Origin: Octopus sinensis
Lineage: Eukaryota
DNA length: 64,000 bases
Direction of reading: 5' to 3'
Assembly (NCBI RefSeq): GCF_006345805.1
Contig: NW_021832601.1
Coordinates: forward strand, 62,001 to 126,000
In this document: positions 1 to 64,000 of the stretch, in pieces
How the letters are laid out: every line of letters begins with the position of its first letter
Numbering within the stretch: the stretch's first letter is position 1
Notes under the pieces: generated by a model
The model's input: only the letters and a program-made list of their open reading frames with translations
Database searches by the model: none
Told to the model about the DNA's origin: nothing
Translations under genes and position numbers: made by a program

Positions 1-590
1 CATATCCGGCAGACTGGGTCGCACTTTGTTCATGTCGAGGACGTCGCACGCGCGATACTTACCGAATGGAGTTCCGCAAGGATCGGCCCTCTCCCCGGCC
101 TTGTTTAACTTCCACCTGAGCAGTTTACCTGAGCTGGAAGAAACTTTGATCCTGTTTTATGCTGATGATTTGATCTTGGCGGCTCGGGACAAGAACATTT
201 CAACTGCTTCCACACGCCTACAAACTCATCTGAATTTATTGGAGTCTTGGGTTGTAACAAACCACCTCTCACCCTCTCTCTCCAAGTCCAGTGTTACGTT
301 GTTCACCAGTGACCGTCGCCAGCTAGATCAGCATTCAGAGCTGAAAATCTTTGGAGAACGCCTCCCCATCTCAAAAACTCCGAAAATCCTGACATTTCTT
401 CCTAATCGTCGAACCTGGCTATTGGTCTTCTCCTCCGGACCATCTATGCCTATTGCTTCGAGAAGCTTTCTCCGGACCGGGCCTTCAGTGGGCATTATGG
501 ACTTATGGAAGCGCCCAGCACTCGCTGCTGAGCGCCTGAGGACAGCCGGCCTTCTTCAAGCTAGAGAGGTCGGGGTAACTAAATAACAAT
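1..590 (+). mobile_element. Non-LTR retrotransposon reverse transcriptase fragment (jockey/I-like), degenerate
   Basis: ORF 26-586 has GVPQGSALSPALFN and LFYADD RT motifs; it drifts out of frame after TPKILT. Confidence 0.8.
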
Positions 591-779
591 TGCTAAAGTG
601 TGATTGATCTTGTTGTGCCATTTTATCCAGTCCAAACAATTGTTTTTTTTCTCAATTATCCATGGCCGTTTGTTCTGTATGTAAAATATTCAGTCCGCAT
701 TTTTTCATCTCTCCCGTGTGGGGTTTTCTAAGGTTTGCTCTTTTTTAATTCATAACTGGAAGTGCCAAGGATGTCTTGT

Positions 780-1880
780 GCCTTCCATTAACCTTTGTTC
801 AGTCGCTGCGATTACTTCTTCCTAGTGCTTATTAGAAGTGATTATGGAAGACTTCTCGAGGTTAAAATCTGAATTTGCGAAAATTAGGCTTTCGTTAAAT
901 GGCGATAAATGTGAAGTAGTAGGACTTTCGGGGCCACTAACAATTCAGAGTAATGCTTTTAGGTCTTTACGGAGAAGATTGACGACCAGATTTTGTGATT
1001 TTTGGTTTTCCTATTTGTGACAGCAAAAAAGATTTTGGATCTGTGCATTCGAATCCGTCATTTTGAGTCTCATTTGGGGTTATTCTTACTCAAAAACTTT
1101 CTTTACATCCTTCGGCTGACCTATTTGCTCTGCACATCTTTTTATTGTTTACATCAAAAACTTCTGGCTTTGGATGACGGTGTTGTTTTGTCTTTACACT
1201 TCCTTTTGAACATCATATTTACTAAGGTTTGATATTCTCGTGCTGCGCTCCCACTTTGCCTTGGGGTATTGGGGTTCTTTCTTGTGCAGATCTTGCCTTG
1301 CTATCTCTTCTCATCCGCTTCTGGAAATTTCTTTTGCTCTGTTTTTATAAATTTACCCGAACTCGGCGAGTTTATTGAATACCTTGTTGCTGTTCACGCC
1401 TGGAGATAGCTCGGACTTGACCTTCCAGAAAATCCTTCCATGCAAATCGTTGTTCACATGAATATTTTAAAGTTGAAAGAACGAAGTTCAATTTCAGAAT
1501 CGTCATGTGATATCTTAAAGCAATTAATTAAACTCTTTCTCGCCTCAGAACCTGCTGATGTCCGCATCCGCCCCTGGATCTATTGTCACGACCGCGGAAT
1601 GCAAAAAGATGCGGAAGTACTCCTCACTTACGGAGAAGTTCCAATTCCTTCCATTCGCGGTTGGGACTTACGGTTCTTTGGGCGGTAAGGTAATCAGCTT
1701 CGTTCAGGAGATCGGCTCCCGCATATCTGCTATCACAGGCGACGCCCGCGAATCAAGATGGTTTTTCGAGCGGATATCCCTTGCGATAGTACGCTCCAAT
1801 CCTTTCTCGATCGCGTTGGCTACCCGTCCATGAAGCTTTCAACACTTTACCGAATTCTTTTTTCGTAATAAACTAATCAC
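780..1880 (+). mobile_element. Degenerate CRE-clade (RLE-type) non-LTR retrotransposon, 3' part
   Basis: KKMRKYSSL..FLPFAVGTYGSLG..WFFERISLAIVRSN matches the C-terminus of the more intact element at 36745-38240; AATAAA follows. Confidence 0.75.
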
Positions 1881-1899
1881 CCCATTAATTAAACCGATC

Positions 1900-2545
1900 A
1901 ATCAAAGTAAATGCAGGATAAGCATCCAATTGAACGAGTCAACTGACATTTCTAATGTCTGTCAGCAGGTGTCCTATGTTTGCCTTTTTGATCATGTAAA
2001 TATTTTCGATGAATTTGTATTTTGTTTGGAGATGGATCGACACATTCGTAGAGAGGACATCTTTAATATTTTTGACAATTTTATGAAGACGAATAAAATG
2101 ATGCGCCTGCGATGATTGGTCATCAATCTGGATTTGTTACTCGTATTAAGAATTTACTTTCTGATATTGTTGCAAGAGATTGTGTATTGAACAAATATGC
2201 ACTTTGTTCAAAAACTATGTGTTCGCCGTTAAGAGAAACACTATTGTAAAAGTAATTAACTATATTCGATCTCGCGTACTTAATCATCGAATCTTCCGAA
2301 CTTTTTATGAAGAATTGGAAACTAATTATTTTATACAACTTTATCATTCTGAAATCAGATGGATTTCAAAGGGAAAATTCTTTCTAGAATCTGTGAACTT
2401 TCTCCTGAAGATGTTTAACGCGCCCTGAAGAGGCCAAAAATTGTGTGCTAATAGCAAAAAAAATGTTTATTTTATTTAAGGTGGTCCCTACAAAATTTTT
2501 GAATGCAAAAGTGGTCCCCAGTCTAAAAAAGGTTGAGAACAGCTA
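1900..2545 (+). mobile_element. hAT (ZBED8/SCAND3-like) transposon remnant with right terminus
   Basis: DEFVFCLEM..DIFNIFDNF and VINYIRSRVLNHRIF..LYHSEIRWISKG motifs; terminal aaaaaggttgagaacagc resembles the hAT TIR at 24828-24842. Confidence 0.7.
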
Positions 2546-2965
2546 CTGTAATTCATATCCAGCTTTACGAGTCAACACAAAATTGAATCTGATGGTTCAA
2601 GTCTGAAAATTAAAGGAATTGTAAATTTGCTATCTGAATTGTTCTTTGTATAGTCTGGCTTAAATTGAGATGTTAGCGGTACTAGCCTGTTTTGTGACTA
2701 AGAGAAAACTTTCTCTCTGATTTGGTCATTGAAACTATAGAAAAGGCATTTGAGTTTTCCTAGTTATTTGACTGTCAAGTATTTGAAAGAGTAATTTTTA
2801 GATAAGATAATTTTCAAAACAGAAAAAACCTTGCCGCTTATTAAAAAATCATCTAGTTTTAAAATCGCGTTTAATCAAATTTGTTGATAATTTTAATAAA
2901 TATATTATTGTTTAATTTGTTTTATAAATTAAAAAAGGTTTTTAACTATATTCTTGTGGAACCTA

Positions 2966-3917
<952 letters not shown>

Positions 3918-4899
3918 TATTGACTATTTATTATTCAATATTAACTCTTGTTATTCGCAGTAGTTTATTAGGCTTTGTAGCTATCAAAAAGACGTCTCCG
4001 AAGTAAATTTTTCTTCAAAACTGACAGAAATTGGTATTCCGTCTTTCTTATTTAAAATAATCTTTTTGTGTTAAAACTTGAAAGATTACTAACAAAACAT
4101 TATTTTTGATAAATAAACGTAATATATCTTTAAGAAAAATTGATTATTTTAAAGTATGGAAGGGAAAAACAATTAGGATTCGCCAGTGGCTGCACCGCGG
4201 ATAGCAAACTAGTTGTCTCGCAAGATTGTTATAGATTTTCTCTGATACAGGTAGGTGGTTTCTCGATATTCAATGGTCTTCTTTATTATCGACAGAAATC
4301 GCGATCGAAATTTATATTGTGTAACCCAAAGGAGCTTTTCGTGGATGACCGAAAGTCACTTTGCTCACGGTTCTAAATGAAGATCTATCTGGAATAAATA
4401 AAAAAAACTCAAAAATGGCGAAGACCTGTGCTCTTTAAGAGTAATTGTTAAAAACAGCAAAGCCTTGAAGAGGTTACGTAGAAAACACGAAAAACTTAAT
4501 TAATTTACGATTTTCCGGGGGTACTTAATAATAATCCATAATTTAGGTTAAATGTTCACATTTCATTTAGTTCTCGATTATGATTATGGCCTTGATTTTT
4601 AAATTTTCATTAATTTAAATGACTCCAAACTCTGAAACTAAAAAAATAATTATTGAATCAATGTGAATTAACTAACAGACTATCTTTTTTATGAAGATAC
4701 TCAACGGTTATTCATCTGATTTCTACTCTCCTCTCAACAACCGAACTCGCCATTTCGCGAACGTAAATGAAGATCTATCGCGCTTTTCCGATTGATATGC
4801 GACACAAATTATTTCTTCAATTGGAGTTCTGATTGCAGGTTTCTACTTGTCGAGAATACTTTCATTGGTTTTCTTTAGTACTGACAATTAAATATGCCC

Positions 4900-5400
4900 T
4901 AATTTGTACATCAATCGATAATTGTCGCCTCAGTACCGGCCGAATACCCAGACATTCCGCCTTGAATACTCCTGTAGCCGGTTGGGTTAGACCGTGGTGA
5001 CAGAAAACGTCCCGATAAGTCCACGCTATTCCCGTTCAAGGGGAGACTCGCTCTCGTTTAGGACGTCACCTGTGTCGACTCGTTTTCCTCGTCATCTCTC
5101 ATCGACTCTCCCTCCCAACTTGGCTCAGCCTCCGCACATGCCGAAACGAAAAAAATCGCAAAGTACGCCTCATTGGAGAACACCTGCCTTTTCGTCCCCC
5201 TGGGTTTCGAGACGAGTGGGATAATCGGCCCAAAAGCCCTGGAGTTCCGTTCGGAGATTGGTTTGATGATCTCAAAAAAGAGTCACGAGAGTCTTGAGTC
5301 TAGCTGGCTTTTTAAGCGCATTTCGCTCGCAATATTGCGCGTAAACTGCCTGTCTATTCGCTCGTCCTCTCAATCAAAGAATTAACGACTGTTTATTAGA
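4900..5400 (+). mobile_element. CRE-clade retrotransposon 3' remnant
   Basis: GLDRGDRKRPD..DVTCVDS and FVPLGFETSGIIG..SWLFKRISLAILRVN. Confidence 0.75.
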
Positions 5401-5419
5401 AAAATACTGACTATTGTTT

Positions 5420-8200
5420 TTGACCAATAAAATTTCACGATAACAAGTCATACTTGTGTAGCCTTTCCACTTTAGTTTGCGTGAGTGCTTCCTTGTGACG
5501 TGATTTTAACTTTGATAATCACGATCTCATTTTTCACTCTGCCGTTACGAAAATATTTATTTTATTGTGTTGCAATTCAGTCATCTAAAAACATCATTGT
5601 GTCTTCTTTTGACATTCTGTTACATCGTGTGGGCAAATTATTAACTGATTTCTTGGCCTTGTTGCAATGAAGGTGACACGTTTATTCTTTTGCATCAAAA
5701 AATGAATTTCTATCCTGAAGCAAACAATACACGGCTTCAGATCATTAGCTGTTATTTCCTTTTTTACGACAATAAGAAAATTCAAAAATATCAACATTTT
5801 CATATTTGTAACTGTTAAAAAGGAGAGAATGGAGCGATTTTGTGCGATTGATTCAAAAGGAAACTTTTCCTGCGGTTTTCTTGGATATCAACTTGAGCTG
5901 GATTAAATTTATACTTTAAAATAGGAATTCAGTGATCATGGTCATGTGTTCAAGACCAGAAAGATTCCATTCTTTCTGATAAAAATATCAGATTTTCTTT
6001 CTAAAAATCATTAATAAATTGAAACAACACATTTTCGCTGTTTATGAAAATTGAAGTAAGACCCCATTCCCTTCTTGTCCGTGTTCATGATTAAGAACCA
6101 TTCTCCAAGTTTATCCGGTGCAATCTCCAATAGTCTGAGTAGGGCGGATTTGTCAGTGGACACAAAGTCGACGTCGTCAGCGTAAATCACTTCAGTTATT
6201 GACTTGTCATATAGACCTCTCAGCTCTCGTAAAGCAGCCTCAAGGTAGATCACAAATAACAGAGGCGAGAAATGACTGGGCGGAGATTTTCTACTGGACC
6301 AAGAGGTTTGTTCGGCTTTTGAATAGGGATGAGAACTCCAGAGCCCAGCGGGAGTGAGTCATTTGTAGCAAACATATCGTTGAGGATGTTCGTGATGTTG
6401 CATAGAAGAGATTCGGGCCCGTATTTCAGCAGCTCCGCATTAATGTTGTCCGGTCCCGCAGCTCGGTTATTCTTGAGCCTGCTAACAGGCTTTGTAACTT
6501 CCCTCAAGGAGATTGTATTTTTCAGTCGTCGTGTTGGGCCAGAGAAAGGCGAGATTTGTTCGGTGTTAGCGTTAAATCGTTGTTCAAAATAGTCCGCAAT
6601 GACTCCCACCTGTTCTCCCGGGTCAGATATTTGAACCCCATTACTGGTTTGGAGTCGAAGTTTGGGGCAGTTTTTTTTCCTCTTAAGCAACCGTAAAGCC
6701 ATAAACGTGCGTGCATTATCTTTGAGGGTTTCCAGTTCTCCAAGACGGGACTGACGTGGTCGATGTATCACGCTCGGATACCCAAACTATGGAAAAATGA
6801 AGACTTTCGAAGAAGTTGCTCTAAAATCTGTCATGAAAGATTGGCTACGATATTGCCCCGGGAACCCATCACTACGCTCTAGAATCTACAACGCTTTTGT
6901 CAAACCGGTACTATTGTACAACTCATCTACATGGGGCATCTCTGACACCGAACTAAAGAATCTTGACTTGTTTCACAGAAAACAGCTTCGCGTCCTAAAT
7001 GGTCTGCATTGGCCTAAGAAAATTAACAACTCATCGCTCTACAAACTCAGTAACTCGGTGCCAGTCAGCCAGGACATCATAGATACATCACAGATGGCCG
7101 CTGGAGGCTCTTCGGACACGTCCTGAGAATGGACCCGTCCTCACCTGCTTACCAAGCCATGGAAGAGTACTTTCTCTCGGATAGCCCAAAGTTTCGCGGA
7201 CGTCCCCGCACAACACTGCCGGTTGCGCTGGAACACGATCTGAAACACGTGGGCAAAACTTTGAAAAAATGCGAGGACTTGGACGAACTGCGATGGCTTG
7301 CACAAAACCGCAGAGGATGGCAAACGATGGTTAAGAAGATTGTATCGTGTGTGGCACGTGTGGGAATATAACTCTTTCCTTTCCTTGTTTATGTTCCTAC
7401 GGGAAGTGCTAATAATAATAATACCCCATTCCCAATTTAGTTCGACTAAGATGCAGTCGTTCCTAGTTAGTCGGTTTCAGATAAATTTTATATTCTGATA
7501 TACACGTAGAATTTCGGATTAATATTTTCAAACTCCTTTGGCTCAATATTAGCCAATTTAATAACTCACATTCGTTCATGCGATAACAGATATTCACAGA
7601 ATTGAGTGTTGTATGTACCAAGCTCACAATCTTCTTCCTCAAACTCTCTGCGATAATCTTCAAAACGTCATATTTCATTACATATCCATCTAAAAATTTT
7701 ACGCTGTTTATGAATTCTGGATTGGTAGCCGACTTTTCATGGCTTCTCTTGAAAACAAAAACACCAAAATATTTATTCTATTCCATCATGTTAATCATTT
7801 TATCTTCTTTTTCCAAAAGTATTTTCAGATCATGGATAAAAAAACAAGTGGTTGGTTAAATTCGTTTCCTTTGATTGGTTGTTTTGACAAAAACAATTTT
7901 GGAAATTTGTTAAAAAAATTTACTTAACGAACTATAACTCTATCTGCTAATTAACATAACTCTATCTGCTAATTAAACTCTTCACAAAGTTTGTTACTTA
8001 GGTTAAAAGGCCTGAAAAAGGTAACACGTGAAACAGAAAATCATGATCAATTGAATCATATGCTTTTTTAACGTAACAAATATATTTTTTATTATTGCTA
8101 TTTATACGCTGATTGATCAGAGCTTGCTTTTTTGTACCTTGACACTTTCTCTTCACTCCTATTTGATTGTCAGAAATAAACAAGAATGATTTTAAATGTC
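5420..8200 (-). mobile_element. Highly degenerate R4/Dong-like RLE retrotransposon, interrupted by the RTE-like insertion at 6072-7422
   Basis: Minus strand: KCQGTKKQALINQ..YVKKAYDSIDH (RT) near 8000-8180; frameshifted ITSQ..LHKYDLL (RLE) near 5450-5520. Confidence 0.6.
6072..7422. mobile_element. RTE-like LINE with inverted 5' segment, (AAT)n tail and 11-bp TSD
   Basis: TSD accccattccc at 6061-6071 and 7423-7433; minus 6775->6072 encodes KNNRAAGPDNINAELLKYG..YADDVDF; plus 6797->7371 encodes the C-terminus (VKPVLLYNSSTW..LNGLHWPKKINN); tail aataataataat. Confidence 0.85.
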
Positions 8201-9065
8201 ACAGGCCGGAAGCATTACACTTATGTGCTTAGAAAAAAAATTGTTTGAAATAATCAGTAAGTTTTGAATTAATTTTTTGGAAAAAAACTGTTAACTATTT
8301 TTTTGTCAGCTTTGCTAATATTCCATTCCGTGATTAGAAATCAATGTTATAAATGTTTTCGATAATTAAAAAATAAATATTTGATTCCAAATTAAAAATC
8401 ACATTTTCTTGCTCTCAAACTTATCTTAGCGAAACAGAAAATAATCTTTCAAGTTTTTGAAGAGCTCAAAGAAAGGGTGACGAATGCATAACGTAAAGCC
8501 TTATTATCTGCAATTAAATCATCAAAGTTTATAAATGATTTAAAAAAATAATCACAATTTAAAATATCTAATTTTATTTTTTAATTTTTCAAGTTTAATT
8601 AAGTTTTTTAGCCAATTCTGAACAACGGATTATTCTACTACATTAAGCAAAACGTTTGACTTTTAATTTTGACCTCTAAGTTCAAATATGTTTGCGAACA
8701 AAAAAATAGTGACGTTATTGCGAGAATTAAAACTATTAACAGCAAATATTAAAAATAATATTTTGAATAGAGTGACGAAAGGAATTGTAAATAACTATTC
8801 ATTAATAATTTTAGGCTTTTATACATTGCTAGGAAATCTCAAAAAATATAAAAGTTTGTGATTTTATACAATTGAAATTGATGACAGTTGTTATTAGCGC
8901 AGCAGGTGGCGATTCCGTGTTAAAAGAATTGATTTTCAATACATTTTTTTAAAATAATGTAATAAAGGCATTAATCAATCCATACTAGGCAACAACCGCA
9001 GTATTAAGTAGATAAGTAAAAGAAAGTAAATTGTTAGAACTAATAAGAATTTAATATCAGACGAA

Positions 9066-9643
<578 letters not shown>

Positions 9644-10399
9644 AACAATACAAATGTATTTTGGTAATACAAATATAATTTATTAATGTAGGGTTGCCAC
9701 TGATTAAAAATATATAGAAAACAATTAAAAAATATTCTTTTTCTTAGTGAATCTCAATTTTAACTGTTTCAACAATATTTTATACAACGTTTGAAAATTA
9801 CTTTTAGGAAAATAAGGCACACTTGTGAATTTATTCATTCTAGATTTTTTACTTGTGGGCAAACTTGTTTGAAAATTGTAATATTTCCAATTTTTATAAT
9901 AAATCAAAAAGTGTAATATTTTTCTATAACAAGTCTAAACTTGTAGAAAGTGTTAACGTTGAATAAAGAAAATAATGTTTCTTTCTAAAACATTTCGTTT
10001 GAACTGACTTTTAATAAATTCTTCCATCTATCTGATAGAATATCGGTTTTTCTTATGGCATTCCATGCAGTCTATTCGATTTTATTGATCAAACTTCTCG
10101 ACAAGGAATTCGATTCTCTATTTATTTTTATAGCTCCTATAAAGAATTTATTCAAAGTTAAACCAGAATGAGCTATCTTCTAAGTGCTCTATATAATATT
10201 TAGAGTCCTGATGAATGAATATCCGAGAATATAACCTTTTCGAATTTTCCACTTCTGCGTAGTTAAGTAGGTTCATTAAAAATAGATCAGAGTTCAATCC
10301 TTGGAAATATACGTTATTTATTTATTTTTAGTTAGAGGCATTCTATTTTTTTGCAACATGGGAAAAATTTATCTATAACTTTTGATCGATTAATATCAG

Positions 10400-11800
10400 A
10401 GCAGGAAACAATATTATTTTTTTAATGAATTTCTAGTTTAATATCACGAGCGCTGGACTATAAGAAAATCCTCAGCTCCTACGAACACGGAAGCCCTCAT
10501 GTTCTTATATGGAACTAGGGCTACACTTTCTGCAAAGACCAGGGCTACACGTCCAATACGGACTTGGCCCAGCTCACTTGAGAAAAATGAGGCAAAGATG
10601 AGGACCCTCTTAAAGCGTGTGCTTTATTTGTTTCGCTTCTCCTGTTTCATTTGGCCAATAAATAATAGAAAATAGATTAATAGTCCTGATTATGTTCAAA
10701 TGAGATGGTTTTATGACTTTAAAATTTGTGGATTACTTAAAATCGTTGAATATAAGTTAGAGAACATGTGCTTCTAGTCACTAACTATCAAGAAAACCAC
10801 GAAAAGCATGATTGTGTCGTGTTGAGATAAAACAGACTTATTGACAAGACACTCGAACTGTTCCACGCTATCAAAAGTATTAGATAAAACAATGATGAAT
10901 GTAGCTAGCCATAAAAATAAGTTAAGCTTTGAGGTGATTTTAACAAATTATTTTGAAATAGATTAATTTATGCAGTTAATTATGCTATGAGATATTTTTG
11001 AATTGAAGTGAATATATTTCTTCTACAATATTCGCATAACTGTTTATTATAATTTGTATATAAATTTAAAGTGCAAATTAAAGTCCTTCCACCAAAAGCA
11101 ACTGCGTATATTATGCGGGGTACAATGGCCGACACGGATTAACAATGGAGCACTTTAGCGTAAATGTTCAGCGCGACTTGTGATTTGAAATGTAATGAAG
11201 GCCTGATAAAGACTGTTCGGACATGTCCTACGGATAGACCCGAATATATCGCTATCGCTATTTTGAAAGTCATATTTTTTAATTATTAATTAGTGAAAAA
11301 TGTTAATGTATAACTAATTGTTCAGTCAATTGGGATTTTAGAGCTAAGAGGATACTTTTAGGTGACCTATTTTGAATGATATAAATTTTCAATTGCTTTA
11401 AATTTTCACACAGTGATCTGAAAGATACCTCGGTGGCAATTCAGGACTGACGTATTGAGGAAGAAATATGTCCTCTTCGCAATCGAGGTAGGACTAATGC
11501 ACAATTGTTAAGTCAAGTCATTCCGTATGTTACGATATGGGATGGACTGGTCACCAAATACCATAATGGCTATTAAAAAAGTTGAGTGTAGATAAGTCCC
11601 TACATGTATACTGTTCTTAAGAGGACTCTGGCAAGTATCTCGTTTGATGCTCGACAATTTATCCTTTTTTGACATTTAGTCAACAGGAGATGCTGGACTG
11701 CACATTCTCGAAGATATACAGAGCCAACAAAGGAAGAAGAAGGAAAGGAAATGTGTGGAATGTCACCCTTTGTTCACTTCAAAGCCTCAGTGCTTATTCA
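10400..11800 (+). mobile_element. Degenerate R4/Dong-like RLE retrotransposon remnant
   Basis: VIPYVTIWDGLVTKYH near 11520-11565 matches the RLE tail at 12190-12630 and 32929-33200. Confidence 0.5.
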
Positions 11801-12179
11801 GGCGAATAAATAGTTAATTGGTTCTTTGTTATTAATGCTTGATTAATAGGTGACAAATATATCGATAAAAAATATAGATGTCATGCAACTCTTTTAGAAT
11901 TCACATGCTAGCATGCCATTCGGTGCATTAAGAGGCTTAATTCAAAACACCTGCCCACTCTCTGAAGAAAATAACCTTAAACAAAGTCGTTGGCTTCATG
12001 GCTTGCTTTCACAAAGCATAGTATTTGTTTCTTCTCAACTTTAGTGAAAATATGTTTCAAGAGGTACATAGCATCTTTTGGTTCCATATTCTAGTTTAAT
12101 AGCCCATTGCTAAAACGTACATTTTAAACTCTAGATTTAATATTTTTTAGAGTGAAGGATGGATAAGATAAGGAGTATC

Positions 12180-12640
12180 TAATTAACTAAGTAATTTTTT
12201 AACCACTCCATACACCTCCTCCCCTTCTTCCTCCTCTTCTCTGGCACTGTAGACCTTCAAGAAGGCGCAGTCCAGCGCCTCTTGATTACTAAACGTCAGG
12301 AAAGGACTGGATCGGCGAGCATCAAACGAGACACTCTCCAGAGTCTTCTTAAGAACAGTTGACTGCATATAAGCCTGTAGAGACTTGTCTACACCCAGCT
12401 GTCTTAAGTACCGGTTGTGGTATTTTGTGGCCAGTCCATCCTATTCCATCACACACGGGATGACATGGACTTTGCACTGGTGCATCAGTCCTAGCTCATT
12501 TGCAAGGAGGTTATACTTCCTCCTTTTCTCCACTTCTATGATGCCCACCTCCACGATAACAATCTCCCCGGTGACCTTATCGTGGACCACAATATCTGGT
12601 CTGTTGTGCTGGATACATTTTAAAGTCTAATTAATTCGAT
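12180..12640 (-). mobile_element. R4/Dong-like retrotransposon RLE domain remnant
   Basis: Minus strand: QHNRPDIVVHDK..IVEVG..KRRKYNLLANELGLMHQCKVHVIPCVMEWDGLATKYH..STVLKKTLES. Confidence 0.75.
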
Positions 12641-12911
12641 TATTGGTTTTACCAGATTAATAAGTCTGCTTAATATTTATTTACTGACGTTGGATTTCTC
12701 TAATTGACCTCCCGATCTAAAGAATCTAAATTAATAAAATTCGTCATCAATTGTGAACGCAACTGGAATTGGAGTCCTAATGAAATTTGACCCAGTTATG
12801 GCGTCAAGAATGCACTTTCCTATGTGAAACAGGAGTTGATCTAACCACACAACTACAAAGTAATATAAGCCACAAATGATGAAATTAGTGTGAAATTATA
12901 ATAAATGAAAG

Positions 12912-13474
12912 TTACTTAGTAGTCATCATATTAACGAATTCTAAAAGGATAAATAAAGGAAATCACCTTCATAATTGACCAGACCGTCCCCATCAGAGTC
13001 AGCCTCATCCATCATTTGCCTCAGTTCTTCGTCAGTGCACTTTTCTCCGAGACTGTTGAGAACGTGTTTTAGTTCTTCGATGCTGATAAAACCATCCTTG
13101 TTTTTGTCAAAAACTTTAAAGGCTTCTCTTATCTCGTCCTGAGCATTGGTTTCATCGCTTGAACGACTCATCATTGTCAAAAATTCAGTAAAGTCGATCG
13201 TTCCATTAGCTGAAAGAATTTATGTATCATTTTTACAGTCTGTGTCGACCTCATTTATCATATCTTGGAGTTCTGAATCAGTAGGGTTCTGCCCAAGAGA
13301 GCGCATAACAGTTCCTAATTCCTTGGTTGTTATCGTCCCATCTCCATCTTTGTCGAAAAGTGAAAATGCTTCTCTAAATTCTAACAAGAGATTATAGATA
13401 AGATAAATCATACCTGCAATCTGTTCTTCTGTCAACTCGTTCTAGGATAAAATAAAAAAATAAGAGAATACCAT
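12912..13474 (-). CDS. Calmodulin-like (divergent copy 2), 5 exons, 148 aa
   Basis: Spliced [57 protein letters not shown]; same four intron positions as copy 1. Confidence 0.93.
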
Positions 13475-13749
13475 AAACTAGTTTAATTAAATTATAAATC
13501 ATGCTATTATTAACCCATGATTAACCAATTAACAAAAAAAATTTATAAAAAATTAAAGTAAATAATATTTTATTCATATTGTCAGTATAATCAGAAATTC
13601 TAAAAGAAATTATTAGCATACGGAAGAATTAGTCTAAAATCTCTAAATTGGCATCCTCTCTATTTGCACGCTAGTTTCAAGAATGTCTCTTCAAGAATAT
13701 TATTTTAATTTCTAGATAAACGGAAGACACACAGATTTTTAAGCTGGGC

Positions 13750-13758
13750 TATTTATAG
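13750..13758 (-). promoter_or_regulatory. Possible TATA box upstream of calmodulin copy 2
   Basis: Minus strand reads CTATAAATAG about 280 nt upstream of the ATG; motif only. Confidence 0.25.
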
Positions 13759-14853
13759 AAAGACCTTGTTTACTTTTCCAGCCTCTTTATTTCAGCTGAC
13801 TTGTACTAAAGACTTAACCACAATTTCTATTGTCTACGACCTCAGGCCAAATTTTGACTAGCATCATTTCGGATGTCACGGAACCGCAATTTACCCGGAA
13901 AACCACTCATGGTTAAACGTAATGGCACCACTATTGGGTGGTCTATTTGATCGGAACTTTGTGCTAATTGACGTATGTCTGCGTCCATCTAGGCCTAAAG
14001 TCGTTCTTTATACGAAAAACTACTACAAACCTCTTGGTTTTCTTGGTACAGGGTTATTAATGACATCAATTGAATGGCCTCTCATTCGAGTCTGTTGACG
14101 TAGATCGCGATGAAAGTAACCAGCCCAGAATCATAACACATTGGCCCAAAAAATATTTTTTCTGGAATTTTTACTCCCTTTTCTAACTGTCTCTTAATAA
14201 AGACTCCGCTTAAAAAAAGTTAACTAAACTAATTTTATTAATTTTACCGTCTTTCTGGCGAATGTTAAGGAATCAAACACTCCTGCCTTTCATTTAGTTC
14301 AAAACTAATTTCATGCCAAAATAACAGGCATTTTGATAGTTTATTTTTAATTTAACTCAACTAATATGGCCGATATTTTTCTTATTGAAGGTAGAAATAA
14401 ATAAGTTTATTCCCGGATGTAATTAAATCTCCACAAGATTGTATGAGGAACAAGTAGCAAATAAATTATAACTTTTCATGCGGATGTGGGAACTAATAAA
14501 TAGATTAATTGAGATGAGATAAAAACTTAATTATAAATGTAAAATTTTCTAATCGTCAATTTTTACAGAAAAAATTCACGTTGATTTACACAAATTAAAA
14601 ACTTTTTATTCTTTTTTAAGAAAGAATGTGCGTTTTTATCTGTGTAGAGAAGTAATGTTTAGGAAATTAGGGTGGTAGCATATTTTCTGTTTTCTACAAA
14701 ATAGCATACAGCATTTAAAAACTGAAAAAATTGATTTATATTTAAATTAGTTATTAATTTATTAGTACTTTTATTATTTTTAAATAATTTATTACCACGT
14801 GATAACGTGCTTTTACTGTATCTATTTTTCTGTTACGTTTATATATACAGTTA

Positions 14854-15090
14854 ATGGCGAAATCTAAAAATAGCACAAACCATAATCAAAGTATTATATT
14901 TTGCTGATATACTCTAGAACGAAAGGCACATAGAAATGGAATTAAAAGGCCAAAAAAAGTAATGAAGATGACAACAAAGGGGGTATCATTAATTTGATGA
15001 TATTTATTCCAACAGAGATGTCAGAAACTAGTTAGAAATACCAGATATGCCAAGAAGAACAACCGAAAGGCTACTCCTCTTTCTGCTTAA
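14854..15090 (+). CDS. RPL29: 60S ribosomal protein L29 (eL29), 3 exons
   Basis: Spliced MAKSKNSTNHNQKRKAHRNGIKRPKK..KG|RCQKLVRNTRYAKKNNRK. Confidence 0.93.
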
Positions 15091-15271
15091 TTACTACTTG
15101 TTCATTTTTTCTTAAATAAAGATCATTTTTGTTAGCATATTTTTTTTTATAAATTCTACTTTTGCGGCTAACCAATTTTTCATTGCTGCTATGGCGATAT
15201 GTTTAATTGAATTGGCATTTGTCACTTTCGCAAAAAGCGCTTTCTTATATTTTTGTTTTTTGTCCGTACTT

Positions 15272-18023
15272 ATGATGAGAGATTCTTCGCTTGGTCGTGG
15301 TAGTGAGTCAGACGATGTTCTAGAACAGTGATGTTTTATTAAAAATGGATTTTTAGGTCCGATTGCACTGCATTAGAATTTTTTACAGATTTTAATACGA
15401 TTGAACTTTCGCAGAGACTCGTGTGCACTCGTATACATGCACGTATTTTAAGATTGATTTTTTAATTTATAGAAAAAAATAGAATGTTATTTAAAATGGA
15501 AAAAGGCAACTGTGAACTTGTCCGTAATATTTTACTTAGTCACGGAATTGCCGAGGTAATTACTCTTATATAATCAAATAGACGGATGGGCTCTATTGGA
15601 ATGTCTATTGGAGTTGTGGTCAACCTGATTCAGACACTTATTTTTCGATGAAGGAGAACACTAAAATTAATCACTTTCCCAGGTAGTATATTTCAGAGTT
15701 ATTAGAGGTCATATGAGATTACACGCAAAGACAAACTAGCAATAAATATTAATAGGATGCAACTAACAAAGGTATACTAACATAAGATATTTCTAGGGCA
15801 AAAAGCAATTCAATTTTTTACCAAAAAGTTATATTTTGCCTTCTGAATTTCGACTTTTACAGGCTGAAATGCTAAAGAAAAAATGTATTTGGATTGTGAA
15901 GCCGAACTACTCTTCACGAGGACGGGGGATTTATTTGATAACACATGTTTGATAATTTTAGTACTGTTCTTATAGCCATCTCATATACAGACTCATAGTC
16001 AAATGGTTGTTTCAAAATACATTGATAACGTACATCTAATTAACGGTTTTCTCCGAATAAAGTGAATTTATAGACCTAAAATATGATTTGAGAATTTACG
16101 TGGCTCTGACTTCAGTTAATCCTCTTGTCATTTATATGTACCAAGAGGGATTGACAAGGTAAGCCACATCTTCTACCATATTTAGGTTTGCTACAGTCCC
16201 TTATGAACTCAACCCTAAACAACTATATAACACGTATATGCATCTTACAAATTACAGCATAAACAAGAAAAATTCCGATTTCATCTAGTTAGTTTTATTT
16301 AAAATAATTTCAGTAATTTTAATCCATATCGAGAAGATTATGGAAATAAGTGGTCACTAAGTGCTCTCATGAGGTACCTAAAAACTAATAATATTGATAC
16401 GGAATGTAAGAACCATTTTCTAATCTATAGGCATAATCGCTCAAATAGAAGACATAATCATAAAAACAATTATTTCTTCTGAACCCTACATGGCACTGTC
16501 CTGCAAAATTCACAATTTGTCAAATACCAACTGTTTTGGTATACTTAATAAATCTACTAAACAGAATTATTTGGCTTTGATATTTTAATCGACAATGACT
16601 TAAAGGCTTGGCTTCTGGAAGTAAATTTATCACCGTCTCTTGCAACGTTGTCTTATAAATTTATATTTTTAAGAGAATCTCCATTAGATTTGAAAATAAA
16701 AAGCTCGTTGATTGTTGACATGATGAATCTTGTAGGTTAGATAAATCTAAATCCAGGTATTTTAGGAATCTGCTCGAAAAATCCAGTAACCCAGACAAAA
16801 TACAAAAATGTGGTTCGATGATTAATAAAACTAATTGTTTAAAGAGAGTTAAATCGGCCAATTTTACAAACAGGAAAAAAAATAACGCAAACCACTTTAG
16901 AGTTCTAATAAAGAACGAAACGCGTCAGTCTGGGTGGATTAGGATTTTTCCTAAGGAAAAGTCGTGGGATCAATACAAGTAGAGTGTAAATAACTAAATA
17001 CAGGATTTTATTCGATCAGACGTCAAAAATGAATAAAAATATGTATAATTTTCTTTATGGGTATTAGTACATAGTAACTTTGCAGAAAATTTAAGAATGA
17101 TACAATGGCAGAAATACACTCTGTACATGTAAAAAAATTAATAATCATTTGAAATGTAGATTCAGCGTACATTTTCTGCTATGCAAAAAGAATCGAATAA
17201 ACTAATCTTACCAGAAGCAAAATCAAAAAATTTTACAGATGAGACAAATATATATTGTAAAGAAGACTTAACGACAAACAATAAAATATGGTTTAGCGAA
17301 GACGCCGTAAAAATATGCAATTCTATACTCCAGGGGATAATAAAAATAACGTATAGGCGTTTATGAAATTTAAGTCCTCTTCAAGCAAGAATCACTTTCT
17401 CTATCTATCTAAAACGACTGAGAGATCGAATTAAAGAGTACTCTGTCAGTCGCGACACAATCAGCAGAATTCAGAACGAAATTGTTTTTATTGTTCCAAT
17501 TTAACCATAGACAGAGGGCCACAATTAGATTTTTGGAGAGAAACTTTTCAAAGAGGGGGATCCCTGTAGGTATCCCATACAGACGAATGGACATAAAGTC
17601 TAGATGTGACGTAATCTTAAATCAATTGGATCGATTCATATTAACATACGACAATGTAATGTAACGCTATATCATAATTGTAGGATACAAAACGAGTTCC
17701 CGGGTTCACTCCCAGCCGGCCAAGCAATCAAAATGGAGTAATGGATTATCGTTACATAAAAAGTCTCAAGTATCTTAGGTTTTTTATAAAAACATTAAAA
17801 ATTGATTAGTGACGAGGACTTGGAGTCTATTCTCATTAAGTACAATGACTTGGATAGTGAAAAATATGTCAATAGTAGAGGAGAAATTGAATTGCAATTT
17901 TTTAACAAAACATGTATAAAAAGGTTTTAAATTCAGAATAATATTCAGCGGTATTCAATGCGGAGAATCCCGAGAAAACAGAATTCTAAGAAATTTTTTG
18001 CCACCGAAGACGAATTTAATTAA
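15272..18023 (+). CDS. TTLL5: Tubulin polyglutamylase TTLL5-like, multi-exon; both ends approximate
   Basis: INHFPR|[95 protein letters not shown]. Confidence 0.85.
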
Positions 18024-18209
18024 TTGTCAGAGAGATCCATCGGCAAAGAAAATTAGAGATCCGAGTAGACATCAATGGAATAAACGAGTCAGCAGTCCAA
18101 AATCCAACAGAATATGACTATTTTTCATGTAAAATATAATTAATTCAAGTCATATGTTTGACAGCTGTTGCTTTTAGAAGTATAAATTAGTTAAGCTATT
18201 TATGTTTAA

Positions 18210-19316
18210 ATGCAAGAAAACTATGAAAATATATTAAGACGTTTCAGAAATGAGCAAAACAGGGAGTTTGTGAGATTAACAGCTCATCAGTTTATGGAGA
18301 CCTGGAACCATTACGATCAAAATGGTGCATAATCTAATGTATCATTCAGGAAATAATTATATCGACCAATCAGAAGTCGATAATTTTCTCAAAGATCTCG
18401 TTTCTAGTGTTAGTCCGGGCGAAAAAGGACGCGAAGTAAAATATAAAATTTAACATACAAGGCAATGTCACAAATCGCGTTCAAAGAATTGAAAAAGACA
18501 TTTTTGGAGGCCTACGATGACAACAAAGATGGTAAAATAGAACTAAGAGAAGTAAATCTAACAAGAATAATGTTATACAGATGACAAACATTCTGCCAGC
18601 AGACGAACATTTTCTTTTATTTTTTAGAAATGAAATTCAGCTTAATTCTAGTATAGAGTTTATGAAAGTCGATTGTTTAATATTTTATATTTTCTAGGTG
18701 TGGCTCGAGTTTGATGAAGATTCCAATGGATTTATCGAAAAACGTGAGCTCAACGTTGATAGTTTCATTTAAAATTAAGAAATTTATCCGATATTTGCTA
18801 GAAAAACAAGGATACGAAAATGTTTTGGAATCCCAGATAATCTGCAGTTGTGAAATAATGGAATAGTTGTAATAATTATGATTTAGATGATTATATTTGA
18901 CACTAATAAGGACGGGAGACTAGATTTACAAGAAGTTGCTAGGTAAAATGAATTTATAAATTTCCAGGTTGCTTCCGGTAAAAGAAAACTTCACGAAGAA
19001 TAAATGGATAAAAACACATGGAATTCTTACCAAACAAGATATCGAAAAAATTTTCAAGTTTGTAAAAAAAGCAATTTTTAGAAGAATCTCTAAGGAACAC
19101 ACTGATTCAATGAATATTTACGAATTGTCGGAATTTGTTAAGGAATTATATGAAATTTTGAATCAAGTGATTAAAAAATATTTTAAGCAAAAACTATAGA
19201 CCTATACAAATGAAGATATAAAAGAAATCTGCGACATTCTGTTAAAGATATCTCCTGATCAAAATAGAATTGATAAAAAAACACTTTTATCCATTATTAT
19301 GTCATATAAATTGTAG
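18210..19316 (+). CDS. Calbindin-32/calretinin family hexa-EF-hand protein (Cbp53E-like)
   Basis: LTAHQFMETWNHYDQNG|NNYIDQSEVDNFLKDLVSS, AYDDNKDGKIELRE, FDEDSNGFIEKREL, FDTNKDGRLDLQEVARLLPVKENF. Confidence 0.85.
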
Positions 19317-20380
19317 TGTAATAATTTCAAAATAAAATTTATTTTAACTATTTATTTTAGATATTAGCTAGATTGTCGAATTGCTCTCTTAAATTAATGT
19401 TAATTTTGCAATCAAAAAATATTCGTTAGTTCATAATACTCGTCTTCTTTCCCTAAGAGTTATTTATTCTAATGATAAATCAATTAATTAGTTCTCTAAC
19501 CAAAATATTTCAATTCCTTTCGACAAGTCTCCTCCAATATTTTTAATAGGTATCAAAACACTTTTAAAAAATAGCGATGTTTAAATTATGATCCTAGTGT
19601 TACAGATAAAATCGTCTTTTTGTGTATTTTTTCCATAGTAATAAAAAATCTCTCGACAAATGAATTGTTAAGCTAAGAAAATCTTATTAACTAAAAATAC
19701 TGTTAGAAACATAACATATAGAAAACGTTTCATTTTATGAATCTTTCGGACCAAGAATCTAGAATGTATCTTTTCCAAAACTATTTTAAAAATGTGTATA
19801 TGTAGTCATTAATCCTAATATCACATATAAGCACTCAAAATTTCTCCCAAGATCTTGCCATCATGAACTTTTATTTTAAAGCATCATTTTTTGATTTTTT
19901 CCCAATTCACAGTTATTCTGTTTTCAGGGAATCCGTCACTGTTGACAGTATAAATCAGAACCTTCGACCATAGATATGTTGGATTGTTATTGAAGTCCAT
20001 CACAAACATATTAAAAAGATATGGCGGATCCTTCCTGATTCTTCTCATCAGACCAATCAGTTTCAGTATTTTACAAAGGATTTAAAACCTCAATTTCTTA
20101 GTTAGTTACTACTGGTCACTCCAAAAATTTTGAGAGATAATGTTGAAGGAGAAAGAAGGTAGCCCTGGGAAAGAAAAAAGATGGTTGAAGTCATATTTAA
20201 GTAAGCTAAAGTTGAAAAGGTTCGATGTTCTATTCAGATTTGTTTGAAAGGGTGTAACAAATTTTAGTGGCACGGCGAAAATGAACGTCTAATTTTAATA
20301 AATAAAAATCAGATTTATTTAAGTAAAAAAATAATTTAATTTATTATAATAAAATTATTATGCTGTGAAACCTTTATTAA

Positions 20381-21249
20381 ATGACATCTGATGCTCAAGA
20401 TTATATACGCTCCTCTATAATAAAAGAATTAATAGAAGATATTGTTCTTAGTAACAATTCTGATTCGTCAGACACAACGAAGGCTTTCCTTCTTACTTCT
20501 AATTATAAAATAATCGACCAAGCAAGCCAAGATGCTCGTGTGGCTCATCTAATTAACGTATAACTCATTCAAAAATAAATATAGAATAGGGGCATTTCTT
20601 CTTTTTCCCTTCATCAACGTTTAAATAATGCCTTAAAGACATGGATTGGTTCAATATTGGGGCAAGAGTGTCGATCGTATCAAGCATTGATGGAAGAATT
20701 TTCGTTAAACAGAACAATCGAGTCCCAACATACTAAAAGTGTGGAAAAACTTGATCGAAAGACACGATTTTTAGCCAAAAGTATTTGTCTAATCTGAGAC
20801 TAATATTCAGATTTGGAGCAAATTGGAAATTCTGTAGTAAACATTGAAGATAATTTAATTTCTAAGCCTCTAATTGAAAATGTGAAATACTCTCACGCGG
20901 TTGACTCTAAAATATCTCTTATTGAGTCTAAATTACGGTTTGGTTGTCTTGATATTATCCAGTTTGGAGAAAGCTGAGAAATTGGACGAATTTTACTCGT
21001 TTGAGCAAATTCAAATGAGATTGGGAATGAGGTTATTTTTTGCTGGATGTACTGACTAGGGAGGATATTCTCTTCAAGCTTGATGAGGCTGAATATGAGT
21101 TGGGCAAGATAAAAAATTCTCTCTCCCCATTTGACGAATTGGGTGATTCCTTCGAGGAGCTTTGCATCAATTACAGTGTTCTCGTTAAACAGAAAGAGTT
21201 TATGCAACAACTTTTGGAAGAGTCAGACTATTCTTCTTTTATAGAATAA
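20381..21249 (+). CDS. HAUS4: HAUS augmin-like complex subunit 4-like, with an apparent frameshift near 20985
   Basis: C-terminal FYSFEQIQMRLGMR|EDILFKLDEAEYELGKIKNSLSPFDELGDSFEELCINYSVL resembles the HAUS4 C-terminus; 25-30 nt GT-AG introns. Confidence 0.55.
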
Positions 21250-21899
21250 ATTTAAATATTATTATTTTAAAGCTTTTAGGGAGTTAGTTTATTTAAAATT
21301 TCTAACAAATTACAATTTTTTTTATTTTACCATATTAAAGGCATTTGAATTGCGCTCTACGATGATACTGTAACTTGATCCCAAAAGAAATGTGTTTATT
21401 TGAAATTTTTAATATTTTGTTTTTTACTAAGAATAACCATGCAAGAAAACTGCTTTGGACTATTTTGACTATCCTCAGTAGTTTCGATTTTCAGCAACAA
21501 AGTCAGCTGCGACAGAAATTCATTATCTAAAAATCTAATTTTTAAAATTTTTAGGATTCCTAATTCACTTGCTAACAGGTCATATTCATGAATTTTTATT
21601 TGTTCATAATTTTTATTTTAGCTTGCAAGATTATTTTTATTTTAGTTTATTAGCCACCTGCATATTTGATTGACATTTTTATCAGTATTTTTCAGACACT
21701 GAAATAGAATATAGTGAAAATGTTTTTTAGCATATGTACAAATTAAATCTATTTCAATTCATTAGATGTCAATCTTTTCGCATCTAAATGTACTTTTGAA
21801 AGACAAAATCTACAATACTGGCATATGTGTTTTTTGAAAAAATTCTTCGCTCGGGTTAATAATAATACAGAGATATCTAGTTTCGTCGCTCAGTCTCTG

Positions 21900-23500
21900 C
21901 CCCAGAGGCAAATATCATGACCTTGACTCAAGAAATTGTTTCTGAAACAAGCTTAATTTACTCTTTGACAATCAAAACAGCCAAGCTCTCAGTTTGAGGT
22001 TTCTTCCGTACATGCGATTTTAATCATCATCCGTGTTTTCTGCCAATAGCTAATTGGACAATTTACGTGGTCAGGCTCCCCCACGACTGCGTCAAAGTCA
22101 GTACTTCCATCTGGTAATTTGCCTGCATGTCATGTTCTCTAACATTCTAAAAGCTTTTTTGACGTCGCCTTTTTTTACAGGAAAAGGATATGTTTGCAAG
22201 GTATAGCTGCTATAAATCAATGAAGCCTGGTAGTTCTCAGATTTTATCAGCGAGACCAAGAACAACTTACGCTCACTAAGACATCTACTTTCCTTTAAAA
22301 AGATCTATATTAACTGTAGAAGTTCAGAGCACCTCTCATGTTTCGAAGATTGTCTCTTTGCCAGAGCTGCAGTGATCTATAAACACCAAGCACGGAAGAG
22401 TTACTAGAAGATTTTTTCTCCAACTCTTCTCACTGGTTTTTAATCAATGACATAAATGCAAAGAATACCTTTCATGGCTGTAGATTTACAAATAAGAAAA
22501 AAAAATTCTCTAAAATATCGTGAGCAAATCGCCATATCTATTTACGTCCAAGAGCGCTAATCATCATCTCCCTTGTGACTGAGACTTACAAGCACATTCA
22601 TAACCTCACAAGCTATCGCAAACCTAATGGAAGTTCCAGCGGTCCTTTCTGGAGACGCAGAAAACTAGGGTTTCTGACGTGACTATTTTTGGAAAGTCAC
22701 GTTCCAGGGGTTTGGAAGATCTTAGAAATTGGAATGATCAAAAAACTCTCAAAACCTATTAACCAATCTAGCAGCTTACGTCCAATCAGCTTGCTGTCCA
22801 CTATATCGAGACATTTTGGAGAAACTATGAAAAAAGCTTAGAATTATCCGTCAATGAGAAAAAGTGCTTTTGCACCAGAAATAGGGCTTTCACGAAACAA
22901 CGATGATTGCTTCCTAAGTTAATTTTGAAGGAAATAAGTTCACAGAAATCCCGGTCCTTGTATGTCCGAACGTTTTGAAAGCTTTAACCCTTTGTTATTT
23001 AACATGGCTATAAGAAACGTCTAAATCCCCGATGATTCCCGAACTGAAGTTCTGTTTTACGCAGACGATGTGTTGATCCTGAACATCTCAAAAGAACCTC
23101 TGATCTCTGAAAAACGCTTATCTATATGAACAAAATCAACTGGCAACAAGCAACTGAGCATTAGTTTGAATTTCTCATCAAGACGCACGTACACCTGCTA
23201 TTTTTAAAGAGATCTATCGACAGGCTCTATCCCGTACCTGGATCTCTCAATTGATGAGAAACCAAGTTACCTACCCCACATCTACAAGAAGAAAAACTAG
23301 GCCACAGCAACCTTTTGTTCCCTAAGGAATCTGCACTTGGATCCGAAGGCCTTACACTAGAGAAAGAGACACAGGAATACATTCAGTCCTACCTGAAATG
23401 AACCCGGGTCAGAGGACTATATATACAAAGCAATAAAGAATTTAATTTCCCTCAATTGCTTCCAGGACGTATCTTAGAAGAGATCGGCCGTCATCAACAA
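21900..23500 (+). mobile_element. Highly degenerate LINE (jockey-like) remnant
   Basis: RPISLLSTISRHFGE near 22790 and VLFYADDVLILN near 23055, among many stops. Confidence 0.6.
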
Positions 23501-23599
23501 CTATTTTGCAATTTTATCGTCTAGTTAATCATCTCAACGTTTTCGCTGCTTTATTATTAGCACTTTCTAAGAACCAAAAGTAATTTATTTAATTGATTT

Positions 23600-24100
23600 T
23601 GTTTATGCGTGCCACAGAACGAGTTATTCACTTCTAAACAGAAATAGTTTTCCATTGCTATGTTGACAGGTGGCATCTGGCTTATTTGAAGGAGTGACCA
23701 AGTAGATGCCATCTTGATTCAATGATACCCAGGCTCAATGGTCTTGCATTACATATTTTGTATAGATTTTTGTTTGACATTTTATTTGGCCAGTTAATGC
23801 CAAGCAACAGTCAGAGCTTTTCTACAGTAAACCAAAACTGACTTAATAGTGTTTTTTAACATTGTTCTAGATTTTTGTAGATATATAAAAAAATAAGATT
23901 CATCATCGATCGAATGTAGAAGAGAGGACGGTATCTCACTGGTCCTAAACGACTCGGCCAAAGGCCGGAGGGGTAAGCTTTATTCGTGAATATGTTTTTC
24001 AATTGTCTTATTTCCGCAAGTTCTCTAATTAAGACTCTCAGCTCTCGTATTTTTCTAATTGATCTATCTTTTTTAGACCAAATTGAACAGGAGTAAACAC
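23600..24100 (-). mobile_element. RTE-like LINE C-terminal remnant
   Basis: LLGINWPNKMSNKNLYKICN..SRWHLLGH resembles the C-terminus of the 6797-7371 element. Confidence 0.5.
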
Positions 24101-24338
24101 AAATATCTAATCTAACTTATAAAAATAAACTTGTTTAGCATACAATTCAAATTTTAAAAAGTTCAAAGAAGTTTCCTAAAATTGATTATGATATTTTCTG
24201 ACAGCTATTTTCTAGTTTTTGTAGATATCGATTGTCTTAAGAATATGCACGAGAATCAAGAATTTCCTTGAATAATAAACATATGCAAAAATGATGCGGA
24301 AAAATCTTAAAATTCATCTAAAATCCATTCATCTAATT

Positions 24339-24842
24339 CAGCGTTTCCCAACCTTTTTGTGCTCGCGGTATCTAAAACTAGGTTTTTTTTCTCCCGGCAC
24401 TTAAAAAATCAATATCCATTAGAAATGTTTTTTTAATTAATATATTCAAGCAACTTAACAAAAAATTACCAAAAGTAATTATAATAACTGAGACACTTGT
24501 GCTTATTTATATGCACACAAAATTTCCAGACGGGAACGAATTTGCGACAAACATACGCGGAGGTCATCTTCAACTGATAACAATATTCTCAGATATGTCT
24601 TGTAGACGGCGACTGATAGTATTGTTCGATAATGGAATCTTATTAATCTGTTTGGTTGCTTCCTCCTCAAGAATTTTACTAACAATAATTTTGCAGGCGG
24701 GTAATATCAATTTTTCTCCAATAGTGTGATTCTTACGGTTTAAAATATTATTATACAACTATAAATAATTTTCAATTTTAAATATTAAAGATCTTGCGGC
24801 ACCTAAAACCAGACCTCGCGGCACCCCGGTTGAGAATCGCTG
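24339..24842 (-). mobile_element. Non-autonomous hAT element, 504 bp
   Basis: TIRs cagcgtttcccaacc / ggttgagaatcgctg; 8-bp TSD atctaatt; internal HTIGEKLILPACK..IPLSNNTISRR transposase remnant. Confidence 0.92.
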
Positions 24843-25516
24843 ATCTAATTAGTCAGCTACAAAATTGCTATAGTCTATTCGAGAACGATTTTATTTCTGA
24901 AATTACATATACTTGATTATTGACGGCCAATATTAAAATCTGTGAATCAGATTTGTGAAAAGCCTTTTTATTATCATTTCACCCCATGATAACTAATAGA
25001 CTGAGTGATCACTACAAAAAAAACATTCACAACTAAGTAATCACAGACTTGTATGAGATGATTCGTGTCTTGCGGGAGCGACGGTTCAGTACTGCCCTTA
25101 TCATAGGGAATCGTAAGGTTCGTCTGTTTGACTGTTTTGAAGTATTCAGAGAAAATTTTCAATAAAGGCTTACAATAGAGTTAGATCTCTGACGAATTTT
25201 TTCTGCTTGTCAATATTCAGATCATCTATGGTGGTTGATTAAAAGCAATAGTAGTGAGAAACCTTTTCCGTGCATTCAAATGAATCTTATCAAAATTTTA
25301 TTCATAGACAAGTCTATAGACGTTTCTATGGAGTTTTTGATTTCAAATGTTATTTCCTTGGGCCTAAATTTTTAAATCATTTAACTTTTTGTGGTTGTGC
25401 ATGTCTAGGCATTTAGCACCGCATAAAAATATAATTTTATATTATGAATTGTTTAGTTTATACAATTGAAATATAATAATTAAAAACATAATTGAGTAAT
25501 TAATATCTATCTAGGT

Positions 25517-26055
25517 ATGCCTGTAATATTTTCTGTCATGATTGTTAATAAATACGGATCTCTACTCTATTTTTACGAAAAACCACAAAAAAACGTACTT
25601 GACAACATATCTAACGATAAGAGAATTCAAAAAGAAAAAATTCAGGTTTAAACAACATTTATACAAAACAGAATCATGCAATAACAGCGGAGTCTAATGG
25701 TCAGATTTCGCAGGCTAAAAATATGAAACTCTCTGACAACGAAAGAATAATAATGGCGAGTACAATGCATTCACTTTTCCACATAAGTTGTCAATTGGCT
25801 GGTGAAAACGTGGGAAACGGAATACAAGTCATTGAGTCTCCAAATGTTCGAGTTCACTGCTACCAAACTACTACGAGTCTTAAATTTGTAGTCGTATCTC
25901 AGCCAATAACGTTTCGTATACAACAGCTCATGACCAAGTTGTACATGATCTACGTTGATTTTGCCTTAAAGGACCCTTTTTATATTCTTGACATGCCTAT
26001 TACGTCTCAACTCTTTGAGTCTGCTGTCCACGCTGCACTGGATTTTTATTCATAA
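25517..26055 (+). CDS. TRAPPC4: TRAPP complex subunit 4 (Trs23/synbindin), 2 exons, about 170 aa
   Basis: VMIVNKYGSLLY..LSDNERIIMASTMHSLFHI..HCYQTTTSLKFVVV..LYMIYVDFALKDPFYILDMPI; 26-nt intron 25646-25671. Confidence 0.92.
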
Positions 26056-26534
26056 TGAATTTGTAAAGAAATTAACTTTTTAATTGTTTCAAGATGTAAA
26101 CTGATCTTTATGTTCTCCATATATTTATAATTTCAAATAAATAACTTTCATTTTGATAAGTTCTACACATTAGTATTTACGCATTTTAGGGTACTTTTTA
26201 GATTATAAAACAATGATTATTGCAACTAAAACTATATTCAATAGGAGATGTATTGCTTTTATTGTCATCGTCTTATAGTTGATCTTTTTACTGCCCTACA
26301 TTGTTTTTCTGAAAATGTTTTAAATGAATACAGTTCAGATTAATACATATTCCGTGATATATATCTTTCTCAAGGTTGAACTTAAAAAAGTTTGTTTTGT
26401 TGCTAAAAAAACTTAACAAATAAAACTCGAAATTATCAGTTTATGAACAACTCTTGTAATTTACGTTTAAATTTGACGTGATATTAATTTTTTAGATTTT
26501 TAATTAAAGAGCTAAAATTTGTAATAGTTAAAAT

Positions 26535-26960
26535 ATCAATTCTGGAACCGACTGGCCTTGTCCTTGAAGATGCAAAACGTCCAGACGGCTGTACACTTTT
26601 CGCTTTTGAATCCGGGAAGCAGCTCGTTTGGGACGTCACCTGTGCCGACTCTTTCGCCAAGGGAGCCTTGAATTCCACGGCTTGTCGACCCGGTTCGTCG
26701 GCCGAGAAGGCCGAATTCGCGAAACTAACGAAATACGAGGATTTACGCGATCGATTTTGCTTTTGGGCAATTGCCGTCGAGACTTGCTGTGTTTTTGGGG
26801 CCAAGACGCTTGCTCATCTTAAGAAACTTGGCCGTCTGTGCACCTATCGCTTCAGAGATCCCAGGGAATTTATATTCCTTATTCAGAGGATCTCGATGGC
26901 TGTTTTACGCGGGAATTGTCTTTCAATCCTGCGAGCCAGTACTTAATAGCTAGATTTTTT
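26535..26960 (+). mobile_element. CRE-clade retrotransposon 3' fragment
   Basis: LEPTGL..KRPDGCTL..LVWDVTCADS..FLIQRISMAVLRGNCLSI. Confidence 0.85.
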
Positions 26961-27095
26961 AATAATTCCATTAATAAAAAAAATTATTGTTAAAATATTT
27001 TTATAATAATATTTCATTGAATTGAAACTGTCTAAATAGTTTGGATAATCGTAAAAGTCGTTTAATAATACACTATTATTAATATTTGAAATAAT

Positions 27096-28951
27096 ATGTT
27101 TGGCGTTGTAAATCATGGAGTATACAATGATGGCCAAAATGTGGTCGTCTACAGCGGACACTTTATGGTAAGCACATTTGTCAACTTCAATTTAAATACA
27201 ACCAGTAATAGCTGATATTTTTATTTTGAGGTTTATCTTCCTTTCCCTATCATGTGCCCGACGTACCTCTTAACACTCTAATTGACTTTTTGTGGTGTAG
27301 TTATCGGTTTGTGTGTATTTTGCTTTCTATTCGAAGAGGCGTCTTGATTTCTTCAAAATGGAGAAATTTTACTGGTTATTCAATTCCAGGATGCCTTAAA
27401 ATTCGACTTAATAATGCAATTTGGAGAGAATGGTGCCGACAGAGTTATATTTAAATGTTTCTTTATTTCTTTAGATTACTACAATAAAAAGCCGCTGGTA
27501 TGTAAATTTAATGACAAGTTAAATGACATCCATCATGGAAAAAATGTTAATCTAAAACAATCATCTTAGAGCATTATTTTTGAGCAAAACTTTCTTAATA
27601 TGAAACCAACTCTGTTTCGCAAAGAATATAACAAACTGAGAAAGTATTTCTGTGAACGAATTAACGTTCAAATTTCATGTAACGAGAGCAATCAATTCGT
27701 TAGAATATAAATTCCTTAATTATTTGATAGGACGAGCAATCACAATTGACAGAAACTAAAACACCAACTATCTACGAAGATATTAACCTACCTCTATGTG
27801 ACGAAATTGACGGGATACAGAAACCAAATTATTTTTTTCCGAGAACATCATTCGACGACACTGATTTTTTTTCAAAACAACCTCATTATTTTGGAAATTA
27901 CAAGGCTGTCGAGTCTGACACAAAATACAAAAACACGCCGCAAAGAGATTTTACTAATCTTTGGAATCATCCAAATTGTTCATCTTCAAAAATATCACAA
28001 AATCAACAAGATTTTTCGAGAAATCATTTTGTGCCAAACTATAGTTACGGGTAAATAAATTAATGCCAATTGGGCGTGCCTAACCACATAAATTATAAAT
28101 TATAATTAACATTTAGAAATCATGTCATTGGACAACAAGAGTATAATTACCCTGGCTATCCAATGTTGTTTACTAAGGTTTCTTATTTTAGTAATTTTTA
28201 GCCATCGGTTTCTTGTTTTTCAGAGGAAGATCAACGAAAAAGGAAAAGACATATTATTCATTTAAAATCTGAAAAACACAGACGTAATGAAATTAAAGTC
28301 TATTAATCTGAAAAGATTTTATAGAATTGGATTCATACACTTTACCTGTGTATCAAAGACTCAAAAATAAATTCAAGTACCTGCAAACAGAGCTATGCAA
28401 ATATACTACGAGAAGGTACAGTCGACTATTTATCTGTTTAGCGTCAGACTTGTTAACCTGTAACCAGAATGAAATTTTAAAAAACGAAGCAAAACTAGAA
28501 GTAATTAAATCAGAAATCGAATCAAAAACTGAAAAAACGAGGTAATGATATAAATTTAAATACAAGATATCTGCAAGAATTGATTCCCGATGAATCTATT
28601 TCAAATACTGACATTGTGAAAAGAGAATATTCTGAATATTTAAAATATATTTATGACCGTTCATTAATTAATCAAAAATATGCATTATTTGGACTAATTA
28701 TGGAGAAAATGTTCAAGTCATTCATAGGTCAGAAAATGACTAATAATTCGAAAATAAATGATATAGAATCCTGGTTAAACGATAACGTCTCCCTCCAAAT
28801 GTCTAGAGAAGGTATTTAATTGTCATATTTGATAGATTCAATGCGCGTATTGCGAACATTTTCCAAAGATACCTCTATAATCAAAGATCCCTCTTTGCTT
28901 GGCAGCGAATCTATTCAAATTGTAAAAAATCTTATTGAAAAACACAAGTGA
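27096..28951 (+). CDS. MLXIP: Mondo/MLXIP (ChREBP family) bHLH-ZIP transcription factor, compact, multi-exon
   Basis: Mondo conserved regions VVYSGHFM, LISSKWRNF, KIRLNNAIWREW, KEYNKLRKYF; basic region RHIIHLKSEKHRRNEIK; DCD tail KYALFGLIMEKMFKSF..SWLNDNVSL..LRTFSKDTSIIKDP. Confidence 0.85.
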
Positions 28952-29393
28952 TTCAAAATAATCATATATTCTTACTTTATTATTTTAATCACAATGTAAA
29001 TAAAAATTTATTCATTTTGAGGTTTTAGAAAAATCAAACATGTTTATTAGCCAGGATAATCAATTACATTTTTTTAAACCATAATAGTTATTTGATCTTA
29101 GAAAAACGCGCTTGTGTACTTTTGCTGATCTGGAACTACTGGTTTCAAAATAATATTTAATCAGAAGGTTTCCAACCTCGACTGACAGGTCCAAATGGTT
29201 CGAGCATTAAAAGAAATCCGGACGCAACTATTGCTCTCTTCACAATTTGTTACGAATTCCTTCAAAAATGTATATATCACTTTTTGATTAAAAAAATTTA
29301 GAAATTCATTAAGTGTAATAAAACATTAAATAACCATATAATTGAATAAACCAATACAACTATGCGAAAATTATTATAAGAAACAGAACAAGA

Positions 29394-31797
29394 TCATTTA
29401 TTATTTATTCCAGCTATCTTGGACTGTGTCTCAAATACCAATAACCTCCACAATTTAATCACAAAAACTTCTGCCTCGTTATCAAAAATCTATTAAATAT
29501 CTCACAAAAAAAGCACCGTCCAAATATCTTTAACCAAACTTGTCGGAGATGTCTGAGATAAAAGCTTTTCACATATAAAGTCGTTCAAACTTGGTTCTTC
29601 CTCTCCGATATACTCAATAATCTTCTTATTTACCCAACTACGAATGCGAGTATCGACAAGATTCTTGGAAAATTAAAACTTTAAAATACCTGATCGACCA
29701 CTGTCCAGTCAATTTCGACAGAAAACAATGATTCAGAATCAGTAGGTATCTTGTCAATAATTTGCCGAATCATCCTCTTCTTCTCCTCAGCAGAAATGTA
29801 TTTGAAATGATCAGTCATATCCAATTTTGGTTTCACGACTTCTGGTTTTACTTCGGGGACTTCCTCCTCCTCTTCCTCTTCAAACACTTGGAATGTTGAA
29901 AGGACCGGAGTTGTCTTTGCATCCGACGGAACTTCAAAGCACGTGGCAACTGGGGCCGTCGTTGTCGTTTGCGCATCTTAAATCACAAAAAATTAAATCC
30001 ACTTAGTTTTAGAGCCGTAAAACCAATTTGTTTATCTTCAATAACTTCGGAAACTTCAGTAAATTGGACAATGTCCTCTTCCTCGTTGTTAGTTAGATCA
30101 ACAGTTTCGCCAGGCTCTTCGTCTTCAGTTGTAGAAATGATTTCCTCTTCCACTTCTTTGTCTGTCAAATGTTTAAAAGCTCTCTTCTCGATCTTAAAAT
30201 GTAGATCATTGGGGAAAACCTGTACTAAACGTTCTTCGACATGTTTTCCTCCTCGTTCAACCACACTTCTCCTCATATCTTCCACTTCAGCTAATTCCCT
30301 TTCTCTATCTCTCTTATCCCACTCAATCTCACGATCACGTGCATGTATTAGTCTTGCCAATTGACTTCCTCTGAAAATAGTCACAATACATATCCAACTT
30401 GTAATATTTTCCGTCGTCTCGATCGTCATTGTAAGACATTAGAAAGTCATATTTATGCTTGGTATCTTTCATCTATAAACGGAATGTTACATCTAGAATA
30501 CATTCGACTTATTCCTCTCTTCTATCCGCTCAGCCTCCTTTTCAAATTCTTTCTTCTTCTTCCGTTCTCTTGATTCCCAATTCCGCAAACACTATCAGGA
30601 TTGACCGGGTAAATATATACATTAATATACGAGTTTTCCTTTTCCTGGGCTTCCCTGTCCAACCGAGTTTGTTCTTCCTCATCCTCAAGCTCACTGTTCG
30701 TAGTAATAAAAACAAAAAACCTTGAATTCCTTGACCTTTTAGACGCAGAACTCAATCCACAGTCATTGTCCTCCTAAATGGAAATATATAACAATTTCTA
30801 ACGAGATGCTTGTCCAGGGAACACACGTCCTTTGCTTCCCTTGCGTCCTAGTAGTTTACAGTAGTTTGTCTACCTTTCTCATATTTTTAATAGCGATTGG
30901 ATCTCCTGCAAGTACACCAGCATATTCTACGAGGAGTGCGTCAAACTCTGCCTTCACGGCAGCCATTTCTGCATTCATTGGAGGCTTCGACTCAACTTTG
31001 GGAATGGGGACTCCGGGCATTTTGTGCCTCATGTAATCTTCCAAATGATTCCGACTTTTAGAATTCACTTTGACCTTAAATGAGTATATCTAGACTACCA
31101 AAAGGGGTTTCCCCGCAATGACATATCCATTAAGAAGTCTGAGAGAACAAAGAGTAGACTCCGGGTGCTTGTAGTCACAAAATGCAAAAGCTATTCAAAA
31201 ATTTAGCACTAAACTCAATTACCTTGTAATTTACCAGCACTGGTATAAGTTCTCTTCCAATTAAGCACATTCCCACATTTCTAAAAATAAGATGAGTCAG
31301 CCAACCTCGGCCAATTGCCTAATAAGAGTATCTGGACAACATTCTGGAATGTTCCCAATAAAGACAGTAGTTGTAGTATACGGAATTTCCTTGAATATGA
31401 AATAATGAAAACTACCTTTGGAACGGCGTACTGCATTGGTTGAGACATGACAACGCCGAAATTAGGAGAAGGAGTCATAATTGGAGTTTGAACAACTGAA
31501 GGCTGAACTGGAGTAGGTATAAACGGTACTTGCATTGGCTACAATATAAACAATAGATCCCAACGTTTACTGGGGCAGGGACTCCGTAGGGAAGGAAACC
31601 TAACAAATTGTTAGCCAACATTAGAAATTATAATCTATAAGTTATCTAAATATGAAAATCTAATGAAACCTGAAGATTAAAAGCTAAAATTCTACAAATT
31701 TATAATTCCTGATAGTTTATAATTATTATTAAGAATTACCGGTATTGTATGAAGATGTCATTTGAGGTACACACGGAATACGATTAGGAAACGACAT
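29394..31797 (-). CDS. RBM25: RNA-binding protein 25 (RRM, E/R-rich region, PWI domain)
   Basis: EEKKRMIRQIIDKIPTDSESLFSVEIDWTVVD and WRLLVFETQSKIAGI (PWI); proline-rich N-terminus; many short GT-AG introns. Confidence 0.92.
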
Positions 31798-32185
31798 AAC
31801 AATCACAAGAACAATACACAACACGATATTAATTTAAATTAATATTACTTTACAAAATTAATAATTTATTTATATTTTACTTATACGTATGATAGTAGTA
31901 TAATAAAATTTTTAGTTACATTTTTGGAATCAAATATTTTTTTTAATAAATTAACAAGCACGTCGCAAATCCAGAGGCCCATAGATGTCAGCCACACAAA
32001 AATTCAAAAGCAAGAAAGAGAACAAGCAAGCTAATCATTTTAATCAATTCTGAATTGAGACGTGAATAAGTGTGCAGCTGGTGAAAAATTTAAATTAAAA
32101 TAAAATTAAAATTAATTCAATTTGATTTAATTTAAATGTTCTAAATTTATATGTTTTAAATTTAAATATACAAAATAAAATTCAG

Positions 32186-32520
32186 ATGGTTAAAATCGAA
32201 TTATATGGGTTGGTCATTATGTAAATATTTCATTAATTAGATCAGAAGAATGCGGAATTTTATTAGAGTTACAGGGTCAAGTCAAATTTGAGGATAAATG
32301 TAATTGTTATTTTTTTCTAGACAAAAATGTAAGTAATTTTTCTTCACTTTTAAAGGGTGTTCCTTACCTTGTAATGGGTCGTAAAATTTTAGTTGGACAA
32401 GCCAGTGAAGACGATATTAACATGGCTTTAATTTCTTGTGATTCCGGAAAAACACATTTTGTCGTAAAAAAGAAATTTATATTCAAGGATAAACCAATAC
32501 AAATACTAAAAAATAAGTGA
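32186..32520 (+). CDS. CHTF8: Chromosome transmission fidelity protein 8, head-to-head with RBM25
   Basis: MVKI..ILLELQGQV..GVPYLVMGRKILVG..VKKKFIFKDKPIQI. Confidence 0.75.
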
Positions 32521-32699
32521 TCTATTAAATTTTGCTCTATTTTGTATTTTTTTTGGTGTAAAATTTCGTAGAAATAGTTTATGTACCTAGGATGTTTTCA
32601 TTGAGGATCGTGTGATATTAACGGATCAATGATTTAGAAAAATTTTAAACATTATTATGCTTTTCCTACTATTAGGGACATTCTTATTCATTAGACTGT

Positions 32700-33250
32700 T
32701 TGTGATTCGGCGTGAATATGTGACCTAGTTACGCCCCTGGGCTGTCCTTCTGTTTAGTAAATTGCACATCTGCCGAAAATATGGGATAAAGCAGTCTAGG
32801 AAGTTAAAGATCCACTGCTTCAGTAGACTGTCTCTAATAAGATGGTCGAAATACGGGTGGACACGACGATAAAGACGGATACTAAAGTCAATAATAATAA
32901 ACCGGACATTTTTGTCTAAGACATCATTATGCTGATCAAAGTTGGGATTACTTCTCAACAATCTTTGAAGCATGTGGAAGTTGAGAAATTACATAAATAC
33001 GACCTTTTGGGAAGCGAATTGAGGTTAATTCACAATGCAAATGTGAATTTCGTACCGTTGGTTCTCACATGGGATGGAATAACATCCAAATTTTACAAGC
33101 AATACCAAAACTCTCTACAAGTCCATGACTCAACGCGTGCACATGTTCAGACAATCGTGATCAAAAAAACACTGGAGAGCATGCGCCCTGAGTACAAACT
33201 CTTACCTACAACGGCAAAACATGCAATCTGTTCGGATAGTCTTCCAGGGC
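32700..33250 (+). mobile_element. R4/Dong-like RLE retrotransposon remnant
   Basis: KVGITSQQSLKHVEVEKLHKYDLL..FVPLVLTWDGITSKFY..IVIKKTLES. Confidence 0.75.
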
Positions 33251-33339
33251 TTTCGAGTGATGTTCTTATTTCCGGACGACAAACATCGATTATCAACAGG
33301 TATTAGAATATGACTACATCAAACCAGGTCGTTTTATAT

Positions 33340-33959
33340 ATCTTTAAAGAGCAAGCACTCCTCCTCGAAACTCCTACCATTCTCGACGAATTCTATGATG
33401 AGAGCCGCACACATTTTTATGGCCTTTGCCACCTCTTGAAGAAACAAAACATCCCCTTTAAGATCGAATCCAAACTCTTTCGCGGTCTTGACTGTTACAA
33501 ACAAACCGTTTTGAAATCAGATCTGATGTTGTTGGTGCACAAAATACCATTGGTGCGGGAGGACGTTACAATGGGATTACAGTTATGCTCGGCGGCCCAG
33601 ATTTTCCTAGTATTGAATATTCCACTGGTATCGAACTAATCTTACAAACAATAAATAGGCAAAATGCATTCCTTTTCGTCTGTCTCATTCCTTTTATATA
33701 AAAAAAAGTTAAATCTGTATGTATTAAAGCACTGTATGAACTCCGACATGGAAAAAAACAGCTCAACTTACCTCTGCAAAAAATATAAAAAGTCCCTCAA
33801 GCTGCTAGTGATCTGGGAACTACTTTTTCTCTCATCCTTGTAGATGAAGAGCATTCAAAAAGACTTGTCCAAGTTAAAAATATGAAAACTCGAGACTCAA
33901 TTGAAATTCAATTAGAAGAGCTCACTTCTGTCCTCTTAAAAAATAGGAATAACAAATGA
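33340..33959 (+). pseudogene. hisS: Bacterial-type histidyl-tRNA synthetase, 3' half, intronless, frameshifted
   Basis: With one frameshift: [64 protein letters not shown], then anticodon-domain LVQVKNMKTR; stop at 33957-33959. Confidence 0.85.
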
Positions 33960-34956
33960 CCTTTGACTATAGAAGAACCACCTCTCTCACGTACTTAATA
34001 CAGCGATACAAATAAAAAACGGAACACTCATTTTCTCGATTTTTTTATTAAATGACTAGCTCGGCAGCTCGCTTCGCTCACCGCGACCTAGCTCCTGCGG
34101 AGGGCCTGTTTCATCAAACAACTATAAGTTTATGTATATGTATAAAACTACCTGGTTTAATGTAACCCTATTCTATCGCCTGTTGATAAACGATGTTTGT
34201 CGTCCGTCCTTCCTTGGCATATATGAATAAATTTTCTCTTCTGCCTACCCTCGAGCATCCCACATACAGCTGTCCATGTGAAAAGCACTCACTCTCTAAA
34301 AATAACCCAACTACCTTTAATGACTGTCCCTGGGCCTTGTTTATTGTCATTGCAAAACTCATCCTCAAAGGAAATTGCAGCCTTTTAAATCTAAATGGTA
34401 ATTCATCAGAAATTATCGGAATTCGTGGAATATAAACATCCTCACCTCTATACTTACCTGTTAATATCGTCGCCTCTATTACGTTAGGCATCAAATTTTT
34501 GAGAACTAACCCCGTTCCGTTGCATAATTTAGGTGGCGCAAGATTTCGTAATAAAACCACTGGAACGCCTATCTTTAACTTTAAAAGATGATTCGGCATT
34601 CCAGAGGGATCTAAGGAGTTTAAAAATTCAATCCGGTTGAATTTTTAGAAAATAACAAAAAAATAAAGAAAAACAAATAAAAATAAATAATTTAAAAACA
34701 AAAAAATAAAAAAAACTTTAAAAATTTGTAAAATAGTATAAACAAAAAAAATCTCTGCCGCCACGGCAACAACCAGTCTAATTTTTTAACAGCCAATTAA
34801 GATAATGTTTAAGAGCCTTTATAGTACGGAGATTTAGCTTAGTGACCTTGATTAGACAAACCACTGGCGGAAATGGGGCAGCCGGAGATGCGGCAGGCAG
34901 AGTAGCAGCAGCCAAAAAAGCGACACACAAAAAAGATTTAATTAATTACCTTAAGC

Positions 34957-36515
34957 CAGAGGTTTCCAAATGGGGAGGCGCGCCTCCCTAGGGAGGCGTT
35001 GACTCGTGTCAAGGGAGGCGCGAAAAGTATTTCAGAAACATTTTTTAGAAAATTATATCTATGTAAAAAACGTGACTATATTCCGATAATAAGAGTTATT
35101 AATTTAAAAATTATATTTTTTCAAAAATTTATTTAATTTATTAGACAATTAAATAATTTTAACACATGAATAAATTCTTGAGTGGTTGCAAAAGAAAATT
35201 CACGAATAATAAAGATTTTGACGATGGTTCAAAAAATCAAAATGATTGGAATATAATCAATACCACTCCAAAGACAAGAAAATACTTTCCATCTTACTTA
35301 TTGTTAGGATTCACACGTATCTTTGTTGATTCTATGGAAAAACCCCTCTGTTTGCTTTGCCTCAAAACACTTGCAGCAGATAGTATGAGGCCATGCAAAT
35401 TAAGAAGACATTTTGAAACGATGCATTCTGAACATGTCCATAAGTCTGAAGAATTTTTTAAAAGAAAATTAGAAGAGTTTGATAACCAAACGAAATCGTT
35501 AAAAAAACTTGTTTCTGTCTCTTCAAATGCTTTACTAGCATCGTACAAAGTTTCTTACAGGATTGCAAAATGCAAGAAACCGCACAATATCGGAGAAACT
35601 CTAGTTTTGCCAGCAGCTATCGATATGGTTGAAGCAATGTTTGGCGAATCCTATGCAAAACAATTACAGCAAATACCGCTTGCTGATAACACAGTCGCTA
35701 GAAGAATTGATGACATATCTGAAGATCTTTGTGATCAGTTGGTTTCTCGACTACGTAACTGTAAATTTGCTATACAAGTTGATGAGGGAGCTGACATAAA
35801 TAAAAATGCACATTTAATTGCATATGTCAGATATGCTGAAGAAAGTACAATAATAGAAGATCTATTATTCTGCAAACCATTTCCTGGAAGGAGCACGGCC
35901 AATGAAATTTTTAATATAATTGATACTTTTTTTGAAGAAAATAACATAGAATGGATCAATTGTGTTGGACTTTGTACAGACGGAGCACAGTCAATGTCAG
36001 GAAATAAATCTGGTCTTCAAGCTCTTGTAAAAAACAGAGCACCAGAAATTATCCGGACGCACTGCATGCTGCACAGATCAGCACTTGTCTCAAAGAATAT
36101 GAGTCCAGAACTGAACGATATTTTTGCGCAAATTACAAAAGTTATAAACTACATAAAACACAGTCGAAATTTGAACGGAATATGAAATTTTGTCGAATAA
36201 AGCAATGAAAGTTTTGTTGCCATTTGCTACTTCATATTTATGCGAAACTGGATTTTCTGCACTAGCTGCAATTAAATCTAAATATCGAACTCGTTTAGTA
36301 GTGACTAATGAGCTAAGAGTAGCACTCTCTGCGATGACACCAAGATTTGAAAAACTTTGCGCCAAGATGGAAAAAAAATTATCTCATTAACTTTTTGTTT
36401 TAAAAAATTGTTTTTGATAAAATAATAATTGTATTATATTATGGAATATAAAGGGAGGCGCAAGATTGTACTTTTTCTCTAAGGGAGGCGCGTAAAAAAA
36501 GCTTGGAAACCTCTG
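34957..36515 (+). mobile_element. Internally deleted hAT (ZBED8/Buster-like) transposon
   Basis: TIRs cagaggtttccaa / ttggaaacctctg; 8-bp TSD ccttaagc; ORF 35166-36185 (BED finger, AIQVDE, CTDGAQSM, HCMLHR) joined out of frame to LPFATSYLCETGFS. Confidence 0.95.
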
Positions 36516-36744
36516 CCTTAAGCTGACCGTTTTTTCTTCAGCTTCGTTTTTCCTCCTTCGGTTATCTATTTAAAAAATTATTTTTCAATAATAAAAAAGT
36601 TTAGGAAAAGAGGCATACCGAAAATAAATTCTATCTTTACGAAAAACTTAACTAAATAGTTAATATTTTTACGCAAATTCTTCTGATTGCGCTGTCAATT
36701 GGTGGTAAATTGTGTTAATGATTGTGCTAATGTGGTTTTAACTA

Positions 36745-38204
36745 ACAATATAATCCCCGCACTTTTTTCCCTTGGCCTGTCTATAAACCCTTCGAAATCT
36801 GAGATTTTTAACATCTCTTATGATCCCAATTATTTTAACACATCTATCTATCCATTATTTAATTCGCTTCTCCCTAATATCAAGGCTGTTACATCCTCTG
36901 ATCTTATTGTCCTTGGCTCCCCAATCTTTTCCTCGGCTATCCCTTCCTTCCTGGAGCTTAAGCTCACAAAAATACAAGAATCTATAGCCACACTTAAAAC
37001 AGTCGACGCACATGCTGCCTTCTTCCTGATCAAAAATTTCCTTGCTTTCCCCCGGTTACAATTTTTCTTACAGTCCGCCCCTTGTCACCGCCATCATTGT
37101 GCTCTTCAGCACTTCGATCTTTTGCTAAGAAACTCAATTTCGGCTAATACTAATGTCAATTTTGATGATGCCGGGTGGCAACAAGCGATCCTGCCAGTCC
37201 GTCACGGCGGACTAGGTCTGCAAGCTCCTTCTGTTTTGGCTCTCCCTTTCTACCTTTCTTCGTCATACCGCTGTAGTCCGCTTGTCCTTAGGATTCTTTC
37301 TCCCCATTCCGAATCCGTTCTGGACCAAGAGCTTTCTCATGGTATCGAAGTTTGGTCTTCCCGTGGCTTCGACATTCCTTGCTATCCCTGCTATACAAAG
37401 GCGTGGACGGAAACAATGTTTCTTCAGTTATACAATTCGCTATTATCCTCCTGTGATCAACACCGGCGCGCTTGTCTTTTGGCCGCATCCTCCGAATGGA
37501 GTGGCGCTTGGCTCAACGCATACCCTTCCGGAAATACGGGAACCCTGCTGGACCCAAAAAGTGTGCAGATTGGCATTTCTCTTAGACTTGGTCTGGACAT
37601 CTGCTTTCCACACACTTGCCGCTGTGGTTCTGTCGTAGATCGGAAAGGTCTCCATCCACTTTCCTGTCGCAAAAGCCCTGGCCGGATTCCCAGGCATTCT
37701 GAATTAAATTCCGTAGTAAAACATGCACTTGAAGCAGCCGGATTTCCCTGTCAGCTGGAGCCTCCTGGCCTTCTAAGGGAGGATGGTAAGAGACCTGACG
37801 GGGTCTCACTCTTTCCCTACAAGAACGGGAAAGCAATCGTCTGGGATGCGACATGCTCTGATACTTTCGCATCATCATGTCTTTCCTTGTCGGCGGTCGA
37901 GGCTGGCTCAGCAGCCAAGAGGGCGGAGACGAAGAAGGCATCTAAGTACGCCTCCCTGATGGACCGTTTCATCTTCGAACCGGTGTCAGTGGAAACTTCC
38001 GGTGTACTTGGCCCGTCTACTCTCCGTTTCCTCTCGAAGATCGGAAGGTCATTGGGAAGGCGAGGAACGACCCCCGTGAACTGATGTGGCTTTTTGAGCG
38101 CATCTCTCTCGCAGTTCTAAGGGGGAACTGTTCCTCGATCCTCCTCTCGGCTGCGGTTCCGCCTCTTAATTAGTGATTTCTTTACCTTATAAACTGTCAT
38201 TTAA

Positions 38205-38240
<36 letters not shown>
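36745..38240 (+). mobile_element. 5'-truncated CRE-clade non-LTR retrotransposon with 34-nt poly(A)
   Basis: LPVRHGGLGL, CRCG..HPLSC..RHSELN zinc knuckle, KRPDG..VWDATC RLE; short TSD aacta; one frameshift near 38065. Confidence 0.93.
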
Positions 38241-38242
<2 letters not shown>

Positions 38243-38494
38243 ATCAAAGTGTTTTTCAAAATCTGTTAATTGCACACTCTATTCAAGGTCGTGCAATCTG
38301 TAATTGCACATTCTGTCAAAGTCAAATATGATAATAGCTTTAATTTTGATTCATGGTCGATAATGATATATGCATTTAATTTTAAAGAGAAAATCATAGG
38401 ATGAATTGAATTTCTTTATCGCGAATAATTGGGAGTTCATCATTGTTAATATTCTCGCTGTCGTTTTCATCAAGGATATTCTTAATACGTTAGA

Positions 38495-38930
38495 TTTTTG
38501 CCTCGAAGGTTTTAATGGACCTCATTATGAATGTCGAGGACATTAACGTTGTTCATTTTAATCAAATGCAGAAAATAATTTTTTGATTTTTTGGCGGGAA
38601 GGTTTTAAGGACCTGATCATGTAAGTCGAGGACATCGTAGTTGTTCATTTTAACCAAAATGCAGAAAATTTTTTTTTAATTTTTTTTGGGGGGGAAGGTT
38701 TTAAGGACTTCATCATGTAAGTCGAGGACATTGTAGTTGTTCATTTTAACCAAAATGCAGAAAATTTTTTTTTAATTTTTTTTGGGGGGGAAGGTTTTAA
38801 GGACTTCATCATGTAAGTCGAGGACATTATAGTTGTTCATTTTAACCAAAATGCAGAAAATTTTTTTTTAATTTTTTTTGGGGGGGAAGGTTTTAAGTAC
38901 CTCATCATGTAAGTCGAGGACATCGTATTG
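38495..38930. repeat. About 93-bp tandem repeat (4-5 copies) near the Helitron 5' end
   Basis: Unit ggaaggttttaaggacttcatcatgtaagtcgaggacattgtagttgttcattttaaccaaaatgcagaaaatttt... Confidence 0.9.
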
Positions 38931-39211
38931 CCAATTTGAAGTTGGTGTGCACACACAGACAGACAGACAGACAGACAGACACACACCATACCATTTTATT
39001 ATTAAGATTGATTTATTTTAACAAAAATAGAATTTTTAGAAGACAAACATAACTTTAGCCTTTAAAAAAATAAAAACAACTTATATTTCGGACCGTAGTT
39101 AAATCCAGTTTTGTCCAAACAAAATAAAAAAGAGAACAAAATAAAATTCTCTATTTTTACAGAGTTTTTTAAACCACTTTTTATTTTATTACACGTGTTG
39201 ATTCTTGTTAC

Positions 39212-39859
39212 ATGGTTTTACAACTTACATTACAAGAAAAAGCAGAAATTATTACGTATTATAAAGTCGGAAAGTCATATCGGGAAATAAGAAATTTGAC
39301 CGGAAGATCTCTGAGTGCCATCTCGAGAGTCATTCGAAACTTCACCATGAATGATTCCTTCCAGAGAAAAAAAGGCTCAGGACGAAGATTTAAACTTAAC
39401 TCTGATGATCTCGGAATAATTCAACGTGAACAAAAGTTTGGAAAAGGGAACGTAATGGTTTGGGGCGCATTTACATCGAAATGTTTTTCGGAACTTGTTT
39501 GGATAAAGGGAATTATGAATGGGAACTTATATGTAAGTATCTTGGCGGACTATTTGTTGCCTTTTTTGGAGAAAACCGGAATCCGGTCTCCAATTTATCA
39601 GCAAGATAATGATCCAAAGCACACATGCAAGGTGGCTAAAGATTTTTTTGATGAACACCGAATTGAGTTATTACAATGGCTTCCTCAAAGTCCCGATTTG
39701 AATCCAATCGAGCACGTGTGGGCCTTCATGAAACATAAAATAAAAGGGACTGAATTTAAAAAAAAGAGTGACCTATTTGAGGAATTAAAAAATATTTGGA
39801 ATGATCTTTCAATAGAATATGCGACATCCCTTGTTGAACAATGCGGAACAGAATTTTAG
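39212..39859 (+). CDS. Tc1 transposase with in-frame internal deletion (215 aa)
   Basis: N-terminal HTH joined to VMVWGAF..YQQDNDPKH..PQSPDLNPIEHVW; second HTH and first catalytic Asp region missing. Confidence 0.85.
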   Translation: MVLQLTLQEKAEIITYYKVGKSYREIRNLTGRSLSAISRVIRNFTMNDSFQRKKGSGRRFKLNSDDLGIIQREQKFGKGNVMVWGAFTSKCFSELVWIKGIMNGNLYVSILADYLLPFLEKTGIRSPIYQQDNDPKHTCKVAKDFFDEHRIELLQWLPQSPDLNPIEHVWAFMKHKIKGTEFKKKSDLFEELKNIWNDLSIEYATSLVEQCGTEF

Positions 39860-40571
39860 ACGCAATTAATGCTCAGGGGGGTCATACTAAATTTTGAACT
39901 ACCATTGTTCTCTTTTTTATTTTGTTTGAAAAAAATTTGGTTTAAATACATATTAAAATCTTTGACGTTTGGATTTTTATAAAAGGCAAAAGTTAAGATT
40001 ATAGCTTGAAATTCGATTTTTTATTAAAATAAATCAATCATTCAATAGAAAAAAATCGAGAAAATGAGTGTTCCGTTTTTTATTTGTATCGCTGTAAATT
40101 CAATGTTGGATAGTCTGTTACTATTTCAGGTTGGATTCACTGCCGACGCGATCACGGTGGACTGTCTTTATTGACCCCCAATCATCTCAAATTTTCACGT
40201 TGCTGATAATGCTATAATGCAAGGATCGCTAATTTCAAATCGCTCCTTGTTTTTGCAATAAAGATCTTCTTTCCGATCGTCAGCACGAGTTTATTCTGCT
40301 TGATTTAGAAATGAGTTTTTCAACTCCGAAACACTTTAAAAAATCATTCATTATTGCCTAAAAGTTTTTTTCAAAAAGTGCCTCGATGTTAAGGTGCCGG
40401 ACACCATTTAAGAAATGACTCAAGCCGACTGTAGTGATATTATAAAATAGATCGTCCAATTGTCTCTTTTCCGCCTTGATGAAATTGCTAAAAAATGCAA
40501 GTTTCCTGTTTTTAAAGTGGAAGGAGACGGGATTGTTAAATGTATTTTTATCAAAGGTAGTGTATTTAAAG

Positions 40572-42796
40572 CAGGGGTCGGCAGGATTTTTGTCTTCGCG
40601 GGCCAAAATTTTATTTTTGTATGCGATCCGGGCCAAACGAGAAAAAATCCTTATCGGTCACAAAAATAAAGCAACGCTTGCACATTGCGATCTTTCTTTA
40701 TCAAGTTTTTTTTGCAACTTTCTTACGAAATAAAAATTTATCAGTTAAAAATGATTATAAAGAAGTGAATTTATTTTACTCATTAATCTGACTAGTTGCT
40801 AAACGTAATATATCGTTAAGATGTGAATCGGTAATCCTCGTTCTCAGACAATTTTTTACATTATTCATTTTAGAGAATAACTGTTCACATAAAAATGTGC
40901 TTCCAAATATACAAGCCATTTTCATAGCATTGTCGGTTAATTGCGGATATTTTCTGACACATACAAAATTTTTGTAGAAGCTCAAAATATCCATTTCAGA
41001 AAAATATTTTGATTTAAGTGTACTGTCGCATTGAATTTCAAGTAATTCCATTTGATAACACCCTGGTACTGTCTCAGTTTCAACATCAAATGGGATTGAA
41101 AAAATGTTGAAAAGATTTGTATGAGCCTAAAAAATTATATATGCGCATTTTACTCTTAAATCCATAAAACGTGATGAAAATTCTGATCTCAATTCCATAA
41201 CTATGTTTGCATATTCCGGAACATCAGTCGGATTCGTAGAAAGAAAATTCACAAAATGCGTCATGTTTCCTTTTTGTAACTGTAATTCCCACAACTTCAA
41301 TTTATTTTCAAAAGCAGTAATTTCGGCATACATTTGGTGTATAAATTTATTACTTCCCTGCAGTTTCAAATTTAAGTCATTTAGATGTGAAGTTATGTCT
41401 ACAAAAAATGCCAATTTGGAAATATTATCAGTATTTCGGAAATATGAAGCATCATAATTCTTTTCTTCAAGAAAAATTATAACATCTTCCCGTATATGAA
41501 AAAACCTTTTGAGCATTGATCCTCTACTAAGCCATCTGACATTACAAAAATATAAAAGATCCCCATATTCTGCTTCAGTGTCGATTAAAAATTGCCTGAA
41601 ATGCCGATGATTCAAGCCGCGGGATAAAATAAAATTTACTGCATTAACAACAGCATCCATTGTCTCACGTAACCTGACTGATTTGGCAACTAACGCCTCT
41701 TGATGAACAATACAGTGAATCTTAACCAAATTGTGCTCAATTCCAAATTTTTCCATTTCATTTTGGAGTAATGTAATAGTTCCCTTTTTGTTCCCAACCA
41801 TAGATGGAGCCCCGTCTGTTGTAACTCCAACTAATTTTGAAAGTGGAAGATTTAATTCTGTTAAAAGTTGCATTAAATGCAAGAAAACGTCGGTTCCTGT
41901 CACTGTACCCATAATTGGAATAACTTTGACAAATTCTTCAAAAATTTGGTATGCTTCAGTTATCCCTCGAACAAATATGACAAGTTGAGAAATATCTCTT
42001 CTGTCAGTACTAGTATCCAATGCGATAGAAAAATATTTGAAATTCCCAAAAATGTTTTTTAAAGAGTTATTTAAATCGAATGACATTTCTTCTACTCTTC
42101 TTGTTACCGTTCTTGGAGATAAACAGATAGATTCAAAAATGTTTCTTTTTGTAGGAAATAGATTTTCAGCTACTGCCATTAAGCATTGTTTTATAAATTC
42201 TCCGTCTGAAAATGGTTTCATTCGTTTCGCAATTATCTTTGAAATTTCGTAACTTGTACGTGGATATCATCTTTTTCACAACTCAAATTATTAAAAAATG
42301 TTGTTTGCTTTTGGTAATTTTGTTCGAGTCTCTTAATTTCCTTTAAGCGAGATTCTCCTGTAAACTTGCTGAATTTTTCGTAATGTCGAGTTTCATAATG
42401 TCGCTTGATGTTATAAAGTTTTTTGACAGCAACTTTTTCGAAACATATTAAGCATATACGTTTTCCATAATCCTCAATAAAGAAATATTCATGAGTCCAA
42501 TCTGGATTAAACGTACGGGTTTGAAGATCTTTAGTTCTTTTCGAACAATTCGGAATTCAAATTCACCACACAAAATTATTAACACGTTTATAAATTTATT
42601 TAATTTTTAATAATAGATAAAATGTATGTATAAATCTATATTACTAAAAGTCTAGTACTTTACTAAATTTGCCCGCGGGCCATGTTAGTTGGAAAAATTT
42701 GTCGGCAGGCCAATTTCCCTTAGTATTTGTTCGCGGGCCATTTTTAAATCTTCCTGGTCCTAATTTGGCCCGCGGGCCGCGATTTGCCGACCCCTG
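40572..42796 (-). mobile_element. Near-full-length hAT transposon (GTF2IRD2/SPIN-like transposase)
   Basis: TIRs caggggtcggca / tgccgacccctg; 8-bp TSD atttaaag; KPFSDGEFIK, SIALDTSTD, TTDGAPSM, HCIVHQ, VRWLSRG, FGSTFLCEQLFS; 1-nt frameshift near 42258; no clear ATG. Confidence 0.95.
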
Positions 42797-43559
42797 ATTT
42801 AAAGGTATTAACCGCTATAACTTTTTTGTCGGAAAGTTTTGTCTTGAAGGAGACGAGCAAATGGTCTGCAATCCAGCACAATAACTATTAAAAGACATTG
42901 AAACTTGTATGAATTCTGAAAGAGACCTTCTCATTTTTGCAGCGGTAGATGAAGCCACAGTCAACCAGGGAATGGAGCAACTCCGTCGCCTTGTTGCTCT
43001 GGAATGCAGCCTCATTGACTCCAATCGCTTTGAGTTTTTTTGGGTCGTTGACTTCTCTTTCTTCGAATGGAATGCAGATGAAAACAGTCTTACAAGCGTA
43101 CACCATCCTTTCACAATCCCCAATCCCAATGATTTCAAACTTCTCGAATCCAGCCCTCTAAAAATACAATTACAAGCCTATCACATCATTATTAGTGGGT
43201 GGAAGATTTCAAAGAATTTCAGATTCTCTACCTCATTAAAAAATCTTTAAAGCACTTAAAATCAGTGAAGGGATCTAAAAAGAATGTTTAGTGTTTTTCT
43301 CAAAGCCCTTCAATATGGGACACTCTGCATCCTTGAGTCGCAATCAGCTTCGATAGACTCATCATGATTCTGACTAAAACAGCAAAAATATTCGTGATAT
43401 CATCGTTTTCCCAAAAACGCAATTAATGATTCAGTGCTTTTCCTCTGTTATTCCTGGGAAGCTCCATGAGCTCGAGCTAGAAACTGAGCCCAAAAAATTA
43501 CTCGGATATAAATCGAGGATATTAAAGTTTAATTTTCAAGAGGATTTGATTAAGAGAAA

Positions 43560-44130
43560 TCAAAAGTATTTAACAAACTTACAAGTCACTTTCGAGTTTT
43601 ATTTGTTAGGTCTTTTACACTTAGTTATGCTACTGTAACCCAATGAAGAGAGGCTCCGCAGCCCAACAAGAGCCAAAGAAAGAGCAAGAAATCGATATTA
43701 ATAAAGTCTCTAAAGCTTTCGGTCATTTAATTGGTAATAACCTCGAAACTTTGGGATTTGAGTTAGATATCCAAAAAGTGATTTAAAGAATGAAAGACTT
43801 CCTCTGGAAGACTCTCCGAGTGTGTTCAAGCCACCTCAATTGTTCAGGAAGAAGCTTTTCAAAACCCCGCGAGCAAAAACCTAACTCAAGCAAATGAATT
43901 ACTTTCTACTAATGTTAGTCAAAAAGGAGTTATCAAACTTGAGAAACACAAACTCAATACCGCATTGAAAACGAGGAAAAGGCCTGCAAAATACAAAGTT
44001 CCAAGCGATGCAACTCTGCAATAGATTTTCCAAAGTGGTTAGGATAGCAGTTTTTTTCTTTATAAAAACACCTGAAATTTTAGTCTAATCTAAGAAGTCA
44101 AAGCAACAGTTGGAGCTTGTACTAACGAGT
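43560..44130 (+). pseudogene. mip: Mip-type FKBP peptidyl-prolyl isomerase, chlamydial-like, decayed
   Basis: IDINKVSKAFGHLIGNNLETLGFELDIQKVI..ECVQATSIVQEEAFQ..KNLTQANELL..GVIKLEK resembles the Mip N-terminal dimerisation domain; FKBP domain largely deleted. Confidence 0.75.
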
Positions 44131-44159
44131 CTTCTGATAAGTTGATGTTAAAAAGATTA

Positions 44160-45110
44160 AGATAGCCGATTTTAGTCATAGATAGTGTCTCCATACTATT
44201 TAACGATAAGATGGTAACATAGGCTTGGCAATTTTTTTATTACAAAATTAAAAGAGACCACCTGATAAACAACCTGATTACGAAGTCGACAACATAGGAA
44301 GTACTTTCTTCCTGTATTGAGAAAGTGACTTCTGCTAGTTCCAATGATCTTTAACAGGAGGAATCTGAAAAGTAAAAACACTTAAGTATCCTTCAATCGA
44401 ACGATCTTGGCGAAAATGAATTCTAGAAGAACTCCTTTATGTGCTGAAGTAGGAAGATAAGAGAGCTTTGCCATCTGAATTGCGAATTGCTGTATGTTGC
44501 TAAGGCTATTTTCTGTGGCAATTAATAAAGACAAGGGGGAGTAAAACGAGTAGCCATTTTATTTGTGTGAAGAAGAATTTCCGTGCTTTACTGTATTATT
44601 TCCTGATACAAAAAGCCCAATAATTACGGCAGATGCAGTTCCAATCATAACAGCAGCGGCTGTTTTAATATAGGCACAGCCATCTTTAACTAAAATAGCT
44701 TGAAGAATGCGAATTTTGCCCCCGTATATTTTTAGTATCGATTCGGAGAAAGTGAGAATTTTTACTTTCGATCTGAATGATCGATATAGGTTTTTTCATC
44801 GCATGGGATTTTTTTAATTGAGGGGCTAATCTCAGAGGTGAAGATTATACGTTCGGATTTGACAAACCAAATTTTGACATCATTTTTAATGTGCATAGGA
44901 TTTGACATCAGCCATCATTCTGGTGGATAAATATAGGTAAAGAGGATTGCTTCTCCACTTAAAAGACAAGAGAATAATAAAAAGGTGTCTTATAACTTTC
45001 CCCAATATACTTAACTATCAGTGATCAGGATGCGTAGAGGCATAAGAGCAATTGCTAAGGCAATCCCTAATCCCCACTCTATCATAGACAGGCTGCAGCA
45101 TCATTCCAGT
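44160..45110 (-). pseudogene. Two putative decayed bacterial ORFs (membrane/secreted), possibly part of the same insert
   Basis: Intronless; hydrophobic segments TAAAVMIGTASAVIIGLFV and (M)KWLLVLLPLSLLIA; stop/start overlap ATAA at 44558-44561. Confidence 0.35.
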
Positions 45111-45786
45111 ATCCAAGTTTTCATAAGTTTTGTTTGTTTCCTACTCACACTCTGATAGTGCATGGTCTGCTGCCTTTAGAGGCAAGGTTGAAGTCGCAAA
45201 GATAAAATCCAGTAGAAGCGTCAGAACCTTCTTTGTCAAAATTTCCTAAATTAATTCTTTTAAAGTGATTATGCTGCCCTAAGTTTGGTTTTTTGGTAAA
45301 GTCCAGATTGAATTTTTTATATTGAAGTGAATTCAAAAATTGGGAGTTTAACAAAATCATCGGATTAACTTTTGAGCAGCAAATCAGCCCTAGAGCAGCT
45401 TATTTTGAATAAATTGTATTATGAAAATGGCTTAAAAGATATGACCAATTTTTGAGTTTATTTCAGTTTATCAGTTGCGTTGTTAGAGATTAAGAATTTC
45501 GTTCTACAAAAACTGAAATTTATTTTTTTGAAAATAATTTTACTCTCCAAAAATGACCACAAATCTCGAGCCTAAATTTTTTTGAACACTGACGGAAATT
45601 AGTAAATCAGTTTTTTGAAAAATTCGATTTATAAAAGATGAATTACTTAAATCTGATTCCTCTGACATTCTTACTGTGGACAACGTTTCAAAAAGTCATT
45701 TTCATCGAGTAGGGGGTACAAAGTTATGCCAACTATCATTAAATTGCCCATAAAATATACCTAAGTCTTATTTTATATATTTTAAC

Positions 45787-46250
45787 CTAGTCGAGGCCGT
45801 ACAAAAGTCCGGTTGTTTCACCCATGCTGTGCCCGATTATTCTAATTTTATCATGCCTTAATTTATTTCGGAGTTTTTCGACGTCGAAGACTATATTTTG
45901 GTAACTATGTTTGCCACAAAATGAATTTTGAGCATCCATGACAGAGACTTGAAATTTTATGTTAGTGAGACTTGTATTCCTATATGTGACAGTTTCTTTA
46001 CTATTGACTAGCATTTATATTTGGTGCCCTGAAAGCCGTAAAGTATGTAAATTGGGTAAGGGTAGTTAAATTTGTCCATGTTACTTTTTGAACTAAAGAG
46101 GTGAGGAACCCGAAATTAAATGATAACAGAAACGAATTACCTAAAATTTCTTCTGGGCGACCCAAAAGATGCTATCAGAGCGATCACATCATTCTTTTGG
46201 ATTAAGACAACGCTGTAAGGTTTTCTCGCCACCCATCACTCAACTAAATC
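45787..46250 (-). pseudogene. Degenerate alpha/beta-hydrolase fragment
   Basis: KIRIIGHSMG nucleophile-elbow motif; the upstream part has stops. Confidence 0.4.
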
Positions 46251-46342
46251 ATGAAGAGAGATGCGGCAGGACTATTGAGAAAATAAATCAAATTTTATAT
46301 TCGTTAGAATGTTAAAAAATGTTAATTTACTGTTAAAGATGA

Positions 46343-48160
46343 TCATTGAGAATAATTTTGCAGAACTCTTGCTGATGGATCAGTAGCTGAGCACCATTTA
46401 GGCATCCATTGATACGGAATGACACTGGAGTTGTCTTTGTAATATTTTTCAAAAATATCTCTATAGTACAACGCTTCTTTGGTCAAAGGAGTGTTAAATG
46501 GATATTTTTCAGAAGCTTTAGCCAGCTGATCGTCTGAAATCTAAAATCACTGACAATATTTTAAACCTTATCTTCCAAATATTCTTGAATCATTGAATAC
46601 CAGGATCGTCTTAAGGAAGAAACACCGTCACTAAATGCTTCTTTTTTCCTCCAAAGAATTTCATCTGGCAAAAGCCCACGGTCACTAAAAGCCTGTCGCA
46701 GCAATTTTTTTTCAATGTCATTTTCACTTCCACGTCGGATGGAGGAAGAAAGTGATAGATAATACGCGGTAAATCGATGATCAAGAAAAGGTACCCTTAA
46801 TTCCAACCTCATCGTCAGATCAAAAAAAGTTACCCAGAGTTTGCAGTGGTCCTATCTGCTCTAAGTCCGTCGTACAAATAAATATCGTTTAACAGTCTTC
46901 GGGACTCTTTATCTGCTTCTTCTGCCGATGGGGCATTCTTAAAGTATAAATATCCTTGGCATAGTTCGTCAGAGCCTTCTCCCGACATAATAACGGCACA
47001 TTTGGAGTTTTCGGATATCCATTTGCTTATTAAATACATTGCTAAAAAACAAAATTAACAAAAAAGTAAAAAACCAGTAGACGCCCTCACCGTAGTTACA
47101 TCATAACTTTCTATACATTTAATCACCTCATCTAAATGGGATATTCCTTCTTCCTCTGTAAAGAGAATTTCTTTGTGACAACTTCCAATATGATTCGCCA
47201 TCAACCGTGCTGCCTCGACATCAGGACTTGCCTTCATTCCGATTGTGAAAGTATAGAGTTTTGCAGAACTGTCAACCCGTTTCAGTTCTTCATTCACTAA
47301 AGCTGCAATCAGACTCGAATCCAGTCCTCCAGAAAGAAGACATCCAATTTCTCTATCTCCCATCATTCTCTTAGCTACTGCTGACTGAAGTAAATTTCGG
47401 ATATTTTCCAATATTTCATTTCCTGTATGTTAAATATATCGATAAAACCTAAATTTTCGACTACCTCATCCATTGTCTTATAAAGCGGGAAATCCCCAAT
47501 ACTATGAAATTTGACAGAAGTAACAAATCGTGTTAGTCCTTCCTTATCTATACTATATTCTTGATAAAATCCAGGTTTTAAAGGTTCAAGAATAGCTTTA
47601 TCTTTTTTGAGTGAAACCAATCCTAGAGATTTAATGACACATATAACCTTTTAATTCTGAACAAACACCTAATTTACTTCCATCATACAAATAAAAAACT
47701 GGTCGAACACCAAATGTGTCCCTTCCAATGAATATTTTTCCTTCCAAAGCATCAAAAATACAAAAAACAAATTCCCCATCAAGGCTTTCAACTAATTTTT
47801 GTATCCCACCTTTTGCATATAGGTGAATCAAGACTTCAGAATCACATTTAGTTTTGAATTGAAAATCGTATTGAGATTCAAGCTAATAATAACAAATTAA
47901 GGTGAAAATACTTTTCTGTAGTTATATATTTCTCCATTGAATATTAAATGATAGTGGGGATATTCATTGAGATTCATTGGCTGCTTCCCGTAGAGAGAAT
48001 CAACTACTGCCAACCGATGAAAGCACATGTAAGCTTTTTTTTGTCTAGGGACTGTTTCAAAGCATGTCGAGTCTGGTCCTCGGTGGGATATTTTCATTGA
48101 AATATCAAAATATGACGACAAATCCCCATCAAAACCAAAAAGAGCCCATATTCCGCACAT
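46343..48160 (-). CDS. ASNS: Asparagine synthetase (glutamine-hydrolysing), multi-exon
   Basis: [87 protein letters not shown]. Confidence 0.97.
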
Positions 48161-48683
48161 TTGGTTATCGCTTTCAATATGTCGATTTAGATAAACCTTT
48201 TTTATTATTCTATAAATGAAAATAATAAAATTATTTTATTTTTATATATTATATAATTATCGGGTTAATCTTTCCAAATATTTTTTAGGCTTTAAAAAAT
48301 AATAGTAAATAATTTCACTAACCAAAAACGCAAATCATTATAATTGACCATTAATCAAACCACAATCACTTTTTACTAATTCGATTAAGAGGAATTCACA
48401 ATCTGACGTTAATTTAGATGAGATTACATACTCCTAGAGAAATTGGGGATTCATTTTGTCACAACTCTTAAATACTCTAAGACTCCCAAATATAGTCAAA
48501 TTTTCATAATACTCCAACACATTTATGAAAAAGTTATTAAATTTGCAAGATAAATATAAATTTATTTTATGCTTCATTTTTTCATTTTCCATTTATAAAA
48601 TTTAATTTTTGGAAAATTACAAATAATATTTTAATTGATATTAGTGGTTAAATTTTAAATAAATTCTGGCCTTATTAAATTTT

Positions 48684-49104
48684 ATGATGCAGCTGCCATT
48701 TTATGAATACTTTGGTAAAGTATGGATGACCATTGGCCCATTATTGGGATCTATTTCAGTTTTATTAGCAGCATTTGACCATCATAGTATTAAAGTCTGT
48801 TTATCTTTTAGTCTTTCAGAAGAGATGTCCGGACCCAAGACGAAAAAAAGCATTTTCTGTTGGAAATTTAATTCACATGATACACAGTATAATTCTTGTT
48901 GTCGCTTCTCTTTCATTAAATCATTATTTGGTACTTTTGATAATTAGTTCTTAATAGTCTTCATATTTGTTTACTGCTGGAATTTTTCTGTTTTCTGGAT
49001 CTTGCTATCTTTATGCAGTCACTGGATACTATAAGATTGGATTTTTGGCTCCTTTTGGGGGAACTATTTTGAGTATTGCTTGGTTCTCTATGGCTTTTCG
49101 TTAA
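48684..49104 (+). CDS. TMEM256: TMEM256/DUF423 membrane protein, 3 exons
   Basis: Spliced LGSISVLLAAFDHH..HMIHSIILV..GIFLFSGSCYLYAVTG..LAPFGGTILSIAWFSM; 25- and 27-nt introns. Confidence 0.8.
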
Positions 49105-49419
49105 AATTGACAAATTTACTTAGCATCTAATATATTCGAATTTCTGGGATTTTTTAATTTTCTCTAATTAATGCTTTCTAAGAGCACTTAGTATGAAAAT
49201 TTTCATAGGATTAAGATTTTGAAAGCATGATTGATTATAAGATATTTAAATAGGTAACGAGGCTTAATTTTTTAAGAATTTTAAAAATTGAACAGTTTGA
49301 ATCATATTACGTTAAATATTATTCCATAAATATGAATCGATGCTTCAATTGCTATTATCATGTCGAATAGTGTGTCATGTGATTGAATGATGCTCAACAA
49401 TCAGAAAATGAAGATATAT

Positions 49420-49510
49420 GAAATTATAGTTAATGGAAAAATCAGAAATTATAGTTAATGGAAAAATCAGAAATTATAGTTAATGGAAAAATCAGAAATT
49501 ATAGTTAATG
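49420..49510. repeat. 25-bp minisatellite, about 3.6 copies
   Basis: Unit gaaattatagttaatggaaaaatca. Confidence 0.9.
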
Positions 49511-51157
49511 GGGGCTTGGATAAACAGACAATTGCTAGTTGACTACAAATAAAATATAACAAGCCATACTTATTTACCCCAAAATAGCGAATTTAACAAT
49601 CAATTAAGTTTACCTTCTGGCATTCAATACGCAGTGCGGCGTTGTTGAGCTAACCCTAAGGCTTTCGACTACCTTTTTAGCCACTTACCTTAGCTATAGC
49701 ATCTAACCCTGTTTTTTAATAAATACTAAGTGTAACTTTAATAAATTGTTTGAAATTAGTTGGAGTAGAAACACTTCACAAATATGACACAATTGGTACA
49801 ATTTTCAATAAATTATGCTATTATCTAATCTTTTACATTAAACAATAACAGCCTTGTCACGTATTATGTTAAAAAATGATTGTTAGACATTTTAAGTACC
49901 AAAACGATATTTTAAATCAGAAGGGCCTTTTATGTATAAGGTAATTTATCAGATTAAAAGTATTGAAATTATTATGTTAGCTAATCACTCATCTTTTTTA
50001 TAGGGGTCTTGTGAGCTGGAAGAACTGAAGTGTGCCTTCTCTGAGAAACTTTGATGTCAGAAAAAATAAAGAAACGTAGCTATTTTAATTACTTTTTGTA
50101 TTTTAGAAATAGATTTATCATCTAAACTCTCGCTGGCCTAAAGATCTTTCAAATAGGCAAGGGACTACAGCTATGTCTTTCAGAATTATTAATCTATTAG
50201 GCCGCTCATCTTCCTAAATGATACTCCAAAGGTCACGTTTGGGACTAGTCTTCAGTAGTTTTTAGAATCTTACAAGCTGTCAGAATCAAGCTAATGGATT
50301 TTCTTGGTTTACCCACAAAAACAACTTCTGCAATTATTGGTAGCACCTTAAATGGAAACTTTGTTAAAAGTATCCTAATGATTCAAACAAAATATAGGCA
50401 AATATTTGAAACGCCATCCATGAGAACCGTAACGGGCTTACCATTGAAATAGTCTGTAGAATCTTTTCTTTGAAATAACATTTGTTTGCTATATAATATT
50501 ACAAATGTTTTAATTTATTTTAAAATTTAAGTAAATTTAGAGTAATAAAATTCCGGAAATTTAAACAAACAAGTTTTTACGTAGTGCATTAGATTTTGCC
50601 GTCAATTTTATAAAGTATGTTAATTTAAAGCAATTTTTAATATAGAATAAACTCTAAATGTCAGAAAACCTTCTTTTTTCAATGTGTAATAAAATGGTGG
50701 ACAATTGTGTGCGAAATAAATACAATAAGAAAAAGAATTATGTAAAATTCAAAGAAATGTTGTTCAGAAAACTTTTAACCTATAAAGCGTAAATTAAAAA
50801 ATAACTTATTAAAGAACTCAAGTCGATATTGCTTCTATTTTTGACAAAGATATTTTAAACATAATGAGGAGATTAACGCCGTATCTGTCATATGTTGATC
50901 AAAGAGTGGTAGAAATAAGCAACATTTTTATAAAAAGTATAAAATTATTTTATTATGTGGTAGCTAACAAGAAAACAGAATGTCTTACCGTTGTCTATTT
51001 TTTACTTTTAATAAAACAAGAAAATAAAAAGAATGTGACGGAATGGCCTTTAAGGAAATTTTTTGAGGTTTTAATTTACTTTTAAATCATCAGCCGGACA
51101 CTAGATCTTATTATTTTCAATCAAATAACGAACTCTCATTCCTTTTTAAACCTCTGA

Positions 51158-53400
51158 TGGAAGATCGGAACCGAAGAGATCAAAGCAAAGATATTGCGAT
51201 TATTTCAAAACCCGAAACAAAAAAGAATAAAATACTACATTTGTCGTGGGACGCACTGCTTGGGTTAAGAATTTGGTCTTTAAAATAGTGGAGAAAAACT
51301 CATTATGGCGAACAGGTTTCGTTTAAGCACAAACTTTAAACCAATTGCTGTGGAAACCATTTCAGCGACTTGTTTAAAGGATGAAGTTCAAGATTGGGGA
51401 ACATTTGAGCCATCTCCACTGATAAAAACAGTCCAAAATTTTAAAAAGGAATTTGAAATTTTGAAGTTTTATTTGACTATTCGTCACGTGTCATCGACTC
51501 GGCCAATTCAAAAAATTATTTTTGAAAAATTTTTTAAGCCATATTCCTGGTTGTGTTTTTGAAAATTATTTTTAAGTTTTCTCCAGGAAGCGTTAGATTC
51601 TGTGATGAAAAGTCCCCAATCAGTTTTTAAATTTTTTAGTTTTTTTAGTTCATTGAATTTTTGGAAGAAAAATTTTGCAATTTTGTATTTTTTACTCCCC
51701 ATTTTACACGATTTATCTCAGTGTTCATGACTACGGTTTATACTCCCATATTAGAGTATATTTGTCAGTTCTGTTTTTATTTGGTAGTTCTATTCTCAGA
51801 TCCATATCGAGACCAGAAAATACTTCTCTTTTGACTGCCATCAATTTTCAGTTTTATTCACAAAAAGGTTGGCATTTACATGGATAATTATTTGATCGTA
51901 ATTTTTGGATGTACGCAATCGAGTCAAAGGGATCATTCAAAAAGGAATTTATTTTTCAAAAATATTTAAAGAATATTATTACATGTGTCAAGATTATTTC
52001 TTTATTAGATGTTTCCAACGCTGTATATATTTAAAGTTTAATTTAGTTTCAAATGGAATATGAATTTTTTAGCAAAACAATTTTCCCGAGCTTTGAAATT
52101 GATTTTTTCGCCAAAGAGGAAGGTTACAGGCTAAGAGACGAAACTAGTCGTTTTTTTGAAAACCTGAACAGTCAATTCGATAATTTACTTAAAAAACGGT
52201 TCTCATAATGCTTTATTTTCAGTCAAGCTGATGAAAAGAGAAAGGAAAGGGAAAGAGTATCCGCAATAGTACGAAGAATTAGAGAAGCACGAAGGAGAAG
52301 AAAAGAGATGATATGCTCATTGGAAAACTCCAATGAAAGAATTAAAGAACTCAAAGAATCATATCGTCTTGAACTTGTGCAGCAGATTGAGGATAACGTT
52401 GTTAGAAGGGTTGAAGAAGAACTCAAATCAAGAATATTCCAGATCAATCAGATTTAATTGAAAGAGAAATAACAGAAGAAATTAAGAGAGAGTTGATTGA
52501 ACTATACCAAAGAGAGATGGAACAAGTTAATTTGGATATCGAAAAGAGAAACTGGCAAATTAAACGTCGGTCATTAAGTAAAAAACGCGCTGAAGCTCTT
52601 CACACTTTCCCTGAGATGAATTTTGAATCATTTAAAGCGGCTGAGAACAATATTTTAACATCCAGCGTTGATTTTAGTCATGAAAATGTCCCTTTTCTCT
52701 CTGAACCCCCAGAGGAGTATACTAAATCAGAAATGGTGCTCGGAGCTAACGAAACAGTCGAATGTCACACAACCTTGACTGATAATTCTAAAGAAATAAC
52801 ATGCACTTATTATTTGAAAAATAAAGACGATGATATTATTCATCAGTTCACATTTCATTCGTATGCACACAGATTTCCAAAGTTATATATTTTTTATATA
52901 GTTTCAGGAAAGATCCATCAATTGTTAATACAACAGATGAATTTTCGGATGATCCTATTGAACCAGTGAAGAGAATATACTTTATGATGACTGGAAAGTT
53001 CAAAATCGAGTAGAAAATTTGGATAAACCTTCTTTTGACTTTAAAAAATTTGCCTCAAGTATTTTTGGTCGTGAGGAAAAATCAAAGTCTCATTATGAGA
53101 GGAAACATGGAAAGAATGATGAAAACTTGTATTTTATTGGGAGGGTAAATATCGACAATTGGATGAGTAGTGTTGTCATTCCACAGTATAGTTATTCCTT
53201 TAAACATGTAGATTCAAATTTCTGAATCGACTGGCTTTTGATTATGTTTTTAACGTTTGCAGATTTTTTGAGAATTTTGAAGCCATTCGTGTCTCAATGT
53301 TATTTGGAAATAGTGATTTTCGCAGGCATTTTTTGAAAAAGATTTATAACTATCTTGTATTTTTCATTTAATTAATTTTAAAGTATTCGGATAAATCAAT
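51158..53400 (+). CDS. Unidentified multi-exon protein with coiled-coil region; apparent frameshift near 52440
   Basis: Open segments ADEKRKERERVSAIVRRIREARRRRKE.., IELYQREMEQV.. (158 aa) and DKPSFDFKK.. separated by short GT-AG gaps; ends uncertain. Confidence 0.55.
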
Positions 53401-53774
53401 TTCTTCTAATAATGGAAGTGTGAGTAATTTTTATTAAATCGATTTTTATCTTCTTCTTTTGCCCTTGCTGCCTTGGATTCTCCAATTTATAATAATCTTA
53501 CATTTGTCGATGATGTTATGTTCAAAAATTATTGTAAATTTTTGTTAATTTGTAAATTTTTATAGCAATTGATTTTTCTAAATTTAATTGGAAAGTTACT
53601 TGGCATTAAACATAATCATGACGGCTGGCTGTATAGAAAAGTATTCAGAAACGTTTTTTGTTTTTAACTCGTCTGGAATTATCAATTTTTCAGCTTTATG
53701 AAATGAGAAAAACATTAAGAAAAATGTTATCAAATATTTCAGAAGATTCTAATAAATTGGCTTTTCAAATTAAA

Positions 53775-55265
53775 AAAAAATTTTCTGCATTTTGGTTAAA
53801 ATGAACAACTACAATGTCCTCGACTTACATGATGAAGTCCTTAAAACCTTTCCCCCAAAAAATCAAAAAATTATTTTCTGCATTTTGATTAAAATGAACA
53901 ACGCGAATGTCCTCGACATTCATGATGAGGTCCATTAAAACCTTCAAGGCAAAAATCTCACGTATTAAAAATATCCTTGATGAAAACGACAGCGAGAATA
54001 TTAACAATGATGAACTCCCAATTATTCGCGATAAAGAAATTCAATTCATCCTATGTTTTCTCTTTAAAATTAATTGCATATATCATTATCGACCATGAAT
54101 CAAAATTAAAGCTATTATCATATTGACTTTGACAGAATGTGCAATCACAGATTGCACGACTTGAATAGAGTGTGCAATTAACAGATTTTGAAAAACCACT
54201 TTGGATAGTTGAAACCACATTAGCACAATCATTAACACAATTTACCACCAATTGACGCACGACCTTGAATAGAGTGTGCAATTAACAGATTTTGAAAAAC
54301 ACTTTGATAGTTGAAACCACATTAGCACAATCATTAACACAATTTACCACCAATTGACGCACGACCTGAATAGAGTGTGCAATTAACAGATTTTTAAAAA
54401 CACTTTGATAGTTGAAACCACATTAGCACAATCATTAACACAATTTACCACCAATTGACAGCGCAATCAGAAGAATTTGCGTAAAAATGTTAGCTATTTA
54501 GTTAAGTTTTTTCGTAAAGATAGAATTTATTTGCTGTATGCCTCTTTTCCTAAATTTTTTTATTATTCAAAAATAATTTTTTCAATAGATAACCGAAGGA
54601 GGGAAGACGACCTTAAGAAAAGAAGTTTTTCGTAAAGATAGAATTTATTTTCGGTATGCCTCTTTTCCTAAACTTTTTATTATTCAAAAATAATTTTTTA
54701 AATAGATAACCGAAGGAGGAAAAACGAAGCTGAAGAAAAAACGGTCTGCTTAATAAGGTAATTAATTAAATCTTTTTGTGTGTCGCTTTTTTGTGTGTCG
54801 CTTTCTTGCCTGCCGCATCTCTGCCTGCCGCATTTCCGCCTGCCGCATCTCCCCTGCCCCATTTCCGCCAGTAAAAACACAAAAAAAAAAAAAAGAAAAA
54901 AAAGGAAATTACAAAGGAAAAATGAAAAAATTAAATATAAAAAAAAAATAAACCACAAAAAATGAAAAAAAAAGTTTGCAATGACAATAAACAAGGCCCA
55001 GGGACAGTCATTAAAGGTAGTTGGGTTATTTTTAGAGAGTGAGTGCTTTTCACATGGACAGCTGTATGTGGGATGCTCGAGGTAGGCAGAAGAGAAAATT
55101 TATTCATATATGCCAAGGAAGGACGGACGACAAACATCGTTTATCAACAGGCGATAGAATAGGGTACATAACCAGGTAGTTTTATACATCTACATAAACT
55201 TATAGTTGTTTGATGAAACAGGCCCTCCGCAGGAGCTAGTCGCGGTGAGCGAAGCGAGCTGCCGA
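53775..55265 (+). mobile_element. Second Helitron copy (inverted relative to 34056-39007): 5'-truncated, lacking the hAT and CRE inserts, 3' CTAG lost
   Basis: Reverse complement of parts of 34056-38900, including the helicase tail and GCGAAGCGAGCTGCCGA. Confidence 0.9.
54160..54460. repeat. About 103-bp tandem repeat x3 inside Helitron copy 2
   Basis: Unit gaatagagtgtgcaattaacagattttgaaaaacactttgatagttgaaaccacattagcacaatcattaacacaatttaccaccaattgac... Confidence 0.9.
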
Positions 55266-55720
55266 TATAGAAAAAATAAGATTCATCATCGATCGAATGT
55301 AGAAGAGAGGACGGTATCTCACTGGTCCTAAACGACTCGGCCAAAGGCCGGAGGGGTAAGCTTTATTCGTGAATATGTTTTTCAATTGTCTTATTTCCGC
55401 AAGTTCTCTAATTAAGACTCTCAGCTCTCGTATTTTTCTAATTGATCTATCTTTTTTAGACAAATTGAACAGGAGTAAACACAAATATCTAATCTAACTT
55501 ATAAAAATAAACTTGTTTAGCATACAATTCAAATTTTAAAAAGTTCAAAGAAGTTTCCTAAAATTGATTATGATATTTTCTGACAGCTATTTTCTAGTTT
55601 TTGTAGATATCGATTGTCTTAAGAATATGCACGAGAATCAAGAATTTCCTTGAATAATAAACATATGCAAAAATGATGCGGAAAAATCTTAAAATTCATC
55701 TAAAATCCATTCATCTAATT

Positions 55721-56219
55721 CAGCGTTTCCCAACCTTTTTGTGCTCGCGGTATCTAAAACTAGGTTTTTTTTCTCCTGGCACTTAAAAAATCAATATCCA
55801 TTAGAAATGTTTTTTTAATTAATATATTCAAGCAACTTAACAAAAAATTACCAAAAGTAATTATAATAACTGAGACACTTGTGCTTATTTATATGCACAC
55901 AAAATTCCAGACGGGAACGAATTTGCGACAAACATACGCGGAGGTCATCTTCAACTGATAACAATATTCTCAGATGTCTTGTAGACGGCGACTGATAGTA
56001 TTGTTCGATAATGGAATCTTATTAATCTGTTTGGTTGCTTCCTCCCCAAGAATTTTACTAACAATAATTTTGCAGGCGGGTAATATCAATTTTCTCCAAT
56101 AGTGTGATTCTTACGGTTTAAAATATTATTATACAACTATAAATAATTTTCAATTTTAATATTAAAGATCTTGCGGCACCTAAAACCAGACCTCGCGGCA
56201 CCCCGGTTGAGAATCGCTG
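55721..56219 (-). mobile_element. Non-autonomous hAT element (duplicate of 24339-24842)
   Basis: Same TIRs and atctaatt TSD. Confidence 0.9.
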
Positions 56220-56890
56220 ATCTAATTAGTCAGCTACAAAATTGCTATAGTCTATTCGAGAACGATTTTATTTCTGAAATTACATATACTTGATTATTGA
56301 CGGCCAATATTAAAATCTGTGTATCAGATTTGTGAAAAGCCTTTTTATTATCATTTCACCCCATGATAACTAATAGACTGAGTGATCACTACAAAAAAAA
56401 CATTCAACTAAGTAATCACAGACTTGTATGAGATGATTCGTGTCTTGCGGGAGCGACGGTTCAGTACTGCCCTTATCATAGGGAATCGTAAGGTTCGTCT
56501 GTTTGACTGTTTTGAAGTATTCAGAGAAAATTTTCAATAAAGGCTTACAATAGAGTTAGATCTCTGACGAATTTTTTCTGCTTGTCAATATTCAGATCAT
56601 CTATGGTGGTTGATTAAAAGCAATAGTAGTGAGAAACCTTTTCCGTGCATTCAAATGAATCTTATCAAAATTTTATTCATAGACAAGTCTATAGACGTTT
56701 CTATGGAGTTTTTGATTTCAAATGTTATTTCCTTGGGCCTAAATTTTTAAATCATTTAACTTTTTGTGGTTGTGCATGTCTAGGCATTTAGCACCGCATA
56801 AAAATATATTTTATATTATGAATTGTTTAGTTTATACAATTGAAATATAATAATTAAAAACATAATTGAGTAATTAATATCTATCTAGGT

Positions 56891-57429
56891 ATGCCTGTAA
56901 TATTTTCTGTCATGATTGTTAATAAATACGGATCTCTACTCTATTTTTACGAAAAACCACAAAAAAACGTACTTGACAACATATCTAACGATAAGAGAAT
57001 TCAAAAAGAAAAAAATCAGGTTTAAACAACATTTATACAAAACAGAATCATGCAATAACAGCGGAGTCTAATGGTCAGATTTCGCAGGCTAAAAATATGA
57101 AACTCTCTGACAACGAAAGAATAATAATGGCAAGTACAATGCATTCACTTTTCCACATAAGTTGTCAATTGGCTGGTGAAAACGTGGGAAACGGAATACA
57201 AGTCATTGAGTCTCCAAATGTTCGAGTTCACTGCTACCAAACTACTACGAGTCTTAAATTTGTAGTCGTATCTCAGCCAATAACGTTTCGTATACAACAG
57301 CTCATGACCAAGTTGTACATGATCTACGTTGATTTTGCCTTAAAGGACCCTTTTTATATTCTTGACATGCCTATTACGTCTCAACTCTTTGAGTCTGCTG
57401 TCCACGCTGCACTGGATTTTTATTCATAA
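56891..57429 (+). CDS. TRAPPC4: TRAPPC4, copy 2
   Basis: Identical structure; KEKIQ->KEKNQ at the end of exon 1 and a synonymous GCG->GCA. Confidence 0.9.
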
Positions 57430-57909
57430 TGAATTTGTAAAGAAATTAACTTTTTAATTGTTTCAAGATGTAAACTGATCTTTATGTTCTCCATATATTT
57501 ATAATTTCAAATAAATAACTTTCATTTTGATAAGTTCTACACATTAGTATTTACGCATTTTAGGGTACTTTTTAGATTATAAAACAATGATTATTGCAAC
57601 TAAAACTATATTCAATAGGAGATGTATTGCTTTTATTGTCATCGTCTTATAGTTGATCTTTTTACTGCCCTACATTGTTTTTCTGAAAATGTTTTAAATG
57701 AATACAGTTCAGATTAATACATATTCCGTGATATATATCTTTCTCAAGGTTGAACTTAAAAAAGTTTGTTTTGTTGCTAAAAAAACTTAACAAATAAAAC
57801 TCGAAATTATCAGTTTATGAACAACTCTTGTAATTTACGTTTAAATTTGACGTGATATTAATTTTTTAGATTTTTAATTAAAGAGCTAAAATTTGTAATA
57901 GTTAAAATA

Positions 57910-58335
57910 TCAATTCTGGAACCGACTGGCCTTTCCTTGAAGATGCCAAACGTCCAGACGGCTGTACACTTTTCGCTTTTGAATCCGGGAAGCAGCTCGT
58001 TTGGGACGTCACCTGTGCCGACTCTTTCGCCAAGGAAGCCTTGAATTCCACGGCTTGTCGTCTCGGTTCGTCGGCCAAGAAGGCCGAATTCGCGAAACTA
58101 ACGAAATACGAGGATTTTTGCGATCGATTTTGCTTTTGGGCAATTGCCGTCGAAATTTCCTGTGTTTTTGGGGCCAAGACGCTTGCTCATTTTAAGAAAC
58201 TTGGCAGTCTGTGTACCCATCGCTTCAGAGATCCCAGGGAATTTATATTCCTTATTCAGAGGATCTCGATGGCTGTTTTACGCGGGAATTGTCTTTCAAT
58301 CCTGCGAGCCAGTACTTAATAGCTAGATTTTTTAA
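57910..58335 (+). mobile_element. CRE 3' fragment, copy 2 (locally diverged)
   Basis: Orthologous position to 26535-26960. Confidence 0.85.
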
Positions 58336-58468
58336 TAATTCCATTAATAAAAAAAATTATTGTTAAAATATTTTTATAATAATATTTCATTGAATTGAAA
58401 CTGTCTAAATAGTTTGGATAATCGTAAAAGTCGTTTAATAATACACTATTATTAATATTTGAAATAAT

Positions 58469-60324
58469 ATGTTTGGCGTTGTAAATCATGGAGTATACAA
58501 TGATGGCCAAAATGTGGTCGTCTACAGCGGACACTTTATGGTAAGCACATTTGTCAACTTCAATTTAAATACAACCAGTAATAGCTGATATTTTTATTTT
58601 GAGGTTTATCTTCCTTTCCCTATCATGTGCCCGACGTACCTCTTAACACTCTAATTGACTTTTTGTGGTGTAGTTATCGGTTTGTGTGTATTTTGCTTTC
58701 TATTCGAAGAGGCGTCTTGATTTCTTCAAAATGGAGAAATTTTACTGGTTATTCAATTCCAGGATGCCTTAAAATTCGACTTAATAATGCAATTTGGAGA
58801 GAATGGTGCCGACAGAGTTATATTTAAATGTTTCTTTATTTCTTTAGATTACTACAATAAAAAGCCGCTGGTATGTAAATTTAATGACAAGTTAAATGAC
58901 ATCCATCATGGAAAAAATGTTAATCTAAAACAATCATCTTAGAGCATTATTTTTGAGCAAAACTTTCTTAATATGAAACCAACTCTGTTTCGCAAAGAAT
59001 ATAACAAACTGAGAAAGTATTTCTGTGAACGAATTAACGTTCAAATTTCATGTAACGAGAGCAATCAATTCGTTAGAATATAAATTCCTTAATTATTTGA
59101 TAGGACGAGCAATCACAATTGACAGAAACTAAAACACCAACTATCTACGAAGATATTAACCTACCTCTATGTGACGAAATTGACGGGATACAGAAACCAA
59201 ATTATTTTTTTCCGAGAACATCATTCGACGACACTGATTTTTTTTCAAAACAACCTCATTATTTTGGAAATTACAAGGCTGTCGAGTCTGACACAAAATA
59301 CAAAAACACGCCGCAAAGAGATTTTACTAATCTTTGGAATCATCCAAATTGTTCATCTTCAAAAATATCACAAAATCAACAAGATTTTTCGAGAAATCAT
59401 TTTGTGCCAAACTATAGTTACGGGTAAATAAATTAATGCCAATTGGGCGTGCCTAACCACATAAATTATAAATTATAATTAACATTTAGAAATCATGTCA
59501 TTGGACAACAAGAGTATAATTACCCTGGCTATCCAATGTTGTTTACTAAGGTTTCTTATTTTAGTAATTTTTAGCCATCGGTTTCTTGTTTTTCAGAGGA
59601 AGATCAACGAAAAAGGAAAAGACATATTATTCATTTAAAATCTGAAAAACACAGACGTAATGAAATTAAAGTCTATTAATCTGAAAAGATTTTATAGAAT
59701 TGGATTCATACACTTTACCTGTGTATCAAAGACTCAAAAATAAATTCAAGTACCTGCAAACAGAGCTATGCAAATATACTACGAGAAGGTACAGTCGACT
59801 ATTTATCTGTTTAGCGTCAGACTTGTTAACCTGTAACCAGAATGAAATTTTAAAAAACGAAGCAAAACTAGAAGTAATTAAATCAGAAATCGAATCAAAA
59901 ACTGAAAAAACGAGGTAATGATATAAATTTAAATACAAGATATCTGCAAGAATTGATTCCCGATGAATCTATTTCAAATACTGACATTGTGAAAAGAGAA
60001 TATTCTGAATATTTAAAATATATTTATGACCGTTCATTAATTAATCAAAAATATGCATTATTTGGACTAATTATGGAGAAAATGTTCAAGTCATTCATAG
60101 GTCAGAAAATGACTAATAATTCGAAAATAAATGATATAGAATCCTGGTTAAACGATAACGTCTCCCTCCAAATGTCTAGAGAAGGTATTTAATTGTCATA
60201 TTTGATAGATTCAATGCGCGTATTGCGAACATTTTCCAAAGATACCTCTATAATCAAAGATCCCTCTTTGCTTGGCAGCGAATCTATTCAAATTGTAAAA
60301 AATCTTATTGAGAAACACAAGTGA
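58469..60324 (+). CDS. MLXIP: Mondo/MLXIP, copy 2
   Basis: Near-identical to 27096-28951. Confidence 0.85.
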
Positions 60325-60766
60325 TTCAAAATAATCATATATTCTTACTTTATTATTTTAATCACAATGTAAATAAAAATTTATTCATTTTGAGGTTTTA
60401 GAAAAATCAAACATGTTTATTAGCCAGGATAATCAATTACATTTTTTTAAACCATAATAGTTATTTGATCTTAGAAAAACGCGCTTGTGTACTTTTGCTG
60501 ATCTGGAACTACTGGTTTCAAAATAATATTTAATCAGAAGGTTTCCAACCTCGACTGACAGGTCCAAATGGTTCGAGCATTAAAAGAAATCCGGACGCAA
60601 CTATTGCTCTCTTCACAATTTGTTACGAATTCCTTCAAAAATGTATATATCACTTTTTGATTAAAAAAATTTAGAAATTCATTAAGTGTAATAAAACATT
60701 AAATAACCATATAATTGAATAAACCAATACAACTATGCGAAAATTATTATAAGAAACAGAACAAGA

Positions 60767-63176
60767 TCATTTATTATTTATTCCAGCTATCTTGGACTGT
60801 GTCTCAAATACCAATAACCTCCACAATTTAATCACAAAAACTTCTGCCTCGTTATCAAAAATCTATTAAATATCTCACAAAAAAAGCACCGTCCAAATAT
60901 CTTTAACCAAACTTGTCGGAGATGTCTGAGATAAAAGCTTTTCACATATAAAGTCGTTCAAACTTGGTTCTTCCTCTCCGATATACTCAATAATCTTCTT
61001 ATTTACCCAACTACGAATGCGAGTATCGACAAGATTCTTGGAAAATTAAAACTTTAAAATACCTGATCGACCACTGTCCAGTCAATTTCGACAGAAAACA
61101 ATGATTCAGAATCAGTAGGTATCTTGTCAATAATTTGCCGAATCATCCTCTTCTTCTCCTCAGCAGAAATGTATTTGAAATGATCAGTCATATCCAATTT
61201 TGGTTTCACGACTTCTGGTTTTACTTCGGGGACTTCCTCCTCCTCTTCTTCGTCCTCTTCAAACACTTGAAATGTTGAAAGGACCGGAGTTGTCTTTGCA
61301 TCCGACGGAACTTCAAAGCACGTGGCAACTGGGGCCGTCGTTGTCGTTTGCGCATCTTAAATCACAAAAAATTAAATCCACTTAGTTTTAGAGCCGTAAA
61401 ACCAATTTGTTTATCTTCAATAACTTCGGAAACTTCAGTAAATTGGACAATGTCCTCTTCCTCGTTGTTAGTTAGATCAACAGTTTCGCCAGGCTCTTCG
61501 TCTTCAGTTGTAGAAATGATTTCCTCTTCCACTTCTTTGTCTGTCAAATGTTTAAAAGCTCTCTTCTCGATCTTAAAATGTAGATCATTGGGGAAAACCT
61601 GTACTAAACGTTCTTCGACATGTTTTCCTCCTCGTTCAACCACACTTCTCCTCATATCTTCCACTTCAGCTAATTCCCTTTCTCTATCTCTCTTATCCCA
61701 CTCAATCTCACGATCACGTGCATGTATTAGTCTTGCCAATTGACTTCCTCTGAAAATAGTCACAATACATATCCAACTTGTAATATTTTCCGTCGTCTCG
61801 ATCGTCATTGTAAGACATTAGAAAGTCATATTTATGCTTGGTATCTTTCATCTATAAACGGAATGTTATGGCTAGAATACATTCGACTTATTCCTCTCTT
61901 CTATCCGCTCAGCCTCCTTTTCAAATTCTTTCTTCTTCTTCCGTTCTCTTGATTCCCAATTCCGCAAACACTATCAGGATTGACCGGGTAAATATATACA
62001 TTAATATACGAGTTTTCCTTTTCCTGGGCTTCCCTGTCCAACCGAGTTTGTTCTTCCTCATCCTCAAGCTCACTGTTCGTAGTAATAAAAACAAAAAACC
62101 TTGAATTCCTTGACCTTTTAGACGCAGAACTCAATCCACAGTCATTGTCCTCCTAAATGGAAATATACAACAATTGTTAACGAGATGCTTGTCCAGGGAA
62201 CACACGTCCTTTGCTTCCCTTGCGTCCTAGTAGTTTACAGTAGTTTGTCTACCTTTCTCATATTTTTAATAGCGATTGGATCTCCTGCAAGTACACCAGC
62301 ATATTCTACGAGGAGTGCGTCAAACTCTGCCTTCACGGCAGCCATTTCTGCATTCATTGGAGGCTTCGACTCAACTTTGGGAATGGGGACTCCGGGCATT
62401 TTGTGCCTCATGTAATCTTCCAAATGATTCCGACTTTTAGAATTCACTTTGACCTTAAATGAGTATATCTAGACTACCAAAAGGGGTTTCCCCGCAATGA
62501 CATATCCATTAAGAAGTCTGAGAGAACAAAGAGTAGACTCCGGGTGCTTGTAGTCACAAAATGCAAAAGCTATTCAAAAATTTAGCACTAAACTCAATTA
62601 CCTTGTAATTTACCAGCACTGGTATAAGTTCTCTTCCAATTAAGCACATTCCCACATTTCTAAAAATAAGATGAGTCAGCCAACCTCGGCCAATTGCCTA
62701 ATAAGAGTATCTGGACAACATTCTGGAATGTTCCCAATAAAGACAGTAGTTGTAGTATACGGAATTTCCTTGAATATGAAATAATGAAAACTACCTTTGG
62801 AACGGCGTACTGCATTGGTTGAGACATGACAACGCCGAAATTAGGAGAAGGAGTCATAATTGGAGTTTGAACAACTGAAGGCTGAACTGGAGTAGGTATA
62901 AACGGTACTTGCATTGGCTACAATATAAACAATAGATCCCAACGTTTACTGGGGCAGGGACTCCGTAGGGAAGGAAACCTAACAAATTGTTAGCCAACAT
63001 TAGAAATTATAATCTATAAGTTATCTAAATATGAAAATCTAATGAAACCTGAAGATTAAAAGCTAAAATTCTACAAATTTATAATTCCTGATAGTTTATA
63101 ATTATTATTAAGAATTACCGGTATTGTATGAAGATGTCATTTGAGGTACACACGGAATACGATTAGGAAACGACAT
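60767..63176 (-). CDS. RBM25: RBM25, copy 2
   Basis: Near-identical to 29394-31797, with an in-frame 6-nt insertion in the acidic run (EEDEEEEE). Confidence 0.9.
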
Positions 63177-63564
63177 AACAATCACAAGAACAATACACAA
63201 CACGATATTAATTTAAATTAATATTACTTTACAAAATTAATAATTTATTTATATTTTACTTATACGTATGATAGTAGTATAATAAAATTTTTAGTTACAT
63301 TTTTGGAATCAAATATTTTTTTTAATAAATTAACAAGCACGTCGCAAATCCAGAGGCCCATAGATGTCAGCCACACAAAAATTCAAAAGCAAGAAAGAGA
63401 ACAAGCAAGCTAATCATTTTAATCAATTCTGAATTGAGACGTGAATAAGTGTGCAGCTGGTGAAAAATTTAAATTAAAATAAAATTAAAATTAATTCAAT
63501 TTGATTTAATTTAAATGTTCTAAATTTATATGTTTTAAATTTAAATATACAAAATAAAATTCAG

Positions 63565-63899
63565 ATGGTTAAAATCGAATTATATGGGTTGGTCATTATG
63601 TAAATATTTCATTAATTAGATCAGAAGAATGCGGAATTTTATTAGAGTTACAGGGTCAAGTCAAATTTGAGGATAAATGTAATTGTTATTTTTTTCTAGA
63701 CAAAAATGTAAGTAATTTTTCTTCACTTTTAAAGGGTGTTCCTTACCTTGTAATGGGTCGTAAAATTTTAGTTGGACAAGCCAGTGAAGACGATATTAAC
63801 ATGGCTTTAATTTCTTGTGATTCCGGAAAAACACATTTTGTCGTAAAAAAGAAATTTATATTCAAGGATAAACCAATACAAATACTAAAAAATAAGTGA
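63565..63899 (+). CDS. CHTF8: CHTF8, copy 2
   Basis: No difference seen from 32186-32520. Confidence 0.75.
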
Positions 63900-64000
63900 T
63901 CTATTAAATTTTGCTCTATTTTGTATTTTTTTTGGTGTAAAATTTCGTAGAAATAGTTTATGTACCTAGGATGTTTTCATTGAGGATCGTGTGATATTAA

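What the first reader, a model, noticed from the sequence alone, without database searches (positions are those of the whole stretch)
33340..44130. Fossil chlamydial operon (hisS-aspS-mip) integrated in an animal chromosome
Seen: after removing two transposon insertions, a contiguous intronless stretch encodes decayed HisRS, AspRS and Mip on one strand. The hisS stop overlaps the aspS start (ATGA at 33956-33959) with AGGA just upstream, which is bacterial translational coupling. Established: hisS-aspS-mip is the gene order in Chlamydia, and the Mip N-terminal segment (SKAFGHLIGNNL) is chlamydial-like. Frameshifts, stops and eukaryotic transposon insertions with TSDs argue against simple contamination. 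Inference: this is horizontal transfer from a past or present intracellular Chlamydiae symbiont (Rhabdochlamydia/Simkania/Parachlamydia-like), revealing a host-symbiont association not obvious otherwise.
Basis: partly seen in the sequence, partly recalled or inferred. Interest (0 to 1): 0.92.

Follow-up and report, generated by a model that had tools for sequence, protein, structure and literature searches.

The report
Decayed Simkania DNA inside octopus genome
A 2.3-kb dead fragment of a chlamydial (Simkania-like) genome, carrying pieces of hisS, aspS and mip, sits in an Octopus chromosome and was later cut by octopus transposons; it is a non-functional "genomic fossil" of a past intracellular infection of the octopus germ line.

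Summary
Window 33345-43971 (+ strand), with two transposon insertions removed, is one colinear piece of bacterial DNA. It carries the 3' half of hisS, aspS with a 471-bp internal deletion, and the 5' half of mip.

It aligns base for base with a 108-kb metagenomic chlamydial contig (L001) at 88-90% identity in aligned columns. Gene order, 4-nt hisS/aspS overlap and spacer are the same. In an AspRS tree it is sister to that contig (bootstrap 100%) inside the Simkania clade (97%). hisS-aspS-mip is syntenic in 70 of 81 chlamydial loci.

The host is Octopus: an ASNS exon is 99% identical to O. sinensis. An O. sinensis contig holds a second copy in the same flanks, with both transposon sites empty and with its own private deletions.

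The genes are dead. There are 18 frameshifting indels and 11 stop codons in frame. Differences are spread evenly over codon positions (13.5/10.1/10.1%, against 11.8/6.2/46.2% between two Simkania genomes). Change is AT-biased and deletions dominate.

So this is a real, non-functional bacterium-to-animal DNA insert. The kind is known (Wolbachia-type nuclear inserts). I found no report of this donor-host pair. Reads across the junctions, other octopod species and the rest of the genome could not be checked here.

The parts
33345..33958 (+). hisS pseudogene fragment. It covers HisRS residues about 220-430 of 430: the end of the catalytic core plus the anticodon-binding domain.
   Evidence: tblastn against L001 HisRS gives 69-71% identity, E 4e-72. 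DNA is 89.1% identical to L001 in aligned columns. There are 3 frameshifts and a stop at 33786. Pfam HGTP_anticodon scores 20.8 bits against a cut-off of 21.
33956..34000 (+). 5' end of the aspS pseudogene. Its ATG overlaps the hisS stop (ATGA at 33956-33959), with AGGA at 33945-33948.
   Evidence: Read directly from the sequence. L001 has hisS at 8712-10004 and aspS from 10001, the same 4-nt overlap. The DNA alignment runs through this point.
34001..40096 (.). Composite transposon insertion. A Tc1/mariner-type element with a duplicated TA holds nested Pif1/Helitron-like, hAT-like and RT-like pieces and about 100-bp tandem repeats.
   Evidence: 48-nt perfect inverted repeats at 33999-34046 and 40049-40096. 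The DDE_3 transposase at 39212-39859 and the Pif1_2B match are. The site is empty in L002. Parts recur at 53767-55265.
40097..40571 (+). Middle of the aspS pseudogene: residues about 16-42 and 200-352. A 471-bp internal deletion sits at about 40175.
   Evidence: tblastn. blastn joins L001 10126 to 10597 at window 40175.
40572..42804 (.). hAT-like transposon insertion with an 8-bp target-site duplication ATTTAAAG.
   Evidence: Terminal inverted repeat CAGGGGTCGGCA (I3). The site is empty in L002, with a single ATTTAAAG. The aspS frame continues across the join.
42805..43500 (+). 3' part of the aspS pseudogene: residues about 341-593 of 596.
   Evidence: tblastn gives 56% identity over 190 aa, E 2e-51, then 48% over 117 aa. 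Pfam tRNA-synt_2 matches the conceptual translation at 1.6e-33. Frameshifts and stops are listed.
43501..43565 (+). aspS-mip intergenic spacer inherited from the donor.
   Evidence: 48 of 54 aligned bases equal L001 11792-11848.
43566..43971 (+). mip pseudogene fragment. It covers residues 1 to about 142 of 266: the signal region and the FKBP_N part. The FKBP_C catalytic domain is absent.
   Evidence: tblastn against the L001 FKBP_N/FKBP_C protein gives 53% identity over 139 aa, E 2e-28. DNA is 90.4% identical to L001. There are 3 frameshifts and 2 stops. No donor-like DNA lies beyond 43971.
46561..48160 (-). Host flank: exons of asparagine synthetase (ASNS), separated by introns.
   Evidence: ORFs. 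One exon is 99% identical to the O. sinensis ASNS-like protein P0186; animal ASNS proteins are about 58% identical.
23883..32621 (.). Host flank. It is repeated at 55265-64000 at 99.5% identity and contains a Sybindin-family gene.
   Evidence: Self-blastn. Pfam Sybindin 6e-26. The second copy matches O. sinensis contig L002 with 1 mismatch in 5464 nt.

Best explanation
**What it is.** This is a non-functional nuclear insert of bacterial DNA.

**How it arose.** A fragment of about 2.9 kb came from a Simkania-like chlamydia, an obligate intracellular bacterium. It ran from mid-hisS through aspS to mid-mip. It was joined into an Octopus germ-line chromosome next to ASNS, most likely by end-joining repair of a chromosome break that captured DNA from a lysed intracellular bacterium.

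**What happened afterwards.** The fragment was never expressed as protein and has drifted neutrally.
- About 11% of its bases changed, mostly G/C to A/T.
- It suffered many small deletions and one of 471 bp.
- The locus then came to exist as two copies, either tandem paralogues or haplotypes.
- In the window's copy, a mariner-type and a hAT-type octopus transposon inserted into aspS.
- The other copy lost 1.3 kb.

**What is shown and what is inferred.** Shown: bacterial origin, donor clade, colinearity, inactivation, neutral decay, transposon insertions with empty sites, and host flanks. Inferred: the integration mechanism, germ-line infection as the route, and the age.
For: **Donor.**
- The AspRS conceptual translation hits P0001 best (E 9e-131, 61% identity). 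Simkania sp. and S. negevensis follow at 52-53%, other Simkaniaceae at about 45%, and non-chlamydiae at 34% or less.
- In the NJ tree the sequence is sister to P0001 (100/100) within the Simkania clade (97%).
- DNA aligns colinearly with L001 9371-10126 and 10597-12273.
- Identity is uniform: 89.1% in hisS, 88.0% in aspS, 88.9% in the spacer and 90.4% in mip. This points to one piece, transferred once.
- Synteny holds in 70 of 81 chlamydial loci. HisRS and AspRS both rank L001 first and the Simkania sp. MAG L012 second.

**Dead and neutral.**
- There are 18 frameshifting indels in the three genes and 11 stops in the donor frame.
- Differences per codon position are 13.5/10.1/10.1%. The control, L001 against L012, gives 11.8/6.2/46.2%.
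- GC-to-AT changes number 181 against 43 the other way. Deletions number 28 against 5 insertions.

**In the host chromosome.**
- ASNS has introns and is 99% identical to O. sinensis.
- The transposon target-site duplications and terminal repeats are intact. The transposon families recur elsewhere in the window.
- O. sinensis contig L002 holds the same insert in the same flanks, with both transposon sites empty and reciprocal private deletions.
- 178 changes are shared by both copies, against 17 and 28 private ones. Most decay therefore predates the split of the copies.
Against: - No raw reads or long reads were examined, so integration rests on two assembled sequences. Whether these come from independent assemblies is not known.
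- Presence in other octopod species could not be tested, so the age is uncalibrated.
- There is a clock tension. The extant L001 lineage shows only about 33 changes of its own, 22 of them at third positions. The insert shows about 190-260.
- Transcription as non-coding RNA cannot be excluded.
- Pfam does not recognise the Mip pieces on their own. That assignment rests on the match to the L001 protein and DNA.
Confidence: 0.9

Rival explanations
1. Assembly artefact. Reads from a chlamydial contaminant or symbiont were wrongly joined to octopus DNA.
For: Bacterial contamination is common in invertebrate assemblies. No read-level data were available here.
Against: - The bacterial genes are cut by two eukaryotic transposons with exact target-site duplications. 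One of them shares sequence with other parts of the window.
- Both genes next to the fragment's ends are truncated and no intact bacterial gene is present.
- Decay is neutral and drifts towards host composition.
- A second, structurally different copy lies in the same flanks in an O. sinensis contig.
Confidence: 0.02
2. The fragments are decayed copies of the host's own bacterial-type mitochondrial synthetase genes (DARS2/HARS2-like), not a transfer.
For: Mitochondrial AspRS is of the bacterial type (established knowledge).
Against: - DNA is 88-90% identical to a chlamydial contig across two genes, the spacer and mip. The operon order and the 4-nt gene overlap match as well.
- All best hits are Chlamydiota.
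- There are no introns.
- mip has no mitochondrial counterpart.
Confidence: 0.01
3. A domesticated transfer. The fragment, or part of it, now serves the host as a protein, a regulatory element or a non-coding RNA near ASNS.
For: It lies about 2.6 kb beyond the last ASNS coding exon seen (46561). The locus has been kept in two copies.
Against: - There is no open frame. The fragment has 18 frameshifts, 11 stops and truncation at both ends.
- Differences are spread evenly over codon positions.
- The two copies tolerate a 1.3-kb deletion and 8.3 kb of transposon insertions.
- Divergence between the copies in the insert (2.1-2.6%) equals that of the adjoining host DNA (2.3-3.3%).
Confidence: 0.04
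4. Indirect transfer. The bacterial piece was carried in by a mobile element or a virus, for example by Helitron capture, and not by direct uptake from an intracellular bacterium.
For: The left edge abuts the tail of a retroelement-like ORF (32929-33306). Helitron-like sequence lies nearby and at the junction of the duplicated unit.
Against: - The Helitron-like sequence sits inside the later mariner-bounded insertion, which is absent from the second copy. It therefore arrived after the bacterial DNA.
- No terminal element structure brackets 33345-43971.
- No other copy of the bacterial piece is seen away from this locus in the data at hand.
Confidence: 0.05

Closest known systems
Wolbachia nuclear inserts and 'genomic fossils' in arthropods and nematodes (for example Dictyocaulus viviparus, PMC4046930; filarial nematodes, PMC12693587)
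   Same: DNA of an intracellular bacterium is integrated in an animal germ-line genome. It is fragmented, pseudogenised and evolving neutrally. It can be read as a record of a past association.
   Different: - The donor is a chlamydia (Simkania clade) rather than an alphaproteobacterium, and the host is a cephalopod mollusc.
- Only one 2.3-kb fragment is seen here, against up to about a megabase in those cases.
- No evidence was found here of a known octopus-Simkania symbiosis.
The hisS-aspS-mip gene cluster of Chlamydiota, as in metagenomic contig L001 and Simkania sp. MAG NZ_OZ244056.1 (L012)
   Same: Order, orientation, the 4-nt hisS/aspS overlap and the spacer length all match. DNA is 88-90% identical to L001.
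   Different: The octopus copy is truncated at both ends, lacks 471 bp of aspS, is full of frameshifts and stops, and is cut by two eukaryotic transposons.
Nuclear copies of mitochondrial DNA (NUMTs)
   Same: The likely mechanism is the same: capture of organelle or endosymbiont DNA at a chromosome break, followed by neutral decay.
   Different: The source is a foreign bacterium, not the host's own organelle.
Chlamydial genes in plants and algae (PMC2376095)
   Same: A chlamydial donor and a eukaryotic nuclear recipient.
   Different: Those genes are ancient, intact, expressed and functional. This fragment is dead and far younger.

Membership tests
Bacterium-to-animal nuclear DNA insert (non-functional 'genomic fossil') | The sequence is of bacterial origin by similarity and phylogeny. 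| tested here: met
   It is sister to P0001/L001 (bootstrap 100%) inside the Simkania clade (97%). DNA is 88-90% identical to L001.
Bacterium-to-animal nuclear DNA insert (non-functional 'genomic fossil') | The insert is physically continuous with host DNA on both sides. | tested here: met
   It is continuous in the window. ASNS with introns lies on the right and a Sybindin-family gene on the left. O. sinensis contig L002 shows the same flanks. Read-level support was not testable.
Bacterium-to-animal nuclear DNA insert (non-functional 'genomic fossil') | Host-side events happened after integration, such as transposon insertions. | tested here: met
   Mariner-type and hAT-type insertions carry target-site duplications. 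Both sites are empty in the second copy.
Bacterium-to-animal nuclear DNA insert (non-functional 'genomic fossil') | Loss of function and neutral evolution. | tested here: met
   18 frameshifting indels and 11 stops. Differences are spread evenly over codon positions, unlike the bacterial control. Substitution is AT-biased and deletions outnumber insertions 28 to 5.
Bacterium-to-animal nuclear DNA insert (non-functional 'genomic fossil') | Single reads span the junctions, and read depth equals that of the host. | not testable with these tools
   No read data are reachable.
Chlamydial hisS-aspS-mip cluster | Gene order and orientation are hisS, aspS, mip on one strand. | tested here: met
   One search gives the order in the window. 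One search finds synteny in 70 of 81 chlamydial loci.
Chlamydial hisS-aspS-mip cluster | Complete genes: HisRS 430 aa, AspRS 596 aa, and Mip with FKBP_N plus FKBP_C. | tested here: not met
   Only HisRS 220-430, AspRS lacking about residues 43-199, and Mip 1-142 without FKBP_C are present. It is a remnant of the cluster, not a working member.
Class II aspartyl-tRNA synthetase, bacterial type | A match to the catalytic-core family. | tested here: met
   Pfam tRNA-synt_2 matches the conceptual translation at 1.6e-33, 116.6 bits.
Class II aspartyl-tRNA synthetase, bacterial type | The GAD insertion domain and the N-terminal OB anticodon-binding domain are recognisable. | tested here: inconclusive
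   Pfam reports no GAD or tRNA_anti-codon hit. The region still aligns with P0001, which has both domains. Most of the OB domain falls in the 471-bp deletion.
Functional (domesticated) horizontally acquired gene | An intact reading frame under purifying selection. | tested here: not met

The most novel reading that the evidence does not exclude
The donor lineage may still be alive and tied to octopuses. The metagenomic Simkania-like organism L001 has barely changed at synonymous sites relative to the donor. It, or a close relative, could be a present-day cephalopod-associated, germ-line-accessible chlamydia. The octopus genome would then hold further inserts from it. That would reveal a chlamydia-cephalopod association I found no report of, with ongoing DNA transfer.
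Probability: 0.15. Interest if true: 0.7.

Novelty: new member of a known kind. Interest (0 to 1): 0.5.

Why it matters
**What it records.** Integrated bacterial DNA is among the few lasting traces of past intracellular infections of animal germ lines. Nearly all well-studied cases involve Wolbachia and other arthropod or nematode symbionts. A Simkania-derived fragment in an Octopus chromosome implies that a chlamydia once had access to cephalopod germ cells. The library searched holds no report of such an association.

**What it can be used for.**
- The fragment gives a marker locus for dating that contact across octopod species.
- The donor is almost identical to an extant metagenomic lineage. 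The fragment can therefore help calibrate substitution rates in environmental chlamydiae against an animal neutral clock.

**Limits.** It is small and dead. It adds no function to the host and no new mechanism.

Tried and rejected
**Exact-protein look-ups.**
- I tried to find the window's own source, or other octopus assemblies, with window ORFs 29983-30429, 42909-43250, 33310-33639, 41127-42221 and 35166-36185. None is on record.

**Third protein search.** I spent it on the Sybindin-like ORF, hoping to reach orthologous loci in other octopods. No candidate came back. The cross-species test was therefore not possible.

**Local hypermutation of the foreign DNA.**
- It was raised because the two copies differ by 2.4% in the insert against 0.57% in the flanks.
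- It is rejected because the high-divergence block spans 32.9-45.5 kb and includes host DNA on both sides. Nearly identical sequence lies beyond it.
- The mutation spectrum is strand-symmetric and shows no CpG or TpC context effect.
- The pattern fits a mosaic produced by gene conversion or recombination.

**Other dead ends.**
- More donor DNA beyond the ends: nothing aligns above shuffled controls. No other L001 gene is found in the window.
- Cluster look-up for sample accessions of the closest relatives returned none.
- For metagenome 3300018080 only the principal investigator's name was recoverable.
- CHTF8 on the left flank is not supported by Pfam or PDB searches.
- Ranking Mip relatives by summed tblastn bits was muddled by frameshifts. 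The DNA alignment was used instead.
Full report
**1. The observation**

The + strand between 33345 and 43971 holds recognisable remains of three bacterial genes.

I translated the genes of the closest bacterial contig, L001, and searched them against the window by tblastn.
- HisRS residues 221-430 lie at 33346-33956, at 69-71% identity (E 4e-72).
- AspRS residues 16-38 and 200-593 lie at 40096-43500, at 48-78% identity (E down to 2e-51).
- The FKBP_N/FKBP_C protein (Mip) residues 1-136 lie at 43566-43955, at 53% identity (E 2e-28).
- The first 15 AspRS codons lie at 33956-34000. They start at an ATG that overlaps the hisS stop (ATGA, 33956-33959), with AGGA at 33945-33948.
- None of the other 16 genes of L001 has a match anywhere in the window.

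- 34001-40096 is bounded by perfect 48-nt inverted repeats that include a duplicated TA. It carries a DDE_3 (Tc1/mariner-type) transposase and nested Pif1/Helitron-like and other elements.
- 40572-42804 ends in CAGGGGTCGGCA repeats and is flanked by the 8-bp duplication ATTTAAAG.
- When each element plus one copy of its duplication is removed, the AspRS reading frame continues across the join (hand-checked).

**2. Where the DNA came from**

A conceptual AspRS translation, with X at each frame change, was searched against 5.8 billion proteins.
- The best hit is a metagenomic protein, P0001, at E 9e-131 and 61% identity.
- Simkania sp. and Simkania negevensis follow at 52-53%.
- Other Simkaniaceae and Chlamydiia MAGs reach about 45%.
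- Non-chlamydial bacteria appear only at 34% or below.

In a bootstrapped NJ tree of 68 sequences over 393 columns, the octopus sequence is sister to P0001 (100%). It sits inside a clade with S. negevensis and Simkania sp. (97%).

P0001 lies on a 108-kb contig from JGI metagenome 3300018080. That contig has ordinary bacterial neighbours such as dnaE and secDF. It has hisS at 8712-10004, aspS at 10001-11791 (the same 4-nt overlap) and an FKBP_N/FKBP_C gene at 11849-12649.

At the DNA level the spliced octopus sequence aligns colinearly with L001 9371-10126 and 10597-12273. Identity in aligned columns is almost the same everywhere: hisS 89.1%, aspS 88.0%, spacer 88.9%, mip 90.4%. This is what one transferred piece would show.

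A scan of species-representative bacterial genomes returned 80 loci, all Chlamydiota by title or PVC-labelled MAGs. With L001 that makes 81 loci, of which 70 keep the order hisS-aspS-mip. The nearest named genome is the Simkania sp. MAG NZ_OZ244056.1 (L012). HisRS and AspRS both rank L001 first and L012 second.

No donor-like DNA is detectable left of 33345 or right of 43971. The retained fragment is therefore 2298 nt, net of transposons. It corresponds to about 2.9 kb of donor sequence minus a 471-bp internal deletion and smaller ones.

**3. The genes are dead and drifting**

Relative to L001, the three genes carry the following damage.

| Gene | Frameshifting indels | Stop codons in the donor frame |
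|---|---|---|
| hisS | 3 | 1 |
| aspS | 12 | 8 |
| mip | 3 | 2 |

Several in-frame deletions come on top of these.

The differences from L001 are spread evenly over codon positions: 13.5%, 10.1% and 10.1% at positions 1, 2 and 3. Over the same sites, the two bacterial genomes L001 and L012 differ by 11.8%, 6.2% and 46.2%, which is the signature of purifying selection. Nearly all of the 11.3% divergence (258 of 2293 aligned sites) is therefore neutral change on the octopus branch.

Other features fit neutral decay in an AT-rich host.
- G/C-to-A/T changes outnumber the reverse 181 to 43, and deletions outnumber insertions 28 to 5.
- G+C has fallen from 43.7% to 37.1%. The surrounding host DNA has about 30-36%.
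- The spectrum is strand-symmetric and shows no CpG or TpC context effect.

**4. It is in an octopus chromosome**

To the right, on the minus strand, lie exons of asparagine synthetase separated by introns. One exon is 99% identical to an O. sinensis ASNS-like protein. Other animals reach about 58%.

The O. sinensis contig that encodes this protein is VCDQ01004829.1 (locus L002). It contains the same bacterial insert between the same flanks. In L002:
- both transposon sites are empty, each with a single TA and a single ATTTAAAG;
- window 43105-44413 is deleted;
- 16-bp and 43-bp stretches are missing;
- 17 bp that the window's copy has lost are still present.

Each copy thus has private lesions. 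They share 178 derived substitutions, against 17 and 28 private ones. Most of the decay, and so the integration, long predates their split.

These facts rule out contamination or a chimeric join for practical purposes.

**5. Relation of the two copies**

Window 23883-32621 is repeated at 55265-64000 at 99.5% identity, right up to the window's end. A Helitron-like piece (53767-55264) sits at the junction.

L002 matches the second repeat with one mismatch in 5464 nt. It continues into the transposon-free insert about 0.6 kb past where the window stops.

The simplest reading is a tandem duplication of about 31.4 kb covering the Sybindin-like gene, the insert and ASNS. The window shows unit 1, and L002 shows unit 2. 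A duplicated haplotype in the assembly is not excluded.

Divergence between the copies is a mosaic.
- It is about 2.5% in a block from 32.9 to 45.5 kb, which includes host DNA on both sides of the insert.
- It is close to zero beyond that block.

This fits gene conversion or recombination. It also disposes of the idea that the foreign DNA mutates faster than its surroundings.

**6. Mechanism and age (inferred)**

The likely route is the one accepted for Wolbachia inserts and NUMTs. DNA released from an intracellular bacterium in a germ-line cell is captured during repair of a chromosome break. Nothing in the sequence tests this directly.

The left edge abuts the tail of a retroelement-like ORF (32929-33306). 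No element structure brackets the insert.

The insert has about 11% neutral change. That is roughly nine times the per-lineage divergence of the two copies. Without presence/absence data from other octopods I cannot give a calibrated age.

One oddity remains. Polarised with L012, only 33 changes fall on the L001 branch, 22 of them at third positions. The extant bacterial lineage has hardly moved while the insert decayed by 11%.

**7. Comparison with what is known**

In kind, this is a bacterial nuclear insert or 'genomic fossil', as described for Wolbachia in nematodes and arthropods (PMC4046930, PMC12693587; found). It meets the features I could test: bacterial phylogeny, host continuity, post-integration host events and neutral decay.

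It is a remnant of the chlamydial hisS-aspS-mip cluster and not a functional member of it. It is not a domesticated gene.

Searches of the paper library found no report of chlamydial DNA in cephalopod genomes, nor of a Simkania-cephalopod association. That library omits most subscription journals.

**8. Verdict**

The donor is narrowed to the Simkania clade and the host identified as Octopus (O. sinensis or a very close relative). This is a new member of a known kind.

Interest is moderate. It is a clean, well-dated-in-principle trace of a past chlamydia-cephalopod contact. It is small, non-functional and mechanistically ordinary.

Noticed in passing
window 23883-32621 and 55265-64000; junction at 53767-55264: An 8.7-kb stretch is repeated at 99.5% identity, up to the window's end. 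A Helitron-like piece sits at the junction. This suggests a tandem duplication of about 31.4 kb, or a duplicated haplotype, that includes the insert and ASNS. O. sinensis contig L002 matches the second unit with 1 mismatch in 5464 nt.
   Followed up: partly
L002 12967-14498 (O. sinensis VCDQ01004829.1): This is a second copy of the bacterial insert. It has no transposons and lacks window 43105-44413, that is, the aspS 3' end and all of mip. Its aspS start is mutated from ATG to ATT. By inference it begins about 0.6 kb beyond the window's end.
   Followed up: yes
window 32900-45500 compared with L002: Divergence between the two copies is a mosaic. It is about 2.5% in a block around the insert that includes host flanks. 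It is close to 0% from 27.2 to 32.5 kb and at most about 1% from 45.5 to 49.5 kb. A further hot bin lies at 50.0-50.4 kb, with 18 differences in 360 sites.
   Followed up: partly
L001 against window 33345-43971: The extant metagenomic Simkania-like lineage shows only about 33 changes of its own since the donor (22 at third positions), while the insert accumulated about 11%. Either this chlamydial lineage has a slow clock or the octopus neutral rate is fast.
   Followed up: partly
window 34001-40096: A mariner-type element has 100% identical 48-nt terminal repeats. It holds nested Pif1/Helitron-like (34168-34599), hAT-like (35166-36390) and RT-like G+C-rich (36687-38084) pieces, plus about 100-bp tandem repeats at 38495-38930. 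Parts recur inverted at 53767-55265.
   Followed up: partly
window 25723-26055 and 57097-57429: A Sybindin-family (TRAPP subunit) ORF (Pfam 6e-26) found no word-sharing relative in the 5.8-billion-protein search. That is odd for a conserved eukaryotic protein and probably reflects a gap in what the database covers.
   Followed up: no
It has an acidic, charged C-terminal ORF of 148 aa. It has no Pfam or PDB match, so its identity is not established.
   Followed up: partly
loci L016-L019, L023, L025-L027, L059: Several genomes titled 'Verrucomicrobia' or 'Verrucomicrobiae' carry the chlamydial hisS-aspS-mip arrangement, and their AspRS is 63-69% identical to P0001. For one such sequence (P0051, labelled a Verrucomicrobia MAG) the AspRS tree places it among chlamydial sequences. 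These records may be mislabelled Chlamydiota MAGs.
   Followed up: no
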